A DNA stretch of 64,000 bases, from the IMG/VR virus record IMGVR_UViG_3300037725_000018, positions 124,001 through 188,000 of that record, one strand, 5' to 3'. Of this stretch, positions 1-64,000 are shown piece after piece (position 1 is the first letter of the stretch; each line of letters starts with the position of its first letter). The notes below the pieces were generated by a model that saw only the letters and a program-made list of their open reading frames with translations, searched no databases and was not told the DNA's origin. Made by a program: the position numbers and the translations under genes.

Positions 1-252
1 CACGTCATTCTTCCGCATTTCAGCAGATACAAACAGGACATTATATCCCGCTTCATTCATGTTCGATAGCATGTCCATCGTAAACGTAGACTTTCCGATT
101 CCCGGATCACCGAAAATCATCGTAACCGTTCCACGGGAAAGCCCACCATCTGCGGACAGGAAATCATCCAGAACATCATGCCCGGTCGAAAGAGGCTCCC
201 AAAGCTTAGGATCAATCGTTTCATTCGAAATCTTCGTCGTCTCTACAGACAT
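1..252 (-). CDS. RadA/Sms-like RecA-fold ATPase, N-terminal part (runs off window; absent from ORF track)
   Basis: Manual translation MSVETTKISNETIDPKLWEPLSTGHDVLDDFLSADGGLSRGTVTMIFGDPGIGKSTF...NVLFVSAEM; STG..LD..GG motif, Walker A GDPGIGKS, VLFVSAE. Confidence 0.85.
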   Translation of the reverse strand, partial: MSVETTKISNETIDPKLWEPLSTGHDVLDDFLSADGGLSRGTVTMIFGDPGIGKSTFTMDMLSNMNEAGYNVLFVSAEMRKNDV

Positions 253-302
253 AAAAGGACGTTGGCGTTTGTGATTGGTTGCTTTCTTTTAAATCCAATC
301 TT

Positions 303-330
303 TCAAACAAGCCTTTTTTAAAACAGTTCC
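303..330 (-). promoter_or_regulatory. Class A promoter (GGAAC-N16-TGTTTGA), representative copy
   Basis: Fixed-spacing motif found about 29 times upstream of genes; CTTCACA further upstream. Confidence 0.65.
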
Positions 331-371
331 GATTTCAAATGTGAAGCTTCTGTTTAGAAACTTAGGTTCGT

Positions 372-584
372 TTAATCTTCATCATCTTCATTGTCGTCAT
401 TTTGGGAGCGGCTTTTGTCATTTGCCATAGCCCGAAGCTTTTTTGAATCTTGCCTGCTCTTCCAATACTTCTTTTGACTTTCTTCAGAAGCGGTGCCTTT
501 GAGCTTTTGCTTCATTTGATCGGTCTTCCCTTCTTTTTCTGCCTGCTCTTTTTTTTCTTTGAACTTATCAAAAAAATCTGACAT
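372..584 (-). CDS. Hypothetical charged protein
   Basis: ATG ORF co-oriented with neighbours. Confidence 0.65.
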   Translation of the reverse strand: MSDFFDKFKEKKEQAEKEGKTDQMKQKLKGTASEESQKKYWKSRQDSKKLRAMANDKSRSQNDDNEDDED

Positions 585-618
585 TATACTACGTTACATG
601 TTTTTAGATGTTATTTTA

Positions 619-813
619 TCAATTTAAAAGTAAATTTTCTCTCTGTATGCGGCTTCTAATAGCATATACTCGTTGAGAATATGTATACTTTACTTTGTCA
701 TTTATATATTTTGAATTAATTGTGAAGAAGAATATACTTCTTTCTCTAAGACTTAATATTTCAAGGTCTGGGAACTCGCTGGATTCATTTTCAGTTAGTA
801 TAACAATAGCCAT
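619..813 (-). CDS. Micro-protein, hydrophobic N-motif family (MAIVILTENE)
   Basis: Family N-terminal motif and size. Confidence 0.6.
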   Translation of the reverse strand: MAIVILTENESSEFPDLEILSLRERSIFFFTINSKYINDKVKYTYSQRVYAIRSRIQRENLLLN

Positions 814-821
814 CGCTGTTA

Positions 822-1280
822 TTAGCCATATCTGTTTTTAATTTTGTCTTTAAGCCCAAGACCACGGTTTACATCCACGATCATGTTTCTGACTCGACCC
901 GAATGGTTTTTCCATCCGGGCTTTTCGGTGTCTTCACCATTGAAGATTTTTTGAATAGCAAACGCGGTTGCCGGGGACCTGCTTTGCCCCGCTTGACAAT
1001 GAACGAAAATATTTTCAGCTTGTGCTTTGTGTTTGTTTACAAAATCAAGAATCTTTCGGGCGTGATACTTTTGAATTGGAAGAAAACGCCCACCAAAGTC
1101 GTCTTCGGAATCGTGAAAGCTTACATAGAGAACGTCCACAAACGCTTCTTCATTAAGGCTGGCGTTTTCAATATCCGGAGAAGATATAGAAATCATAATC
1201 GTATTCAACGGAACGTCTTCTTTTGTTAGACGTTCTGCTTCTCCACGATTAAAAACCCGGATACTTTTAAACTTTTTCAT
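822..1280 (-). CDS. Protein-tyrosine/dual-specificity phosphatase
   Basis: CX5R motif VHCQAGQSRS; upstream FHD loop. Confidence 0.85.
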   Translation of the reverse strand: MKKFKSIRVFNRGEAERLTKEDVPLNTIMISISSPDIENASLNEEAFVDVLYVSFHDSEDDFGGRFLPIQKYHARKILDFVNKHKAQAENIFVHCQAGQSRSPATAFAIQKIFNGEDTEKPGWKNHSGRVRNMIVDVNRGLGLKDKIKNRYG

Positions 1281-1329
1281 AGAATATAGACATTAATATT
1301 TGAATTGAAAACAGATAAAAATTTTATAG

Positions 1330-1743
1330 TGGACCCGGCGGGATTCGAACCCGCGTCCGCAGCACCTTTGCAACATCGGTTGTCACAGTCTTAGAATGGT
1401 CTTTATTTTTGACCGACAGACTATTGTATTAGACCACACAAAAGTTTGTGGGTTTTATTTCAACCCGCTATCGGACTTGTTTTACGTTCTGCCTACCAAG
1501 CAAAACAAGTTGAAGCCCAGTAGGAATATCCGATGGTGTGTGCCTTACTCTCTATCGGAGTCGAGAAGTAAGGCTGCAGTTACGCCGCAAGAGAAGCGCC
1601 GAAGTGCTCCTCCATGTTGACGCCTGCAGGAACGCGGTTAACGTTGCCAAGTATTGATTCCGTCAGTTATTTTATGCCCACCTAACGGTAAGGGCAGACT
1701 GCCGACCTTGCTCCGCGTGCTACGTCGAAGCCGTGTCAGGCCC
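1330..1743 (-). ncRNA. ssrA: tmRNA; tag ORF 1648-1580 encodes GNVNRVPAGVNMEEHFGASLAA*
   Basis: 5' GGGCCTGACACGGCTTCGAC, 3' GCGGGTTCGAATCCCGCCGGGTCCA; G3:U acceptor wobble; tag ends LAA-stop; CCA not encoded. Confidence 0.95.
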
Positions 1744-1822
1744 ATTATGTGAAAGAACCAAGAGGGATTAGACCTTACCGAAACTGAATCGGGGTTGCCC
1801 CTTTGCCTCTTTTTGCGTGTAA

Positions 1823-1850
1823 CTAAATGGTGCTGAAAACAAGTTGTTCC
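1823..1850 (-). promoter_or_regulatory. Class A promoter upstream of tmRNA (GGAAC-N16-CATTTAG)
   Basis: Matches repeated consensus. Confidence 0.6.
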
Positions 1851-1884
1851 CCGCGAAATAAATCTTCATAGAACCTTTAAAGAG

Positions 1885-1956
1885 TGGAGGATAGGGGAAT
1901 CGAACCCCTAACTCTGCCGTGCAAAAGCAGCGTGTTTCCGTTAGCACCAATCCCCC
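1885..1956 (-). tRNA. tRNA-Ala(TGC)
   Basis: Acceptor GGGGGAT/ATCCTCC with G3:U70; anticodon loop TT-TGC-AC; T-loop GGTTCGATTCC. Confidence 0.95.
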
Positions 1957-1966
1957 ATGTCAAAAC

Positions 1967-2203
1967 TTAATACCAGAAAAAACCGTTACATAGATGATCA
2001 ATAAGTTTGTCAATTTCATTTTCGGTGTACGTATTTGCTCCAAGCGGTTTGTCTACAACAATTTTGCCAAACCGCTCGTCAAAATAGATGTACACGTTTT
2101 CAACCTTCAAGCCTTCAACGCCACGGGAGCACTTTTTAATGTACTCAACTCCCGCGCCGTCAAGCTTGTTTTTAACAGCTTCAAGCATGTCTGCGATAGC
2201 CAT
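1967..2203 (-). CDS. Hypothetical protein
   Basis: ATG ORF with class A promoter (-35 at 2253-2257). Confidence 0.7.
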   Translation of the reverse strand: MAIADMLEAVKNKLDGAGVEYIKKCSRGVEGLKVENVYIYFDERFGKIVVDKPLGANTYTENEIDKLIDHLCNGFFWY

Positions 2204-2279
2204 TTGTTCGCCTTGATAACTACACTATCCTGCACGCAAAGGAGAAAGGCTTGTTTCGTGAAGGTTTTTTGAAGACCAC

Positions 2280-2495
2280 CTACCGTTTAACTAACGTCTG
2301 GCAAACAGTGACTTGTCTTTCAATCGCAGCCCCGTTGCTTCGGGTTTCTCCACCCCAAGAAACTTGTGCGGGGCCTTCGGTTTCCCAACCTTCGTTTAAC
2401 GCACTTTCAACTTTGTTCTCAAAGTCTTTTTGATTTTTTGATTTCCCCCGATCTGTTGGGGTCCACCGTCCTGTAATAACTCTGTATCGTTTCAT
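2280..2495 (-). CDS. Hypothetical protein (DUF1737-like pattern)
   Basis: YRVIT...FENKVESALNEGW...CQTLVK. Confidence 0.6.
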   Translation of the reverse strand: MKRYRVITGRWTPTDRGKSKNQKDFENKVESALNEGWETEGPAQVSWGGETRSNGAAIERQVTVCQTLVKR

Positions 2496-2719
2496 AACTT
2501 TTGTAAGTTTAGTTCATTCAGTTTCTTCTTCCGGGTGCGGGTTCTGATCTAAAATTTCATTGCGCTTGCTTTCAGGGAGCATAAGAAACTCGTGAAAGGC
2601 AAGATCGATTCCCCGCTCTTCAAAGTCTTCTTTAATACGATTGATCTTTTCCTGCTTGTCCATAACTTGTTTTGTGTGTTGTTTATATAGATAGCTAAAT
2701 TCTCGGTTGCGTAAATGGT

Positions 2720-3325
2720 CTACGCACTTTTTTGTTTCATCCGGGAAGTGATAAGTTCATGAAGCTTGTCTACATTATGGGTATTTACGTATTTGCTGAT
2801 ATACCTTCCTGACTTCGAAAACTGTCCCTTCGATTCCATCAAATACCTTTTTCGTTGATTAATTCGTCTTAGATTTGAAGAAGAAGTGCTGTGTACATTT
2901 TTAAACTCGAAGGAATGAATCGAAAGAAGGTCCGCAAATCCGGTGTTTTCAGCCAATAGGTCAAACTTGTTTTCAGGCCGAAAACATTTCGGTGTGGTGA
3001 CAAACATGTGTTTGTCAAAACCAAAGTTTGAATATTTTGCAAAACTTATAGCCTCCTGCAAGACATTTTCAGATACATGGTCAAAATCGTCCACATAAAT
3101 GAACAAACGCCGCGTTCGACCTCTCAATTTTTGAAAGCCTGAAAGAGAAGACAAAAACTTCGTAGGATTTCGAAAGTTAGACAACTTTCCACGTTTTCGT
3201 TTAAAGGAAGCTGTAGAGGTTGAAAGAAATACATGAATGCAATCTTGGTGATTTTGATCGTTCTCTTTAGCCTTTTGGATCAGTCTTGACGTTTTTCCGG
3301 TTTGTCGTCCACTAATTTCTAACAT
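2720..3325 (-). CDS. P-loop protein (degenerate terminase/helicase-like ATPase domain)
   Basis: ISGRQTGKT Walker A; IYVDDFD Walker B-like. Confidence 0.6.
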   Translation of the reverse strand: MLEISGRQTGKTSRLIQKAKENDQNHQDCIHVFLSTSTASFKRKRGKLSNFRNPTKFLSSLSGFQKLRGRTRRLFIYVDDFDHVSENVLQEAISFAKYSNFGFDKHMFVTTPKCFRPENKFDLLAENTGFADLLSIHSFEFKNVHSTSSSNLRRINQRKRYLMESKGQFSKSGRYISKYVNTHNVDKLHELITSRMKQKSA

Positions 3326-3341
3326 AACCTTGACTTGTAGT

Positions 3342-4436
3342 TTAGTTCAAAAAGTGTGGAGTGCCTTCAATATATCCCGCATTTGTGATACGAACAAGCT
3401 CTGCATTCTCTTTAAACTCTTGCGTGGTTTTTGCCCCAACATACGAATATGCAGAGCGAAGCCCGTCTTGAATGTCAGTTAAAATTCTTTTCACCGGGCC
3501 TTTGTATTGAACTCTACTCACATTTCCTTCAATATTTCGAACCTCTCGACCATTTTCCCGTTTTGCTTTTTCACTTGCAGATCCACGGTACTCTTTGTAT
3601 AGGTCTTGACTCGGCCAACGCCCGTCGCGGTAAATTTGTCCGGGACTTTCTTTTGTTCCGGCAAACAAACTTCCACACATTACCGTATCCGCGCCAGAAG
3701 CTAACGCTTTGGCAATGTCTCCAATTTTTCGAATGCCACCATCTGCAATAACTGGAACTGGTTTATCACAAGACTTTTGATCGTATGCGGGAGCATCATT
3801 TCCCCAACCAGAATATCCGGATACATACTCTTCAGTTGTTAGTTCTTCAACAATTTTTTGGATACAAGTAATCATGGGAACTCCAACCCCGGTTCGGACT
3901 CTCGTCTCGCAAAGCGAACCGCCGCCAACTCCAACCCGAAGTGCATCGGCTCCCCAATTTACAAGGTCAACCGCCGCTTCAGGTGTTGCGATGTTTCCCG
4001 CGATAAGGTCTACATCTTCACCGAACTCACTTCGAAGCGTTTCTAGGGCTTCTTTAACGTACATGTGGTGCCCATGTGCAACGTCAACCAAAATCACATT
4101 TGCGCCAGAACGAACCAAAGACTTTGCTCGTTCAAGATAATCTCCATTTGCCCCAACAGTTCCACCGACAAGACTTTGGTCTTTTGAAATACGCTCAACC
4201 ATTTTTGTTTGCTCTTCTATCGAGCAATCTCGGTGAACGAAACCCATAGCGCCAAAATTTCGAACTTCACGTGCCATTTCAGCCCCGGTAACTGTGTCCA
4301 TTGGGCTAGAAATAACAGGAAGGTCAATTTTGTGATTTCGGGTCAGTTTCGAACGTGTGTTAACGTTTTTTCTTGACTTAACTTCGCTGTAACTTGGTGA
4401 AATATTTACGTCACTATACGTGAGATGTTCTTTCAT
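3342..4436 (-). CDS. guaB: IMP dehydrogenase/GMP reductase family, no CBS domains
   Basis: [26 protein letters not shown] catalytic Cys, IADGGIR, YRGSAS, EG flap; IMPDH vs GMPR not resolvable by eye. Confidence 0.85.
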
Positions 4437-4636
4437 AACTTTTCTTTTTTAATAGATTGATAAAGCTCGTTTAGTTTTTCGGCAAGATAAGAAAGGCTCT
4501 TTACTTCTTTGGTTTGAACGCTCTTTTTAACTTCGTTTAAATCGCTTTTGTGTGGAGTAAAGTATAGGTCGTCTCCACAAAGGTCCTGCATTTTTTCGAT
4601 TTTTTGTTTGAAGTAAACCCGAACGTTATCGTTCAT
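4433..4636 (-). CDS. Hypothetical protein
   Basis: Overlapping start/stop with neighbours. Confidence 0.7.
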   Translation of the reverse strand: MNDNVRVYFKQKIEKMQDLCGDDLYFTPHKSDLNEVKKSVQTKEVKSLSYLAEKLNELYQSIKKEKL

Positions 4637-5004
4637 GTTATCGCATTGATATACTCTTTATAGAGTTCTCGTATGTCTTGAAACGGTCCTGTAGCGTCTC
4701 TGTGGTGATTAAGGATGTTATAGCAGAACGCAAGAATGTATCTGCTAAAATCGTCGTCTCGAAGATACAAAGAAGAAGACGTAAAGCTACCCACCCCGGC
4801 CTCGGTAAGTTCAATTTCAGAAAACCGAAGCGAGTCTTTCTCAAAACGAACTTCAACGGAAAGGTCATTTGTAAATTTGAAAACAACTTTCGGGTCTTCC
4901 GGATCTCCAAACCGAACAGACCGAAGTTCTTTTTGATCTAAACGCTCTTTGATTTCTTCGGTTTTTTCCCTTTCAAGTTTCTTTTTTCTTGCGCTCTTGC
5001 TCAT
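4633..5004 (-). CDS. Hypothetical protein
   Basis: Overlapping start/stop with neighbours. Confidence 0.7.
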   Translation of the reverse strand: MSKSARKKKLEREKTEEIKERLDQKELRSVRFGDPEDPKVVFKFTNDLSVEVRFEKDSLRFSEIELTEAGVGSFTSSSLYLRDDDFSRYILAFCYNILNHHRDATGPFQDIRELYKEYINAIT

Positions 5005-5678
5005 TCCGCTACATCAATAAGTTGCCAGCCGTTTTCGAGATAACCTTTTGCGTGCTTGTACTTCAACGTAGAAGCTCCAGATTGCTCTGTATCCGCTTCT
5101 TTTGTTGGTACGATAACAACCCTGTCGTTGCGACCGATCTTTTCTTTCAAGGACTTCTCGTAGGTGTTGCCCTTTCTCATTCGCCTGTCGAACATAAGAG
5201 TCCCGTTTAAGTGGTCGATTTCGTGTTGCACAGCAACAGACTCTAGAAGCTGTGGGTTTTCCATGTCCGGAAGCTCGTTGTCCGGGGTAGGTCCGAATCG
5301 AATACGGCTATCGTAGTTGTCAGACTCGACAAGAATGATTTGATTGCGCCGCGTCTCCACTTGCTCGTTCGGGAAGGAAAGACACCCTTCCACGTACCGC
5401 GCTTTTCGTTTTTGATCTACAATACGCGGGTTAACAAGATAAAACGGCTCCTGCACATTTACGACACAAATTCGTTTTTGAATTCCGATTTGAGGTGCAG
5501 AAATGCCAACGCCCCCTTTGTCACTTAACGTACGGAAAAGAGTAGCTGCAATCCGCTCTACATTATCTTCTTCTGTTACCGGATCGCTTTCTTGCTTTAA
5601 CTTTAGTTTGTCTGTAACAACAGGAACCGATTGAGGGTGTTCGTCTCCTGCAAGAATTCGTTCTACAAGGTCTTTCAT
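5001..5678 (-). CDS. def: Peptide deformylase
   Basis: GVGISAPQIG, EGCLS, QHEIDHLNG. Confidence 0.95.
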   Translation of the reverse strand: MKDLVERILAGDEHPQSVPVVTDKLKLKQESDPVTEEDNVERIAATLFRTLSDKGGVGISAPQIGIQKRICVVNVQEPFYLVNPRIVDQKRKARYVEGCLSFPNEQVETRRNQIILVESDNYDSRIRFGPTPDNELPDMENPQLLESVAVQHEIDHLNGTLMFDRRMRKGNTYEKSLKEKIGRNDRVVIVPTKEADTEQSGASTLKYKHAKGYLENGWQLIDVAE

Positions 5679-5958
5679 ATTTGATTTATAACTTCAGTTG
5701 ATGAATGGTGATTCGTCGGAAGAAGATTCACTCGCTATCTTCGCTTTCATCTTCTTCCTTCTTCTTCTTCTTTGCGTACTTGTGAAGGGAGTCGTACTTG
5801 TTTATTTCTTCGACCCACTTCTCATACGCACTCTTTTCGCTGCTGCTTTCTTCTTCAGTCATTGTTTTTGAGCTTTTTAATTTCAAAGGCAGAGAAACCC
5901 CCGTCAAGAGGCACTACATAAAACGCCAAAACACAAAGCTTGTTCCAAAAGAATGTGA

Positions 5959-6864
5959 CTATCTTGTTAAGGCGTCGTATGCAGCCGACGTTTTTGGAAT
6001 ATTTTGCTTAATCCAATTTAGAACCTCTGCCTGTACTTCTGTATTTCGTTTGTAAGGTTTTCCAGCTTCTTTCAACGTTATGTATTTGAAGTCTTTAACA
6101 ACTCGCTTTCCAGCAAACGCTTCTTCTCTGTCTTCGGGGTCTTCCGGATAAACGTCTCTGGACGGGGGCTTGGTTTTAAAATCCCCTTCTCCTTCCGGAT
6201 CTTCAAAGAATACCGTGTGCTCCGGATTACCTAAGATAACACGAACACTTCCGTTTACGCCACTTGGAGTTCCGTTCCGGACAATATCGGTCATTGTATT
6301 TGCCGCCCCTTCATGAGTTTTAAGTACAATGTCGTCGGGCACAATTCGGTCGCGGTCTCTATTTCTCTGTACAGCTATGTGGTAATCGGTAAGAACCCAA
6401 GTAATATGAATATTTTGATCTTGGTATCCTACTTCTTTTAGGTCAGGAAGAACCTCTTTGATTTGGCCGATACGTTTTAACGTAACATCAAAAAGAAGGT
6501 TTGGAAGGCGTCTTTCGTCTCGACCTTTAAGAAGGTTTAGAATCCGTTTTTCTTTAAGGCCAAGTTCGTCTGCAAACCTGTGAAGTTTTGAAACGTCTTG
6601 GGGATTTGAAAGGTCAAGACCGTCAAGCTCGGGATATCTACCTTTTGCGTCGTTGATCTTTAGAAGAAGGTCCTTAAATTGATCAACGTCAATGATTCGG
6701 AATTTATTTCCCTCCATAAAGTTTGAAATTGCAAATCCTTTCCCGGACCCTGCGCCCCCGGCTAAGAATACGACTTGCCCGTGTCTTGCACCGTTGTTAT
6801 ACAGGATTTGCTTTTCCAACAAAATTTCTCTTGTCACTTCTCGAAGCAGGTCATTAAACTTCAT
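5959..6864 (-). CDS. Zeta-toxin-like P-loop kinase with candidate head-targeting N-terminus
   Basis: VFLAGGAGSGKG, IIDVD, LLFDVT, AVQRNRDRDRIVP; N-term MKFNDLLREVTREILLE. Confidence 0.7.
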   Translation of the reverse strand: MKFNDLLREVTREILLEKQILYNNGARHGQVVFLAGGAGSGKGFAISNFMEGNKFRIIDVDQFKDLLLKINDAKGRYPELDGLDLSNPQDVSKLHRFADELGLKEKRILNLLKGRDERRLPNLLFDVTLKRIGQIKEVLPDLKEVGYQDQNIHITWVLTDYHIAVQRNRDRDRIVPDDIVLKTHEGAANTMTDIVRNGTPSGVNGSVRVILGNPEHTVFFEDPEGEGDFKTKPPSRDVYPEDPEDREEAFAGKRVVKDFKYITLKEAGKPYKRNTEVQAEVLNWIKQNIPKTSAAYDALTR

Positions 6865-6936
6865 TTGATTTTTTTGTTTACTAATGTGTTTTCATAAATG
6901 TTGCAAAGTAACTACTAATTTACGTGTATCTTCTGC

Positions 6937-6947
6937 TTTATATATAG
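6937..6947 (-). promoter_or_regulatory. Class B (late-type) promoter CTATATATAAA
   Basis: cTATAwAT motif repeated about 9 times upstream of genes. Confidence 0.55.
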
Positions 6948-6969
6948 CGCCTCAAGACTTCAAGTTTAT

Positions 6970-7752
6970 CTAAAGAGACGTACCGACCGTAATCTTTTTC
7001 GTGTTTCGATACGTTCGGTTTCTTGCGCTAAACACCGTAGGAGCAGGTTCGTTAACCCTGTAGTCCGGATCAACGAAGAACCGAAACCTCTTCTCCGCAA
7101 CGTCTATTACTTTCGTTTGCTTCATGCTGTATGCCCAACGCGGGTGTTTCTTGTGACGTGGCATAGAAACTTCGCTGTAAAAATACAGCGTTCGAATTGG
7201 AAACGGTCTCTGTGAAGAATCTGCAAACACGACTTTGGATGCAACATCAAGTGCCTCCTTCCACCGTTTTGAAGACGTAGAGGAGCTTCCGAATTGGTCA
7301 TACCAAGATTTCGTTGCGTAATACACTCGTCCCCTTCTTCCGGGATTAAACGCAGAAAACTGGTACCTGTCTAAAACAACGTCTCTGTAGGTGTGCTTGC
7401 CGTTAAAACCCATATCCACGCGATTTCGAATCACCCACCCCACATATTTCATTTCATGTAAAGAATCAGTTTCACTATAAATTGCACGCGCAGTCCAAAT
7501 CACATCCGGGTGATACTGCCGTGCATAGTGGCGAAGGCTATCGTGCTTGGCAGACAAGGTAGACAGGTCTTTACTTAAAGAATCGATTTTTAGGTTCCGG
7601 TTTTCAATTCTGTCATTTGCGTTTGAAAGTGCCCGGTTGTTTGAGACTTGAACGTATGCCAAGAACGGAAGGGCAAAAATCAAAACAAAAAGAAAGATTC
7701 CACAGACAGGTGGAGTGATAAGCTCTCGAAATATGCCGTTTCTGCTTTTCAT
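6970..7752 (-). CDS. SleB-like cell wall hydrolase with N-terminal TM and coiled coil
   Basis: ARAIYSE, VIRNRV, YQFSAFN, LYFYS. Confidence 0.85.
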   Translation of the reverse strand: MKSRNGIFRELITPPVCGIFLFVLIFALPFLAYVQVSNNRALSNANDRIENRNLKIDSLSKDLSTLSAKHDSLRHYARQYHPDVIWTARAIYSETDSLHEMKYVGWVIRNRVDMGFNGKHTYRDVVLDRYQFSAFNPGRRGRVYYATKSWYDQFGSSSTSSKRWKEALDVASKVVFADSSQRPFPIRTLYFYSEVSMPRHKKHPRWAYSMKQTKVIDVAEKRFRFFVDPDYRVNEPAPTVFSARNRTYRNTKKITVGTSL

Positions 7753-7873
7753 AGTTGTTTGTTGACTTAAAATTTTAAAGTGACTTCCCCAACTTCCGTT
7801 TAAACATAACGACCCCCCCTCCAGTTTTATTTTGAAGGGGGGATCAAACCTCTGTTAAGTAAAAACGGCTAAT

Positions 7874-8218
7874 TTACTGCTCGTTCATTTGAGTTTTTAG
7901 GTTCACCGCTTTTTGCGCTAGTTCGTAATTCTCGACAGACTCTTGCGCCGAATAGTCAATGATTTGAGTAAGCATATGTTTTGTGTCTTCTCTATTAAGA
8001 CCATATGCTCGACTACCGTAAACGAAAACGTAAACCTCTTTTTTGCCCGTATCTATCATGTGCTGGATTCTATCATAGAGTTTTTGGTATATCTTTTCGG
8101 AGTTTTCTTTGAAGAAGCGTGCAATATTTTCTTCTTCCGGAACCACAATAAGCTTATCGGTATTGATGGTTCTTGTTTTTTCTGCGCTTTCCGGGTGTAG
8201 TCTTACGGAATTCTCCAT
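7874..8218 (-). CDS. Hypothetical protein with C-terminal UVR-like motif
   Basis: ENYELAQKAVNL. Confidence 0.6.
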   Translation of the reverse strand: MENSVRLHPESAEKTRTINTDKLIVVPEEENIARFFKENSEKIYQKLYDRIQHMIDTGKKEVYVFVYGSRAYGLNREDTKHMLTQIIDYSAQESVENYELAQKAVNLKTQMNEQ

Positions 8219-8280
8219 CGTCTTTGTCAGATGCTGTCATAAGTTATGTGAATGTAAAAGTAACCACCGCAGAAGCGGTT

Positions 8281-8595
8281 TTACGATTCATCTTCTAAAA
8301 GTTCCTCCATATACGCAACAAGTTTATTTTTTCGAACAACGCCAACATGCTCTTTTACGAGTTCTCCTTTGTAGTAGACGTGAATAGTTGGAACGCTTCG
8401 AATGCCTTTCTCAGAAACGTGATCTATGTTTTCATCGATGTTAACCTTTACTATTTCGGTTCCGTCAACGTCAACTTTGTCTAATACCTTTGCAAGACGG
8501 TTACACGGCCCGCACCATTCGGCATAGTAATCTATAACCGCAACATCTGTGTTGTTGATAACATCTTCAATTTCTTCTGCCTGTATTTCTTTCAT
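8281..8595 (-). CDS. trxA: Thioredoxin
   Basis: DYYAEWCGPC, VNIDEN, GIRSVPT. Confidence 0.95.
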   Translation of the reverse strand: MKEIQAEEIEDVINNTDVAVIDYYAEWCGPCNRLAKVLDKVDVDGTEIVKVNIDENIDHVSEKGIRSVPTIHVYYKGELVKEHVGVVRKNKLVAYMEELLEDES

Positions 8596-8654
8596 GTAAT
8601 TTAAAGTAGTTTTTATCAGTTCGTTTATTAGTGTTTCGGGTGTTGTGTGTTTTT

Positions 8655-8796
8655 GGCAGCGTCCGGGAATCGAACCCGGAGAGAAAACAGGAGTGAAAAT
8701 TTACAATCCAGTTCTTATGCTGGTTTGTAAGGCCGCAAATTACCTGCCTTCTCAACGCCGAAGATCCGACTTTCGACGTGCCCATCGCAACGCTGC
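8655..8796 (-). ncRNA. tRNA-like RNA (142 nt) with acceptor stem and T-arm but no canonical anticodon arm
   Basis: GCAGCGT/ACGCTGC acceptor; CCGGG-TTCGATT-CCCGG T-arm; long internal stem GAGAAGGCAGG/CCTGTTTTCTC. Confidence 0.75.
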
Positions 8797-8870
8797 TTCA
8801 CTCATATATAAGAGACTTCAAGAAAGCTTCACACTTGAAAACGAAAGCGGTTTGGTTTGTCGTATATCTA

Positions 8871-9306
8871 TTCACACACAAGCAACATTTCGGACACAAT
8901 CTAAAGCGTATGTCGCCTATGCGTTGACCGAACTAATCCGGTTTTTTGACCGGGCACTGATAAACATTTGCCTAGTTCATCGCAGGCTAAAAAAAGTATC
9001 AGCGGGGCCACATACGAAGAGGCGAACGATGCCGAGCACGGCAACCGGGACTGTTTGACAAACAGTTTAAAGAAATCAAACAGGGTTGGTGGGAACGTTC
9101 GCCTCTTACGATCCGACGTAAGATCGTAAATTTTACGTCATACCATATGTCCGAAATAAAACAAGCCCAACTGGAAGCATAAGATCCGGGATCGATTCCG
9201 GTGAGAAGTTCCAGCGGCTAAAACGGCTTGACCGGAGAGTGTTCTAAAATCTCTTCCCGGTTAAGCATGGGGTTTGTATGTCCAAACCCGAATACTGGAG
9301 TGTGAA
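8871..9306 (+). ncRNA. Large structured non-coding RNA of unknown family (~435 nt)
   Basis: At least 10 complementary stem pairs including long-range ones and a pseudoknot; G-U pairs favour + strand; no credible CDS. Confidence 0.65.
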
Positions 9307-9319
9307 GGGAAGCAAAAAA

Positions 9320-9560
9320 AACTTTGAAGTGTTATTTGTAATGCTAGTAGTAATATTAATAGTAGTAGTAGTAGTGAAAGGTGTCTTTGAAGTTTTACTT
9401 TTAAACTAAACTAAAACTGAAAAAACTACACTTGATACTACTGAAAATAACACTTTGAAACCTTTTACAGCTTCACTTTTAAGTTACACTTCCTTTCTTA
9501 CTTTCTACCTATAAATAGAAGTAGAGGGTAAAACACTTTAAAATAGGTTTACGCACTTAA
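9320..9560. repeat. AT-rich low-complexity tract with (AGT)n and dispersed ACACTT repeats
   Basis: AGTAGTAGTAGTAGT; ACACTT near 9428, 9450, 9486, 9534; inverted AAGTGT near 9328. Confidence 0.6.
9509..9518 (+). promoter_or_regulatory. Class B promoter, T4-late-like CTATAAATAG
   Basis: Exact TATAAATA about 65 bp upstream of 9582. Confidence 0.6.
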
Positions 9561-9581
9561 AGCCTAAAACTTAACAAAACT

Positions 9582-9938
9582 ATGAAACTACAAGAAAGAA
9601 AACTTCGCTCGCTTATTAGAGAAATAACAAAAGACGTGTTGTTTGAAGACGAAAAAGACCTAAGTGACGTAGATGTAGAAGAAGGAAAAATGCACCGGGT
9701 TTTAGACATTCCAGAAGACGAAAATATATCTGACAACTACGATTCCGGTGAACAGCTTGCAAGAGACTTAGTAGACGCTGTAGGAGATGAACAAGAAGCT
9801 TCTGGAATGCTTGCATTTGCAGCAAATATTGATCCGGAAGACAACATTTTTGACGACGCTTTAGAAGCAATTGGAGAAATTGACTTTGAAGAGTCTTTGA
9901 AGTTAAAAAACAAGACTAGCTACAAAGACCTCTTTTAG
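9582..9938 (+). CDS. Acidic protein with candidate capsid-targeting propeptide
   Basis: MKLQERKLRSLIREITKDVLFE. Confidence 0.75.
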   Translation: MKLQERKLRSLIREITKDVLFEDEKDLSDVDVEEGKMHRVLDIPEDENISDNYDSGEQLARDLVDAVGDEQEASGMLAFAANIDPEDNIFDDALEAIGEIDFEESLKLKNKTSYKDLF

Positions 9939-10004
9939 TTAGCTAGCTACCATTTTTCTCATTATAACCAACAACAATAACCATCATAGTATTAAAAACA
10001 GGAT

Positions 10005-10301
10005 ATGAAATTTTCAGAACTAGTACAAGAGTTGGTAGTAAAAGAGCAAGAGAAAGGAGAACTAAAGGCCCTAGCAGGTCTTGACCCAAACGAAACGATG
10101 AACGTTGCCGCAGCAAGAGACGTTGGCCGGGAAGTAGCCCAAATGACCGATGAAGAGCGCCGCACTCGCTTTCTAAACATGATTAAAGCTCTTGGCGGGT
10201 ACTACACAGGAAGAAACAGAGAAACGCAGCTAAAGCTTACAGACCTTCGAACCGCCGCTCTTGAAGCGTACAACGAAGAAAGAGGCGAAATTGAAAATTA
10301 A
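10005..10301 (+). CDS. Hypothetical protein with candidate propeptide
   Basis: MKFSELVQELVVKE. Confidence 0.7.
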   Translation: MKFSELVQELVVKEQEKGELKALAGLDPNETMNVAAARDVGREVAQMTDEERRTRFLNMIKALGGYYTGRNRETQLKLTDLRTAALEAYNEERGEIEN

Positions 10302-10528
10302 CTATAGAAGTCAAGTTTAAACATTTCAGAAGCGCCCGTTTTCACATCAAATTTTCCATCATCTTCACCCTTAACATACTTTTTAAAGAGCGGCAATTCA
10401 TTATCTTCGGCAAATTGTCCATTGTAAATATCAACCAAAACTAAAGAATCACCCACGCGCAAGTTTTCGTAGGTGGAGCTAGAACAGAATTTTCGATAGT
10501 CTTTATGATTCTGAAAAACAATATTCAT
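10298..10528 (-). CDS. Micro-protein family (MNIVFQN)
   Basis: Family N-motif. Confidence 0.6.
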   Translation of the reverse strand: MNIVFQNHKDYRKFCSSSTYENLRVGDSLVLVDIYNGQFAEDNELPLFKKYVKGEDDGKFDVKTGASEMFKLDFYS

Positions 10529-10532
10529 TCGC

Positions 10533-10853
10533 TTAGAAACTGTTTGTTAAAAACTTCTTGTAGTGTTTGACTTTTAGCTTCTGTGGAAGCGACGTGTCTA
10601 TTCTTCTTGTCTTTAGGTCAACCGGGTCTTTTGAAATTGAAGATTCTTGGGAAGCAGACAAAACAAAGTCTTTTCTACTTTTGTGACCAAACGCCTTTTG
10701 AGCGCCCACATAAACAATGTAGTCTTTTGGCAATAGCGGAATAGAAGAGTTAGAAATCTTATACCGCTTCCCACCAACCTCAAATATAGAGTTGAATCTA
10801 CTTACGATTTTCTTTCCACACTCTTCAAAGTCTCTGGTAATTAGTATAACCAT
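10533..10853 (-). CDS. Micro-protein family (MVILITRDFE)
   Basis: Family N-motif. Confidence 0.6.
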   Translation of the reverse strand: MVILITRDFEECGKKIVSRFNSIFEVGGKRYKISNSSIPLLPKDYIVYVGAQKAFGHKSRKDFVLSASQESSISKDPVDLKTRRIDTSLPQKLKVKHYKKFLTNSF

Positions 10854-10874
10854 TTTTTAAGATTTCACTACCTG

Positions 10875-12068
10875 TTAATTTTCGTTTGACTCTACGCTCA
10901 TTCCACCGTCTTTTCCGACCTTGTACTTTCTTCCTTTCTTTTTGATTTGATCTTTGAGCGTGTCAATGTCTTCTTTGGTGATTTCGTTTCCACTTTCGTC
11001 GGCAACTTCTTCCACCTGCTCTTGAACCTCTTCGGAAAACTCTTCCATTTCCTCTTTAGAGGCTTTGTCTTCGCTTTCCTCCGGATCTTCTTTTGAAGAA
11101 GGGTGTTGGGTAGGGGTTGAACTTTCTTGCCTTTGAAAGCCTTCAAGAGCCTTCAAATGTCCACCGGAAGAATCTTCTGCCTTCGGAGAAGGGGAAATGA
11201 CAACTCTCTCTACGTCTGGCTTTTCTTCCCTTTCAACAGGAGTTGAAGGTTCATGGACGCTTTCCTCTTCATTTTCGCTGTGCCTTCCAGTCATAACGTT
11301 AAACGCAACGACAAGAGCAACGGCCATTGGGTCAAACACAAACATAATCATCCCAATGAAGATAAGAACGGCGTTGTCTCTTTCAATTCCGAAAAGACCT
11401 GCCGTTTGAATAACCGGGCCAAGTTTTGAGCGAACGTCAACGTTTTCTCCGGTTTTCAAGTCAAGCTTTCTTTGGTTGAACGCAGAAACTGAATCTGTAG
11501 CGACGGAAATTTTATTGTTGATTCGGTCGAGTTGATTTTGCGTATTTGCAATTTGATCTTGAAGGCGTTCAACTGCTTCTTTATCGGTCTTCCATCCCCG
11601 TTCGGCATACTTCTGGCTTGCAGTTTGAAGTTGGGTTCTAAGAGAACGCTTGTCCTCAAGAAGAGCCTTTCTTTCTTGGTCGTATCTGTCAAGCCGATTT
11701 TCATATAGAGCCTTCTTTTCTTCCACCGCTTCGATTCTTTGTTCATTTACAGAAAGAGAAGAAGCCACCTGCTTGTACGAGCTGCTTAGGAAACCATAAA
11801 TTCCGATGCTCGTGACAAGCATCATAATAACGGTGAAGAAAGAAAATACCGACGCAAGCACCCGGCGTTTAGACATAAAAAAGCTATACGCCACGCTTGC
11901 ACACACGAGCTTTCCAGCTTCTAAAACCGTTCCCATAATCTTTGTAGCAATCGGAGAACCACCGAAAAGCTTCGAAATCCCTATAACAGAAAAATACGCC
12001 GCAACCGCCGCAATTGCAAGTGCGACGATCCCGACGATAACTTTCCGAACCCAACTTGTGTTTTCCAT
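10875..12068 (-). CDS. Membrane protein: three N-terminal TM helices, long coiled coil, C-terminal TM, acidic tail
   Basis: AYFSVIGI, LEAGKL, TSIGIYGFLS, FVFDPMAV. Confidence 0.8.
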   Translation of the reverse strand: MENTSWVRKVIVGIVALAIAAVAAYFSVIGISKLFGGSPIATKIMGTVLEAGKLVCASVAYSFFMSKRRVLASVFSFFTVIMMLVTSIGIYGFLSSSYKQVASSLSVNEQRIEAVEEKKALYENRLDRYDQERKALLEDKRSLRTQLQTASQKYAERGWKTDKEAVERLQDQIANTQNQLDRINNKISVATDSVSAFNQRKLDLKTGENVDVRSKLGPVIQTAGLFGIERDNAVLIFIGMIMFVFDPMAVALVVAFNVMTGRHSENEEESVHEPSTPVEREEKPDVERVVISPSPKAEDSSGGHLKALEGFQRQESSTPTQHPSSKEDPEESEDKASKEEMEEFSEEVQEQVEEVADESGNEITKEDIDTLKDQIKKKGRKYKVGKDGGMSVESNEN

Positions 12069-12077
12069 GTCTTTAAT

Positions 12078-12272
12078 TTACTTTGTTCGTGAAAAGTCTT
12101 CTCGCTCCAAGCTTACTTTCTGATCAATTTGCTTAGATAGATTCAAGATTTGCCTAAAAATCTTTACGCAGTCTGTAGCAGAAAGAGATTGCTTCTTTAG
12201 GTTCTTTGCCGCGTTTCGTGCAAGCTCTTGAATGGAGTCGTTCTTTTGTGTTACGTCTGACTTGTATTTCAT
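12078..12272 (-). CDS. Hypothetical protein
   Basis: Co-oriented ATG ORF. Confidence 0.55.
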   Translation of the reverse strand: MKYKSDVTQKNDSIQELARNAAKNLKKQSLSATDCVKIFRQILNLSKQIDQKVSLEREDFSRTK

Positions 12273-12305
12273 TGGTATCTTCGTTTGTTTTGTAAATGAG
12301 TTCGT

Positions 12306-12965
12306 TTAAACAGATGTTCCGTCGAATTTATGCACTTTATATGTATCAACGCTTTCTTTATAACTTAGGTCAAGGGACGAAAGTTCTCCAAGGCAGAAAA
12401 ACCGTGTTCCCTTAACGTTTTTTGTTCTGTTGTGGTGCCAATGTCCAAAAATCCACATGTCCGGTTTGTGGGCTTCAAATAAAGCAGAAAGAAGTTGTCC
12501 GGTGCTTGTTTTAAAAATCTGTTTTGAAGGGAAAAGATTTTCTGTGGCCTCTGGTGGACCGTCGTGTGTTAAAACGACACGTGGACGAGCCTTTTTGTAA
12601 GCGACCAAAGCCTTTTTCATTTTCTTGTATCCAAGCTCTTCTTCTCTCCACCAGTCAACCCCTTCGGTCCTGTGTTTTCTGTCAATAGACCTTGCCCCCC
12701 GGACGAAAAAAACACTTTCATCCCAAGGAAGCGTCCCGTAGTCTCCAAGATGAAAGTCTGGAAGATTGTCGTAATCGTCATGGTTTCCCCCAAAAAACAC
12801 GTGACTGTTCGGGTCAAGACCTTCTTTTTTTACGAAGTGTCCCCTTCGGTTGTAATCTTTTGAAAAACCAAAGTCACCTACTTGAACAGACCGTTGAGAA
12901 CCTTGGATTTTTTTTATGTACCCCGGAACTTTGCCGTGGACATCTCCAACAATTCTTGTTTTCAT
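12306..12965 (-). CDS. Calcineurin-like metallophosphoesterase
   Basis: GDVHG, VGDFG, GNHD, THD, GHWH. Confidence 0.9.
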   Translation of the reverse strand: MKTRIVGDVHGKVPGYIKKIQGSQRSVQVGDFGFSKDYNRRGHFVKKEGLDPNSHVFFGGNHDDYDNLPDFHLGDYGTLPWDESVFFVRGARSIDRKHRTEGVDWWREEELGYKKMKKALVAYKKARPRVVLTHDGPPEATENLFPSKQIFKTSTGQLLSALFEAHKPDMWIFGHWHHNRTKNVKGTRFFCLGELSSLDLSYKESVDTYKVHKFDGTSV

Positions 12966-12986
12966 ATCAGTTTTACGTTAGAAGAA

Positions 12987-13484
12987 TTAAAAGCCCATAT
13001 CATCACCTTCTTCTTCGTCTTCCATTCCGATCACGTCAATGGGGTCTGACTCCAACTGTTCCCACTTGTGGTCTTGACGAAGAATCATAATGTGTACGTG
13101 CTCGCCTTTTTCCCCGTTTTCGTTTGTAACCTTCAAAGCATTTGGGTCAAAATAGTTTGAAAGGCCCGTCTTATTCATAAGCTTTCGGATATAGGTCAAA
13201 ACGTTTTCGGTTTTTTCAAACGTCTTGTCTGTAATTGTATACCGGATATACACGATGTCTTTTAAAGACGTGTACTTGGCACCGAAATACCGAACCATTA
13301 CATCTTTTACTCCCTTTTCAATTGCCTCTTTATGAAACTCGTCTCGAAAAGACTGAATTTCATCAATATACTCAGCCCGATCAATTTCAGTTTCGGCTTT
13401 TTTCTTTTGCCTGTCGTCTTTTACTTGACGCTGGATACTTTTTCGAATCCGGCGAAACTCTTTCTTTTTTTCTTCTGGTTTCAT
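12987..13484 (-). CDS. Hypothetical protein
   Basis: Co-oriented ORF overlapping next gene. Confidence 0.7.
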   Translation of the reverse strand: MKPEEKKKEFRRIRKSIQRQVKDDRQKKKAETEIDRAEYIDEIQSFRDEFHKEAIEKGVKDVMVRYFGAKYTSLKDIVYIRYTITDKTFEKTENVLTYIRKLMNKTGLSNYFDPNALKVTNENGEKGEHVHIMILRQDHKWEQLESDPIDVIGMEDEEEGDDMGF

Positions 13485-13747
13485 ACCTCTTTCTCTGTTT
13501 CTTTTTCGATATCGATGAATCGGTTTTGTGGTTTAAACCTTTTTAGATAGTCAATAAATTCTTCGTCTTTTACAACTCTGTCTGTCTTTGGTGGACTTGA
13601 AAACGGTGGTCCGTCTGGCCTGTTGGGGGATACCGGAGAGTTTCCACTTTCATCGCTACCTCCACCCCCATCGTCCCAATTAGATTGTAGGTATAGGTAG
13701 ATTACGAAAGCAAAAATTAGGCCAATGACAAAAGCTGAAAAGAGCAT
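13481..13747 (-). CDS. Small single-pass membrane protein
   Basis: N-terminal hydrophobic helix, Gly/Pro linker. Confidence 0.7.
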   Translation of the reverse strand: MLFSAFVIGLIFAFVIYLYLQSNWDDGGGGSDESGNSPVSPNRPDGPPFSSPPKTDRVVKDEEFIDYLKRFKPQNRFIDIEKETEKEV

Positions 13748-13772
13748 AGGACTTCAAAGTATGAATTAAAAG

Positions 13773-13847
13773 AGCCGTAGGCGGGACTCGAACCCGCGTA
13801 GACGGATTTGCAGTCCGTCACCTAAAACCAAACTCGGACACCACGGC
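13773..13847 (-). tRNA. tRNA-Cys(GCA)
   Basis: Acceptor GCCGTGG/CTACGGC, discriminator U, anticodon loop CT-GCA-AA, T-loop GGTTCGAGTCC. Confidence 0.93.
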
Positions 13848-13859
13848 CTTGCTACTCTA

Positions 13860-14333
13860 TTAGTTCATAACAGCCGAATATAGGTCGCTGTATTGCTCTG
13901 CCGCTCCAACAAGGGTTGCAAGTTCGGCATAGACGTTAAGAAATTCAACGAGTTGTTCTCGCTCTTCATCGGAAAATTGGTCTCCGTACGGGTCGTTTCC
14001 TTCAAACGGGGACTGGCCCATTGGAGAACCAATTCCTATAGGACCACTACCTCCAAGCATAGAACCAAGGCCAAAGTTGGTTTCACCGTTTTGAATGTTC
14101 TCTCGAATTTTAGCAAAACGGTCACGAACGTCTTCAAGGTTGTCACGAATCACGCGGTAAGAATCCTCTCGCGTCCCGGAGTTTTCCATCATAAGCATTT
14201 GTGCAGAACGGGAAGCCTCTTCATCGTCAAGAGATTTTGAAATTGCTTTTCGGACTTCATATCCCGGACTGGCTTTCAAGTTTACTCCTTCTGTGTTTAG
14301 TGCAATGTGTCGAATCAATCGATCTCTGTCCAT
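13860..14333 (-). CDS. Hypothetical protein
   Basis: Class A promoter (-35 at 14397-14401). Confidence 0.75.
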   Translation of the reverse strand: MDRDRLIRHIALNTEGVNLKASPGYEVRKAISKSLDDEEASRSAQMLMMENSGTREDSYRVIRDNLEDVRDRFAKIRENIQNGETNFGLGSMLGGSGPIGIGSPMGQSPFEGNDPYGDQFSDEEREQLVEFLNVYAELATLVGAAEQYSDLYSAVMN

Positions 14334-14404
14334 AATGACTTGTATTTTGTATTTAAGGGTAAAAGTGCAAGATAAAAACGGTCAGCTTTCGGTCTTGTTT
14401 CAAG

Positions 14405-14845
14405 CTACCTGTTTTGTCGTTCATAAATAATTAATGCTTTACAGTCAGATTCGCATTGTACGACGTGTTTTTGTCCCGGATCAATTGAAACTGAACCCAT
14501 AGACCCAACTGTTTTCGATTCGCCTTGTCCGGTAAGTTTCATTGAACCTTCTAAGATCAAGTAAAAAACACTTCGGTCTTCAATGTTTACCGTTTGTGGC
14601 TTCTTTTCTGAAATTTCATGATACCAACACTCGGTGTCTTCGTTTTTAAAAAGAAGCTTTCCGTTCCACGGAATCTTGTCCCCACAGCAAGGCGTCGGGT
14701 TTGAAGAGTTAATCTGTATACCTTTCAAATTTTCAAATATACCTTTTGCGTCACCGGGAACTTCTTTCATGATCTTTTTTTGAAGATCAACAATTTTTCC
14801 ATGTTCTTTGTTTAGATTGTCAATAAGTTCGTTAGAAGACTTCAT
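14405..14845 (-). CDS. Cupin-fold protein
   Basis: FYLILEGSMKL...SIDPGQKH; class B promoter near 14875. Confidence 0.65.
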   Translation of the reverse strand: MKSSNELIDNLNKEHGKIVDLQKKIMKEVPGDAKGIFENLKGIQINSSNPTPCCGDKIPWNGKLLFKNEDTECWYHEISEKKPQTVNIEDRSVFYLILEGSMKLTGQGESKTVGSMGSVSIDPGQKHVVQCESDCKALIIYERQNR

Positions 14846-14928
14846 TACATTGATTTGGCGTAGTTTATCTGTTTATATATAGACCCTTGCTGTACATACA
14901 AACGCAGACAAACCCGCCTGTCTTTTGA

Positions 14929-15900
14929 CTACAGACGGGTTTGAAAGCGATCTTTCATTTTTTCAACGTGCTTGTCCGGAACCCCGTGAGTCGTTTTTCC
15001 ACCGTGACGATTCTCTTTCACAATGCTGTGGACCCGGTACCCGTTTAGAGAAGCAACATGGTAGTAATAAATCATTTCCCATGTCCGGGTAAACGTGTTG
15101 TCCACAACAATCCGCTCTTTTCCGTCACGCATGGCGTTGAAGACTTGCGTTTGGCACCAAGCGTGTGCCTCGGAAAGACGGCTTTTATCGAAGTTGTAGT
15201 TTCCGTCTTCGTCGGTGAAAAAGTCGTCTGCGGAAACGCGAACGTCCGGATCGATAAGAGAAGAAAACGTCGTCTTTCCAGAGCCGGGAACCCCGCGAAC
15301 CAAAATCAAATCTCCGCGTTTCTTTCGGCTTTCAAACGTGTTTTCAATCTTAGAAAGAATCTTCTCTTCAAAATCCCGAAAGTCCTTTTCGGCTCTTTCT
15401 CTCCGGGCTTCGGTGGTCCGGTCCATATAACCAACCATGTCGTCAGCCTTCGTGAAAGCCTCAAGCATTTCCCAAGCGTTCATGTCAAATCCGGAGGCTT
15501 CCCGCTTCATCCGGTCAACCTTCGAATCAGACATGTCTTCGATGAACTTGATCTTCATGTGGTTTTTCACAATCCACCGAACCAAATCCCGGTTGATTCC
15601 TTCCGGAAACATAAACGGCATGTGGGAAACGTAATCTGCCGAAATGCTCGCGTGCCCGTAAGAAGTCCAATGTCCGTGTTTGGGGTGACGTTTGGTGCAA
15701 TCAATCTTTCCAACGTCGTGAAAGAGAATCGCCCAAATCATCACCTGAACTTCTTCGGCTTCAAACCCCCCACTGAAGTCCCGGATAAAACCATCCATCA
15801 CAAAAGCGGTGTGTCTCCACACGTTGCCTTCAGGGTGATAGTCTTCTCTTTGGGGAGTCTCCCGAAGCTGGTTGAAAATATCTTCAATAAAAGCCTTCAT
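14929..15900 (-). CDS. HD phosphohydrolase fused to P-loop polynucleotide kinase (Pnkp-like end healing)
   Basis: QREDYHPEGNVWRHT...FHDVGK (HD type found in CCA enzymes); RGVPGSGKTT, SADDFF, VVDNT, HGVP. Confidence 0.85.
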   Translation of the reverse strand: MKAFIEDIFNQLRETPQREDYHPEGNVWRHTAFVMDGFIRDFSGGFEAEEVQVMIWAILFHDVGKIDCTKRHPKHGHWTSYGHASISADYVSHMPFMFPEGINRDLVRWIVKNHMKIKFIEDMSDSKVDRMKREASGFDMNAWEMLEAFTKADDMVGYMDRTTEARRERAEKDFRDFEEKILSKIENTFESRKKRGDLILVRGVPGSGKTTFSSLIDPDVRVSADDFFTDEDGNYNFDKSRLSEAHAWCQTQVFNAMRDGKERIVVDNTFTRTWEMIYYYHVASLNGYRVHSIVKENRHGGKTTHGVPDKHVEKMKDRFQTRL

Positions 15901-15984
15901 TGGCTTTGTTCTCTTGAATTAAAAGTCCCCTGTTTGCTCGCTACTTCAAACCCAAAAACACAAGACGTGTTCCGACCGGGAGTT

Positions 15985-16275
15985 TTAAGATCCGGTAAGC
16001 TCTCTTGCGGCATTTCGAATCTTCGGATCTTGAATTTGAATGGTTGAATAGTCGTCAATCACGTCTTCAAGTTTTCCGCAGAGCTTTCGATAACAAAGAG
16101 CCGCCTGCTGTTCGGAAAGCCCCTGCGTTTCCACTCCGTGACTTAACATAACCCGGTCAATGGCGTCCTCGATTTCTTCTTCTAAATCTTCGACAAGCGC
16201 CTTTCTTGAACTTGAACTAAGTTCCTCTTTTATGAGGGTTTCTTTCATTTTCTTTTTAAGGTCAAATTTTTTCAT
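15985..16275 (-). CDS. Hypothetical protein with candidate propeptide
   Basis: MKKFDLKKKMKETLIKEE. Confidence 0.7.
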   Translation of the reverse strand: MKKFDLKKKMKETLIKEELSSSSRKALVEDLEEEIEDAIDRVMLSHGVETQGLSEQQAALCYRKLCGKLEDVIDDYSTIQIQDPKIRNAARELTGS

Positions 16276-16628
16276 GTTTGATTTTCGTTTTTTGTTGTTA
16301 AGTCTCTAATAACCTTGTTTCCTTTTATTAAAATGCTATATATTTCTTTAGGTTTAAGCGTTATCGTTTTCCGCTTTCCGCGCTTAATTTTAAGTCCGTC
16401 ATTTAAGGTCCCCTCCATCAGATGTGGATTGTTGTTTTCATTTTTAAAATCCACATATATTTGTCGAAGATCCCTGTATGGAATCGAAAACACTTGGTCA
16501 AGTTGAAGATTTCCGTTTCGATAGACGGAAATTTCAACAATCCCATTTCTTGTTTCTGGATTCATTCTTTGAAAATCTGCAACGACGGTTCTTCCATTGG
16601 CAATGACCTTTTGAGAGTCTTTTAGCAT
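16272..16628 (-). CDS. Hypothetical protein
   Basis: Class B promoter near 16698. Confidence 0.7.
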   Translation of the reverse strand: MLKDSQKVIANGRTVVADFQRMNPETRNGIVEISVYRNGNLQLDQVFSIPYRDLRQIYVDFKNENNNPHLMEGTLNDGLKIKRGKRKTITLKPKEIYSILIKGNKVIRDLTTKNENQT

Positions 16629-16721
16629 TTAGTAAGTATGTAAGTTGAGTGTGTTCTCACATAAGAGAAAATAACAGTTTTGATGTGAATTCACTCATAT
16701 ATATCGTTCAACTGCTTGTAC

Positions 16722-17879
16722 CTACTCGATGTTTATGCTTTTTAAGACCCGACCTAACTTTCTGTAGTTCATGTCCATCAAGCCTTCTGTAAAGCTTTCA
16801 ACGTTCCCGTCAAGGCGTTGAAAGAAAAGGCCGATGCACTCCTTTCGCTTGTAGTTTTGAACGCTTAAAGCAAACTCTTTGCGCTTCTCCGGGTCGCTAG
16901 GGTCAATGGAAGGGCCACCTGCCTTTTTGTAAGCCTCTTCCATTTCTTTTGCCAGAACCCGGATCTTCTTTTTAATTCGGTCAAATGTGTCTTTGTATTC
17001 TGGAAAGAAATCGATAAGATCATCCTCGTTTCCCAAAACGACCTGTTCGACAAACCCAAACTTCCGGTCCACAATGTTTGAACGGCTTCGGTGTGCAAAC
17101 ACGTAACGTTCAGACTTCACCTTAATTCGCTTGAAGTCTTTGTCAACGATTACAAATCCTTCGTCAAGACCGGAAATGCGCTCTTCCATTAACTGTTGAA
17201 CGTCTTCGGGACCCAAACTTTTGAATTCAGAGTTTGGAATCACGTTTGGAACGTCAAACGTGTCGCTGTAGTTTTCAACCCACTCTTCTTCTAAGGTTTT
17301 GCGGCTTCGAACGCCAATGAGAGTCACCCGGCTTTTGTCGTAAGACTTGACCACACGGTTAAAGGGCGTGCAAAGTTCAAAAACGTAGTTCTTGGACGTG
17401 TCAAGCGTTTCAAGAATTTCGGTTCCATAGACGTTTTCAAACGTTTTCCAAAAGAGGTCTGCAAACGTTTCAAACTCCATGTTTCCCGTGTACTCGTTTT
17501 CCCCCCCAACCGGACCTTCCCCAAACACAGTTCCAAGAGTGTGAGCTTTCCACTCCCCGTCGAAAAAGTAAATCGGGACGCACGTTCCATCCATCTTTTC
17601 GTAAAGCTTTGCAGAGTCCCAATCAATGTTTGCGGCCCGGTCCTTCTCCCCCAAATTGAAAAACTTGCGAAAAGGAAAAGACACAACCGACCAATCCCGA
17701 CGATCTAAGATAAGCCCCCGCGCCTCTTGGCAAATATTAAGAGACATATCCGAATCGATTTGACTGTACTTAAAGCCCACAAGCGGACCCTCGGTTTCAG
17801 ACACGGAAATGTTGTACGGGTCTTCCCGAAGGTCTTCAAGGGCTTTACCGGAACGTAAAAACTTTTGGATTTCAAGCAT
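16722..17879 (-). CDS. T4 Rnl1-like RNA ligase
   Basis: EARGLI, FRKFFN, EKMDGT adenylation motif, FELC, EGFV, KVKS. Confidence 0.9.
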   Translation of the reverse strand: MLEIQKFLRSGKALEDLREDPYNISVSETEGPLVGFKYSQIDSDMSLNICQEARGLILDRRDWSVVSFPFRKFFNLGEKDRAANIDWDSAKLYEKMDGTCVPIYFFDGEWKAHTLGTVFGEGPVGGENEYTGNMEFETFADLFWKTFENVYGTEILETLDTSKNYVFELCTPFNRVVKSYDKSRVTLIGVRSRKTLEEEWVENYSDTFDVPNVIPNSEFKSLGPEDVQQLMEERISGLDEGFVIVDKDFKRIKVKSERYVFAHRSRSNIVDRKFGFVEQVVLGNEDDLIDFFPEYKDTFDRIKKKIRVLAKEMEEAYKKAGGPSIDPSDPEKRKEFALSVQNYKRKECIGLFFQRLDGNVESFTEGLMDMNYRKLGRVLKSINIE

Positions 17880-17994
17880 TGGAAAAATGGTTGGTCTTGA
17901 TTTCTTCTCTTTTTGGTAGCAAAATAGAAAACGGGCAAAAGAAACGCTTGTTCCCTTGCCCGTTTTCGGTCAACCAATATGTTTTCAAAAAAGA

Positions 17995-18032
17995 AAGTTA
18001 CCGCCCTTCCAAGAAGTTACCGCCCTTCCAAG
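17995..18032. repeat. 19-bp perfect tandem duplication
   Basis: AAGTTACCGCCCTTCCAAG x2. Confidence 0.9.
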
Positions 18033-18493
18033 TGAGATTGAAGCATGTACTCGTGAAAATCGTGTTCTCTTTTTCTTTCGATAAGAAAGTCTTCCAACGC
18101 GGAGGCGTCCGGGGCGTCTTCGATTGCATTTTCGATGATGTGGCTAAGAGCCTTATTTAGCCTATACAAATGGTTAATCATCGAAAGGTCTTGTCGGTCA
18201 GGCTCAAAACCTTCTTCGAACATATCATATTCTTGACGACGCGCAACGCTGTTTAACGTCTCCAAAGCTTCTGTAACTCGGGAACTTTCAAACTCAACTG
18301 TTCGGTCTAAGATCCGAATCTGTTCTCCGATTTCATCAAACCCGTCGTCAAGTTCTTCGTAAAGGTCTTGAAAAAGCTCGTGATATGACCGAAAGTTTTC
18401 GCCTCGAACGTTCCAGTGGCACCGTTGCGCCTTTAAACGAAGCGCAAGAGTGCCGTGTAGAATAACATGTAGATTTTCTATGTTCTTTTCCAT
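18017..18493 (-). CDS. dps: Dps/ferritin-like protein
   Basis: HWNVRGENFRSYHELFQDLYEE...DEIGEQIRIL. Confidence 0.88.
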   Translation of the reverse strand: MEKNIENLHVILHGTLALRLKAQRCHWNVRGENFRSYHELFQDLYEELDDGFDEIGEQIRILDRTVEFESSRVTEALETLNSVARRQEYDMFEEGFEPDRQDLSMINHLYRLNKALSHIIENAIEDAPDASALEDFLIERKREHDFHEYMLQSHLEGR

Positions 18494-18547
18494 ATCTCTC
18501 TATTGCTTTTAAATGTTCATCGTTTGTGACCTTCGCTTCCCCTTTTT

Positions 18548-18874
18548 TTAGGAAGTTGGGGTTGCGGTGTTTTTTGCCTTCTTAAACTTGTTTTGGTGGT
18601 CGCGGCGATTTGTAATCCGCTTCTCCCAAATTTCGTTAATGAGGTTCAAGACGTTCGAAGGGTTTTCCATCTGGTGAATCTTTTCTTCGTCTCCCTCGTC
18701 GGCTTCGGCAAGTTCATCGGCATACATGTGGTGAACAACAATGTCCGGTGCCTCTTCGATATCCGAATACTTTTCGGCTTCGGATTCGAAGTCCCGGTCG
18801 TATACTTCATTCATCGCGTCACGAAGATCCGAAGACTTCTCCTTTGCGTAATTTAGAAACTTGAGCTTGTCCAT
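18548..18874 (-). CDS. Hypothetical protein
   Basis: Class A promoter (-35 at 18964-18968). Confidence 0.7.
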   Translation of the reverse strand: MDKLKFLNYAKEKSSDLRDAMNEVYDRDFESEAEKYSDIEEAPDIVVHHMYADELAEADEGDEEKIHQMENPSNVLNLINEIWEKRITNRRDHQNKFKKAKNTATPTS

Positions 18875-18991
18875 GATAGCTTGTGTAACCTATGTTTAAG
18901 TTTTGTTGATAATGTAACGGGTTTGTGTTTCTGTAGTGGTTAAAACCACAAGAGAGCGCCATTGTTTCGTGACGCCCCCTTGAAGTTTTTG

Positions 18992-20959
18992 TTAATTGTT
19001 AATCTCAAACTCGATGTTTTCTCCCCTCTTTCGGCCAATGAGGTTTACATCTTTTTCTTCACCAATCTCGATTAGCTTCTCTGAAACTGGTTCTTCGATC
19101 ATCCGGCGAATGGCACGTTTTAGAGGACGTGCCCCGTATTCGCGGCTGTATCCTTCTTCTGCAAGAAGCTCTTTGGCCGGATCGGTGATTTCAAGATGAA
19201 TGTTCATTGAATCAAGCCGATCAAGAAGGTCTTCAAGTTCAAGATCAATGATTTCAAACACGTCGTCTTTTGAAAGCCCGTGAAAGATCACGTTGTCGTC
19301 AAGCCGATTTAGAAACTCCGGTGCGAAGTTACTTTTTAGCTTGTCGGTAACAACGCTTTTTACTTTTTCGTGGTCAAGGCTTTCCGAATCATCAGACTGG
19401 CTAAATCCAAGCCCATTTCCGGTTTGAATGATTTCAGACGATCCGATGTTTGAAGTCATGATGATAACCGTGTTTCGGAAGCTAACGGTACGCCCAAGTC
19501 CATCGGTAAGCTGCCCGTCGTCAAACACTTGAAGAAGCGTGTTGTAAATTTCCGGGTGAGCCTTTTCGATTTCATCCAAAAGAATTACGCTGTATGGTTT
19601 CCGACGAACCTTTTCTGTAAGCTGTCCACCTTGTTCATGTCCAACATATCCCGGAGGCGAACCAACCATGCGGCTTACGTTAAACTTCTCCGAATACTCG
19701 GACATGTCAAGCCGGATTAGGTTATCTTCGCTTCCAAACACCTCGTCTGCAAGCGTTTTTGCAAGGTGCGTCTTTCCAACGCCCGTTGGGCCAAGGAACA
19801 TAAACACACCGGACGGGCGATTTGGATCTTTCACTCCCGTTCGGCTACGGCGAACCGTCTTTGCAATTCTTTCAATTGCCTTTTCTTGTCCAACGACACG
19901 CTTGGAAAGAATGTCTTCAAGATTTAGAAGCTTCTCCCGTTCATCTTCATTGATGTTTGAAACAGGGACACCGGAAATCATCGAGATCACTTCGTGGATT
20001 TCTTCGTCTCTAACGTCAACAAACTGTTCGTCAAGACTTTTTCTCCACTCTCTACGCCTTTCGTCAAGACGGTTTTGAATTTCTTCTTGAAGATCCCTTG
20101 TTTGTGCGGCACGTTCGAAGTCTTGGGCTTGAACCGCGTCGGACTTCTTCTTTTTAATTTCATCAACTTTCTGTTCAAGCTCTTCAATTTCTTCTGGAAC
20201 TTGAACGTTTTGAAGATGAACGCGGCTTCCTACCTCGTCAATCACGTCAAGAGCCTTATCCGGAAAGTATCTTTCGGTAACGTAGCGCCCGGTTAAGTTA
20301 ATAATTTCTCTGATCTGACTGTCTTTAAACCGGACGTGGTGAAACTGCTCGTATGAGTCCCGAAGGCGGGAAAGAATCTCATACGTTTCTTGCGGAGAAG
20401 GTGGGTCAATGGCAATCTTTTGAAAACGCCGTTCAAGCGCCCCGTCTCCTTCAACAGACTCTCTATACTCGTCAAGCGTGGTCGCGCCGATGCATTGAAT
20501 ATCACCGCGAGCTAGAGCAGGCTTTAGAATGTTTGCGGCGTCTAGACCCCCACGGGTAGATCCTGCACCTACAAGAGTGTGAAGTTCATCAAGAAACAAA
20601 ATTACGTCTTCCCGGTCTTCAAGTTCGGAAATGATACCCCGCATTCGTTCTTCAAACTGTCCACGGTACTTTGTTCCTGCAACAATAGTGGACATTTCAA
20701 TAGAAACGATCTTTTTCCCGTCAAGGGCGTGGCTTACGTCATGGTTTTCAATTCGTTTGGCAAGCCCTTCAACGATAGCGGTCTTTCCCACTCCGGGTTC
20801 TCCGATAATGACAGGATTGTTTTTCTTTCGTCGGCTCAAAATTTGAGCCACACGCTGAATTTCTTTGTCTCTCCCGATAACCGGGTCAAGTTCGTTTTCA
20901 CGTGCAAGCTCGTTTAAGTTTGTGCCGAAGTTCTTTAGAGCACTTGACTTTTTTGACAT
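18992..20959 (-). CDS. clpC: ClpC-type Hsp100 ATPase lacking the N-terminal Clp-repeat domain
   Basis: [18 protein letters not shown]-type M-domain [18 protein letters not shown] ClpP-docking loop, YGARPLKR. Confidence 0.93.
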
Positions 20960-21016
20960 ATTGGTTGATGTTTGTTAACTTGTTAATTGATCCAGTAACC
21001 TTTTGATAAAACTTCA

Positions 21017-21241
21017 CTAAATAGACAGGTTATCAAGCTTAGACTCGATAGAAGATTCTTTTTCTATCCGCTCGTTAATCTGTTCTCTAAAACTTTTAAT
21101 AACATTTGTATTAAACCACTTGTCTGTAACGACCTCTCCGGTTCTGTGTTTCACGATTTCAGACACCTTTACAGACTCTTCATCAAAGTCGTCAATGAAA
21201 ATAACATACGTGTCTCCTTCATGAATGACTTTGAGTTTCAT
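21017..21241 (-). CDS. Hypothetical protein
   Basis: ATG start MKLKVIHEG chosen. Confidence 0.6.
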   Translation of the reverse strand: MKLKVIHEGDTYVIFIDDFDEESVKVSEIVKHRTGEVVTDKWFNTNVIKSFREQINERIEKESSIESKLDNLSI

Positions 21242-21303
21242 TTTCAAAAAGAGTATCTTCAATATCCTTTCGAGTAACTATCGTGTCCGGAAACGGTGAA
21301 GAA

Positions 21304-21567
21304 TCAAGAACTTTGATTTTTCCCACCGTCTTTGAGAGGATACAACGGACTAGATTCTTGGGTTTTGTCATTGGTATGTTCATTTGAGTTTTCGTTTTGT
21401 TTCGAGCGTTTGGCCTTCATAACCGCTTTATAGCTGGAGATAAGGCCATTCATCATACCTAGAAAATCTTCATACTGCTCTTTCTCTAGATCGGTGACGT
21501 TGACTTCTTCTCCGTCTTCGAAACGCAAGATGAAGGCTTCCGCTTCTTTAGGGTTTCTGTTAGCCAT
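21304..21567 (-). CDS. Hypothetical protein
   Basis: ATG start MANRNP chosen. Confidence 0.6.
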   Translation of the reverse strand: MANRNPKEAEAFILRFEDGEEVNVTDLEKEQYEDFLGMMNGLISSYKAVMKAKRSKQNENSNEHTNDKTQESSPLYPLKDGGKNQSS

Positions 21568-21859
21568 AAATTTCTTCTTTGAGTTCTTCAATTCGTTCTT
21601 CGGCCTTGTCTCGCTCTACCAACTCTTCTGCAAACCCACCTTTTTTATCCGGCTTCGGGTAGACGATTTTAGCCATTCGCTTCCAATTCTTGTGACGCTT
21701 CTTTTTCTTTCGGTGTGCCATAACTTATTTATTTGTTTTCTGAATTAATATAGATTTCGATTGGTTTAAATACGCTCAATGCCACGGCAACGCAAAACAA
21801 AATCACCACCGCAGACACAAGAGCATATGGATCAGTCAAAACGAGTCTTAAAACTTCAC

Positions 21860-22474
21860 TCATATTTGAAATTCGGTGTGTTCATTGATAATGATTTTCA
21901 CGTAATCGTTTATGCTTCGTGCCGTGTATTTAACGTTTGACGTTTTTGTCTTGTTCCAAGGTTGAAGCATCAAAACGCCACTTCCCCCCGATGAAGAAAC
22001 GTCTAAAATGTTCTGCGGTTTATCGTCTAAAAGAAAGTCAAGCCCGAAAATAGACTTGTCTCCGTTCCGTGTAACAATTACGTTATCATACGGTATCGAG
22101 TGAAACCGGAGCCACTTAACGGTTGCTTCGGCCCTCGAATACACAGGCTGGTGTGTGCAAATAGACACTTCACACTCCGCAGCGTTTAAGATGTTATAAT
22201 ACTTAGAAAAATGGTTTCTTGCTTCGCTATACGCCTCGGCTTCCCGATACACTTTTCGAACAACCGTCTTTGAAGGGTTGTTGAACATTTTTTCATCAAA
22301 GTGCTCGTACACCGACCCGTTAAAGGGTTTCATTGACCTTTTAAAACTCCAGCTATTTGAAATACCCTTTTTGAAAAACTGTCCGTACTCCGGGTATTCT
22401 TCTTTATAAACGTCAATGACGCGATCTCTTAGCTTCCGAAGAACTCCGTCTACGTCAAATCCTACATGTAACAT
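21860..22474 (-). CDS. HAD-family 5'(3')-deoxyribonucleotidase-like
   Basis: GFDVDGVL, LLDDKP, QPWN. Confidence 0.85.
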   Translation of the reverse strand: MLHVGFDVDGVLRKLRDRVIDVYKEEYPEYGQFFKKGISNSWSFKRSMKPFNGSVYEHFDEKMFNNPSKTVVRKVYREAEAYSEARNHFSKYYNILNAAECEVSICTHQPVYSRAEATVKWLRFHSIPYDNVIVTRNGDKSIFGLDFLLDDKPQNILDVSSSGGSGVLMLQPWNKTKTSNVKYTARSINDYVKIIINEHTEFQI

Positions 22475-22488
22475 ATGTTTTTCCGTAC

Positions 22489-22947
22489 TTATGCTGAAAT
22501 TTTTTGGGCTTTCTGTGGATCTAAGTCGTAGTATGAACTAACAATCGTCTTTAGATCGTTAAACCAATCTACGCCGTGTTTTTCAATAATGTTTTTGAAG
22601 TCCTCAACGTCGTGTTTTTTCGTCTTGAAGTTGTATTCACCCCTCTTTTCAGAGTATTCGGGATGAATGTGTTCAAGCTCATGCCACGTTAAAATGTAGC
22701 GCCGATCTTTATCAAGCTCATCCCAAATCTCTCCGGACATTTCAATGATGTAGTCCGCATTTGAAAAGAAGTGCTCTCGGTTGTTTGCAACTCGGCACTT
22801 TCCGACCGTCGTTTTCGATATGTATGGATACACTTTTACATATCGAACTTTACACATCGAAAGGTCGATTCCTTCTTGCTTAATAACTTCTTGCGCTACT
22901 TGTTCAACGTCGGGTGCTTCTGTATACTCTTTTGTAGACCTATACAT
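22489..22947 (-). CDS. Putative phage metallopeptidase
   Basis: HELEH then HDVEDF...IEKHG. Confidence 0.8.
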   Translation of the reverse strand: MYRSTKEYTEAPDVEQVAQEVIKQEGIDLSMCKVRYVKVYPYISKTTVGKCRVANNREHFFSNADYIIEMSGEIWDELDKDRRYILTWHELEHIHPEYSEKRGEYNFKTKKHDVEDFKNIIEKHGVDWFNDLKTIVSSYYDLDPQKAQKISA

Positions 22948-23041
22948 GATATTTCGATTGTGGTTTTAGGTTTATTTGCATCCATATATAGCCACAACCG
23001 AAATACCCCTTGGAAAGCCCGTTTTGTCCCACTTATTGCGT

Positions 23042-23323
23042 TTACTCTCCGTCTTCAAGTCGGTTTCGCTTTCTTTGAAGCTTGTGATAAATCTGGTTGA
23101 TTTCCCGCATACGCTCTTGACTAAGCTCAGAATCCCTCTTGTACTGTTCAAGAGACTCGATAAGCTCAATGACTTCTTCCGGAATCAAAACGTCCGGGAA
23201 TTCTTCACCGGACTGGTCCGATTCCATCATGTCAGTTTCCATCGCAAAGTCAACGACCTTTTGAAGCTTTTCAAGAATCTTGTCTTGACTGTTCTTTGTG
23301 CTTGTGCTGGTATTGGTAGCCAT
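23042..23323 (-). CDS. Hypothetical protein
   Basis: Co-oriented ATG ORF. Confidence 0.65.
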   Translation of the reverse strand: MATNTSTSTKNSQDKILEKLQKVVDFAMETDMMESDQSGEEFPDVLIPEEVIELIESLEQYKRDSELSQERMREINQIYHKLQRKRNRLEDGE

Positions 23324-23370
23324 AATGTAGCTTCTGTGTTTGAGTTGTTGAAAATAGATTCGGTCCTGTT

Positions 23371-23796
23371 TTATTCACTCATTTGAACAACCTCTATCCC
23401 GGCTTGTTCCAAAAATCGAAGAGATTCATCTTTTCTATACTTTTCTTCGTAGACAACGCGAACAATTCCGGCTTGGTGAACAAGCTTCGAGCAAGAAAGG
23501 CACGGCTGCATTGTGCAATAGATGGTGCCGCCCTCTGCGGAATTTGTGGATTTTGCAAGCTTTGTAATTGCATTTGATTCGGCGTGAAGCACAACGTCTT
23601 TTGTGCTTCCACTTTCATCTTCGCAGCAGTTTGTATGCCACCCGGCAGGAGTCCCGTTATAGCCTTCAGAAAGTATTTGTTTGTCTTTTACTACAATGGC
23701 CCCCACCTTCTTTCTTTCACACGTTGAGCGCCTGCTAACAACCTTAGCAATCTCCATATACATCCGGTCTAAGCTTATTCGGTTTACTGCTTCCAT
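23371..23796 (-). CDS. dCMP deaminase
   Basis: RSTC..KVGA, GYNG, HAE, PCLSC. Confidence 0.92.
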   Translation of the reverse strand: MEAVNRISLDRMYMEIAKVVSRRSTCERKKVGAIVVKDKQILSEGYNGTPAGWHTNCCEDESGSTKDVVLHAESNAITKLAKSTNSAEGGTIYCTMQPCLSCSKLVHQAGIVRVVYEEKYRKDESLRFLEQAGIEVVQMSE

Positions 23797-23960
23797 TTTT
23801 CGTATTCTGTAAACTGTCCTTTAATCGTGCATTTATGGTCTTGAATGCCGTGGTCTTTGTGAGAACTCATTGTATCTGTAATTGCAATGTGGTCTACAAT
23901 GTTTTCTCTAATGAAATTCCAGTTATCAACTAAGCTAAGTTCTTCAAAAATAATATGCAT
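23784..23960 (-). CDS. Micro-protein family (MHIIFEE)
   Basis: Family N-motif. Confidence 0.6.
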   Translation of the reverse strand: MHIIFEELSLVDNWNFIRENIVDHIAITDTMSSHKDHGIQDHKCTIKGQFTEYEKWKQ

Positions 23961-23961
23961 A

Positions 23962-24213
23962 TCACTCAAATATCCAAACGTTTTTTACGTGCCCAACTTC
24001 AAAAGCGTCTTTGATTCTCCATTTGATCCGATCTTTTGAAGACTGGTTGTAGTCGCTTGTAAGTCGCACGTCCCTTGGGTCGTCTCCGTAGCTAATTTGG
24101 TAGGTCTTGTATTTTCCAATGTCAATTCGAACCCACCTTGGGCGATCTGTTTCAAAGATAATTGAACGACCGGGATACTTCGCTAACAGTTTCGTAAACT
24201 CATTTTCTTTCAT
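23962..24213 (-). CDS. Hypothetical protein (internal SIIFE resembles family motif)
   Basis: Tightly packed ORF. Confidence 0.6.
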   Translation of the reverse strand: MKENEFTKLLAKYPGRSIIFETDRPRWVRIDIGKYKTYQISYGDDPRDVRLTSDYNQSSKDRIKWRIKDAFEVGHVKNVWIFE

Positions 24214-24214
24214 T

Positions 24215-24472
24215 TCAAATACAGTATTTCACATGTTCTTCGATGCTTTCTTCAACGCCTCCGGTGACAAGTTTCTTGTTCGCTTTGTCATACTGGATAA
24301 TCTTTGCTAGGTATGACACGTCTTTGAAAGATTTATTCTTGCTTTTTTTAAGCTCTCGGTCTTTTCTGTAGATACGGTCTGAAGCTCTAAAGAAGTTAGA
24401 AAGCCATCCGTCTTTTCCAATTTGACGTTCCATTTGATTGATTCCGGAACGATGCTCGATAACTAAAATCAT
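24215..24472 (-). CDS. Micro-protein family (MILVIEH)
   Basis: Family N-motif. Confidence 0.6.
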   Translation of the reverse strand: MILVIEHRSGINQMERQIGKDGWLSNFFRASDRIYRKDRELKKSKNKSFKDVSYLAKIIQYDKANKKLVTGGVEESIEEHVKYCI

Positions 24473-24477
24473 GTCTG

Positions 24478-24855
24478 TTACTTTACCTTGCTTTCAATTT
24501 TTAGCTCACCGCCACCCCACTCTTGACCGTCGCTTTTTCGAAACTTCGTGCCCGAACTTGTTTGAATCTGTCTGCTTGTTACGGACGTAACTTCTTCCAT
24601 GTCGCCGTTTACGATAACATGATCCCCTGCAGAAAGAGAGGAAAAATCTTCAATCGGATTTAGATGCTTTTCCTTTTCAGAATCGGAAACGTCGTCTGGA
24701 TCAAACACCTTAACAACTTCGTGCCCGTCCGGTTTTAAATTTTCAGAAGGTTGAATTGCTAGTACCCCTTCTTTGGACCGAAGGACCCGAATCGGCTTTT
24801 GTTCTCGGATACACTTTTTCTTTGCAAACTCCAAAACACTTTGTTTGTGGCTCAT
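24478..24855 (-). CDS. Hypothetical protein; C-terminal part resembles that of 33968-34390
   Basis: GDHVIV..EVTSVT..FRKSDGQEWG vs DDVVFV..EVTSRS..FVRRTGKVWG. Confidence 0.7.
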   Translation of the reverse strand: MSHKQSVLEFAKKKCIREQKPIRVLRSKEGVLAIQPSENLKPDGHEVVKVFDPDDVSDSEKEKHLNPIEDFSSLSAGDHVIVNGDMEEVTSVTSRQIQTSSGTKFRKSDGQEWGGGELKIESKVK

Positions 24856-24860
24856 GTTTA

Positions 24861-25544
24861 TTAATTGTTTTCTAAAAACTTATTAACAAGCTGTGCGTTT
24901 TTCGTGAGAAGAGGAAACGAAATTTCAAATCCCCTCTTCCAATATTTTAGCACACGTTCAACTGAAAACACGTAGCGATCCTCTCCGTGTCCGGGAAAGT
25001 TCACGTCTCTCATTACCCGGTCTTTCATTGTCTGTTTCCACTCTCGGGTATATAGCATGTGAAGGTCTCCAAACCGCAAGTTTGTGTGGTCTTCCGACGC
25101 TTTCTTTACAACGCCAACGCAGACCGGAGAAAGATCAAAGTTTGAAAGCGTGTTTGAAAAACTCTTTGAAATAAGTTTTGTAACGTCTAAGGTGTATGTT
25201 TCCCCACCTTCAAGAACCTTATACCCCGTCGAGTGATCCGAAGACCATTCAACATAAGCGTTGTAGTTTGAATTTAGCTGTTCAACAAACTTTTTTCGGT
25301 CTTCTTGGGACAAGAAATAATAGTCAACGTCTTTTGTGTTCCATTCCGGATCTTCATGCTTGTCGCTTGCTTTGAGAACAGACTTTAAGACCCGCCCCCC
25401 CGAAACCATGCAATCGATTCCGGGGGGAATAAATTTCAAATGCGTCCACAGGTCTTTAAAAACAGACTTGACCTTTTTTCGCTTTTGCCCTTCTAGATCT
25501 GAAAGTCGAATACGTTTCATATAATCTATTTCCATAGTTGACAT
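24861..25544 (-). CDS. Pol-beta-fold nucleotidyltransferase (tRNA nucleotidyltransferase-head-like)
   Basis: VSGG, KDVDYYF, NFDL, RVLKYWKRGF. Confidence 0.7.
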   Translation of the reverse strand: MSTMEIDYMKRIRLSDLEGQKRKKVKSVFKDLWTHLKFIPPGIDCMVSGGRVLKSVLKASDKHEDPEWNTKDVDYYFLSQEDRKKFVEQLNSNYNAYVEWSSDHSTGYKVLEGGETYTLDVTKLISKSFSNTLSNFDLSPVCVGVVKKASEDHTNLRFGDLHMLYTREWKQTMKDRVMRDVNFPGHGEDRYVFSVERVLKYWKRGFEISFPLLTKNAQLVNKFLENN

Positions 25545-25557
25545 TTGATTGGTCCTG

Positions 25558-27459
25558 TTATTTTTCAAGGAACTTGTCGTTTAGCGTCTTTGAAACAGAG
25601 TGGACTTCGGTGACAGGAATGAACTTCGAGTCCTTTCCGTACATGCGCTCAAATGCGTCGTTGCCACCGCTTTGAAATCCTCCGTCGTCCCCGATGAAGT
25701 ATCCAAGAATATCCACGTCTTCATCCCGCATTTCTCCAACCATTCGGGCAGTGTGCTTGATTGCGGATTCTCCACCGTACCGACCGGAGTTTGTGGACAT
25801 TCCCGGATATCCGTCGCTGTAGTTTAGGAAGTAGGTGCTTTCGGCCTTGTTTGCGTTTTGCTTGATTTCCTCAAGCGTAGCTTCGTAGCAAAGACCCTCC
25901 GGCGTCTGTCCAGCGGAATGTAGGTGAGGCCAAAACTTGCGGATATGGGCAAACTTGTTCTTTGAAGAGTCGTAGCCGACAAGAACAAGAGGACGCCCGT
26001 TGTGGGTACTGCGGAAAGAAACAGTAACTTCGATGTTGTGAACCTCATCTGCGGCCTTGCAGATTGCCACAACGCTCTTTACCGTTTTCTTCCACTTCTC
26101 TCCGCTCATGCTACCGCTTGCATCTACAGAAATGTGAAGATATGCATCTCCATACTCTTCAACGTTTGTTTGCTTAAAGAGTCGGTTATTGTAACCGATT
26201 TCCGCAAGCATATTTCCGTCAAGCTTTCCACGGCGGCGGCGGGTATTAGTCCACCGCTTCACGTCGTCACGGACTTGAATCTTCTTTCCAAGGCGCTTTC
26301 CAAGGATCATTCCTTCTCGAACCGCTTCGTATGTCCGGTCGTTAGTGTTTTTGCTAATCATCCCGAACATTTCTTGATCAACCATCTTCTGGCTGATGTT
26401 CCGGACAACGTAACAGCTTGTGCGGGGAACCGAACCGGAGTTGTTGTAATGTCCACCACCACCTTCCCGGCTCTTGTCGTCGGAACTTGACTCTTCCCCA
26501 CCGACCTCCATTTGGTTCGTTTGGGTTTCGGAGAAAATGTCAATTTCGATTGCGGTTTCTCCGTCGATTTCTTCCTTGTCAATGTCACCCTCGGCAAAGT
26601 CAATTTGGTCAAGGAAGTCCTCCCCCATTTCTTCAAGCATTTCTTTCAATGCCTCTTCTGCTTCCTTTTTCATCTGTTCCGGGTCCTTTTTCATGTGGTC
26701 CGGAATTTCTTCATCGATGTTATCAACCATGATTTCAAACACGTCCAACGCAACCTTAAATGCATGTTCGGTTGTGTCAATGCGCCGGATGTTCTTTAGG
26801 TCAATGGTCTTGATAATGTCTTCAAGACCGTCAAGGCGACCGGAATTGCGGTAAACCTCGTTGTTTGAAATATTGGTTGTGTGAAAAAGGTAGTTGTTCC
26901 AATTCTCTTCGCTAAGGTCTACCTTTTCACCGTTATCCTTTTCGCGGTACCCGCGCTTTAGGTCTTCGTTGATTTCTTCGGAGTTCCAATACCGCTCGTA
27001 CATGTCGTCATAATACTTGCGGTATCCGGGGCTATTGTCATACACCCATTGGTCAATTCGGCGGTCTTCAACCACGTTCCAAATGTGCTTGACAATCTTT
27101 TTGATTGCTTCGTGGTTGAAGTTTAGCTTCTCTGCCTTTTTGTAAAGCTCGTCGGAAACGTAGCTTTCCGGGTTTTCAAGAAAGTCGTAAAAGAAATCAA
27201 AGTCTGTAAGGCAGATGTGAGAACCTTCGTGAAGAGCAGTCCCCACGACAGAGTTCCACGTTTCATCGGTGATTTCTCCACCGATCACAACCTTTTCTCC
27301 ATCGGTGTACGAACGCTCGTTCTCGTCTTTTGTGTTGTACTTAACCGGAATGTTTTCTCCGGTAAGCACACGAACGTACTGAGAGATTGAGCTTTTTAGA
27401 CGCGCCATTTTAAGCGTGTCTTTGCCAAGCTTTGAATTTGATCCTGTTCCGTAAAACAT
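25558..27459 (-). CDS. Metallopeptidase-like plus VWA domain protein (CobT-like MoxR partner)
   Basis: ALHEGSH, NVVEDRRID, MIDAS DASGSM, GQTPE, SDG. Confidence 0.85.
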   Translation of the reverse strand: MFYGTGSNSKLGKDTLKMARLKSSISQYVRVLTGENIPVKYNTKDENERSYTDGEKVVIGGEITDETWNSVVGTALHEGSHICLTDFDFFYDFLENPESYVSDELYKKAEKLNFNHEAIKKIVKHIWNVVEDRRIDQWVYDNSPGYRKYYDDMYERYWNSEEINEDLKRGYREKDNGEKVDLSEENWNNYLFHTTNISNNEVYRNSGRLDGLEDIIKTIDLKNIRRIDTTEHAFKVALDVFEIMVDNIDEEIPDHMKKDPEQMKKEAEEALKEMLEEMGEDFLDQIDFAEGDIDKEEIDGETAIEIDIFSETQTNQMEVGGEESSSDDKSREGGGGHYNNSGSVPRTSCYVVRNISQKMVDQEMFGMISKNTNDRTYEAVREGMILGKRLGKKIQVRDDVKRWTNTRRRRGKLDGNMLAEIGYNNRLFKQTNVEEYGDAYLHISVDASGSMSGEKWKKTVKSVVAICKAADEVHNIEVTVSFRSTHNGRPLVLVGYDSSKNKFAHIRKFWPHLHSAGQTPEGLCYEATLEEIKQNANKAESTYFLNYSDGYPGMSTNSGRYGGESAIKHTARMVGEMRDEDVDILGYFIGDDGGFQSGGNDAFERMYGKDSKFIPVTEVHSVSKTLNDKFLEK

Positions 27460-27595
27460 ATTTTTGAAGCCTCTTGTTTTTGAAAAATGTTTTCCCGTTT
27501 CAAAAGCCAGCTCTTTGATAAAAAAGCTGACCGGACAAGTGTTTGTTGTTTACACAAACACCTGCCAAGTCAGCTTGTTCCACCACTGGCTTTCT

Positions 27596-28546
27596 TTAGA
27601 TAGACGGAGCGTTCTGGATTTCTTCGTCGGTGAAGATATCCTCGAAGTCTTCGTCTACCCGAACATCTTCGTAGCGTTCAACGATCTTTTCGACCTTGCT
27701 ACGCTCGGAATCTTCTCCCATGTCATCATCGTAGAGAGGATAGATAAGAAGCTCTGCGGCTTCATGGAAGCTAAATCCATCCCGAACAAGCTCTGCCATT
27801 TCAATCGTTTGGCGCGTCGAAATAATCCGGTCAAGGATAGAGGATTCGTTGTCTGCCTCGCGCCGCGTGTCGTTTGCGACCTTAGCGATATACATCAAGG
27901 CATTTTCATCCACGTCCGGGAACTTCGTCTTCAAAAGGTCAAACTCTTCTTCGTCGTCAAGAAGATCCGTTTCGATGTAAGTGAAACGATCTTCAACGGC
28001 CCGGTCGAGCGCCCGTGTTGCCGTGTACGCGCTTCCGATGTTTGCCGTTGCGATGAAGGAAACGGACGGATGAACCCGAACGATGTTCTCTTCTCCCTCC
28101 GAATCGTCTTCGTCAAGGCGAAGGTAACGCTGCTTTTCGTCAAGCACCGTCATGAGGATGTTCCACGCTTCGTGCCCTCCACGGGTAAGCTCGTCCAAAA
28201 GAATCACCGGACCATCTTCCCGCTGAATCGCCCGGACAAACTCCGATTCGTGAAAGTACGTCGAACCGTCGTCTGCCTCCCGCGTCCCGATAAGAGCCGA
28301 ACGCGGGTCCTGCATCGATCCAATGTTGAACCGAACAAGTTCCCGATCAAGATACTGTGCGGCTTGGTACGCGCCTTCGGTCTTACCGCAACCGGAGTGA
28401 CCGATGAACATGACGTTCTTGCCCCGAAGGATAGAGCGAAGAAGATGCTTCCACTTCAGGTCTTTAATCTTGTAGTTCTCCGGTGGAGTCGCGTTGTGAA
28501 TAATGTTTCGAATCTCCTTCGGAGAAGTGACTTCAGTAGAATCCAT
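27596..28546 (-). CDS. MoxR/CbbQ/CobS-family AAA+ ATPase
   Basis: GHSGCGKT, ILLDELTR, FIATAN, LDRAVEDRF, ISTR. Confidence 0.9.
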   Translation of the reverse strand: MDSTEVTSPKEIRNIIHNATPPENYKIKDLKWKHLLRSILRGKNVMFIGHSGCGKTEGAYQAAQYLDRELVRFNIGSMQDPRSALIGTREADDGSTYFHESEFVRAIQREDGPVILLDELTRGGHEAWNILMTVLDEKQRYLRLDEDDSEGEENIVRVHPSVSFIATANIGSAYTATRALDRAVEDRFTYIETDLLDDEEEFDLLKTKFPDVDENALMYIAKVANDTRREADNESSILDRIISTRQTIEMAELVRDGFSFHEAAELLIYPLYDDDMGEDSERSKVEKIVERYEDVRVDEDFEDIFTDEEIQNAPSI

Positions 28547-28655
28547 AATTGTAGTGCTTTGTTAGTCTTGTTAAGTAGCCAGTGATTTTCTGTCAATTCG
28601 CTTGCTTAAATGGTAGCAAGGGTTCTTTGTTTCCATATGTTCTGTGAAGCCTGTG

Positions 28656-28865
28656 TTAACGACCACTTGTTTTCACATCGTTTGGATTTGTTGAAATGTT
28701 GTGGTCGTCAACAAGCTCGTGATCTTTCCGGAGGCTTGGAATTTCAACCGCATGAAACTTTTCGGTCCTCTTCCGTTCTACGCCTCTGTACCTTGCCTCT
28801 TTTACAAGCCCTTTGAAGTTGACATATACTTTCTGTCCGTGCCTATAGTTTTTATTAACTGCCAT
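28656..28865 (-). CDS. Hypothetical small protein
   Basis: ATG ORF. Confidence 0.6.
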   Translation of the reverse strand: MAVNKNYRHGQKVYVNFKGLVKEARYRGVERKRTEKFHAVEIPSLRKDHELVDDHNISTNPNDVKTSGR

Positions 28866-29076
28866 ATCGTGTTTGATTTTTTATATGAGTACAAACTTTT
28901 GAAAGCTCCCAAAAGTATTCTGAAACTTGTATGTAATTTTTTCCAATGTTAAAAAATAAATCCCAACGTTTTTGAAATGCTTTAACATACAAAGCATCTA
29001 CATTTCTTTCGCCATGTTTTTTAAATAGCTCTCGAACGTCTTTTCTATTTAAAGGGTCAAGTTCAATAACAATCAT
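28855..29076 (-). CDS. Micro-protein family (MIVIELD)
   Basis: Family N-motif. Confidence 0.6.
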   Translation of the reverse strand: MIVIELDPLNRKDVRELFKKHGERNVDALYVKAFQKRWDLFFNIGKNYIQVSEYFWELSKVCTHIKNQTRYGS

Positions 29077-29091
29077 GTGCGTATGTGCGTT

Positions 29092-29409
29092 TTATGTGCC
29101 CCAAACCCATTTTGATACTTTTTCAATCGTTTTTTGAAAAAGAGAACCGGAATTTTCTTTGGGCCTTTGCCAGTGGTTTCGTCTTCTAATCGAACAAAGA
29201 ATATCCACCTTCGAATTTAAGGGTTGAGTCGTTTGTTGTACTTTACTCGGACCCCTTCCGGATTCTTTAATGTACCACCCGTTACAATCACTTGGATTGT
29301 CTCCGTACGAATAAACTCGATCAACCCAAGGTTTCATGTTATCGGATAAGATAAAAGCTAGGGGTTTCCCGAAACCTTCAGAAGATCCATGTTTTGAAAT
29401 TACTATCAA
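29092..29409 (-). CDS. Micro-protein family (MIVISK, TTG start)
   Basis: Family N-motif; overlaps upstream stop. Confidence 0.55.
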   Translation of the reverse strand: MIVISKHGSSEGFGKPLAFILSDNMKPWVDRVYSYGDNPSDCNGWYIKESGRGPSKVQQTTQPLNSKVDILCSIRRRNHWQRPKENSGSLFQKTIEKVSKWVWGT

Positions 29410-29630
29410 TTGATATCACCCCTGACTGAATTCAAAAATTCTACTTTACCTTCAAGAGAACCCGTATCAAAATGGTCGTCAATTTTGACGTGGTTGTAAC
29501 CTTCCCGCACCCATCTGCGCGTTTTTCTTTCAAAAGGGAAAGAATTGTACATAAAGTCGGAGTTGTTGCAAAGCTTCATGTACACTTCTTTCGCTGCCAT
29601 GCTGACAGTTTCACCTTCAAGTATAACCAT
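29406..29630 (-). CDS. Micro-protein family (MVILEGE)
   Basis: Family N-motif. Confidence 0.6.
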   Translation of the reverse strand: MVILEGETVSMAAKEVYMKLCNNSDFMYNSFPFERKTRRWVREGYNHVKIDDHFDTGSLEGKVEFLNSVRGDIN

Positions 29631-29636
29631 TATTTG

Positions 29637-29864
29637 TTACGGGGACGTGTGTTTTCCAGATGGAGTCATTTGAAGATATACGTAAGCGTTTCGAAGACAA
29701 CCTTTTGCAATTTCGTCGTCTTCAAAGCCTTCAATCCCCCGGTCGTTAATCCCGAACACTTGACAGGCAAGTTTTCCAAAGACCCCGGATTTTCCGGAGC
29801 CTTTGTACTCCCTCCAAAACCTGTTGAATTCAAGCTGTTCGATTTTGTTTGTCTTGTGGCTCAT
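29637..29864 (-). CDS. Hypothetical protein
   Basis: ATGA overlap. Confidence 0.6.
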   Translation of the reverse strand: MSHKTNKIEQLEFNRFWREYKGSGKSGVFGKLACQVFGINDRGIEGFEDDEIAKGCLRNAYVYLQMTPSGKHTSP

Positions 29865-30109
29865 GAATTTTTCTTTCGGCTTTCGATTTCTTCAAAGATT
29901 TCGTCCACAATGTGAACGTCAAGAATCTCGTTTAGCGTAGACTCCCCAATCTTTGTATAAGGAGGGTCCATTTCAATCTGCCAAAAATCTGTGTCCGAAT
30001 CTTCCTTCTTCAAAAAGCCACTTCCTCCAAGCTCTTTGCATTTGTCGAATACCTTTTGAAGACGGTCGGTTTCGTTTTCGAGTTCTTGCTTGTTGACTAG
30101 TACCTTCAT
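29861..30109 (-). CDS. Hypothetical protein
   Basis: ATG start MKVLVN chosen. Confidence 0.6.
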   Translation of the reverse strand: MKVLVNKQELENETDRLQKVFDKCKELGGSGFLKKEDSDTDFWQIEMDPPYTKIGESTLNEILDVHIVDEIFEEIESRKKNS

Positions 30110-30181
30110 AACTTGTTTTAGTTGCTTTGGTTTTTGATTGTATTGTAGGTTAACGTCTCTTCTATTGGGATGCAACGGGCT

Positions 30182-31000
30182 TTAGACTTCCGTGTTCCAA
30201 CCTTTCTCCTTTAAGAAAGATTGAAGATCATCTATTTGCTCGTCACTTAGATTAGACTCTCCGATTTCTATGGTCACAAACAAATCTCCATTCTCCTTGT
30301 TCCAGCTTTGCACTCCGTGTCCGGAAATCTTAAACGTTTCTCCATTTTTGGTTCCCCTTGGAACCTTCACGTTTATCTTTTTACCGTGTGGGTTTTCAAC
30401 TGTTACCTCCCCACCTATTACTGAGCGAAGTGGAGAGACCTTGACAGTTTTCCAAATGTCGGTTCCGTCTCTTCGGTCAAATTCTTTTGGTTCATTGACG
30501 TGAGCCCGTACAAAAATGTTATAGGCAGGATCTACATTTTTTTCATATCCGCTTTCGGCCCCGGACGGAATTTCGACGGTATACGAGTTTTTACCGTATT
30601 TATACCCGTTTGAAACTTCATACTTTTGGGTTTCTAAAATATCTTCAAAATCCAAGTACAGGTAAAGAACCTTCTTTTTTCTCTTCTTTCTTCGTCTGGA
30701 CCTCTGCTTAAAATCTTGAACGAAGTCTGTAAAAAACTCTTCCGGGTCAACGTGATGTTTGGGGCCAGCCGAATAACCTTGAAACCAATCCCCCGAACTT
30801 TTCTCTCTATCGTATTCTTCCCGCTTTTCGGGATCACTTAAAACTTGGTACGCTTCATTGATTTTTTGAAACGTTTGAACGTCCCCGCCTTTTGTGTCCG
30901 GATGATGTTTTTTTGAAAGTTTTCGAAAAGCGGTTTTGATTTCTTCTTGGGTTGCGTCTTTGTCAACCCCAAGAATGTCGTAGTAACTTTTTTCGCTCAT
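30182..31000 (-). CDS. dnaJ: DnaJ/CbpA-type co-chaperone (no zinc finger)
   Basis: YYDILGV, HHPD, INEAYQVLSD, GDLFV. Confidence 0.92.
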   Translation of the reverse strand: MSEKSYYDILGVDKDATQEEIKTAFRKLSKKHHPDTKGGDVQTFQKINEAYQVLSDPEKREEYDREKSSGDWFQGYSAGPKHHVDPEEFFTDFVQDFKQRSRRRKKRKKKVLYLYLDFEDILETQKYEVSNGYKYGKNSYTVEIPSGAESGYEKNVDPAYNIFVRAHVNEPKEFDRRDGTDIWKTVKVSPLRSVIGGEVTVENPHGKKINVKVPRGTKNGETFKISGHGVQSWNKENGDLFVTIEIGESNLSDEQIDDLQSFLKEKGWNTEV

Positions 31001-31027
31001 CTGTGATATACTTGTTGTGTAAATTTT

Positions 31028-31267
31028 TTACTCGGAACTTCCCCCTCCTGTGTTATACCGATAAGTGATTCGCCCCTTTTCCAAATCATAAGGGCTAAGT
31101 TCAACCTTCACGCGGTCCCCCGGAAGAATGTTGATTTTGTTATTTCGAATGTCCCCGCTACAGTAGCAGTGCGCTTGCTTTCCGTTGTCAAACTCAACGG
31201 TAAAATTGTAATTTGGGTGCTCGTTAACAACGGTTCCATCCTTTTCAATTGGTTCTTGTTTTGCCAT
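31028..31267 (-). CDS. infA: Translation initiation factor IF-1
   Basis: MAKQEPIE...[31 protein letters not shown]. Confidence 0.95.
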
Positions 31268-31364
31268 AAAACAGTATATACTTTTTATTAGTTAGTGAAT
31301 GTTTTCGGTTTATTCTTTGGAAATCCTAAACAAACGGTATCGGGTCTTGTTTCTTGAAGTTTAT

Positions 31365-31565
31365 TTAAAGATACCCGCGCCTGTATATGTATCTCGTGAT
31401 TCCGTTTGCAGAGAGATTTGAAAACTGCATTTGTCTTCTAGAAAGGCTGTACGCGGTGAATCTAGGGTTCCGGGTTCCTTGAACGTACGAAGAAACAAGG
31501 CACCCCGAAGAAATCAAAGACATTACCGCTTCAAATTCCCTCTGTTTGTTGGTTAAAATTACCAT
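31365..31565 (-). CDS. Micro-protein family (MVILTNK)
   Basis: Family N-motif. Confidence 0.55.
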   Translation of the reverse strand: MVILTNKQREFEAVMSLISSGCLVSSYVQGTRNPRFTAYSLSRRQMQFSNLSANGITRYIYRRGYL

Positions 31566-31763
31566 TGACCTGCTTGCTTAACATTCATGCGTATATGTAT
31601 ATAGCTTAAAAAGCGAGTCACTTGCAAGCACGTCAAATTCGGAGACTTCCGTGATCCGCGATTTCTTCAATCCACTGAATGTGGTGGGTGATCCATTCTT
31701 CCTCATAGTCAGCTACTTTTCTTGTTCCGTTTCTTGGATCTGACACACAGGAAAGAATAGGTT

Positions 31764-31991
31764 TCACGCCCATCTTTTAATGTAAACACGTTTCATTATG
31801 TCGGTTCGAATGCGACCGTCTCTCATTTCCATTCTCCGAAACGTCATTCCGGACGTTTTATGTGTATCCCCCCGTTCGCTTTCTGAATGTCTGTTTACAA
31901 TCTTTTTTACAAGCCCAATGACTTTATCTAAATTTGTTCGGCTTGGGTCCGGGTGGTTTTTAAAAGAAAGGTAAGCTGTATTGTTTGTCAT
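31764..31991 (-). CDS. Hypothetical protein
   Basis: ATG ORF. Confidence 0.55.
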   Translation of the reverse strand: MTNNTAYLSFKNHPDPSRTNLDKVIGLVKKIVNRHSESERGDTHKTSGMTFRRMEMRDGRIRTDIMKRVYIKRWA

Positions 31992-32178
31992 GCTGGTTTT
32001 TTGGTTTTGAATGTGTATTCTACCTCTGTAAAACCAACTTAGAGCTTTTTTGTTTCATGAAGCTTTTGAAAACAAGTTCATAGGATCTTCATATTTTAGA
32101 TTGAAACCTGTTTCGGGTTTCTGCGTGTAACGTAGTGAAGTTAAGAGAGGGAACCCCTTACCAAACGGCTTAAAAAAG

Positions 32179-32751
32179 ATGGATTTCTCGGAAGTCACAC
32201 AAATTCCCCCGAAGCCGCAAAACGAAACGGACTTTGATTTCAAAGAGTCCAAAGTGGAAATGCGGGAATTCGCAGAAAGCAAGCTTGAAGAGTTTGGCCT
32301 CGTCGAAAAAGGCTGGACGTTCAAGTTTAATGGTCGCATTAAAAAGGCTGTTGGGAAATGCCGCCCAAGAAAGCGGACCATTGAAGTTTCTTCGACGTGG
32401 TTCGTCAAGTATGGGCCGAAAAAGCTTGCCGAAGAAGGTGCCCGTGAAGACCTGTTTGAAGATGTGGTCCTTCACGAAATTGCCCATGCCGTTGACTTTG
32501 AGCGGCGGGGAACGTCCGACCATTCCCGGTTTTGGAAAGAGGTTGCGCGGGAAGTGGGTGCGGACCCGACCCGGACGTGCAAGATTCCGAAAACGCTCCG
32601 GGCGCTTGTTGCAAAATGGGCTTTGGAATGCCCCGAATGCGGGAACCGGAGCTACTATCACCGGAAGCCAAAGCCGAACAAGTCCTGTGGTCGGTGCTCT
32701 AACAGCTACGATTCGCGGTATCACCTTGAACTGGTAAAGCTTGACAATTAA
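32179..32751 (+). CDS. SprT-like zinc metalloprotease with Zn ribbon
   Basis: AVGKC, LHEIAHA, H...WK, CPECG..CGRC; class A promoter at 32103. Confidence 0.9.
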   Translation: MDFSEVTQIPPKPQNETDFDFKESKVEMREFAESKLEEFGLVEKGWTFKFNGRIKKAVGKCRPRKRTIEVSSTWFVKYGPKKLAEEGAREDLFEDVVLHEIAHAVDFERRGTSDHSRFWKEVAREVGADPTRTCKIPKTLRALVAKWALECPECGNRSYYHRKPKPNKSCGRCSNSYDSRYHLELVKLDN

Positions 32752-32839
32752 CAATTCCTTCAAAGACCCTTGGGAACCACCCCCAAGGGTCTTTGTTTAC
32801 TTAAATGCACAAGAGAGGGAACCAAACCCAACAAAGAAG

Positions 32840-33172
32840 ATGAAAAACGAAAAGGTTGAATACATCGTCACCTTCGAAGCTTCCATCGGAAACAAGATTT
32901 CCCTTATCAAGCACTTTCGTTCTCTAACAAAGTCCTACATCAAGCCTGCTAAGGATGCAATCACGTCGGCAGTGAGCCGGGAGAAGTGGGAGGGGGTTGC
33001 CGATGGGGAAATCGATTCGTATTCCTTCAACATCATCATGGGTGAAGAGGCGTTCAAAGAGCTTTCAAAAAACGTCATGATGCGGGAAGTCAATGCGGGT
33101 GGGGGCGAGCTTTCCGTCACGGGAGTTAAAGAAATTTTTCTTCCCGAAAATTACGGGCGCTTGGATGATTAG
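32840..33172 (+). CDS. Hypothetical protein with bL12 C-terminal-like motif
   Basis: GNKISLIKHFRSLT...KPAKDAI; class A promoter at 32773. Confidence 0.6.
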   Translation: MKNEKVEYIVTFEASIGNKISLIKHFRSLTKSYIKPAKDAITSAVSREKWEGVADGEIDSYSFNIIMGEEAFKELSKNVMMREVNAGGGELSVTGVKEIFLPENYGRLDD

Positions 33173-33326
33173 ATGATTAGCTAACTGCCTCCTTACTTAT
33201 GAATAATGTAATGTGGGGAAGGCGCGTTCACTTGCGCCTTCCCTGCTTTTTATTTGTGGGAACAACGGGCCAAAGGTTTGGTTTGTCCTGTGGCTTGACA
33301 AAAACAAAAGAAGAAAGGAAAAGATC

Positions 33327-33890
33327 ATGAAAGCATTAAAAACGATTTTTATTTTAACCATCGGGATCATGATTGGGATCTGGTTTGGGGCTCCGGAACC
33401 CGAAGTCAAAACCAAAACGATTGTGAAAACGAAAACTGTAGAGAGGTCTTCGCCAAAAGACCTTCACATGAACGCGGAATATTTGGCTTCGGCTCTGTAT
33501 TCGGAAACGAAAGATATGTCCAACTTTGAATACATCGCTTGGACAATTCGAAACCGTGTTGAAAGCGAAGACTACCCGGATACGGTTATGGACGTAATCC
33601 TGCAAGAGCACCAATTTTCCGCATTCAACACAAGAGAAGGGCGCGAAAAGTACCTTTCCCTAACGCTTCAAACCACGTCAAGCACGCACTACAGACGTGC
33701 TTACCGGGTTGCAAGGTACGTGCTAAACGCTCCAATGGAAGTTAATCCGATGGAGGGGGTAACACACTTCTTCATGGAAGACACCTTAAAACAGACGCAG
33801 GGGATCTCTCAGCCTTTTTGGGCCGAAGGCAAGACGCCGTATTTTGTGAACGGACAGACGAAGTATTACCGTGGCATCCGGGCACCGTAA
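33327..33890 (+). CDS. Second SleB-like cell wall hydrolase with N-terminal signal/TM
   Basis: LASALYSE, TIRNRV, YPDTV, HQFSAFN, THFF. Confidence 0.85.
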   Translation: MKALKTIFILTIGIMIGIWFGAPEPEVKTKTIVKTKTVERSSPKDLHMNAEYLASALYSETKDMSNFEYIAWTIRNRVESEDYPDTVMDVILQEHQFSAFNTREGREKYLSLTLQTTSSTHYRRAYRVARYVLNAPMEVNPMEGVTHFFMEDTLKQTQGISQPFWAEGKTPYFVNGQTKYYRGIRAP

Positions 33891-33967
33891 CGGCGGTCTT
33901 CGGAACAAGATTTAACTTTCGTCATTTATAAGATACGCAGTAACAGAAACCAACCACATAAAATAAA

Positions 33968-34390
33968 ATGAGCGATACAGACACCCGCGAAGTTTTGGTT
34001 CGCCGCACGCTTCTTTACGTGATTGACGTGCCAAAGAGCCAAAACAGAGAAGAGGCAATTGTCGAAGCAAAAATGATTTCCACGTCGAAAGCGCAAGAAG
34101 AGCGGTTTGAGCTTGGTGGAATTGAATCTCAAAGAGACATTGAAGATGAAACAGCCGCCAACTCAAGCGTAGAGAGAATTGAAGATGCGTCGGTTCTTCA
34201 AAAGTGTGACGACGTTGTTTTCGTAGATTCAAACCACGACGGTCGCGTGATGGAAGTCACAAGCCGAAGCGTCAAGGTTCTTGACCTTGAAACAATGGAG
34301 CCAATTTCGTTTGTCCGTCGAACCGGAAAGGTTTGGGGAGAAGACGACGGAGATCACATTTCCGACGTGCTTATGCGCGTAGCTTCTTAA
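33968..34390 (+). CDS. Hypothetical protein
   Basis: Class A promoter at 33902. Confidence 0.75.
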   Translation: MSDTDTREVLVRRTLLYVIDVPKSQNREEAIVEAKMISTSKAQEERFELGGIESQRDIEDETAANSSVERIEDASVLQKCDDVVFVDSNHDGRVMEVTSRSVKVLDLETMEPISFVRRTGKVWGEDDGDHISDVLMRVAS

Positions 34391-34498
34391 AGCGCGTTTA
34401 ACAAATCTTCACAAGCCCCGTGGGAACCCTCGCGTTCCTGCGGGGTTTTAAGTATTGCAATTAGGAAGGGAAACCGCTCATCAAACCTTTTGCCCAAG

Positions 34499-34873
34499 AT
34501 GAAGTATTCTGTTTTCCAGTACAAAAAGAACGCTCACGAAATTGATCTTGAGCGTTACCGCAACTACGCTCACGGCAAGATCGTTGAAACCGAAGACGGG
34601 GAAACCAAAAACGTTCCGTCTACCGCTTCTCTTTGGGATCGGCGGGATCTTATGAACCACGTCGCAGACGTTGAGGTTGACGCCGGGACGGATCTTGAAC
34701 AGATGTTTCGAATGATGCAACACGGGGAAGAGGCGTGGACGGATCGGGAGTTTGTGACAGCCGTTGAAAACCCGGCCACAAGCCTCTCGGTTGGGGACAT
34801 TCTTTGGAATCGGGACACCGGAGAAGCCGTTGTTGTCCGGAGGTTCGGGTTCGACCGAATTGACGTTCTCTAA
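34499..34873 (+). CDS. YodL-like protein
   Basis: YSVFQ...LEQMF...SLSVGDIL...FGF; class A promoter at 34423. Confidence 0.65.
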   Translation: MKYSVFQYKKNAHEIDLERYRNYAHGKIVETEDGETKNVPSTASLWDRRDLMNHVADVEVDAGTDLEQMFRMMQHGEEAWTDREFVTAVENPATSLSVGDILWNRDTGEAVVVRRFGFDRIDVL

Positions 34874-35142
34874 AAGGCGCTTGTTTGAAGGGAAGGGAAG
34901 GGCAAAGGCTCTTCCCTTCTTTCGTTTGTGCGTTCGTTCTGAACGTTTTGAAACCCTACATTCACCCGTTGCTATGAACCCTGCTGCTTTAAGCACACAG
35001 TCTGCACACGTCACCGAAGTAAACCTCAAAAAGTCTTTACATTCCGCGTCGGAACCAGCTTATAGCTAACGCATGTAATTAAGCGCAGAAAGGGGAGGGA
35101 GCTTTTCCTAAGACAGTTTCCCAAACAAAACCATTTGAGAAG

Positions 35143-35529
35143 ATGGACACGATTGAGATTCAGGGAGAACAGGTTGACGTTTCCGACATGGCAGAGCGGC
35201 TTGCCCCGTATGGGAACGTTGAAAACGGCCTTCGCAAGTCTCGCCCAAAAAACGAAAGCGGTTTGGCGCAGTACGTTTGGCGCATGGCCCGGTTTCACTC
35301 CGGGAAAGACACTCACATGCCCGTGACGTGCGAGTTTTGGCTTACCTCTTGGATGGAAGAGAGGGGAATGATTCCCACGATCCAAGAATCCACGTCTTCG
35401 CGGGATCGGCGTTCGAAGATCACGGAAGCCACCAAAGAAATTGAGCCGCTTGTGACTTCGGTTCTTGAAGAGTTTGGCCTTGACGACACGAAGGCAGCAA
35501 GCCGCTGGAGCAAGGCAGGGCTTTTCTAA
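35143..35529 (+). CDS. Hypothetical protein
   Basis: Class A promoter at 35051; downstream hairpin. Confidence 0.75.
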   Translation: MDTIEIQGEQVDVSDMAERLAPYGNVENGLRKSRPKNESGLAQYVWRMARFHSGKDTHMPVTCEFWLTSWMEERGMIPTIQESTSSRDRRSKITEATKEIEPLVTSVLEEFGLDDTKAASRWSKAGLF

Positions 35530-35549
35530 AAGGCGTTCGCTTCAAACAA

Positions 35550-35580
35550 AGGGAAGGGCAAAGGCCCCTTCCCTTTTTTT
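35550..35580 (+). terminator. Intrinsic terminator
   Basis: AGGGAAGGG-CAAAGG-CCCCTTCCCT plus T-run; related hairpin near 34890-34920. Confidence 0.7.
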
Positions 35581-35608
35581 ATTTGAAAGCGATATAGGTG
35601 GTACTGAC

Positions 35609-35788
35609 ATGATTGTGCTTTACGAGTCTAGAAAAGAGTGGGGGGAAATCCGCGAATTTTCTGTTGGTCCCAACCCCACGATAGAGCTTCGGGGAGAAAC
35701 GTGCTCGATTGAAAACTTAGGTGATAACATTACAACCGTCAAATTCAAAAAAATTAAAATCAAGCGGGCCTTAAAAGAAATTTCATAA
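35609..35788 (+). CDS. Micro-protein family (MIVLYES)
   Basis: Family N-motif. Confidence 0.6.
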   Translation: MIVLYESRKEWGEIREFSVGPNPTIELRGETCSIENLGDNITTVKFKKIKIKRALKEIS

Positions 35789-35871
35789 AAAAGTAGGAAC
35801 CGGGCTTTATTCTCCCTGTTAAAGCAAACGGAAAAAGAGGGAACCCTTTTCACCAACGAACCCTGTTTGCT

Positions 35872-36153
35872 ATGAACGCCACGAAAGAAGAGATCCGCGA
35901 AAAGTTTTCTCTTCCGTCTGACAGTCGGGCAAGGAAGCTTCGGGACATGTTTTCGAAGCACGTCACGTATCTGGACAAGAGCCTAAACCGGGCTTGGAAG
36001 GGTCCGGTCGAAGCGGTTGTGCCGAAAGAGAAGGCTAAAGACATGCGGGAAGCAATGAGCTTCATCGGTGCTCATGTGGATAAGACCGAAAGCCTTCCGG
36101 GTGGCCGCGTTCGGCTTTACAGCCGGGGCTACTACGTTCACGTTGGGGCTTAA
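35872..36153 (+). CDS. Hypothetical protein
   Basis: Class A promoter at 35796; hairpin at 36188-36219. Confidence 0.75.
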   Translation: MNATKEEIREKFSLPSDSRARKLRDMFSKHVTYLDKSLNRAWKGPVEAVVPKEKAKDMREAMSFIGAHVDKTESLPGGRVRLYSRGYYVHVGA

Positions 36154-36310
36154 ATGAAGCGACAGCTTCCCATTCAAACCCGCAGGAAGGCCCACAGGGG
36201 GAAACCTCTTGTGGGCCTTTGCCATACCCTTTTCGGTTCCGAAAACTTCTTAGAAACAATTGTGTGGACAGGCAATATCTACCAGTAGACAAAGAAAAAT
36301 AACAAAGAAA

Positions 36311-36532
36311 ATGATTGCAGTTATAGTCTCGACGCCAAAAGACTACGGAGAAGCTTCAAAGCTTCGGATCTATCTTTCCGTTAATGACGTTTTTAAAGAA
36401 GGAAAAAAAGACTCCAAAGAAATTCAGGTTATTTCAACCCCAAATTTCACCCGAAAGCAAAACAACCAGATTGAAGAAAAGAGTTGGTTTAAAAATATAA
36501 GGTCTAAAAAAGAACAAGTAAAAAACCTTTAA
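36311..36532 (+). CDS. Micro-protein (MIAVIVST)
   Basis: Family N-motif. Confidence 0.6.
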   Translation: MIAVIVSTPKDYGEASKLRIYLSVNDVFKEGKKDSKEIQVISTPNFTRKQNNQIEEKSWFKNIRSKKEQVKNL

Positions 36533-36536
36533 CGGC

Positions 36537-36689
36537 ATGATCATCATACTTAGCGAAACAGAAGAAGAAGATTATAAAGTGGAAGAAGTATTTGAATATG
36601 GCCCCGCTTCTATGTCTTGGTATCTTACAGATGATGAAGTTTCGAGAGAAGAGATTAGACACATAAAAAAAGACCTAAAAACATGGTAG
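36537..36689 (+). CDS. Micro-protein (MIIILSE), 50 aa
   Basis: Manual translation. Confidence 0.6.
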   Translation: MIIILSETEEEDYKVEEVFEYGPASMSWYLTDDEVSREEIRHIKKDLKTW

Positions 36690-37015
36690 TTTTCTTTGAA
36701 TCAAAAACGGAATTTTCAAATGCGCTTTCGAACTCTACGTCCAAAAACACACTTCTTGATCTTTCGGTTCGCGTAAACGGTGTTAAGCTTTCGTACGCGG
36801 AACACGAAAAGACATACAAAAAACATGTAAGTCCCAAATCTTTAAAGTTAGCGCAGAAGCAGGGGACGGTATTTGGGCTTTCCGACGAAAAAAAGCGGCT
36901 TACTCTGTCCGGTGGAAAGCTTGTATACAATTCGGGTTCATTTGCACTTTCTTCTGCTTTGTTTTCAACGTTTAAGTCAATATCCGGCTCGCACAAAACT
37001 GGCAATATAATATAA
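36683..37015 (+). CDS. Micro-protein (MVVFFES)
   Basis: Family N-motif; VNG subfamily. Confidence 0.65.
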   Translation: MVVFFESKTEFSNALSNSTSKNTLLDLSVRVNGVKLSYAEHEKTYKKHVSPKSLKLAQKQGTVFGLSDEKKRLTLSGGKLVYNSGSFALSSALFSTFKSISGSHKTGNII

Positions 37016-37031
37016 CACAAGTTGAAAACCC

Positions 37032-37202
37032 ATGATTATCGTTGTGTCTGAAAATGAAAGAGATCGAAGAAGTCTTGTTGGCTTTCCTCTTCACAACAAG
37101 GGAGGATGCAAGCACGTACTAAACACAAAGCAATCTAAAGCCGCAAACTTGAAAAAGTCTATCGTGGCTAGAATTGAAATTGTGAACTTGCACGGTTGGT
37201 AA
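37032..37202 (+). CDS. Micro-protein (MIIVVSE), 56 aa
   Basis: Manual translation. Confidence 0.6.
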   Translation: MIIVVSENERDRRSLVGFPLHNKGGCKHVLNTKQSKAANLKKSIVARIEIVNLHGW

Positions 37203-37208
37203 AAGAAG

Positions 37209-37388
37209 ATGATTTTCATAATGTACGAAACAAAAAAAGAGCAGAGGCGTTCTTACATTAACGCAAATGGAGAAGGTTTTTGTTTTTTTGGTTGGGAGGG
37301 AATGAAACTTTTGCCGGAAACAAAACTTAAAAGAATTGTAATCGAAAGGTTCAGAGAAGCTAGAGTGAAAAATGGTCGTCATTTTTGA
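37209..37388 (+). CDS. Micro-protein (MIFIMYE), 59 aa
   Basis: Manual translation. Confidence 0.6.
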   Translation: MIFIMYETKKEQRRSYINANGEGFCFFGWEGMKLLPETKLKRIVIERFREARVKNGRHF

Positions 37389-37617
37389 AACAGAAAAAGA
37401 AGTCGTTGACGCAATTTCATATAAAAACGTTCCCGCAAAGTGGGAAGTCAACGGAAAACCAGTAGAGGCAAAAGAGGTTATCGTAATGCCAAATAACCTA
37501 ACAAAAAATCACTTTCCCGCCCACAAACAAATTGTGAAACGAAATCTTCACGAAAAGCAAGAAGACCTCTCGATTCTAAAAAAAGTTTGGTCGTTTGCAG
37601 CGTCAATCTTCAACTAA
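37372..37617 (+). CDS. Micro-protein (MVVIFET)
   Basis: Family N-motif; VNG subfamily. Confidence 0.65.
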   Translation: MVVIFETEKEVVDAISYKNVPAKWEVNGKPVEAKEVIVMPNNLTKNHFPAHKQIVKRNLHEKQEDLSILKKVWSFAASIFN

Positions 37618-37625
37618 AAATGCCC

Positions 37626-37799
37626 ATGCCCATAATCGTCGGAAAAAGAAAGGAGCTTAAAGAGGCTTACGTTATCCCAATGACACAAAGACAGTCCCGG
37701 ACCTACAAATGGTTTAAGCATTCTGAAGTAAGAAATATGGGAACTAAGATGGTCAAGGAGTTAATCAGAGAAATATCATCTGAACTTAAAAGAAATTGA
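37626..37799 (+). CDS. Micro-protein (MPIIVGK)
   Basis: Variant N-motif. Confidence 0.55.
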   Translation: MPIIVGKRKELKEAYVIPMTQRQSRTYKWFKHSEVRNMGTKMVKELIREISSELKRN

Positions 37800-37809
37800 A
37801 ACCCAAGTT

Positions 37810-37995
37810 ATGTTCATTGTATTTGAAAGCGAAAAAGAGCGAAAAGAAGCTGTAAACACCGACAAATCATCGGTTCGTTCATTTTGGATTGAGGAAGAAA
37901 TGATTTCAATTAAAAACGTCATGCGGGTTTACAGTTGGGACAACATGCGGCTCGGAAAGTCTCAGGCACGCAAAAAAGTAGCACATAGGCTTTAA
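37810..37995 (+). CDS. Micro-protein (MFIVFES)
   Basis: Family N-motif. Confidence 0.65.
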   Translation: MFIVFESEKERKEAVNTDKSSVRSFWIEEEMISIKNVMRVYSWDNMRLGKSQARKKVAHRL

Positions 37996-38002
37996 TAAGG
38001 AT

Positions 38003-38188
38003 ATGCAAATTATATTCGAGACGTACCTAAAATTTCAAGCTCACTCCACGCCGGAGCTTAGTTTTTCCGGCTTCAAGGTCGGGGAAGCAAGAGACGTGCC
38101 TTCCCGTTGCATCCATGTTAAAAACACAGACACGATCCGGTCTATAAAAAAGCGGCTTCGAAAAGGGCTCGCGCAAGGCAAAAATTGA
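38003..38188 (+). CDS. Micro-protein (MQIIFET)
   Basis: Family N-motif. Confidence 0.65.
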   Translation: MQIIFETYLKFQAHSTPELSFSGFKVGEARDVPSRCIHVKNTDTIRSIKKRLRKGLAQGKN

Positions 38189-38276
38189 CTTCCATATCGA
38201 GACCGGGTAGAGAAACGATTTCAAAAGACCTACCCCCCTTCAAATAACAAGTTCAATTGACCCCCCCCCCTTAAGG

Positions 38277-38438
38277 ATGGTTTTGATTGCACATTCGCAT
38301 AAAGAACTTCAAATTGCAGTTAGAATGTCACACGACCTTCTTCTTGTTCACGATTCGGTTTTCTTTCCCCGCTCTTCATACTGGATTCGAAACAAAGAAA
38401 ATATGCATCGGTTCATAAAAAGTGATTTGAAAGTGTAA
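38277..38438 (+). CDS. Micro-protein (MVLIAHS), 53 aa
   Basis: Manual translation. Confidence 0.55.
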   Translation: MVLIAHSHKELQIAVRMSHDLLLVHDSVFFPRSSYWIRNKENMHRFIKSDLKV

Positions 38439-38455
38439 AGATTAGTAGTAACATC

Positions 38456-38665
38456 ATGGTTGTTGTATATACAAAGAAAACATTAAGGAAGATAGAATCA
38501 AAGGTCGTGGAAAAGTTTTTAGAAGAAGATGAGGACGCTTTTATTATGCCAGTGGAGCTTCCGGTGTTGAACTACAAGACGCAGCGGAGCATTGTCCAAA
38601 ACGCGATTCAGTCTACGTCGTGGGAAGAATACACAAACCCTGAAATGCGACCTCAAAACATATGA
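38456..38665 (+). CDS. Micro-protein (MVVVYTK)
   Basis: Family N-motif. Confidence 0.6.
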   Translation: MVVVYTKKTLRKIESKVVEKFLEEDEDAFIMPVELPVLNYKTQRSIVQNAIQSTSWEEYTNPEMRPQNI

Positions 38666-38844
38666 TCATTATCCTTCCAGAAAACGAAAAAGAACACGGG
38701 GCAGCTCTTTGGCGTCGGTGGGACAAAAATCCCAAGATACTTGTCCTTCCATACCGAATGTCAAGTTTTCAAGGAGAAGGTGGGGCAGCCGTTTTCGGGA
38801 GGGTAAGGTTTCACGTAAAAGACAAACTAAGTAAAAAAGCATGA
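38662..38844 (+). CDS. Micro-protein (MIIILPE)
   Basis: Family N-motif; ATGA overlap. Confidence 0.65.
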   Translation: MIIILPENEKEHGAALWRRWDKNPKILVLPYRMSSFQGEGGAAVFGRVRFHVKDKLSKKA

Positions 38845-39035
38845 TGGTTTTGATCTTTCAAGATGAAGAGTAAAGAAGTAAGGTTCTTGAGCAGCCCGGA
38901 GCAACCTTTTTTTCAAAAGTCAAATGCCACGACAAGAACATTAGAATTAAAGAAACGTGTGAATTTCTTCAAGGCAGGCTAAGAAACTCTAAAAAGCTGT
39001 CTAAACTTTTGAGGCTAAAAATTAAAACGGCTTAA
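38841..39035 (+). pseudogene. Micro-protein with premature TAA (MMVLIFQDEE*RSKVLEQ...KIKTA*)
   Basis: In-frame TAA at 38871-38873; frame stays open to 39035. Confidence 0.65.
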
Positions 39036-39043
39036 TAGAAGAA

Positions 39044-39238
39044 ATGCAAATCATCTTCAACGACATAGACGAAATCAAATCGTGCATCGAAGAGTCAATA
39101 TATGCCAACTCGAAAACGCGCACCCTTAGAGGAACAAATGTTTCCATAAACGTTTGGGACATGTGGCACACCGATTATGTGCGAGCTAATGGAGCAGAGG
39201 TTATAAAAAAAGTTAGATCCAAATTGAAAGAAGAATGA
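39044..39238 (+). CDS. Micro-protein (MQIIFND)
   Basis: Family N-motif. Confidence 0.65.
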   Translation: MQIIFNDIDEIKSCIEESIYANSKTRTLRGTNVSINVWDMWHTDYVRANGAEVIKKVRSKLKEE

Positions 39239-39450
39239 TTATATACTTCGAACGTGGCGAAAAACAAAAAAGCCACCTGCGCGGCCTTTTTGGAAGGCAA
39301 AAGAAAACAGACCTTTCCTTCCACTTCGGAAAGATTGAAGACACAGACTGCTATTGGTATAACATTTCCGGAAACACAAAACGAAAAAGACCGGGTGAAG
39401 GTCTTAGAAGCAGAGAGCACTTAAAATTCATAACCGAAATTGCAATTTGA
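39235..39450 (+). CDS. Micro-protein (MIIYFER)
   Basis: Family N-motif; ATGA overlap. Confidence 0.65.
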   Translation: MIIYFERGEKQKSHLRGLFGRQKKTDLSFHFGKIEDTDCYWYNISGNTKRKRPGEGLRSREHLKFITEIAI

Positions 39451-39457
39451 AAACCCC

Positions 39458-39643
39458 ATGCATATACTTTTTGAGGACACACGCGAATTTAAAAAATACG
39501 ACGGGACGTTTTATTACTTCAACGGTGGGCCGGAAATTTACGCGCATGAAGCAAGTGTTTTGACATACAGACGCAAAAAACTTACATTAGACAAACAAAA
39601 AAGAAAGCGCGTAAAAAAGAGGCTCAAAAAAAACATCGCATAA
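39458..39643 (+). CDS. Micro-protein (MHILFED)
   Basis: Family N-motif. Confidence 0.65.
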   Translation: MHILFEDTREFKKYDGTFYYFNGGPEIYAHEASVLTYRRKKLTLDKQKRKRVKKRLKKNIA

Positions 39644-39662
39644 CGGCGGCAGCAGGCAAAAA

Positions 39663-39848
39663 ATGGTTATTATAGTATCGGAAGAAAACACAAAACAAAA
39701 AACGTGGACGTTTTACGATAAAAATTTTTTTTCAGATCACAAGACGTGGTTTATCCCCACGGAGTCTTATGAAATAGAGCAAGGAGAAAGGTTCCCAAGC
39801 GTCCGGAGAAAAGCGAATACATCCCATATCATCAAGTCTCTTTCTTAA
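39663..39848 (+). CDS. Micro-protein (MVIIVSE)
   Basis: Family N-motif. Confidence 0.65.
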   Translation: MVIIVSEENTKQKTWTFYDKNFFSDHKTWFIPTESYEIEQGERFPSVRRKANTSHIIKSLS

Positions 39849-39852
39849 ACCA

Positions 39853-40020
39853 GTGATTATAGCAATTCCAGAATCCAAATTTGAGTGGCAAGTTTTCTAT
39901 CAAGACTTACCTTTTAAAGATTTAAAAGTTGTCCCGGAACCCCGAATTTACGATAACTACATAGAAATGTCAAGAAAAAGAACGGTTCTTTCGATAATAA
40001 AGGAACAAACAACTTCTTGA
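39853..40020 (+). CDS. Micro-protein (GTG start, MIIAIPE), 55 aa
   Basis: Manual translation. Confidence 0.55.
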   Translation: MIIAIPESKFEWQVFYQDLPFKDLKVVPEPRIYDNYIEMSRKRTVLSIIKEQTTS

Positions 40021-40022
40021 AA

Positions 40023-40082
40023 ATGATCATCACGATTCCAGCGGAGAATAATAAAGAAAGAGAAAAATGGGAATGCTTGTAA
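40023..40082 (+). pseudogene. Truncated micro-protein remnant MIITIPAENNKEREKWECL*
   Basis: Family N-motif, only 19 aa. Confidence 0.45.
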
Positions 40083-40249
40083 TCTTTGAAAATTTTGAAG
40101 AAATGGACAAAGTTTCAAAACCGAAGGGAAAGTACGAGCTTGTCGGGGAAGCAAAAGTCCCCGCGTTCAACGTCCACGTCAAAAGAAACTTCAAACGCCC
40201 AAGCGTGTTTAGAAGAGAAATGAAAATAGCTGTGTTCTCTAAGTTGTAA
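40073..40249 (+). CDS. Micro-protein (MLVIFEN)
   Basis: Family N-motif. Confidence 0.65.
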   Translation: MLVIFENFEEMDKVSKPKGKYELVGEAKVPAFNVHVKRNFKRPSVFRREMKIAVFSKL

Positions 40250-40428
40250 GAGCAAAAGCAATAAGACAGCCATCCCGACCACTTTTCCTTGGACATGATA
40301 CAGACAAAGAGTATTACAACATCCGGTCACACAAACCCGAAAGCGGTTTATTAGTAGGTGGTTTGCATATAAACGGGGAAAAGCTTTCTAGCCATTGGAT
40401 ATATGTCAGGTGAGTGAATGGAAGAAAG

Positions 40429-40461
40429 CCCCACACAAGGCAAATAAAACCTCACGTGAGG
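40429..40461. repeat. CCCCACACAAGGC imperfect hairpin, copy 1
   Basis: Related copies at 41217 and 46867. Confidence 0.7.
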
Positions 40462-40788
40462 TAAAATATGGTTTTTATATTGAGACCGGGGCGAAAACCA
40501 TTTCATTTTTACCGGGGGTACCGATTATAGCAAGTTATTTTTACCCCCACCCCCCTGTAGAATGTACACAGCCTTGTAGTAGATGGTAGAATGTACATGT
40601 GAATTCAAAAAGCCGTTTCAAAACGAAATGCAAAAGCTTCAATTCAAGACAAAGCACATGTAGTTTTTACCGTTTGCAGTTTTGGCATGGAATTTGCCTT
40701 CTGCGTCAAAACAAGACGTGTAGCTTTTACAAGGGAGGTGGGCGTTGGCATACAGTTTGCTTTAAAAAACCATAAACAGATAATTGGC

Positions 40789-40950
40789 ATGATTGTTGTT
40801 ATCGAAAGAAGAGAAGACATAAACGGCTCCAGCCTTAAATTTTTTGATTCTGAAATAAGGCTAAAAGTAGGCAGGGCAGTTGTTCGTAGGTGGTGCCCGT
40901 CTGGGTGGCCTTTACGATACAAAAGAGAGTACATCCGAAAGCATATTTGA
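40789..40950 (+). CDS. Micro-protein (MIVVIER)
   Basis: Family N-motif. Confidence 0.6.
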   Translation: MIVVIERREDINGSSLKFFDSEIRLKVGRAVVRRWCPSGWPLRYKREYIRKHI

Positions 40951-40969
40951 AAACCAGTTGAAAAAAGAT

Positions 40970-41143
40970 ATGATCGTTATCCTTGTTGAAGAGAAGGCCA
41001 ATTCTTTTAGCGTCGAAGACTTTGAAAAAGAAGTTGCAGTTATCCCAAGTGCAAAGGCGTACGTCTCTCTTTCGGTTCTTTCAAATGTTCAAGGGCTAAA
41101 GATGCGGAGGCGACATGTGGATAATGCCATTCGAAAGCTTTAA
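40970..41143 (+). CDS. Micro-protein (MIVILVE)
   Basis: Family N-motif. Confidence 0.6.
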   Translation: MIVILVEEKANSFSVEDFEKEVAVIPSAKAYVSLSVLSNVQGLKMRRRHVDNAIRKL

Positions 41144-41216
41144 TAGAAGCCTCTGTCTTTTCTTCTAAGAAGTTTTTCATGTGTGCCCTTGCGGTGGGAT
41201 AGGCAAATAAAAAAAA

Positions 41217-41250
41217 CCCCACACAAGGCAAATTGGCGCCTCGCGTGGGG
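41217..41250. repeat. CCCCACACAAGGC imperfect hairpin, copy 2 (convergent junction, possible terminator)
   Basis: CCCCACACAAGGC-AAATTGGC-GCCTCGCGTGGGG. Confidence 0.75.
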
Positions 41251-41277
41251 AATTGGGTGCCCGAATGTGGCCGACGT

Positions 41278-41523
41278 TTACAGATTCATCGCCATAGCCG
41301 AAGCCAAGTGCTTCAAGAAGTGATGGATATCTCCGTTTTTGAAATCAATCTTTCGAATGATCCTTTCAATCCGTTTCCTCTCTTGTCCCCGCGTCTGTTT
41401 GATCTGTTCAATCACATTTGAAGCTTGGATGTAGTTGACGGTTCCGTTTTCAGACTCGACGGTGTAAGTGCGGGTAGTGTCAACGTCTGCTTCCTTGAAG
41501 TACGTCGTGATGAAGTCGTTCAT
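41278..41523 (-). CDS. Hypothetical protein (MNDFITTYF)
   Basis: Class A promoter at 41600. Confidence 0.75.
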   Translation of the reverse strand: MNDFITTYFKEADVDTTRTYTVESENGTVNYIQASNVIEQIKQTRGQERKRIERIIRKIDFKNGDIHHFLKHLASAMAMNL

Positions 41524-41627
41524 CGGCTTTTTGTTTTGTGAAAGAGTCTCCATTGTCACGTCTAACAACACAATTAAAAAACGAGCGCCCCCCAAGGATG
41601 TTCCCAAGGGAGGCGCTCGTCTTGGTT

Positions 41628-41897
41628 TTACCAATCCCAACTGTCCCAATTGTTTTCGGTTTCAAAAACCACTTCTCCGTCTTCGACTCGCTGAATAATG
41701 TTTTTGTTATACAACGTGTACGTTCTCATTCGCCCGTCAGAATACTTCATGACAAGCGAGTGGTCGGAAGGAAGAGTCTTCGTCTCCCGGCCTTCATTTT
41801 TGGAAAAACGAAAGTAATGCTTTGCTTCTTCTTTCCGGTAAAACACATTCAAGTGTTCATCGGAGAGAACAAAAAACGGGGCTTCGTAATCAAACAT
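41628..41897 (-). CDS. Hypothetical protein (MFDYEAPF)
   Basis: Class A promoter at 41966. Confidence 0.7.
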   Translation of the reverse strand: MFDYEAPFFVLSDEHLNVFYRKEEAKHYFRFSKNEGRETKTLPSDHSLVMKYSDGRMRTYTLYNKNIIQRVEDGEVVFETENNWDSWDW

Positions 41898-42013
41898 GTT
41901 TCTGTTTGCTTTTATGAAGTTTCCTCTCTTTAAGCCAGTGCAATAAACAAGCGCCCCCCAAGGGTGTTCCCAAGGAAGACGCTCGTTTTGGTTTTTCAAT
42001 TGCAACTTCCTTT

Positions 42014-42184
42014 TTACGAAGGAAGTGGAACTTCCGTCACGTTGGGTTCGCCATAGTTTTCTTCTAGCTCTTCAATCGAATCGTACCCGGCGTCGTCTAC
42101 GTAATACGCCAAAGCATCTTCTTTGCTTTCGGCGGCGTAGAGGCCCAACATGGTTCCGTTTGCGGAAATCTCAAATGCTTTCAT
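42014..42184 (-). CDS. Small acidic protein (MKAFEISANG)
   Basis: Class A promoter at 42248. Confidence 0.7.
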   Translation of the reverse strand: MKAFEISANGTMLGLYAAESKEDALAYYVDDAGYDSIEELEENYGEPNVTEVPLPS

Positions 42185-42237
42185 GAGCTTCGGTGGTTTT
42201 TGTTTTCTTTCCCTGTGCAACCTTGTAAACCCACAGC

Positions 42238-42510
42238 CTACGAGTATGTTTCACGAACGCACGTGAACGTTTCTTCCGGCCACGGGGGACCGGAGATTTC
42301 CCGAAGCTGCCTTCCGTCTTCATCAATCTCAAAGACTTCCACATCTTCGAGCTTCGCCTCTTCCCACGGGAACAGGTTTAGCTCCATGTGGGCTTGATTT
42401 CGAGCGTTGTCTACCGCCTTTTGTGGACTTGCACTTGACCGGGCATAGACAAACCCGTATCGGCCCGAGTCCTTGCCAGTTGCAACTGCCGATGCTTCGT
42501 AGGTAGCCAT
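42238..42510 (-). CDS. Hypothetical protein
   Basis: ATG ORF. Confidence 0.7.
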   Translation of the reverse strand: MATYEASAVATGKDSGRYGFVYARSSASPQKAVDNARNQAHMELNLFPWEEAKLEDVEVFEIDEDGRQLREISGPPWPEETFTCVRETYS

Positions 42511-42646
42511 TTGTTTCTTTTGTCTTTGTGAACAGGTTCTCTTTTCTAAGCCACTACAACAACAACAACAACAACAAACAAAAGGGAAGGGGAACTGCTC
42601 CCCTTCCCGTGTGAAGATTTGTTTAACTAGTGAAACTTAGCTTCAG

Positions 42647-42841
42647 TTAAGAAGAAGACTTAGGGTAGATGATTTCCGAACCAACAGTTCGGGCGTCTTC
42701 GTCTTCGTAGCGGTAGAGAACTTCCGCGTCTTCCCCAAGACGCTTTGCGTGGTTTATAGCCTCTACCTCCGAAAGATAAAACGCGGTGTCCGGGCCGTAG
42801 TTTCCATCGGGGGAAACAAGGTATTCTTCTGAAATCGTCAT
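42647..42841 (-). CDS. Small acidic protein (MTISEEY)
   Basis: ATG ORF. Confidence 0.65.
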   Translation of the reverse strand: MTISEEYLVSPDGNYGPDTAFYLSEVEAINHAKRLGEDAEVLYRYEDEDARTVGSEIIYPKSSS

Positions 42842-42894
42842 ATCGGTTTTTGTTGTTAACTGTCTGTCTTGAAGCTTTGAGTTTCCTGTTAACC

Positions 42895-43176
42895 TCACAC
42901 ACTTGCCCAATCGGGATCTTCCCCTTCACGGGTAATGTCTTCGGCAGAAAAGCTTCGGACCCGGTGAGGAAAGAAATACACCTTCATATTTTCCCCATCG
43001 ATAGAAGCGACGTATCCACCACTTCCTTCGGTGGCCTTGTCAAGTTGACGCCGCACCTCGTAGGATTGGGGAGTGTCGTCAAACTCGACGGTAATGGTTC
43101 CTTCTTCCTCAAGCTGGTGCCAGAACTCTTCAGTTGCCGGGTGCGGGTCTTCAACGTGAACGTGAATGTTATCCAT
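42895..43176 (-). CDS. Small acidic protein
   Basis: Class A promoter at 43251. Confidence 0.75.
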   Translation of the reverse strand: MDNIHVHVEDPHPATEEFWHQLEEEGTITVEFDDTPQSYEVRRQLDKATEGSGGYVASIDGENMKVYFFPHRVRSFSAEDITREGEDPDWASV

Positions 43177-43995
43177 AGGGTTAAGTGTTTGGGATGTTGC
43201 GGATTGTCTGCCGAAAAATGCGTGTGCTTAAAAAGGTGTTGGAAGATGAAGTTCCGTGAAGCTTGTGTGAAGTGTGAATACTCTGTGAAGAGGGAACACT
43301 TTGTTGGTTTGAAGGTTTAAGTTAGTGCAGGGGGAGGAATATCTTTTTTTGCGTAAGTAGATTCTGTGAAGTGGAATGAATATTGCTTCGGTAGCAAATT
43401 CCATTCCAACCCTTCCGGCAGGTGTTCATTCAATATTGATTTATGTTTCCTGTAGAGACTCAAGTAAACTTATTTTAGCCCCCAACCCTCTTAGACGCCG
43501 TTGAACGGGCTTTGGGCTTTTATTTGAATATTGAATATTGAATATTGAACGCCAAGTGCCAACCAACCTGCCTTCAGCGGCTACAGACGTAGATTCTATG
43601 TTTCTCGCTCGGGGTTTGGTAAACTTATTTATTGTTGGAACGGGTTTTGCTACCGTAGACATACAATAACACATCAAATACTATGCCACACCCCAAGGCA
43701 CATAGATCGCCTCTAAGCGGTTTAAGTGTTTGTAGGTATGTGGGGCAAGGCCATGTGGCGAAATCCACGCACACACGCGCACGTGCGCCCGTGAGGCTTG
43801 TCTTGATGTTAGCGGTGCAACGCTGTCCCCGCGTCTTTTGACACACGCTCCCTTGTGAGCTTAGGGACCTAAGTATGAGAAAAGATGCGGGGACGCTTTT
43901 CACGTGTCCCCGTTGACAGACGCCGAAGTTTTTTGATACACATTTGCCGGGTGGGAACAAACTTATAGTTTCCCCCGTTTTAGCGCCAAAAAAAG

Positions 43996-44169
43996 ATGAT
44001 CGTCGTTATAGACAAAAAAGAAAGAGAAGACTTCGCTGCAACCAAGTTTCACAAGTTCGTAAACGTCCCTCCGGGTATGAGAAAAGACGTGGGGTGTCTT
44101 CATAACTTAGAAGACGGGTCCGGGCACCTTCTTCGGTTTGCAAAAGTTTTAGTCAAGTCTTACTTGTGA
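43996..44169 (+). CDS. Micro-protein (MIVVIDK), 57 aa
   Basis: Manual translation. Confidence 0.6.
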   Translation: MIVVIDKKEREDFAATKFHKFVNVPPGMRKDVGCLHNLEDGSGHLLRFAKVLVKSYL

Positions 44170-44243
44170 AAGAAAAAGCTGACGTGCGTGGTCCCCGTAT
44201 ACAATTTTTATTAGCCAATGCCAATGTCAATTTTTATCCGTTT

Positions 44244-44456
44244 ATGGTTGTTCTTATTGAAACAAAAACAGAAGACGAAGAGTTTTACAATTACGTGTCC
44301 GGGATGCGGGTTTTGGTTTTGGGGACTTTTGAAACGGTCCCTTTATATCGAATACCGGATTTTGAAATTTTTAAGGTAGCCAAAACTGAAGGCTTCTGTG
44401 TAAAGGAGAATGGTCGGCTCACAATTCTTCATCACGGAATAGCAAAAGTGAGGTAA
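44244..44456 (+). CDS. Micro-protein (MVVLIET)
   Basis: Paralog of next ORF. Confidence 0.7.
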   Translation: MVVLIETKTEDEEFYNYVSGMRVLVLGTFETVPLYRIPDFEIFKVAKTEGFCVKENGRLTILHHGIAKVR

Positions 44457-44461
44457 AAAAG

Positions 44462-44665
44462 ATGGTTCTTGTTTTCGAAGACGAAACAGAAAAAGAAAGG
44501 TTTGACAAACAGGTGTCCGAAACGGGCGTGGGAGTGTTTGGCCTTTTTGAAACCCTTTCTTTGTATAAAGAAAAAGCATTTAAGGTTCTTCGGTTTGCCA
44601 AAAGAGAAGGGCTAATTACAAGAGAAGACGGGCGTCTCATTTTAGTTTACTATGGAGTAGAGTAA
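44462..44665 (+). CDS. Micro-protein (MVLVFED)
   Basis: Paralog of previous ORF. Confidence 0.7.
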   Translation: MVLVFEDETEKERFDKQVSETGVGVFGLFETLSLYKEKAFKVLRFAKREGLITREDGRLILVYYGVE

Positions 44666-44681
44666 AACGTAGGGAAAAAAG

Positions 44682-44906
44682 ATGGTTATTCTTGTTGAAA
44701 ACAAAAGAGAAAAAACCCCTTTGAAAAAAGCGTGTGGGGGAAGAGTTGAAGACGAATTTGAACTTTTAAAAGAGCGGATTCTGTTGCACGCGGGGCACTC
44801 GTCTCCGATGGATTTTCTAGTGTACATCAAAAAAAGGCTCCACTCTTGCCCAAGCACCGGAAGACTTACCTGCGACATAACGCCAATACGTAACAACAAA
44901 AAATAA
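44682..44906 (+). CDS. Micro-protein (MVILVEN)
   Basis: Family N-motif. Confidence 0.65.
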   Translation: MVILVENKREKTPLKKACGGRVEDEFELLKERILLHAGHSSPMDFLVYIKKRLHSCPSTGRLTCDITPIRNNKK

Positions 44907-44915
44907 CAGACAGTT

Positions 44916-45113
44916 GTGGTTGTTATCATTGAAGACTCGAAACTTGTTTCAGAAATTCAAGACTACTTCTCCGTCTGTTTAGAGGAAAATCTTGATGTGT
45001 ATGAGCAGGTTTGGCTTTGCCGTGTGGATAGCAGCAAGCCGGAATATTTGCGTTTTATGAAAAAACGCGGATTTGACAGGATAGAAGAGAACAAAAGAAT
45101 GATTTTTAAGTAA
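44916..45113 (+). CDS. Micro-protein (MVVIIED)
   Basis: Family N-motif. Confidence 0.65.
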   Translation: MVVIIEDSKLVSEIQDYFSVCLEENLDVYEQVWLCRVDSSKPEYLRFMKKRGFDRIEENKRMIFK

Positions 45114-45165
45114 GCATACGCAAGGGAAAAATTAGCTCCTTCATCAAAACTGCGTAAAGTGTGCA

Positions 45166-45351
45166 ATGATTGTTTTCGTTGTTGAAAGCACAGAAGGCAA
45201 GTCCGCGTTTTTTGATTTGACAAACAAAAACCGGAAAAACTTTGGAAGCGGCGTAAGCGTGGTTTTCTCTCATAAGTACGTCGGCTCCGGAACGGCCCGA
45301 GAATGCGCTTTGAAAGTCAAACAAAAGATCAAAAAATCCAAGCAAAAGTAA
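45166..45351 (+). CDS. Micro-protein (MIVFVVE)
   Basis: Family N-motif. Confidence 0.6.
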   Translation: MIVFVVESTEGKSAFFDLTNKNRKNFGSGVSVVFSHKYVGSGTARECALKVKQKIKKSKQK

Positions 45352-45357
45352 TGAGCC

Positions 45358-45543
45358 GTGGTTATCCTAATAGAAAGCAAAAAAGAGGAAAAAGAGCTTA
45401 ATAACTTAGTGAGGAGTTCTGGTTTTGAACTTGACTTTCTTGAAAGACTTCCTGCCTTTTGGCACGTGCCGGAACTTTTGCTGCGTGACCTGAAAACGGT
45501 AGGTTTTAAAACAGAACAAAGGCGATTAAAATTTAATCGGTAG
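45358..45543 (+). CDS. Micro-protein (MVILIES)
   Basis: Family N-motif. Confidence 0.65.
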   Translation: MVILIESKKEEKELNNLVRSSGFELDFLERLPAFWHVPELLLRDLKTVGFKTEQRRLKFNR

Positions 45544-45558
45544 TAACCGAATCAGCTA

Positions 45559-45753
45559 ATGATTGTCATTTTGAAAAACATACAGGAGGGCAGGCATTTA
45601 GAAAATGTTAAGGGGGTGGGTCCCAAAAGAGAAGAGGTCGTATACGAATATAGATATGGGCCACGCCTGCGGGTTCAAATCCTAAGAGATTGCAGAAAAG
45701 GGGCAAAAGAAGGTGGGGAGCGGCTGAAAATTCCGGGCCGAATACGTCAGTAA
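45559..45753 (+). CDS. Micro-protein (MIVILKN)
   Basis: Paralog of next ORF. Confidence 0.7.
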   Translation: MIVILKNIQEGRHLENVKGVGPKREEVVYEYRYGPRLRVQILRDCRKGAKEGGERLKIPGRIRQ

Positions 45754-45769
45754 AAACAGATATGTAAAT

Positions 45770-45970
45770 ATGATCGTCATTGCAAATAACTTAAATGAAG
45801 ACCGTTGGATAGTGGGACACCCGAATATCGAAAGAAAAGAAATTGCCTACGTTTACGTGTGGACACGGGAAGAGAGGACCCGTCTTTTAAAAGACTTCAG
45901 GCGGGGGATAAAAAAGAGTGGCAAAAGGCTAAAAATGCCCGATCACATGGAAACAAGTAAAAAATGGTAA
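45770..45970 (+). CDS. Micro-protein (MIVIANN)
   Basis: Paralog of previous ORF. Confidence 0.7.
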   Translation: MIVIANNLNEDRWIVGHPNIERKEIAYVYVWTREERTRLLKDFRRGIKKSGKRLKMPDHMETSKKW

Positions 45971-45981
45971 AAACGCTTCCC

Positions 45982-46173
45982 ATGATATTCATCTTCAAAG
46001 AGTTTGAGTACTCAAACAACATTGACTTCTTTAAAGAGACGATTATTTCAAGCGACGGGTTGGTAAAGTCCGGTTCTGTCGTTGCCGATTCTCCCGGAAC
46101 AATCCCTCTAACAAAGAGTTCATACAAAAAAATCAAAGAATACGTCAAAACCCGGTTGTCAAACAAACAGTGA
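45982..46173 (+). CDS. Micro-protein (MIFIFKE)
   Basis: Family N-motif. Confidence 0.6.
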   Translation: MIFIFKEFEYSNNIDFFKETIISSDGLVKSGSVVADSPGTIPLTKSSYKKIKEYVKTRLSNKQ

Positions 46174-46355
46174 TCATCATCGAAGAAAACATGTTTGAAC
46201 AGAAGCTAACGTTTCCCATTCGGCTTGCCCCCGAAGAACGAGTAAGCCGAAAAGACGCTTTCTTAAACGGGTGTATCTCTGCGCTTACTTTGCATAACCC
46301 AAGTGAAGGCTGGACGAAAAGGCGGCTTTGTTTAATCACCGAACGTTACCAATAA
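46170..46355 (+). CDS. Micro-protein (MIIIEEN, GTG start)
   Basis: GTGA overlap. Confidence 0.6.
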   Translation: MIIIEENMFEQKLTFPIRLAPEERVSRKDAFLNGCISALTLHNPSEGWTKRRLCLITERYQ

Positions 46356-46374
46356 CGAAACCCTTTGAAAAGAT

Positions 46375-46572
46375 ATGGTCGTTTGCTTTGAAAACGAAAA
46401 TGAACTTGTTTCCAATACAACGATTCTTTTCGGGCGCAAGTCCGTAAACGGAATCATTCTTGACCCTGAAGAAATTTGTATAGTCAAAAGACCGGATAAT
46501 ATCCATGCCCAAGTTGAAAAAAGCTTTTCGACCTGTCGCCTCACCTGTTTTGTAAAAAGTTCACGCACATAA
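46375..46572 (+). CDS. Micro-protein (MVVCFEN)
   Basis: VNG subfamily. Confidence 0.65.
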   Translation: MVVCFENENELVSNTTILFGRKSVNGIILDPEEICIVKRPDNIHAQVEKSFSTCRLTCFVKSSRT

Positions 46573-46583
46573 AAACCGGACTC

Positions 46584-46784
46584 ATGGTTGTCTATTTTGA
46601 AAAAAGAACGGAGTTTCTAAACCATTCACAATTCACAAATCGATTTCGAACAACAATAACCGTTAACGGGCAGGTTCTTGTCAATTGCGAATATATCGTC
46701 TCGCCCAATAAAAAAGCGCCCCTTCAAATAAAAGAAAAGGACGTTCCTTTGTATCCGGGAACGCGCCTTGTTTTCGTTTTTTAA
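46584..46784 (+). CDS. Micro-protein (MVVYFEK)
   Basis: VNG subfamily. Confidence 0.65.
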   Translation: MVVYFEKRTEFLNHSQFTNRFRTTITVNGQVLVNCEYIVSPNKKAPLQIKEKDVPLYPGTRLVFVF

Positions 46785-46866
46785 ACGCTTGCCCAAAGCT
46801 TTGCAGAAGGCGCAAGACGGGTTTTCGGCTTTCGGTCTTTAAGGTACCCTTTACATACAGAGAAAA

Positions 46867-46900
46867 CCCCACACAAGGCGTCCATTTGCCTCATGTGGGG
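46867..46900. repeat. CCCCACACAAGGC imperfect hairpin, copy 3 (convergent junction, possible terminator)
   Basis: CCCCACACAAGGC-GTCCATTT-GCCTCATGTGGGG. Confidence 0.75.
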
Positions 46901-46928
46901 CCTCTTTTGTTTATGTGTTGGGGGGGGA

Positions 46929-47408
46929 TTACAAAAGCCTTCTTAGGGCTCGAAGAAGCGCCCCGCGAAAGTAGTTTCCGCTTTGCCGGGGGTCTCCGTC
47001 TCCGTAGGATCGGTACTTAACAAGCCCCCTACGCCGAAGTGCCCTCTTTGTTGCCGTTGGGTTTGCTGAAGTGACAAGCGGTTTGGTCGGGTCGTCTGCG
47101 TGAATGACGGTTGCGCGAATCACCTCCTTCATGGTTTCGGAAAGCTCTTCGGTGGACTGAAGGCGTGCAAGCTCGACCATTGACTTGCAATCCTCCGGGT
47201 CCCACATCCGATACCAACCGTCCGCTAAGTTGCGTGCAGGGTTAATGTCAAGAAACTCCGCAAGCCGATCAAGAGCCTCCTTGACCTCCTTTTCGCTTAT
47301 GTTAACACCATCGGCATTTAAAGCCATGTAAACGTCATGGGCGGTGAAGGCTTGCCCGTCCTCGTATTCGTTTTTCACCGTACTTGCAGTTTTCAAAATT
47401 ACGTCCAT
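46929..47408 (-). CDS. Hypothetical protein, possibly winged-helix DNA-binding
   Basis: FTAHDVY..ISEKEVKEAL; ATKRALRRRGLV; class A promoter at 47484. Confidence 0.7.
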   Translation of the reverse strand: MDVILKTASTVKNEYEDGQAFTAHDVYMALNADGVNISEKEVKEALDRLAEFLDINPARNLADGWYRMWDPEDCKSMVELARLQSTEELSETMKEVIRATVIHADDPTKPLVTSANPTATKRALRRRGLVKYRSYGDGDPRQSGNYFRGALLRALRRLL

Positions 47409-47524
47409 CGTCTCTTTTGTTTGTTTGTTGGAAAGGACTTCCCTCTCTGTTTCGTGTGCTTAAAATAGAAAAGCCCGTGGACAGTTCCACGGGCCGTGTG
47501 AAGCGTTTGTTAACAAGTGATTTT

Positions 47525-47785
47525 TTAAGAAAGGTCCCACGTGATCGATTCAACCGCATCAGCCTTATTTCGGACACTTTCCAAATCCGAATGCACTTGA
47601 ATCATCTTTTTGCGCTGGAAGGCAAGACCGGCCTTCCCATCAATTTGAATGTACGCCATTGCGACGTTTGCGGTTTTTTCCGGGTCGTAGTATTCGGGGT
47701 CCCCGTAAGAGTGTCTTCCTCGCTCTCGAAGCCGGGACTCGATCTCTTCTTGAATTTTCGAAAGCGCGTCTTCTACGATGCTCAT
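47525..47785 (-). CDS. Hypothetical protein
   Basis: ATG ORF. Confidence 0.7.
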   Translation of the reverse strand: MSIVEDALSKIQEEIESRLRERGRHSYGDPEYYDPEKTANVAMAYIQIDGKAGLAFQRKKMIQVHSDLESVRNKADAVESITWDLS

Positions 47786-47818
47786 GGGCTTTTGGTTTTG
47801 GTTTGTGAAAATTCGGCT

Positions 47819-48028
47819 TTAAGAGAAAGGATCTCGAAGATAGTCGTACCGGATATCGAAGTATGCCATTTTCTTCGTGTCAGTTACCCCGACGATGTTT
47901 CCGGTATCTTCGTCCTTTACGTGCCACTCGCTTAGGCTTTTTCGGACTTCAAAAGACCGACCGTCTTCTCGTTTTGCGCGGTAGCGGCCCCGCTCGATCT
48001 TGCTTGTTTCAATTTCAAACGTGTCCAT
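47819..48028 (-). CDS. Hypothetical protein
   Basis: Class A promoter at 48105. Confidence 0.7.
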   Translation of the reverse strand: MDTFEIETSKIERGRYRAKREDGRSFEVRKSLSEWHVKDEDTGNIVGVTDTKKMAYFDIRYDYLRDPFS

Positions 48029-48152
48029 TTTTCAAGCCTTGTTTTATCGTTTGAAAACGACCTCCCCTTTCTTGCGTGTATATAAACTGGTGGCCCACTG
48101 GACGGTTCCAGTGGGCCACATGAAGATTCGGTAAAATAAAGCCCGTAGCCTG

Positions 48153-48359
48153 TCACATCTTTCGGGAAGGGTTTCGGCTCTTTTCAAGGGTGTGCCGGGT
48201 AAACCCGTTTAGCCACCACTTTCGAAACGTTGAGCCTATCGCATACGGGCAATCGCTTACCCACCCGCCTTCCTTTTTCGCAGCATATCCTTCCTTGCGA
48301 ATTTCTTCTTTTAGGTCCGAATGAGGGAGAGGCTCCATGTTTCCAACAAGGTCTTTCAT
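48153..48359 (-). CDS. Ribosome modulation factor (Rmf)-like protein
   Basis: EGYAAKKEGGWVSDCPY...RKWWLNGF matches the Rmf G-Y-x-A...CPY...W-L-x-G pattern. Confidence 0.65.
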   Translation of the reverse strand: MKDLVGNMEPLPHSDLKEEIRKEGYAAKKEGGWVSDCPYAIGSTFRKWWLNGFTRHTLEKSRNPSRKM

Positions 48360-48400
48360 CGTCTTTTTGGGTTGGTTGGTAAAGGTCTTGTGGATTTGAT

Positions 48401-48634
48401 TTAGCTGAAGTTTCGGGCAAGAACCATCATGGCAGCTTTCATAAGCTGCTTTTCGGTCACGTCCGCTTTAGTATGCACAGACAGGTACTTGTACGACGAG
48501 CCGGGGCGAACCCCAAGGGTCACGTCAAAATCCATGTAGTGACCGGAGGACTCCAAGAGGTCTTTAACTTTTTCCCCCTGACCCGGAAGAATGTACCCAA
48601 GGTTTGCAGTCGTGCGGCTACCAGAAGTTTCCAT
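48401..48634 (-). CDS. Hypothetical protein
   Basis: ATG ORF. Confidence 0.7.
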   Translation of the reverse strand: METSGSRTTANLGYILPGQGEKVKDLLESSGHYMDFDVTLGVRPGSSYKYLSVHTKADVTEKQLMKAAMMVLARNFS

Positions 48635-48734
48635 TGCGTTGGGAAGCTTTTAAGTTCAACAGGCGGCTTTGAAAAAAACGCCGGAAGGCGGGTTTCACCC
48701 CCCGGCGCGTTTGGCTACTTTTGATTTTGGATTA

Positions 48735-48959
48735 TTAGAAGAACTGTTCGTCAAGCCACTCCTCAACGATGTGGAATTCTTCGTCGGTGATCTTCTCACC
48801 GTCCTTTTCCCCATCGGAGGGGTAGTGCTCGATCCAAACGGCCCGTTCGACCTCGACGGACGTTTCCGCAGGGGAACGCCGCGTTGCCTTCATGTGGCTA
48901 ACGCTCATGTCAACTTCGATCACGCCGTCTTCGTGATGAACCGATTCGGTAACTGTCAT
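48735..48959 (-). CDS. Small acidic protein
   Basis: Class A promoter at 49047. Confidence 0.7.
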   Translation of the reverse strand: MTVTESVHHEDGVIEVDMSVSHMKATRRSPAETSVEVERAVWIEHYPSDGEKDGEKITDEEFHIVEEWLDEQFF

Positions 48960-49093
48960 GGCTGTAAGCTGCTTTTGTTTGAAAGATCAAACCCGAAGGG
49001 GCTTTCCCCCTTCTTGCGCTACTTTACACACGCGAAAAACGGATTGGTTCCCGGCCAAAGTGTGAAGCCTTTGTGAAGCCAAGCCCCGGCCCG

Positions 49094-49375
49094 TTAAAGA
49101 AGCTCACCGAGCCGGATCGGTTCCGGGGAAGAGCGGAGGGCTTCCCGCTCGCGCTTGCGGGACCGAAGCGCGGACATGCGCTTTTTGATGTTGCGCCTCT
49201 GCTCTTTGGCTTGCCGCTCTTTTTCGCGGCGAATGGCTTCTTTATACTCCGCTTTGGAGTCGTAAGAAGTCCAGTAGCGGCCCAAAGGCCCGTCCCACTC
49301 GATCCGCAGGCCATCAAAGTCGCTAAAGCGGGTGGAAGCGCGAACGGCTTTTTGGGTAGGCTCGCAAATATTCAT
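49094..49375 (-). CDS. Small basic protein
   Basis: Class A promoter at 49437. Confidence 0.65.
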   Translation of the reverse strand: MNICEPTQKAVRASTRFSDFDGLRIEWDGPLGRYWTSYDSKAEYKEAIRREKERQAKEQRRNIKKRMSALRSRKREREALRSSPEPIRLGELL

Positions 49376-49647
49376 TGTCTTTGGGGGATTGGTTCCCTCT
49401 CTTTCGCAATACCTTACACGCGGGGAAAGCGGGTCTGTTCCGGTTTAGGATGTGAAGAAGCTGTAAGCTCCTTCGGGCCTTTTGTTTTGCTTTTAAGCGT
49501 GTTTTGAACCTGCCTTTCCCCTACCCATTTCCACGGAGAGAAAAGTCCTTGTGGGCTTTCACAAAAACCTCAAAAGCCGCTGCGTAAAGGCGTGCCCCGC
49601 CGAAAATGGGCAGGGCACGCAGGCGCTACTTGCTTTTTTGGTTTCTT

Positions 49648-49860
49648 TTAAGCTTCCGGCGTGTAGGAAACAAACGCCGGGTCGCTTTCGCTTTCGAGCT
49701 TTTCGTCAATCCCGGAAAGCTCTTCCCGTTCGATCTTGTTGCGAACGTCGTAGTGAACCACGTCCCAACCACCACGGGCGTCAAGAAAGTAAATCACCTT
49801 CTCCCCCGGCTCGATGTGGTTTTCGGCGTAGTCACGCGCTTGGGCAAGAGTCATAACCAT
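49648..49860 (-). CDS. Small acidic protein
   Basis: Class A promoter at 49939. Confidence 0.7.
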   Translation of the reverse strand: MVMTLAQARDYAENHIEPGEKVIYFLDARGGWDVVHYDVRNKIEREELSGIDEKLESESDPAFVSYTPEA

Positions 49861-49990
49861 AGCAGCTTTAACTTTTTTGTTTGCTTGAAGGGGCCTTTCC
49901 CCGTCTTGCGTGTGTGTAAACCCACCGAAACCGGGGTTGTTTCGGTTTTGAATGTGAAGCGTCTGTGAAGGAAGGTTTCTTGGCAGACAT

Positions 49991-50028
49991 AAAAAAGCGG
50001 GTCACGGAAAGCCCGTGACCCGCTTTTT
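49991..50028. terminator. Bidirectional intrinsic terminator
   Basis: AAAAAAGCGGGTCACGG-AAAGC-CCGTGACCCGCTTTTT. Confidence 0.85.
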
Positions 50029-50047
50029 GGTTCTGTGTGGCTGACTT

Positions 50048-50350
50048 TTAGCTAAGAGAATCAAGGTAGCCGGAAAGAGCGCCAACCGAAAGCCGCTTGG
50101 ACTCTCCGGTTTTCATGTCGCTAACCTTCACGCGACCGTCTTCTTTAACGGAAAGCACGTAGCGGTCAAACTCTGCAATCGACCACCCGTGACGCTCTTC
50201 CCGAACGGTCGGGCCGAAAGAGATTCCCGTGACTTTAAGCTCGTCACGGCCAATCTTCTCCCCGGTGCTAATGTCCGGGTTGGTGTATCCGGCGCTGAAA
50301 AGCTTCTGGTTGGCTTTCCGGTAGATTTCGTTTTTGGCCTTGTCAGTCAT
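50048..50350 (-). CDS. Hypothetical protein (MTDKAK)
   Basis: Class A promoter at 50419. Confidence 0.7.
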   Translation of the reverse strand: MTDKAKNEIYRKANQKLFSAGYTNPDISTGEKIGRDELKVTGISFGPTVREERHGWSIAEFDRYVLSVKEDGRVKVSDMKTGESKRLSVGALSGYLDSLS

Positions 50351-50442
50351 GGGCTTTCTCTTTTGATGAGGGGTTTCCCTTCCTAAGTGCAATATGTAAA
50401 TGCGCTTTTATAGGAGCAGTTCCAAGCTCTCTTGTGAAGACT

Positions 50443-50754
50443 TTATGAAGACAGAGAGCTTTCAAGGTCTTCAATCACCATTTCAACGCGGCTTAAAACC
50501 GGGCTTTCCTTCTCTTCGGATACAGACGTTCGGTACATTTGTCCGGTCATTTCCATAAGCCTCTCGTACGCAAATCTAGACGGGCTTCCGTATGGAAACG
50601 TTTCCACGTCTTTCATGTCTTCTGCGTGAGCCGCCAAAACCTTGTACGTGGCCTTTAAGTCCGAATAGGTGCCACGGGTTATGATCGCCTCTTTTATCTT
50701 TCGAAAATGGCTTAGAAGGCGTTGTGCAACCTCTCGCTTGCGTTTGTCTTTCAT
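50443..50754 (-). CDS. Hypothetical protein (MKDKRK)
   Basis: Class A promoter at 50823. Confidence 0.7.
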   Translation of the reverse strand: MKDKRKREVAQRLLSHFRKIKEAIITRGTYSDLKATYKVLAAHAEDMKDVETFPYGSPSRFAYERLMEMTGQMYRTSVSEEKESPVLSRVEMVIEDLESSLSS

Positions 50755-50904
50755 GTCGGCTTGGTTTTGTTTTTCTAAAAGTAGAGTGAATGCGCGTACG
50801 TATACAAAAAGAAAAGGTCGGTGTTCCCGCCTTTTTTGGAACACACAAGGCCACCTGTTAGTTTGGGCCTCTTGTAGAAAGCCAACAAACAAAAAGCGAA
50901 ACCG

Positions 50905-51105
50905 ATGATACAAGTTGTTGTGGATACAAGTGAAGAATCCGCTTGGATGCAGACGTTTTCAAAAGAGTTTCCAACTGAAGAAGTGGACTATTTTCATTCT
51001 GGTAAGGCAATGGAAGAGCTTGGGCTAGCCCCAATAGAAACCGGATATCGAATCTACATTTCAAATAAGCTTGAACACAGGTTTAAAGCGACAAAAAAGA
51101 CATGA
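50905..51105 (+). CDS. Micro-protein (MIQVVVD)
   Basis: Family N-motif; array 3. Confidence 0.6.
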   Translation: MIQVVVDTSEESAWMQTFSKEFPTEEVDYFHSGKAMEELGLAPIETGYRIYISNKLEHRFKATKKT

Positions 51106-51257
51106 CGATATTGATTGAAAAACCCAATGAGGCAAACCGTTTTTTAAACTTTAAGATACGGTCGGGTGAACGCATGATTGCAAAACCTAGTTCCCTCAAA
51201 AACAAAATTATTGCATTGCGCCAAATCAAAGAATCTGTAAGGGCCGAAAAGAAATGA
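51102..51257 (+). CDS. Micro-protein (MTILIEK), 51 aa
   Basis: Manual translation; ATGA overlaps on both sides. Confidence 0.6.
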   Translation: MTILIEKPNEANRFLNFKIRSGERMIAKPSSLKNKIIALRQIKESVRAEKK

Positions 51258-51478
51258 TCATCATTGAAAGACAAAGTCAAAAACGGTGGGAAGTTACGGT
51301 TCGCTCTGCAAAAAGGGAAGTTTTTACCAAAGAAACACATTCGGAAATGGGGGGTAGAATCGAAAAAAAGTATTCCGTCAAACATCAAGACTCCAATGTA
51401 AAAAGAGTCTTGCGCCACATGCTAAATAATTACGACCACGAATACTCTTTAGTTACCGCTAGCAGCTTCTTGAATTAG
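51254..51478 (+). CDS. Micro-protein (MIIIERQ)
   Basis: Family N-motif. Confidence 0.6.
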   Translation: MIIIERQSQKRWEVTVRSAKREVFTKETHSEMGGRIEKKYSVKHQDSNVKRVLRHMLNNYDHEYSLVTASSFLN

Positions 51479-52036
51479 TTCCTTGACAAATTCAACCCGA
51501 ACGCTGTCAACGCCTGTTGGAACGCCAGCTTGAGACTTGTCAACTGCAGGAACCTCTTCGGTTCCCAAAGCTGCCGGGACGTAAGCTTGAAGAATAAAGG
51601 CGATTTGCTCGTGTGGACGCCTCATGTACCGGGAATTAAAATTAATATTGTCAACGGGAACGCCAAACATCTTGAACATAATCGGGGTTCTGTTTGCGAT
51701 TTCAACAGAATCGGCTAAAAGTTTTGTGTCCATTTCCCCCGTGTTGTGGTGAAGAAGGTGAATGATCTCGTGGTTTAAAGTTTGGCTGTCCCGCCACTTT
51801 GCAAGAACGATTTCCCCCTCTTTGCGATACATACCCGCAATTGTGTTCTTTTCGTTGATTTTGTCCAAAACTTCAACGGGAATGTCTTGCCCGATTTGGT
51901 TTTCCAAGGCCGAAAGAACCTCTTTTTCACCACGAGTGAGCCCGTGCCCGTTTTTTTTCTTATCTACGAACGTGAAGAGAAAGAAAAGGGTCAAAAACGA
52001 AATCAAAAAAGTGCGTGAAATTTTCATTGGCTTCAT
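51449..52036 (-). CDS. Membrane-anchored zincin-like metallopeptidase
   Basis: N-terminal TM, IAGMY, HEIIH, downstream PHEQIA. Confidence 0.7.
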   Translation of the reverse strand: MKPMKISRTFLISFLTLFFLFTFVDKKKNGHGLTRGEKEVLSALENQIGQDIPVEVLDKINEKNTIAGMYRKEGEIVLAKWRDSQTLNHEIIHLLHHNTGEMDTKLLADSVEIANRTPIMFKMFGVPVDNINFNSRYMRRPHEQIAFILQAYVPAALGTEEVPAVDKSQAGVPTGVDSVRVEFVKELIQEAASGN

Positions 52037-52121
52037 TTTTGCTGTTTGTGGAAAGAAACTTTCTTTTGTCGTCTTTGTTACGTGAATAGACAAACGACGA
52101 AAAGGTTTCTTTTTTGCTTAT

Positions 52122-52298
52122 ATGATTTTTATTATCACCGAAGACCGAAACGAGTTTTTCGAAGCTTGTGGCATGTACCAACACAGGCACGCGCCAAGTG
52201 CTCTTGCCCAAGTGCTTCCGGACCACGTTGAAATCGCTTCCCTGCCATACAGAAACAAGTTTGCAATCAAAAAACACCTTTCAAAAACCCCAAAGTAA
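52122..52298 (+). CDS. Micro-protein (MIFIITE), 58 aa
   Basis: Manual translation. Confidence 0.6.
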   Translation: MIFIITEDRNEFFEACGMYQHRHAPSALAQVLPDHVEIASLPYRNKFAIKKHLSKTPK

Positions 52299-52300
52299 AC

Positions 52301-52585
52301 ATGTACGTAATAATTAGCGCCGAAGAAAAACGTAAGCTTTCAAAACAAAACTTCCTATCCGGCCTAGAGTGGAGGCTGGACGTGCCTTCCTCAATTCGCG
52401 TAGTAAGAAATTTAAAGATAAACAGACAAAGAATCAAAGAAACCAAATCTGACATAGCAAGGCATTACCTCCGAAAAATGAAAACAGATAGAACTTGGAT
52501 CACCGGAAGTTTAAAGGACAAAGAGGCGCTAGAGATCATTCAAGGCAAAAAGTTAAAAGACTGTCATGATCATTATTTTGTATAG
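52301..52585 (+). CDS. Micro-protein (MYVIISAEE)
   Basis: Family N-motif. Confidence 0.6.
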   Translation: MYVIISAEEKRKLSKQNFLSGLEWRLDVPSSIRVVRNLKINRQRIKETKSDIARHYLRKMKTDRTWITGSLKDKEALEIIQGKKLKDCHDHYFV

Positions 52586-52724
52586 AACAAATAAAGAGTG
52601 GGACGGAGTTCACGACGCTTTTAACACAGAAGCCTCTGACCCTTCCGAAGACTTGTTTATCATTCCGGATGAAAAAAGCCACTACTTTACCGCGAAACTA
52701 ATTTTTGGCACAAAAAACGCTTGA
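52566..52724 (+). CDS. Micro-protein (MIIILYR), 52 aa
   Basis: Manual translation. Confidence 0.55.
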   Translation: MIIILYRTNKEWDGVHDAFNTEASDPSEDLFIIPDEKSHYFTAKLIFGTKNA

Positions 52725-52743
52725 AGACAGCTTTGGCCGTTAG

Positions 52744-53226
52744 TTAATAGTCGTACATCCCCTTTCGAAGCGGAACTTCTCCGAAGTGAAGAAACGCGCA
52801 ATTTGGGCACACGATTTTTAAGTTTTCCCAACGGTGGTCTCTTTTGTCCCCGTTTTCGTGCATCAAAACAAGCGGGACTTTCTTATCTGTTACTCTCCGC
52901 TCGTCAAATCCACAGATTTCACATTCTTCTTTTTTATACCCGGAGCGAAGAAGCCTCTTTTTTAGTTTTACAGAATCGTATCCGGGCTTTTTCCCGTCAA
53001 TAATGTCGTCAAGCGCGTCTTTTCCTTCATGAAGATTATGTGGGTTTGGAATCCCTTTCCCCGCTTGGTTTTTCTGCTCCTCGAAAAGCCCGTACATCTT
53101 GGCGTACTTTTTGTAGGTGTTATACGAACAGCCTAAGTATTCAGCCGCCTGCCTGCAAGACTTTGTTAGGTCATTTGCATTTTCAATCTCCGCTTTCGAG
53201 AAGTTGTATGAACTTGTATCGGGCAT
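52744..53226 (-). CDS. HTH plus HNH-endonuclease-like protein
   Basis: SCRQAAEYLGCSYNTYKKYA; CEICG...HENGD...ENLKIVCPNC. Confidence 0.8.
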   Translation of the reverse strand: MPDTSSYNFSKAEIENANDLTKSCRQAAEYLGCSYNTYKKYAKMYGLFEEQKNQAGKGIPNPHNLHEGKDALDDIIDGKKPGYDSVKLKKRLLRSGYKKEECEICGFDERRVTDKKVPLVLMHENGDKRDHRWENLKIVCPNCAFLHFGEVPLRKGMYDY

Positions 53227-53266
53227 AACAGTTTAAAAAAGGATTACTACTGTTAATTGATAATGA

Positions 53267-53557
53267 TTAATAAAAAGCGTCTAAGCCGCCTAGAACGTTT
53301 AGGTCAACAACGTTTTCGATTGCCCCTGTAATGTTGTCCCAATTGAGCATAGCACCCGGATACGCCAAAATATAGACGTTTTCAGGCACTCGAATCGATT
53401 GGTTTGTGTAGTCTTCGGGGCGAATTTTAATCAAAACCCGCTCGTCTGCCGTGGAGTTTTGGGCCGCGTCAAATACTGCTTTTGAAAGCTCTGATGGGCT
53501 GTAATATTCGCGGTGCGCGTCGTTGTTTTTTGAAACTGTAATTAAACTTGTGTTCAT
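53267..53557 (-). CDS. Hypothetical protein (likely virion-associated)
   Basis: Follows tail fibre genes on same strand. Confidence 0.65.
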   Translation of the reverse strand: MNTSLITVSKNNDAHREYYSPSELSKAVFDAAQNSTADERVLIKIRPEDYTNQSIRVPENVYILAYPGAMLNWDNITGAIENVVDLNVLGGLDAFY

Positions 53558-53580
53558 TTTCTTGTAAGGCGTTTTCTTCG

Positions 53581-53961
53581 TTACAAGTCTTCAAATTGAT
53601 TTTCTGCGTCTGCGAAGAACGAAAGGTTGCCTCGGGCGTCTGTCCACCACACCGGGTTGGGCTCCACGCTGTCCGGAGCGCCTTTCTCCGTGCCTTTTAC
53701 GTAATTGTATGCGACCACGTAAATGTTTTCGCCACCTACAATAGCACGCTGATAAATGATTTCGAGATCGGGCTCGGAAACCGTGTAGCTTTTGCGAGCA
53801 GCGATTCCTCGCCTTGGGTATTGAAGCCTTCGTGCTTGGTTTTCGTACCCGGCGAGTTGGATTTGCCCGGTCTTGTTGATCTTGTCAATGGTTACTGAAC
53901 TGATAATCCAATATGATGCCGTGACGCCTCTCGGCGTTTCCATGTCTTTAATTAGTGCCAT
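53581..53961 (-). CDS. Putative tail fibre accessory/chaperone
   Basis: MALIK...GVTASYWII...AYNYVK...FADA; directly after fibre gene. Confidence 0.65.
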   Translation of the reverse strand: MALIKDMETPRGVTASYWIISSVTIDKINKTGQIQLAGYENQARRLQYPRRGIAARKSYTVSEPDLEIIYQRAIVGGENIYVVAYNYVKGTEKGAPDSVEPNPVWWTDARGNLSFFADAENQFEDL

Positions 53962-53982
53962 AAGAATGTTGAGTGGTTTAGG

Positions 53983-56900
53983 TTAATAGATTTCCCAATC
54001 GTCGTTCGTTGAGTTGTAAACAAGCGTAACGGAGTTGTTGTCTGTCGGAATAGTTGCGTTTGTGGAATCGTCAATGGTCGAAGATCCGGCAGTTTCAATC
54101 GTTACTGTTCCAGAGCCGTTGTTTTTAACGTTGATTTCTTTTCCGTCAATGTTTTCAGAAGATTGAATTGTTAAGGTAACGTTCCCGCTGGACGTGTCCA
54201 CAGAGTAGTATCCGCTTCCGTCTGTGTTTTGTGTTGAAGAAACGTCTAAGCGGTCGTTGATGAGCGTTCCACCTATAAATTGAAGGTCGGTGTTTGTTAC
54301 GACCCGATCTCCACCAAGACCAACGTAGTTTGAAGTTGAAATGGTGATGTTTCCGATTGCAACTGCATTGTCTGCGCCAACTGTGGACCCGGAACCGACC
54401 GCAAAACTACCATTTACAGTAATAGCGCCGTTATCTAAACTTCCATTAGCTAAAAGAACGGTATTTTCAACATCTTGTGAAAGACCGTTTCCTGACCAAT
54501 AAGCTGTGATTGCGCCCTGCCCAACTCTAAATATGTTTCCCGGAAGAATAGGACCGGAAAAGTCAAAATCACTTAAATCAGAAACCCCAAGAAGGAATAG
54601 ATTTTGAAGAATATTTCCGGAAGGAAATGCGTTTGTGTTGTTTCCGGATTTCCAAAGAAAGAGATCATTTGCGCTATCGGTGTTTAAGTTAAGATCGCTT
54701 CCTAAAAGAACTGACGTTGTGAGAATTTGATCTCCGGAAAATACGCTGTCTCCAATCAAAATTCCGTTTGCGTTTGAACTGGACGTTCTTCCAGATACGT
54801 CGTTTGTAGTTCCGAAGAATATCGATCCGGCTGGAGAAAATGAAAGCGCGTCTTGTGAAGCGGAAGGATTAACAGTTGCCACATAATTGGAGGTATAAAC
54901 TGTAGCTTCGGTTTCGTCACTTCCACGCCGAACTACAAATGAATCTCTGCGGGAGAATGATGTGCCCGATCCCACAACAAAGTCTTCTTCTTGATTATTC
55001 CATTCACCAACAGCCACTCCAGCTTCTTCAGTCATTTGAAGACCACGTCCAATTGTAATTGCTGAATTATTTTCTGCGGTATTTGCTGCATTTTCTTCAC
55101 CACCAAGAACAATAGAAGAAGGAAACTTTGAAGAACCTACTTCTCTAAATCCAATTGTAAATGCAAAGTTTTCATCATATGATGCTCCAAATCCCTCCGC
55201 ACCAAAGTCTGTGGATTCAAGGGTTCGAAGTTCTCCCGTGGAAGTGTCTCGTATGACAAACTCACCACCAACATCTTCAGCATTTCTAACATGATGGGTA
55301 ACTACCCCGGTATCGGAAACGCTAAACGCTTTGTCAATTGAGTCTCCAACAGAAGTGTTGTATAGGTTAATGCTAAACACGTCAGATATGCTTCCACTCG
55401 ACTGTTTAACAACAACACCCTCTGTATCTCCAAGAACAACACGGTTCTCGGTATCCGCAACTGCGGTTCCACCAATTGCAATAGAGTTGGTTCGGGCTTC
55501 ACCTTTAATGGCAATAGCGTCAGAACCGCGAACATCACCTTTAATCGAAACGGAACGCCGCGCTTCATTCAAGTATGTCCCTGTGTCCGGATCTCTTTCG
55601 ATACTTCCGTCTGCAAAAACTGCCGAATTTTCTGCCAAGTTGTCAAAATCCGATGAAGAAAAGAACGCTCTAAACGCTCCACCAACTTTGAAAAGGTTTT
55701 CAATTGAAGATGAATAAAGAGAGGTTTCTCCAACCACCGATAAGTCGTCAACTCCAAATAAGATTGCTGACTCGATTCTTGTAGAAGGTGTAGATGAATT
55801 TCCGTTGCCACTTTCCCAAAGAAGCGATTGCACTATGTTGTCATTCGGTACAATATCGCTAGAAACAAGAATTGAGTCAAGTATATCAGACCCACTACCT
55901 ATTGTAGTTTTTAGGATAATGGAATCACCTACCGAATTCGTACCCATTCCGGTAAAGTCGGAAAAATCTCCTACAACAACAGACCCTTGAACATCTACGT
56001 CTTGTTCAACGGGGTCGGAGGCAGAACTTGGAGAAAATCCTGAACTCAAAAAGGCATTTGCATAAACTACGCTTCCATCCGAACCTTCTCGCACGTAAAA
56101 AAGATCGGATCTGTCACCATCCGATACCCCATTACCTACAGTAAATTCATAATCATTTGCGTTGTACTGCCCAAGAACAACTCTATTTGCATTTGATATA
56201 TCAATTCCTCTACCAATTGCATATGAAGAACCAGTAAATGCAGGTGGATTTACGTTAATATCTGCGCCAATTCCTATACTTAATGCCTCCGATACGCTAA
56301 CTCCAAAATTATTTGAAGAATCCCCACCACCTATGGCTATTGTGCTTTGGTCATTTGCGGACACGTTCCTACCGATTGCAATGCTATCTTGTCCGCTAGC
56401 CCCTGTTTTATCTGTAGAAGTTCCACCAAAAACAATGGAATTATTACCCGTTGTTCCGGTTCTATAGCCAAATGTGAATGAATTATTGTTTCCACCGTAC
56501 TTTGCTTCAAGATTATCCGAATCAGAAAGTGTAATCAACTCTCCGGTGGAAGAGTCTTGAAGGATGAAATTTGACTCAGTATCGGCTTCGGTGATACCAA
56601 GTCCAACGGAACCACCAACATCACCTTGAACGATTGTTCCGGTTTCATCTATCTCGAAAACTGTCTCGTACTGGCCCAAGCTGGCGTTATAAGCGTCAAC
56701 AGAAAGGCCGTGACGAACATGGGTTCCATCCCGATACGTTACGTACAGCCCATCCACTTCCCCGCGACCATCATAATATATGTTATCTCCGGGGCTTGCG
56801 GCAGGCGCTCCGTCCCCAACCCCAACTGCAAATATCCGGCTAGAATCTGTTAGGTTGGCGATTTGATTAATTTTGCTTGCCAGATAGTCTTCGTTGTATG

Positions 56901-59853
56901 TCCCCACCGTAAAGTTTGCCACGTTTTTGGAAACGGTGGCTCGCCCAATTGCCGCTGAATCGTTTGCGGTTGCCGTGGCGTTTCGCCCCACGGTAACAGA
57001 GAAGTTTCCGGAAGACTCTAGCCCCCGGCCAATGGCAATCGCGGCAAAGCCGCTTGCCTCCGAATCCCCAATCACGATGCTGTCGGAGCTTTCGTTTCCA
57101 GACCTTTTTCCGAACGTGAACGCCCCGTTCCCACCGTACCTAGCCGATAGGTTCGAGCCGGATAGGGTAATGAGTTCTCCGGTGGAAGCATCTTGAAGGA
57201 CAAATTCGCTTGCGGCGTTTTGCCCGGTAACGTCAACGCTAACCGTAGTGGCTCCTGTGGACGGATTGAACGCGGAGGTAAGACCAATTCCAGTTTGAAT
57301 GTTTGACGTGCCGCCACCGCCTCCAAGCAACGAACCGTCTACGTACTCAAGCTCTTTTGTGCTTGGGTTTCGAACAAGAACCTGTGAAGTGTTCGACCCG
57401 GAAGTGATCTCCCTTCCGATAGACAGAACGGACTCATACGTTCCGAGACTTTCGTTATAAGCGTCAACAGAAAGGCCGTGGCGAACATGTGTCCCGTCAC
57501 GATATGTGACATACAGCGAATCCACGCGGCCTCGACCGTCGAAGTAATCGTTGGCACCAGAATTTGCTGAAGGGTTGTCTCCAGCACCAACTTGAAGCAC
57601 GCGGTCGGAGGCGGCGATTCCTGAAATAGATCCGGGCTCCGTTCCCACGTCCTCGTTGTAGTTACCTATAGCTGCGCCTCCGTGGAATCCGGCTCGCGTG
57701 AACGATCCCGTGGCCAGAGCGCCAAGTCCGCTAGCCACGGTTTCGGAACCTGCGGCTAGGCTGGCGAATCCAGAGGCAACGGTGAATCCACCGAATGCGG
57801 CTGCGACGTTGTTGGTGGCTTCGGTGAACCGACCGAAAGCAACGGCATTGGGCGCTGTAGCTTTCACATTAGTTCCTTGCGTGAACGCGGACTCGCCCGT
57901 GCTGTCGTTGAATATGCCGAAGGCAACCGAACCGACGCCACTGGCCTCGTTGAAACTGCCCACCGTGAAACTGTTGCTTCCAACACTGCCCGAGCGCCCA
58001 CCGAACGTGACTGCGCCGTTGCCTTCATACGTTATTTCGGAGTTTTCGACAAGCTCGCCTGAAGACTTGATGAACCCAAAGCCTGCAGCCACGTCTTCGC
58101 TACCGGGGTTCAGGTTCACCGTAAACTCGTCCGTGCTGGCGTTATAAAACGTGCTGATGCTTGTGCCACCTGTAACGTTCACAGCTCCCGACATCAAACT
58201 GCTCCCGGCAACGTATTCAAGCTCGTTGGTGGAGGGATTGCGAACAAGAACCTGTGAAGTGTTCGTTCCAACAGAAAGGTCATTGAGCTTTAGAGTGGTT
58301 AAGATGTTCACGGAACCCCCCGATATTACTTCTAAGGCGTTCGAACGGTCAGAGTCTCCGGTTCCGTTTCCGATTATGAAAAGACGATCTTCATCGCTTG
58401 AAGTATCGCTTGGAATAGTATTGTACTCTCCAATTACAGTTGTGTGTATTTCATCTTTATAATTTAAAGAAAGTCCACGACCACTTCCAAATGTCAAGCC
58501 AAAATTATTGTTTGTATATCCACTGGTATTAAGTTCATTTTCTTTCCCAAATACAGTCAAGTTTGAAACAACTGGTCCATCATAAGTTGTAATTTCATTT
58601 AGTGATCCTGAGACAAAACCTCTCGTTAATTGTTTTGTGGAAAAACTAAAAGAAGGAACAAATTGGAGGTCTTTTCTATCAAAAGAAGAAATATCGGTAT
58701 CATTTAAAGGATTCGATGATGGAAAGGTGAGAACGTATTCGTCTGTACTCGAATTATACTCAACGGTGTCAGGTGTAGTCCAGTTTCCGGAACCCAACTT
58801 TCCAATTGAGTTATACTTCCATCGACCATCCAAAATGGGATTGTTTTCTAGGTTCGCACCTATAAGACGAAGTTCATTTGTTGTAGAATTATATGAAAAT
58901 CCAGCGTCTCCTCGAAATACTATGTTTATCGAATTTTCAGCTCCCTGAACAAAAACCGTATTAGCAAACGCTATAGAACTTTCTCTACTAAAATTAGCTA
59001 AATTAATAACTTCTTCTGCAGAAACGCTGTCTCCCGCAGCAAAAAAACTTTGGATATTATTCCAATGCTGACTTTCGACACCGATTGAAGCTGATTGTAC
59101 AAATTCATTTAGAACACCGGGCATTTCGCCAATGATTAAAGAACCTTCCACCGAAAAAGATTCTACCTCTTCATCTACCCTGTCAGACACAATAACAGAG
59201 TGGTTCGCCCCGTCAAATGATCCGTTCTCTTCGCTATCCCCCTGCAAAAGTATAACAGAATTGCGACTTTGTGAATTTAGCTTGGTATTATTTAATGAAA
59301 TAAAAGATCGTTCTAAGTTACCATCAACTTCTCCGGAATTAGACGTAAAGAAACTTCCTTCTATATTACCACCCGAGCTTGGAATAGTGCCTGTTGCTGA
59401 TACGAAACTAGTTGTTGTGCCAAGATTACCAAATGAAGCAGTGTCTCCGGACAAATATGATGCTTGATGTCCTCCGCTACCAACGTCAAAAGCAAATCCT
59501 ATAAATGAAGAGTATAAAGACACAAACGTTTGTGAGGAGAAGTCTACATCACTCCCCACAACTAAATTTTGTATTCCCGATTCAACATTAGTTATCGTAT
59601 CTCCAAGGGCTAACCCGGAACCGGAACCTTCAATTTTTAACAGGTCGTTACTTTTATCATAAACAAAGGTAGAGTCAGATCCAAAACTTCCAGCGTCATT
59701 GAAGATGATCTCCCCGTCAGAGCCGGGTGCGATAACGTCGCTGCTATCTACACCAACACTAATATCCGGAAGTCCTGTGGATTGGTTGATAAAAGCGGTA
59801 ATATTGGAAGATCGGTCCAAGTCTTCGACCGTTACGTGCGTCTTTTTTGCCAT
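53983..59853 (-). CDS. Long tail fibre/adhesin with YadA-head-like repeats (1956 aa)
   Basis: Repeated ASG..S.A.G / A.AIG 14-mers, FIIGNG...RSNA connectors, S/G/N/D rich; class B promoter near 59927. Confidence 0.85.
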   Translation of the reverse strand: MAKKTHVTVEDLDRSSNITAFINQSTGLPDISVGVDSSDVIAPGSDGEIIFNDAGSFGSDSTFVYDKSNDLLKIEGSGSGLALGDTITNVESGIQNLVVGSDVDFSSQTFVSLYSSFIGFAFDVGSGGHQASYLSGDTASFGNLGTTTSFVSATGTIPSSGGNIEGSFFTSNSGEVDGNLERSFISLNNTKLNSQSRNSVILLQGDSEENGSFDGANHSVIVSDRVDEEVESFSVEGSLIIGEMPGVLNEFVQSASIGVESQHWNNIQSFFAAGDSVSAEEVINLANFSRESSIAFANTVFVQGAENSINIVFRGDAGFSYNSTTNELRLIGANLENNPILDGRWKYNSIGKLGSGNWTTPDTVEYNSSTDEYVLTFPSSNPLNDTDISSFDRKDLQFVPSFSFSTKQLTRGFVSGSLNEITTYDGPVVSNLTVFGKENELNTSGYTNNNFGLTFGSGRGLSLNYKDEIHTTVIGEYNTIPSDTSSDEDRLFIIGNGTGDSDRSNALEVISGGSVNILTTLKLNDLSVGTNTSQVLVRNPSTNELEYVAGSSLMSGAVNVTGGTSISTFYNASTDEFTVNLNPGSEDVAAGFGFIKSSGELVENSEITYEGNGAVTFGGRSGSVGSNSFTVGSFNEASGVGSVAFGIFNDSTGESAFTQGTNVKATAPNAVAFGRFTEATNNVAAAFGGFTVASGFASLAAGSETVASGLGALATGSFTRAGFHGGAAIGNYNEDVGTEPGSISGIAASDRVLQVGAGDNPSANSGANDYFDGRGRVDSLYVTYRDGTHVRHGLSVDAYNESLGTYESVLSIGREITSGSNTSQVLVRNPSTKELEYVDGSLLGGGGGTSNIQTGIGLTSAFNPSTGATTVSVDVTGQNAASEFVLQDASTGELITLSGSNLSARYGGNGAFTFGKRSGNESSDSIVIGDSEASGFAAIAIGRGLESSGNFSVTVGRNATATANDSAAIGRATVSKNVANFTVGTYNEDYLASKINQIANLTDSSRIFAVGVGDGAPAASPGDNIYYDGRGEVDGLYVTYRDGTHVRHGLSVDAYNASLGQYETVFEIDETGTIVQGDVGGSVGLGITEADTESNFILQDSSTGELITLSDSDNLEAKYGGNNNSFTFGYRTGTTGNNSIVFGGTSTDKTGASGQDSIAIGRNVSANDQSTIAIGGGDSSNNFGVSVSEALSIGIGADINVNPPAFTGSSYAIGRGIDISNANRVVLGQYNANDYEFTVGNGVSDGDRSDLFYVREGSDGSVVYANAFLSSGFSPSSASDPVEQDVDVQGSVVVGDFSDFTGMGTNSVGDSIILKTTIGSGSDILDSILVSSDIVPNDNIVQSLLWESGNGNSSTPSTRIESAILFGVDDLSVVGETSLYSSSIENLFKVGGAFRAFFSSSDFDNLAENSAVFADGSIERDPDTGTYLNEARRSVSIKGDVRGSDAIAIKGEARTNSIAIGGTAVADTENRVVLGDTEGVVVKQSSGSISDVFSINLYNTSVGDSIDKAFSVSDTGVVTHHVRNAEDVGGEFVIRDTSTGELRTLESTDFGAEGFGASYDENFAFTIGFREVGSSKFPSSIVLGGEENAANTAENNSAITIGRGLQMTEEAGVAVGEWNNQEEDFVVGSGTSFSRRDSFVVRRGSDETEATVYTSNYVATVNPSASQDALSFSPAGSIFFGTTNDVSGRTSSSNANGILIGDSVFSGDQILTTSVLLGSDLNLNTDSANDLFLWKSGNNTNAFPSGNILQNLFLLGVSDLSDFDFSGPILPGNIFRVGQGAITAYWSGNGLSQDVENTVLLANGSLDNGAITVNGSFAVGSGSTVGADNAVAIGNITISTSNYVGLGGDRVVTNTDLQFIGGTLINDRLDVSSTQNTDGSGYYSVDTSSGNVTLTIQSSENIDGKEINVKNNGSGTVTIETAGSSTIDDSTNATIPTDNNSVTLVYNSTNDDWEIY

Positions 59854-59937
59854 TTAACTATTTAGCTAGTTTAAAATTCGCCTGTGTTTCAAAAAGATGT
59901 GAAAACCTTTTAAAGTCTTTGTTAATATATAGGTAGT

Positions 59938-62900
59938 TTAAATCTCTTCAGATGTTACGTTTCCGTTGTTGTCTACTGCAATTCGGTATTGGGTAGTTCC
60001 ATCCGGTGTCGTGACAACCACTCCGTTTCCGGGGGTTTGAATGTCGATTTCATCATCAACAATGGTTACGTTTCCACCATAAAAGTCTGTGCCTCCTGTG
60101 TCCCCGATTGCAACTGTGTTTGACGTGGAAACTGACGCAATTCCACCGATTGCTACAGAGTTGTTTGCACCATCTGAAACATTTCCACCGGAAATGGAAG
60201 TTGCATTTGAAGCATTGCCGATGAATCCACCATTTTTCCCGGCTATGATAACAGACCCATCCCGTTGAAGACCACCCGCATAGGCTAAAATTTGCTTTTC
60301 GTTATATGCAAAAACCGTTACATTTGAAGTTGAATTGTTTTGTTGTCTAAACTCATCTATATTTGAAGAATCTATATCTGTTTTTATAAGGAACGTACCA
60401 AAGTCTATAGTAGCGTCAACTCCGTCAACGCTACTTGTAAACATGGCATTATCGAAGAAAGTAAGATTACTAACGTTAGTTAAAGAACTATTATAAAAGA
60501 AACTGTCGGCAACTCCCGCATCCCCCACGTCAGAATTTAGCAAAAAACTTTGACTTGGAGACCCATCTCCAGTAGAGTTAATTATTATAGAATTTGTAGG
60601 TGAACCGAATCCCGTATCGTTTAGGGTTGAATCTGTAGATGAAGGGAGATGAACAGATGTTGTAGTAAAAATGGGAGTACCAGTTTTTACCTCTATAAAC
60701 GCTCCAGTAATTCGTGTGCTGTCATTTTCACCCACCCCGACTTCAAATGAAGCATCTGACACGCCTTCATTATATGTTCCTATCAAAGTTTTACCGCTGC
60801 CAAATCCCCCCGAATTTAAGTTTAAGTTATTCCCTAAAACAACCGTTTCAGTTGGAGAATTTGTAACATTGTTTTGAAAACCAATGATTAAAGTTTCATC
60901 TGAAGAGTTTGTGTTTCCTATTCCAAAGGCAAAAGAGTTGTTTGCTTCAATGTTTTGCCGGGTTCCAGAAAAAGAACCTGCACCTCCTATGGCAACGGAT
61001 CTTTCACCTCTAATATAATTTCCATAGCCCAAAGCCGCAGAAAAACGTGCTTGGTCGAAGCTACCGCTATTAATCTCGTTATAATGACCCACTATAACAT
61101 TTCCTTCACCATTAGCAAAGTTTTCGGTATCTGAAGCAAGGCTTGGGTCTGCACCACCAAAAACGGAACTATACTGTCCTGTATCGGTGCCTCTTCTATA
61201 TCCTACCGTAAATGATCCGTTTCCTTCATGTTTTGCCGTGAGATCCGCACCACTAGAAAGAGAAATCAACTCTCCGGTGGAAGAATCTTGAAGAATCATA
61301 TCCGATTCTGTATCGGCTTCAACCGGGTCAACATCAAGCGTTGTATTTCCTGTAGAGGCGTTGAATGTAGATGTAAGCCCAAGTCCTGCAAGAATTGCTC
61401 CACCGTTTCCACCACCACCGTTAAGTGCATTTAAGTCAAACGTCTCAATCTCTCCGGTGTTTGGGTTTCGAACAAGGGCTTCAGATATGTTAGAGCCAGA
61501 ATCCGGCTTTCCGATTTTGATTGTTCCATCATCTTCAACTGTGAAAACTTGATTTACAGCGTCTCCAACAGAAGTGTTGTATAGATTCACAGAGAAAAGG
61601 TCTGCTGTAGAACCTTGAACCTGCTTGACAACAGTTCCGTTGTCGTTTCCAAGAACAATTCTATCCGAAGTGTTCACTTCAACATTTGGCCCGATACCCA
61701 CAGAACGTGGAGCCCTCATTGTTGCCCCGCGAATGGAAAGAGAGTTTTGAACGTCTTTGATCGGGCTATCAACAGATCCGGTTCCAACCAAAACAAGCGA
61801 TCCTTCTCTTTCGTTGTTTGGACCAACGGCTTGATAAGCCAAAATGGTATCGTCGTTGAACGCAAATACACTAATCGGTCCTGCTCCAGTTTCCGTTACG
61901 GCAAACTTTCTGCTGTTATCGTTATTCCCCTGACCGTCTTGACCAATTCTAGTTGAGTGAATAAAGGCATTTTCGTAAATTTCCGAAACACTATTTTGTG
62001 GAGTTAATTCGGCATTGATAAACATAGAGCCATCTCCACCTTGAGTTACGCCTTCGGATACAATACTGCTGTTTAAAACGAAAGAACCACCTAGTTCACC
62101 CTCTCCAATTATAGAGTCAACAATAATGCTGTTAGATACGAAAGCACTACCTTCATTTACTCCGGATTCTACAGAGCTGGAAATAACGATATTTCTCCCA
62201 CCGCGAAGCCCCCTCCAAGATGCTGTCGGGTCAATGTTGAGATATAGGTTATCTAGGTGAGTAACAGTTTCCTCATCTGCATTTCCTAAACGTTTAACAG
62301 CCAGTGCATTTCTTCGGGCCGAATCAGTTCCGCTTCCAACAAGAAAAGCCAAGTCCGTGCTTGAAGCAATGTCTAAGTTTCCAGACCCAATAATTACAGT
62401 TGGAAGAAAGGACGTATCTCCACTTCCCCAAGAAATATCATTACCGATAGCAAAGGTATTATCTGATGCATCTTGAAAAATCGTGTTATTTTCACCTATT
62501 GCATAAAACGATTCAGAACCAAATGAGCTTTCAAGAGTATTATTACGCCCAAAAGCGTATCCATTTTCTGGATAAATTGTATTTCCTATTCCTATTCCAA
62601 CGGTTCCGGTATTTTCTAACGTGTTGTTCGAGCCAAAGGCAAAAGACAGGTTAGTTTCGGTATTGAACGTAGAGTTAAATCCTACTGAATTTCCCGGCCC
62701 AATTGCAACGTTGTTTGTTCCGGGAGCCGAAGACGGATTGGATTCGGTAGCGCCGATAACAACGCTGCTTTCGCCAATTCCATTTGAAACGCTTCTGTAT
62801 CCAAGTGTAAGCGCCCCATTCCCTTCGTATCGTGCCCCAAGTGCAGGTGAACCACCATCATCGAGCGTGATCAACTCCCCTGTTAGAGAGTCTCGAACAA

Positions 62901-63138
62901 GCAAATCGCCAGCCGAATCCCCGCCGTTAGGGTTGGCAAGCGTGACTTCGCCAAACTCGTTGACTTCAAACACAGATTCTTCTGTTCCCGTGCTTGGGTT
63001 AAACGATTTCACGGAAAGGGAAGACTGTTCGGTTCGAGTCAAAATTTCATCTTCTTCAAACCGAATCGCAGCGCCGGAATAATCGTAGTCTACAGAAACC
63101 GTAGGTTGATTTTTAAGTTGTGTTTCTATAAGTGCCAT
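59938..63138 (-). CDS. Tail fibre/adhesin with YadA-like repeats (1066 aa)
   Basis: AFG.NN repeats, shared STGELI modules, C-terminal TPDGT.YRI.VDN.G. Confidence 0.85.
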   Translation of the reverse strand: MALIETQLKNQPTVSVDYDYSGAAIRFEEDEILTRTEQSSLSVKSFNPSTGTEESVFEVNEFGEVTLANPNGGDSAGDLLVRDSLTGELITLDDGGSPALGARYEGNGALTLGYRSVSNGIGESSVVIGATESNPSSAPGTNNVAIGPGNSVGFNSTFNTETNLSFAFGSNNTLENTGTVGIGIGNTIYPENGYAFGRNNTLESSFGSESFYAIGENNTIFQDASDNTFAIGNDISWGSGDTSFLPTVIIGSGNLDIASSTDLAFLVGSGTDSARRNALAVKRLGNADEETVTHLDNLYLNIDPTASWRGLRGGRNIVISSSVESGVNEGSAFVSNSIIVDSIIGEGELGGSFVLNSSIVSEGVTQGGDGSMFINAELTPQNSVSEIYENAFIHSTRIGQDGQGNNDNSRKFAVTETGAGPISVFAFNDDTILAYQAVGPNNEREGSLVLVGTGSVDSPIKDVQNSLSIRGATMRAPRSVGIGPNVEVNTSDRIVLGNDNGTVVKQVQGSTADLFSVNLYNTSVGDAVNQVFTVEDDGTIKIGKPDSGSNISEALVRNPNTGEIETFDLNALNGGGGNGGAILAGLGLTSTFNASTGNTTLDVDPVEADTESDMILQDSSTGELISLSSGADLTAKHEGNGSFTVGYRRGTDTGQYSSVFGGADPSLASDTENFANGEGNVIVGHYNEINSGSFDQARFSAALGYGNYIRGERSVAIGGAGSFSGTRQNIEANNSFAFGIGNTNSSDETLIIGFQNNVTNSPTETVVLGNNLNLNSGGFGSGKTLIGTYNEGVSDASFEVGVGENDSTRITGAFIEVKTGTPIFTTTSVHLPSSTDSTLNDTGFGSPTNSIIINSTGDGSPSQSFLLNSDVGDAGVADSFFYNSSLTNVSNLTFFDNAMFTSSVDGVDATIDFGTFLIKTDIDSSNIDEFRQQNNSTSNVTVFAYNEKQILAYAGGLQRDGSVIIAGKNGGFIGNASNATSISGGNVSDGANNSVAIGGIASVSTSNTVAIGDTGGTDFYGGNVTIVDDEIDIQTPGNGVVVTTPDGTTQYRIAVDNNGNVTSEEI

Positions 63139-63153
63139 AAAATTTTTATGAAT

Positions 63154-64000
63154 TTAAAGTTCTTCTGATACAATCGTACCGTCGTTCTTGACTTTCACGC
63201 GAAATCTAGTTCCATCGGGGCTTTTCAAAATTTGCCCAAGCCCCGGCGTCGTAACCTCCATTTCTCCAGACGTGACCCGAACAGAACCGCCGAAGTCAAC
63301 TGCTTTCGCCACAACGTCCGAAAGCTCTACGGTGAAAGCGTCCGTGCTAGCGTTGTAGCTGGAGTCAATTCCTATGCCGCCAACAACGTTTGTCGAGCCG
63401 CCACCACCGGAAAAGTTGCTTGCATCTATGTATTCTAGCTCTTTCGTACTTGGGTTTCGAACAAGCACTTGTGAGGCGTTGGTGCCCTCTGCGATTTCAC
63501 GTCCAATTGACAGAACGGTTTCAACTTGTGTTACGCCATCTACGTTCTTAATGTATTCGCCTGTGGAGTCGTTTACCTGAAATCGTTCAACCGTTAAGCC
63601 TTCACGAACATATGTTCCGTCCCTGTAGGTGACGTACAATCCGTCTGCTCTTCCAAGTCCGTCATTAAATTCACTACCAAATCCTTGTTGACTTGGATTA
63701 TCACCAACTCCAACAGCAAGTAAGCGGTCCTGCGGCGTGATATCTTCAATACCGTCGGGCTCGTTGCCTGTGCCAAGGTAATCTTCATTATAAACACCTT
63801 GAGCGATTCCAGCATACGTGCGAGAGATTGTATAGTTTCCCATTGCTGTGGAACTATAGCCTTTTGCTTCTGTGTAAATTCCCATCGCGGTAGATCCAAT
63901 GCCGCTTGTTTCTGTGTTGGACCCCATTGCAACGGATTGGTTGGCGTTTGCTATTGTGCTAATTCCCATTGCAATGGAGTAAAAACCGTTTGCTTCTGTG
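63154..64000 (-). CDS. Tail fibre/adhesin, C-terminal part (start outside window)
   Basis: S.AMG..T repeats, LYVTYRDGT, QVLVRNPSTKELEY, C-terminal SPDGTRFRV.V.NDG. Confidence 0.85.
   Translation of the reverse strand, partial: TEANGFYSIAMGISTIANANQSVAMGSNTETSGIGSTAMGIYTEAKGYSSTAMGNYTISRTYAGIAQGVYNEDYLGTGNEPDGIEDITPQDRLLAVGVGDNPSQQGFGSEFNDGLGRADGLYVTYRDGTYVREGLTVERFQVNDSTGEYIKNVDGVTQVETVLSIGREIAEGTNASQVLVRNPSTKELEYIDASNFSGGGGSTNVVGGIGIDSSYNASTDAFTVELSDVVAKAVDFGGSVRVTSGEMEVTTPGLGQILKSPDGTRFRVKVKNDGTIVSEEL

What the first reader, a model, noticed from the sequence alone, without database searches (positions are those of the whole stretch)
38841..46784. Birth-and-death signatures inside the micro-protein arrays
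Seen: neighbours that remain alignable along their length (44244 GTFETVPLY..FKVAKTEG..KENGRL vs 44462 GLFETLSLY..LRFAKREG..REDGRL; 45559 LRDCRKGAKEGGERLKIP vs 45770 LKDFRRGIKKSGKRLKMP). A dispersed FE..E...VNG subfamily occurs at 36683, 37372, 46375 and 46584. One full-length member is broken by a single TAA at 38871, and a 19-aa stub sits at 40023. Inference: the arrays grow by tandem duplication with rapid divergence and loss, as expected of an arms-race repertoire, and this supports the ORFs being real genes.
Basis: partly seen in the sequence, partly recalled or inferred. Interest (0 to 1): 0.6.

Follow-up and report, generated by a model that had tools for sequence, protein, structure and literature searches.

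The report
Micro-protein gene arrays with gene turnover
An uncultivated 223-kb T4-like jumbo phage from tidal-flat sediment carries two arrays of about 34 real genes for roughly 60-residue proteins that share little beyond a short N-terminal motif, and comparison with a sister strain shows individual genes being lost by a nonsense mutation and by small deletions.

Summary
The window is part of a 223,357-bp T4-like jumbo phage. It holds two co-directional arrays (35609-41143 and 43996-46784) of about 34 genes for 50-110-residue proteins. These start M-[IVLF]x4-E-x3-E and mostly end in a basic helix.

A sister strain at about 84% nucleotide identity keeps the frames. Differences fall 3rd>1st>2nd codon position, and pooled dN/dS is 0.25-0.30, so these are real genes under purifying selection.

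Gene content differs at six loci:
- The TAA at 38871 is a GAA-to-TAA nonsense mutation. It is present in the window and four other assemblies, and the orthologue is intact.
- The 40023 stub is the remnant of a 341-nt deletion that removed two genes.
- One copy of a tandem pair is missing at 40789.
- One 64-residue gene is replaced.
- 45770 is deleted in the sister strain.

Four adjacent paralogue pairs show tandem duplication, but every pair is at most 49% identical, so all duplications predate the strain split. Only losses are observed directly.

Outside a few subfamilies, similarity stops at the first 12 residues. No relatives exist outside this phage lineage. Function is unknown, and the arms-race reading is plausible but untested.

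The parts
35609..41143 (+). Array 1. About 21 intact, tightly packed small genes (50-110 residues) with the M-[IVLF]4-E start, plus one pseudogene and one stub. A probable further member starts at 36311.
   Evidence: ORF list, start contexts and JGI gene calls. Pooled dN/dS against the sister strain is 0.25.
43996..46784 (+). Array 2: 13 small genes of the same kind.
   Evidence: Pooled dN/dS against L082 is 0.30.
38841..39035 (+). A 64-codon member broken by TAA at 38871-38873 (codon 11). The orthologue in L093 (1660-1854) and L094 is intact and has GAA there.
   Evidence: The same 45-mer containing the TAA is found in L088, L089, L090 and L091. dN/dS of the broken copy against the intact orthologue is 0.17, so the inactivation is recent.
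40023..40082 (+). A 19-codon stub. It is the N-terminal remnant of a 58-residue gene that is intact in the sister strain (L093 2851-3027).
40042..40062 (.). Deletion junction. These 21 nt stand where the sister strain has 362 nt (L093 2870-3231). That stretch holds the rest of the 58-residue gene and nearly all of a 68-residue gene (L093 3024-3230).
   Evidence: blastn segment ends and the alignment.
39853..40020 (+). Surviving tandem paralogue of the gene reduced to the stub. It is 36% identical to L093 2851-3027 (E 1e-9).
40250..40420 (.). Replaced segment. About 170 nt here stand against 485 unalignable nt in the sister strain (L093 3437-3922), which encode a 64-residue family member (L093 3459-3653). 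The direction of the change is unknown.
40789..40950 (+). Single gene in the window where the sister strain has two tandem copies (L093 4291-4452 and 4464-4625). The two copies are 49% identical to each other. The window gene is 62% identical to copy 2 and 43% identical to copy 1.
44244..44665 (+). Adjacent paralogue pair 44244-44456 and 44462-44665, 41% identical.
44916..45113 (+). Third member of the 44244 subfamily. It aligns over its full length.
   Evidence: Alignment A2.
45358..45543 (+). Fourth member of the 44244 subfamily.
   Evidence: phmmer E 2e-5 against 44244 and alignment A2.
45559..45970 (+). Adjacent paralogue pair 45559-45753 and 45770-45970, 37% identical. In the sister strain 45770 is deleted apart from about 9 N-terminal and 8 C-terminal codons. 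These are fused in frame to the next gene (L082 1960-2208, 82 residues).
36683..37015 (+). Member of the dispersed 'VNG' subfamily, together with 37372-37617, 46375-46572 and 46584-46784.
   Evidence: Support is weak to moderate.
37372..37617 (+). 'VNG' subfamily member. Its orthologue is intact in L093.
46375..46784 (+). Two adjacent 'VNG' subfamily members (46375-46572 and 46584-46784).
41217..41250 (.). G+C-rich hairpin with a T-run on the minus strand, between the end of array 1 and the convergent minus-strand genes. Related copies lie at 40429-40461 and 46868-46901, the latter at the end of array 2.

Best explanation
**What it is.** The arrays encode a lineage-specific set of small, mostly basic proteins (median 61 residues, median pI 9.3). 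They sit in the accessory, hyperplastic part of a T4-like jumbo myovirus genome.

**What is shown**
1. The ORFs are translated genes under purifying but relaxed selection.
2. They share an N-terminal module, M, four hydrophobic residues, Glu, x3, Glu. It is conserved at the amino-acid level with free synonymous codon choice, and it is absent from the phage's large proteins.
3. Several neighbours are full-length paralogues, so tandem duplication made part of the arrays.
4. Gene content turns over quickly between two strains, through nonsense mutation and small deletions. At least one deletion removes exactly one gene unit.

**What is inferred**
- The whole set descends from one ancestral gene. 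The members keep a hydrophobic first strand, an acidic helix and a basic C-terminal helix as a scaffold, while the middle diverges beyond recognition.
- Each array runs in one direction, with gene spacing of 0-20 nt over most of its length. The arrays lie on the strand opposite the structural genes and end at hairpins. I therefore read them as operon-like, probably early, transcription units.
- The products are most likely cytoplasmic host-interaction proteins for host take-over or anti-defence. Each paralogue would bind a different host target or target variant. Loss of a copy would be tolerated when its target is absent from the local host population.
For: **Real genes**
- Codon-position differences from the sister strain are 12.9%, 8.4% and 21.0%, against 13% in intergenic sequence.
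- dN/dS per gene is 0.08-0.54. Pooled values are 0.25 and 0.30.
- Frames are conserved at about 84% nucleotide identity.

**Motif**
- 47 small ORFs carry it against 4 in the control, and 0 of 92 large ORFs.
- Codons 2-5 use ATT/ATC/ATA, GTT/GTC/GTA/GTG and TTT/TTC freely.
- In leave-one-out profiles, 27 of 31 members rank in the top 4 of 200 shuffles.

**Duplication**
- Adjacent paralogue pairs and the four-member A2 subfamily.
- Neighbour permutation test, p = 0.0018.

**Loss**
- document the nonsense mutation and the deletions.

**Lineage-specific**
- No Pfam or PHROG match.
- An exhaustive profile search of 1.84 billion representatives returned only the phage's own four clusters.
- No motif enrichment in a relative with 45% terminase identity.

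**Relaxed constraint**
- Terminase omega is 0.03, against 0.25-0.30 in the arrays.

**Charge pattern**
- Net charge is -1.1 over the first 15 residues and +3.5 over the last 20.

**Accessory-region context**
- The phage has T4-type head, portal, terminase, prohead protease and baseplate genes.
- A neighbouring two-gene module is present or absent between direct copies of a stem-loop element. This matches T4-type hyperplastic regions as described in PMC2839356.
Against: - With the first 12 residues removed, only 6 of 31 members still match the family profile better than shuffles. Single descent of the whole set is therefore not demonstrated.
- Both structure predictions are low-confidence (pLDDT 65 and 55), so a common fold is not shown.
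- There are no expression data. No holder run is on record as RNA.
- No promoter could be assigned.
- No positive selection was detected or testable.
- No defence-related neighbour or known anti-defence homologue was found.
- All detectable duplications are old.
Confidence: 0.6

Rival explanations
1. The shared N-terminus is a leader rather than part of a fold. Like the capsid-targeting sequence of T-even internal proteins (Ip), it would direct otherwise unrelated small basic proteins into the prohead. The T4-type prohead protease would cut it off after Glu, and the proteins would be injected with the DNA to disarm host defences.
For: - The genome encodes a gp21-type prohead protease (PF03420, 107 bits).
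- 26 of 31 members have a [LIVFM]-x-E motif ending at residue 5-10. This fits the Glu-directed cleavage logo of gp21; the review gives LIE for gp21's own N-terminal site (PMC9026906).
- T4 Ip1-3 share nothing but an N-terminal leader, and T-even Ip loci are a genomic hotspot of diverse injected anti-defence proteins (PMC12373910). [quoted passage not shown]
- Here too, similarity mostly ends after about 12 residues.
Against: - The same phage has a different and better leader candidate. At least six proteins in or near the head-gene cluster start with a basic helical leader ending in I-I-R-E-E.
- The micro-protein arrays lie on the opposite strand from the structural genes.
- The presumed leader would be only 6-7 residues and does not resemble the 10-residue T4 sequence.
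- More than 30 different cargo species would be unprecedented.
- The narrow length range (50-74 residues for 29 of 31 members) suggests a common domain.
Confidence: 0.15
2. The ORFs are mostly unrelated accessory genes gathered by modular shuffling. The similar N-termini would arise by convergence under an expression constraint, such as translation initiation without a Shine-Dalgarno sequence, or translational coupling in packed operons.
For: - The genome lacks Shine-Dalgarno sequences (6 of 92 large ORFs) and has A-rich leaders.
- The motif codons are A+T-rich.
- Similarity beyond residue 12 is absent for most members.
- Recombination between repeated stem-loop elements does operate next door.
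Against: - None of 92 large genes of the same genome carries the motif, although they face the same initiation constraint.
- A run of hydrophobic residues followed by Glu is far more specific than A+T richness. Lys and Asn codons would serve equally well.
- The length, the charge polarity and the basic C-terminal helix are also shared.
- Several subfamilies are clearly homologous along their whole length.
Confidence: 0.1
3. The broken member and the content differences are artefacts: an assembly or sequencing error at 38871, chimeric contigs, or stop-codon recoding.
For: Metagenome assemblies can contain errors. A poly-C tract nearby does vary in length between assemblies.
Against: - The TAA-bearing 45-mer is identical in the window and four further assemblies, three from JGI samples and one Logan run.
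- The sister-strain state is seen in two independent contigs for array 1 (L093, L094) and six for array 2 (L082-L087).
- Logan contigs of two further runs show both strains.
- Long ORFs, up to 1956 residues, are open under the standard code.
- None of the 42 tRNAs is an ochre suppressor.
Confidence: 0.03

Closest known systems
Hyperplastic regions (HPRs) of T4-type phages, with PeSL-mediated modular shuffling (Arbiol et al. 2010, PMC2839356; Comeau et al. 2014, PMC4122927)
   Same: - The phage has T4-type core genes.
- Small non-essential ORFan genes cluster between conserved blocks.
- Insertions, deletions and replacements distinguish close relatives.
- One neighbouring two-gene module (47521-48051) lies between direct copies of a stem-loop element, and the relative has one copy of that element and no module.
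   Different: - Described HPRs hold mostly unrelated ORFans. Here more than 30 genes share one N-terminal motif, and several are tandem paralogues.
- Most indels inside the arrays are not flanked by stem-loop cassettes.
- No sigma-70-type early promoter could be assigned.
Internal-protein (Ip) loci of T-even phages: injected anti-restriction proteins with a capsid-targeting leader (PMC12373910; PMC9026906)
   Same: - Small basic proteins that share only a short N-terminal sequence.
- A variable locus between related phages.
- A gp21-type protease is present in the genome.
- A hydrophobic-x-Glu motif lies near the N-terminus.
   Different: - The motif is a hydrophobic run, not the amphipathic 10-residue T4 leader.
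- A distinct leader ending in I-I-R-E-E marks the head-cluster proteins of this phage.
- There are tens of copies rather than 3-10.
- Packaging, cleavage and injection are all untested.
Birth-and-death multigene families and the accordion model of large DNA viruses (for example PMC4468942; poxvirus gene amplification, from my own knowledge)
   Same: - Tandem paralogues, pseudogenes and lineage-specific loss.
- Purifying selection on the retained copies.
   Different: - No recent amplification is seen, because no paralogue pair is near-identical.
- The units are about 200 nt each.
- The host is bacterial and the selective agent is unknown.
Anti-CRISPR and anti-defence gene islands of phages (from my own knowledge)
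   Same: Runs of very small, fast-evolving ORFan genes with patchy presence between relatives.
   Different: - No member matches a known family.
- No associated helix-turn-helix regulator gene was found among the neighbours scanned.
- Members of such islands are not usually paralogues of one another.

Membership tests
Birth-and-death multigene family | Several paralogous copies, some in tandem | tested here: met
   Four adjacent paralogue pairs (36-49% identity) and a four-member subfamily. Neighbour permutation p = 0.0018.
Birth-and-death multigene family | Pseudogenes and gene remnants within the arrays | tested here: met
   Nonsense copy at 38841-39035, the stub at 40023, and the fused remnant of 45770 in L082.
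Birth-and-death multigene family | Copy number and content differ between close lineages | tested here: met
   Six loci differ out of about 36 compared, at dS of roughly 0.3-0.5.
Birth-and-death multigene family | Recent births: young duplicates or lineage-specific gains | tested here: not met
   All paralogue pairs are at most 49% identical and older than the strain split. No gain could be polarised without an outgroup.
Birth-and-death multigene family | All members descend from one ancestor | tested here: inconclusive
   The family profile recognises 27 of 31 members at full length, but only 6 of 31 once residues 1-12 are removed. The structure models are too poor to compare.
T4-type hyperplastic region | Phage has the T4-type core (head, portal, terminase, gp21-type protease, baseplate wedge) | tested here: met
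   PHROG matches 138, 213, 2 and 219, and PF03420.
T4-type hyperplastic region | Indels between relatives are bounded by repeated promoter/stem-loop cassettes | tested here: inconclusive
   Met for the module 47521-48051. One array replacement ends at a hairpin element at 40422. The other array indels have no such flanks, and promoter function is unknown.
T-even internal proteins (Ip) | N-terminal capsid-targeting sequence shared with other head-internal proteins of the same phage | tested here: not met
   Proteins of the head cluster share a different leader ending in I-I-R-E-E. None carries M-[IVLF]4-E.
T-even internal proteins (Ip) | Glu-directed cleavage site for a gp21-type protease near the N-terminus | tested here: inconclusive
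   The protease gene is present and [LIVFM]-x-E ends at residue 5-10 in 26 of 31 members. Cleavage itself is not testable here.
T-even internal proteins (Ip) | Protein is packaged in the capsid and injected | not testable with these tools
   This needs virion proteomics. The phage is uncultivated.
Known protein families (Pfam, PHROGs) | Significant profile match | tested here: not met
   No family matched more than one of 31 members. The best E values were 0.04 (Pfam) and 0.0055 (PHROGs).

The most novel reading that the evidence does not exclude
The M-[IVLF]4-E N-terminus is a new kind of sorting or processing tag, for packaging, export or timed degradation. It would let this jumbo phage deploy a swappable repertoire of 30-47 micro-effectors, an Ip-like system an order of magnitude larger than in T4. 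Each cargo would be matched to a host defence variant, and copies would be gained and lost as host populations change.
Probability: 0.15. Interest if true: 0.8.

Novelty: new variant of a known kind. Interest (0 to 1): 0.5.

Why it matters
Phage genomes are full of tiny ORFs that are routinely doubted or ignored. This case has two natural haplotypes, so several things can be shown rather than assumed. More than 30 such ORFs are real, selected genes. Part of the set arose by tandem duplication. Individual copies are being lost at a measurable rate: 6 of about 36 loci differ at dS of roughly 0.3-0.5.

The result is a defined, lineage-restricted family with a conserved handle, the N-terminal motif, and a variable body. 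That is a tractable entry point for asking what phage micro-proteins bind, and whether large phages keep effector repertoires the way large eukaryotic viruses do. The closest known comparison I identified is the accessory region of T4-type phages, which the cited descriptions present as holding mostly genes without known homologues rather than one expanded family.

Tried and rejected
- **Family scans.** Pfam and PHROG scans of all 31 members gave nothing.
- **Word-index search.** The search with the family alignment found only the phage's own proteins and the sister-strain variant.
- **Exhaustive profile search.** The 44244 subfamily returned only its own four clusters.
- **IMG/VR and metagenome scans.** Scans with single members found nothing. 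The sister strain was reached instead through exact-protein look-ups.
- **Phage collection.** Near-identity DNA search of the GenBank phage collection gave no match.
- **Structure.** Two AlphaFold jobs gave pLDDT 65 and 55. The Foldseek result against viral models was therefore meaningless, with best E of 0.87. ESM Atlas look-alikes all scored below 0.9 or had TM below 0.6.
- **Homodimer prediction for 44462.** No verdict, score 0.00. This is not evidence either way.
- **Family profile in five related phage records.** No match. A motif count in one complete relative (terminase 45% identical) showed no enrichment, 16 against 12 in the control.
- **Promoter assignment.**
  - Sigma-70-like sites were only slightly above shuffles.
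  - The T4 late motif TATAAATA was not enriched.
  - The Bacteroidota-type TTTG/TAnnTTTG pattern was at the chance level.
- **Stop-codon recoding or suppression of the TAA.** Rejected. The standard code gives long ORFs, and there is no suppressor tRNA.
- **Read mapping for copy-number variation.** Only Logan contigs were available. They show two co-occurring strains but cannot give copy number.

Full report
**Context.** The window is bases 124001-188000 of a 223,357-bp virus record that CheckV rates as complete. The genome encodes a T4-type major head protein, portal, large terminase and baseplate wedge, and a gp21-type prohead protease (PF03420, 107 bits). It also encodes a ClpC-like ATPase, an RNA ligase and a CobS/CobT-like pair, and 42 tRNAs plus a tmRNA. 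Public runs that hold the sequence are all tidal-flat metagenomes. Shine-Dalgarno sequences are essentially absent, at 6 of 92 large ORFs, and leaders are A-rich. The nearest terminase outside the population is 93% identical, and the next ones are 49% or less.

**The observation.** On the plus strand, two runs of tightly packed small ORFs stand out: 35609-41143 and 43996-46784. Within each run most neighbouring genes lie 0-20 nt apart, often with ATGA overlaps. Array 1 has three longer gaps, the largest about 540 nt at 40250-40788. Six minus-strand genes separate the two runs.
- Thirty-one clear members have a median length of 61 residues. 29 of the 31 are between 50 and 74 residues.
- They start with M, four hydrophobic residues, then Glu at position 6 or 7, and usually Glu at position 10.
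- Most end in a basic helix of the type h-K-K-R-L.
- Median pI is 9.3. The first 15 residues are net acidic and the last 20 net basic.

Every specific item in the finding is present:
- The pairs 44244/44462 and 45559/45770 (E 1e-14 and 1e-10).
- The weaker dispersed 'VNG' set.
- The in-frame TAA at 38871 within an otherwise open 64-codon frame.
- The 19-codon stub at 40023.

**Are they genes?** Exact-protein look-ups recovered contigs of the same strain (L088-L092, 99.98-100% identical). They also recovered contigs of a sister strain at about 82-90% nucleotide identity: L082-L087 for array 2, and L093 and L094 for array 1. Logan contigs of two other runs show both strains side by side.
- Across the arrays, the two strains differ at 12.9%, 8.4% and 21.0% of first, second and third codon positions, and at 13% of intergenic positions.
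- Nei-Gojobori dN/dS per gene is 0.08-0.54, with pooled values of 0.25 (array 1) and 0.30 (array 2).
- The terminase, compared with its 93%-identical relative, gives 0.03.

The ORFs are therefore coding and under purifying selection, but roughly ten times more relaxed than a core gene. The caveat is that the terminase figure comes from a different, more distant pair with dS near saturation. dS varies from 0.06 to 1.09 between neighbouring genes, which points to mosaic allelic exchange.

**Is it one family?**
- The motif marks 47 small ORFs genome-wide against 4 in a reversed-sequence control.
- It marks none of the 92 ORFs of 200 residues or more.
- It is encoded with freely varying synonymous codons. 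Selection therefore acts on the peptide rather than on a nucleotide signal.
- Leave-one-out profiles recognise 27 of 31 members better than all but 4 or fewer of 200 shuffles.
- After removal of the first 12 residues, only 6 of 31 are still recognised.

Full-length homology is demonstrable for the following subfamilies:
- {44244, 44462, 44916, 45358}
- {45559, 45770}
- {39853 and a sister-strain gene}
- {40789 and two sister-strain copies}
- {38003, 40073}, more weakly
- the 'VNG' four, more weakly

Common descent of the whole set is a reasonable inference, not a result.

**Turnover.** Six loci differ in content between the two strains.
1. **38871.** The window has GAG-TAA-AGA where L093 and L094 have AAG-GAA-AGA. 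The TAA 45-mer is identical in the window and four further assemblies. The broken copy still shows omega 0.17 against its intact 64-residue orthologue. This is a fresh nonsense mutation, not an error.
2. **The 40023 stub.** It keeps the first 19 nt of a 58-residue gene that is intact in the sister strain. Twenty-one nt in the window replace 362 nt there. The deletion also removes a 68-residue member.
3. **The lost 58-residue gene.** It was a tandem paralogue of 39853 (36% identity).
4. **40250-40420.** This stretch replaces 485 unalignable nt that encode a 64-residue member in the sister strain. The direction of the change is unknown.
5. **40789.** It is single in the window but duplicated in tandem in the sister strain.
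   - The two copies are 49% identical, which is older than the strain split.
   - The missing unit spans exactly start codon to start codon.
   - This fits unequal exchange between the conserved 5' ends.
6. **45770.** In the sister strain it is deleted. About 9 N-terminal and 8 C-terminal codons remain and are fused in frame to the next gene.

Where remnants allow the direction to be read, every event is a loss. No young duplicate exists.

**What the proteins do.** I found no homologue and no reliable fold.
- No Pfam or PHROG match.
- No match in the word-index search.
- No match in an exhaustive profile search of 1.84 billion representatives.
- No match in five related phage records.
- No usable structure model.
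- A homodimer prediction gave no verdict.

The arrangement suggests operon-like units of accessory genes. The genes are co-directional and packed, they lie on the strand opposite the structural genes, and the arrays end at hairpins that also close the convergent minus-strand genes (41217-41250 and 46868-46901). I commit to host-interaction proteins for take-over or anti-defence, built on a shared scaffold, as the most likely function. This step is inferred, not shown.

**The Ip analogy.** T-even internal proteins share only an N-terminal capsid-targeting leader. The leader is removed by gp21 after Glu. The proteins are injected and block specific restriction enzymes. [quoted passage not shown] This phage has the protease, and 26 of 31 members have hydrophobic-x-Glu ending at residue 5-10. 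However, proteins in and around its head-gene cluster share a different leader, basic and helical and ending in I-I-R-E-E. That leader is the better capsid-targeting candidate. The micro-protein arrays also lie on the other strand. I therefore keep the Ip-like reading as a rival at about 0.15.

**Comparison with known systems.** The region behaves like a T4-type hyperplastic region. Next to array 2, a two-gene module (47521-48051) lies between direct copies of a roughly 100-nt stem-loop element. The sister strain has one copy of that element and no module. This is the pattern described for PeSL-mediated shuffling (PMC2839356). What differs from the cited descriptions is that one motif-sharing set of more than 30 genes dominates the region, rather than the largely unrelated genes those descriptions report. 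I did not survey other phage genomes for comparable families. I rate it a new variant of a known kind.

**Limits.**
- Only two lineages are available, and there is no outgroup.
- No RNA or protein data exist.
- The phage and its host are uncultivated.
- Read data were available only as contigs.

Noticed in passing
window 38261-38270: The longest G/C homopolymer in the genome, a poly-C tract 6 nt upstream of the start codon at 38277. It is C10 in the window, C11 in L088 and L090, and C12 in L089, although these assemblies are otherwise 99.98-100% identical. In the sister strain the tract is interrupted (CCCCACCCCC). It could be a slippage-prone tract or an assembly artefact.
   Followed up: partly
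window 47405-47510 and 48028-48130: Direct copies of a roughly 100-nt element with a GGCCCGTGGA...TCCACGGGCC stem-loop flank two small minus-strand genes (47525-47785 and 47819-48028). The sister strain (L082 3425-3560) has one copy of the element and lacks both genes. This is the pattern described for PeSL cassettes of T4-type phages.
   Followed up: partly
G000:C1 4304-5053, 27455-27784, 28028-28588, 28633-28923, 33038-33337, 33880-34437 (all minus strand, outside the window): Six proteins in or near the head-gene cluster share an N-terminal leader of the form (R/K)-K-L-K-R-I-I-R-E-E-V. It is a candidate capsid-targeting sequence with a Glu-directed cleavage site for the gp21-type protease encoded at 32309-33007.
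   Followed up: partly
window 41576-41629 and 41942-41995: Two 54-nt copies, 89% identical, of a hairpin followed by a T-run on the minus strand. Each lies just after a small minus-strand gene, so they look like repeated terminators. The second copy sits inside the longest ORF call of 41628-42005, whose true start is probably further downstream.
   Followed up: no
window 38160-38275 and 40422-40560: A roughly 110-nt intergenic element occurs twice inside array 1, sharing CAAGGCAAA, ATAT(C/T)GAGACCGG and a C-rich end. It may divide the array into sub-units. Only these two copies exist in the genome.
   Followed up: partly
window 42556-42558: An (ACA)n repeat differs by one unit between the window and L088.
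   Followed up: no
window 1327-1743, 1884-1956, 13772-13847; whole genome: The phage encodes a tmRNA (Rfam 91 bits) and 42 tRNAs. One tRNA-like gene has an odd two-base anticodon call (G000 97719-97792). No suppressor tRNA is present.
   Followed up: partly
window 36957-37103 and 39078-39187: Within otherwise alignable genes, the sister strain has short stretches that are replaced or hyper-diverged. One is 160 different letters, and one is a same-length diverged block in the middle of gene 39044. dS between neighbouring genes ranges from 0.06 to 1.09, which suggests mosaic allelic exchange.
   Followed up: partly
window 52122-52298 and 52566-52724; G000 17984-22319, 86944-87634, 108672-109817, 216623-216994: Further small ORFs with the same M-[IVLF]4-E start lie outside the two arrays, on both strands. 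Several sit in small clusters.
   Followed up: no
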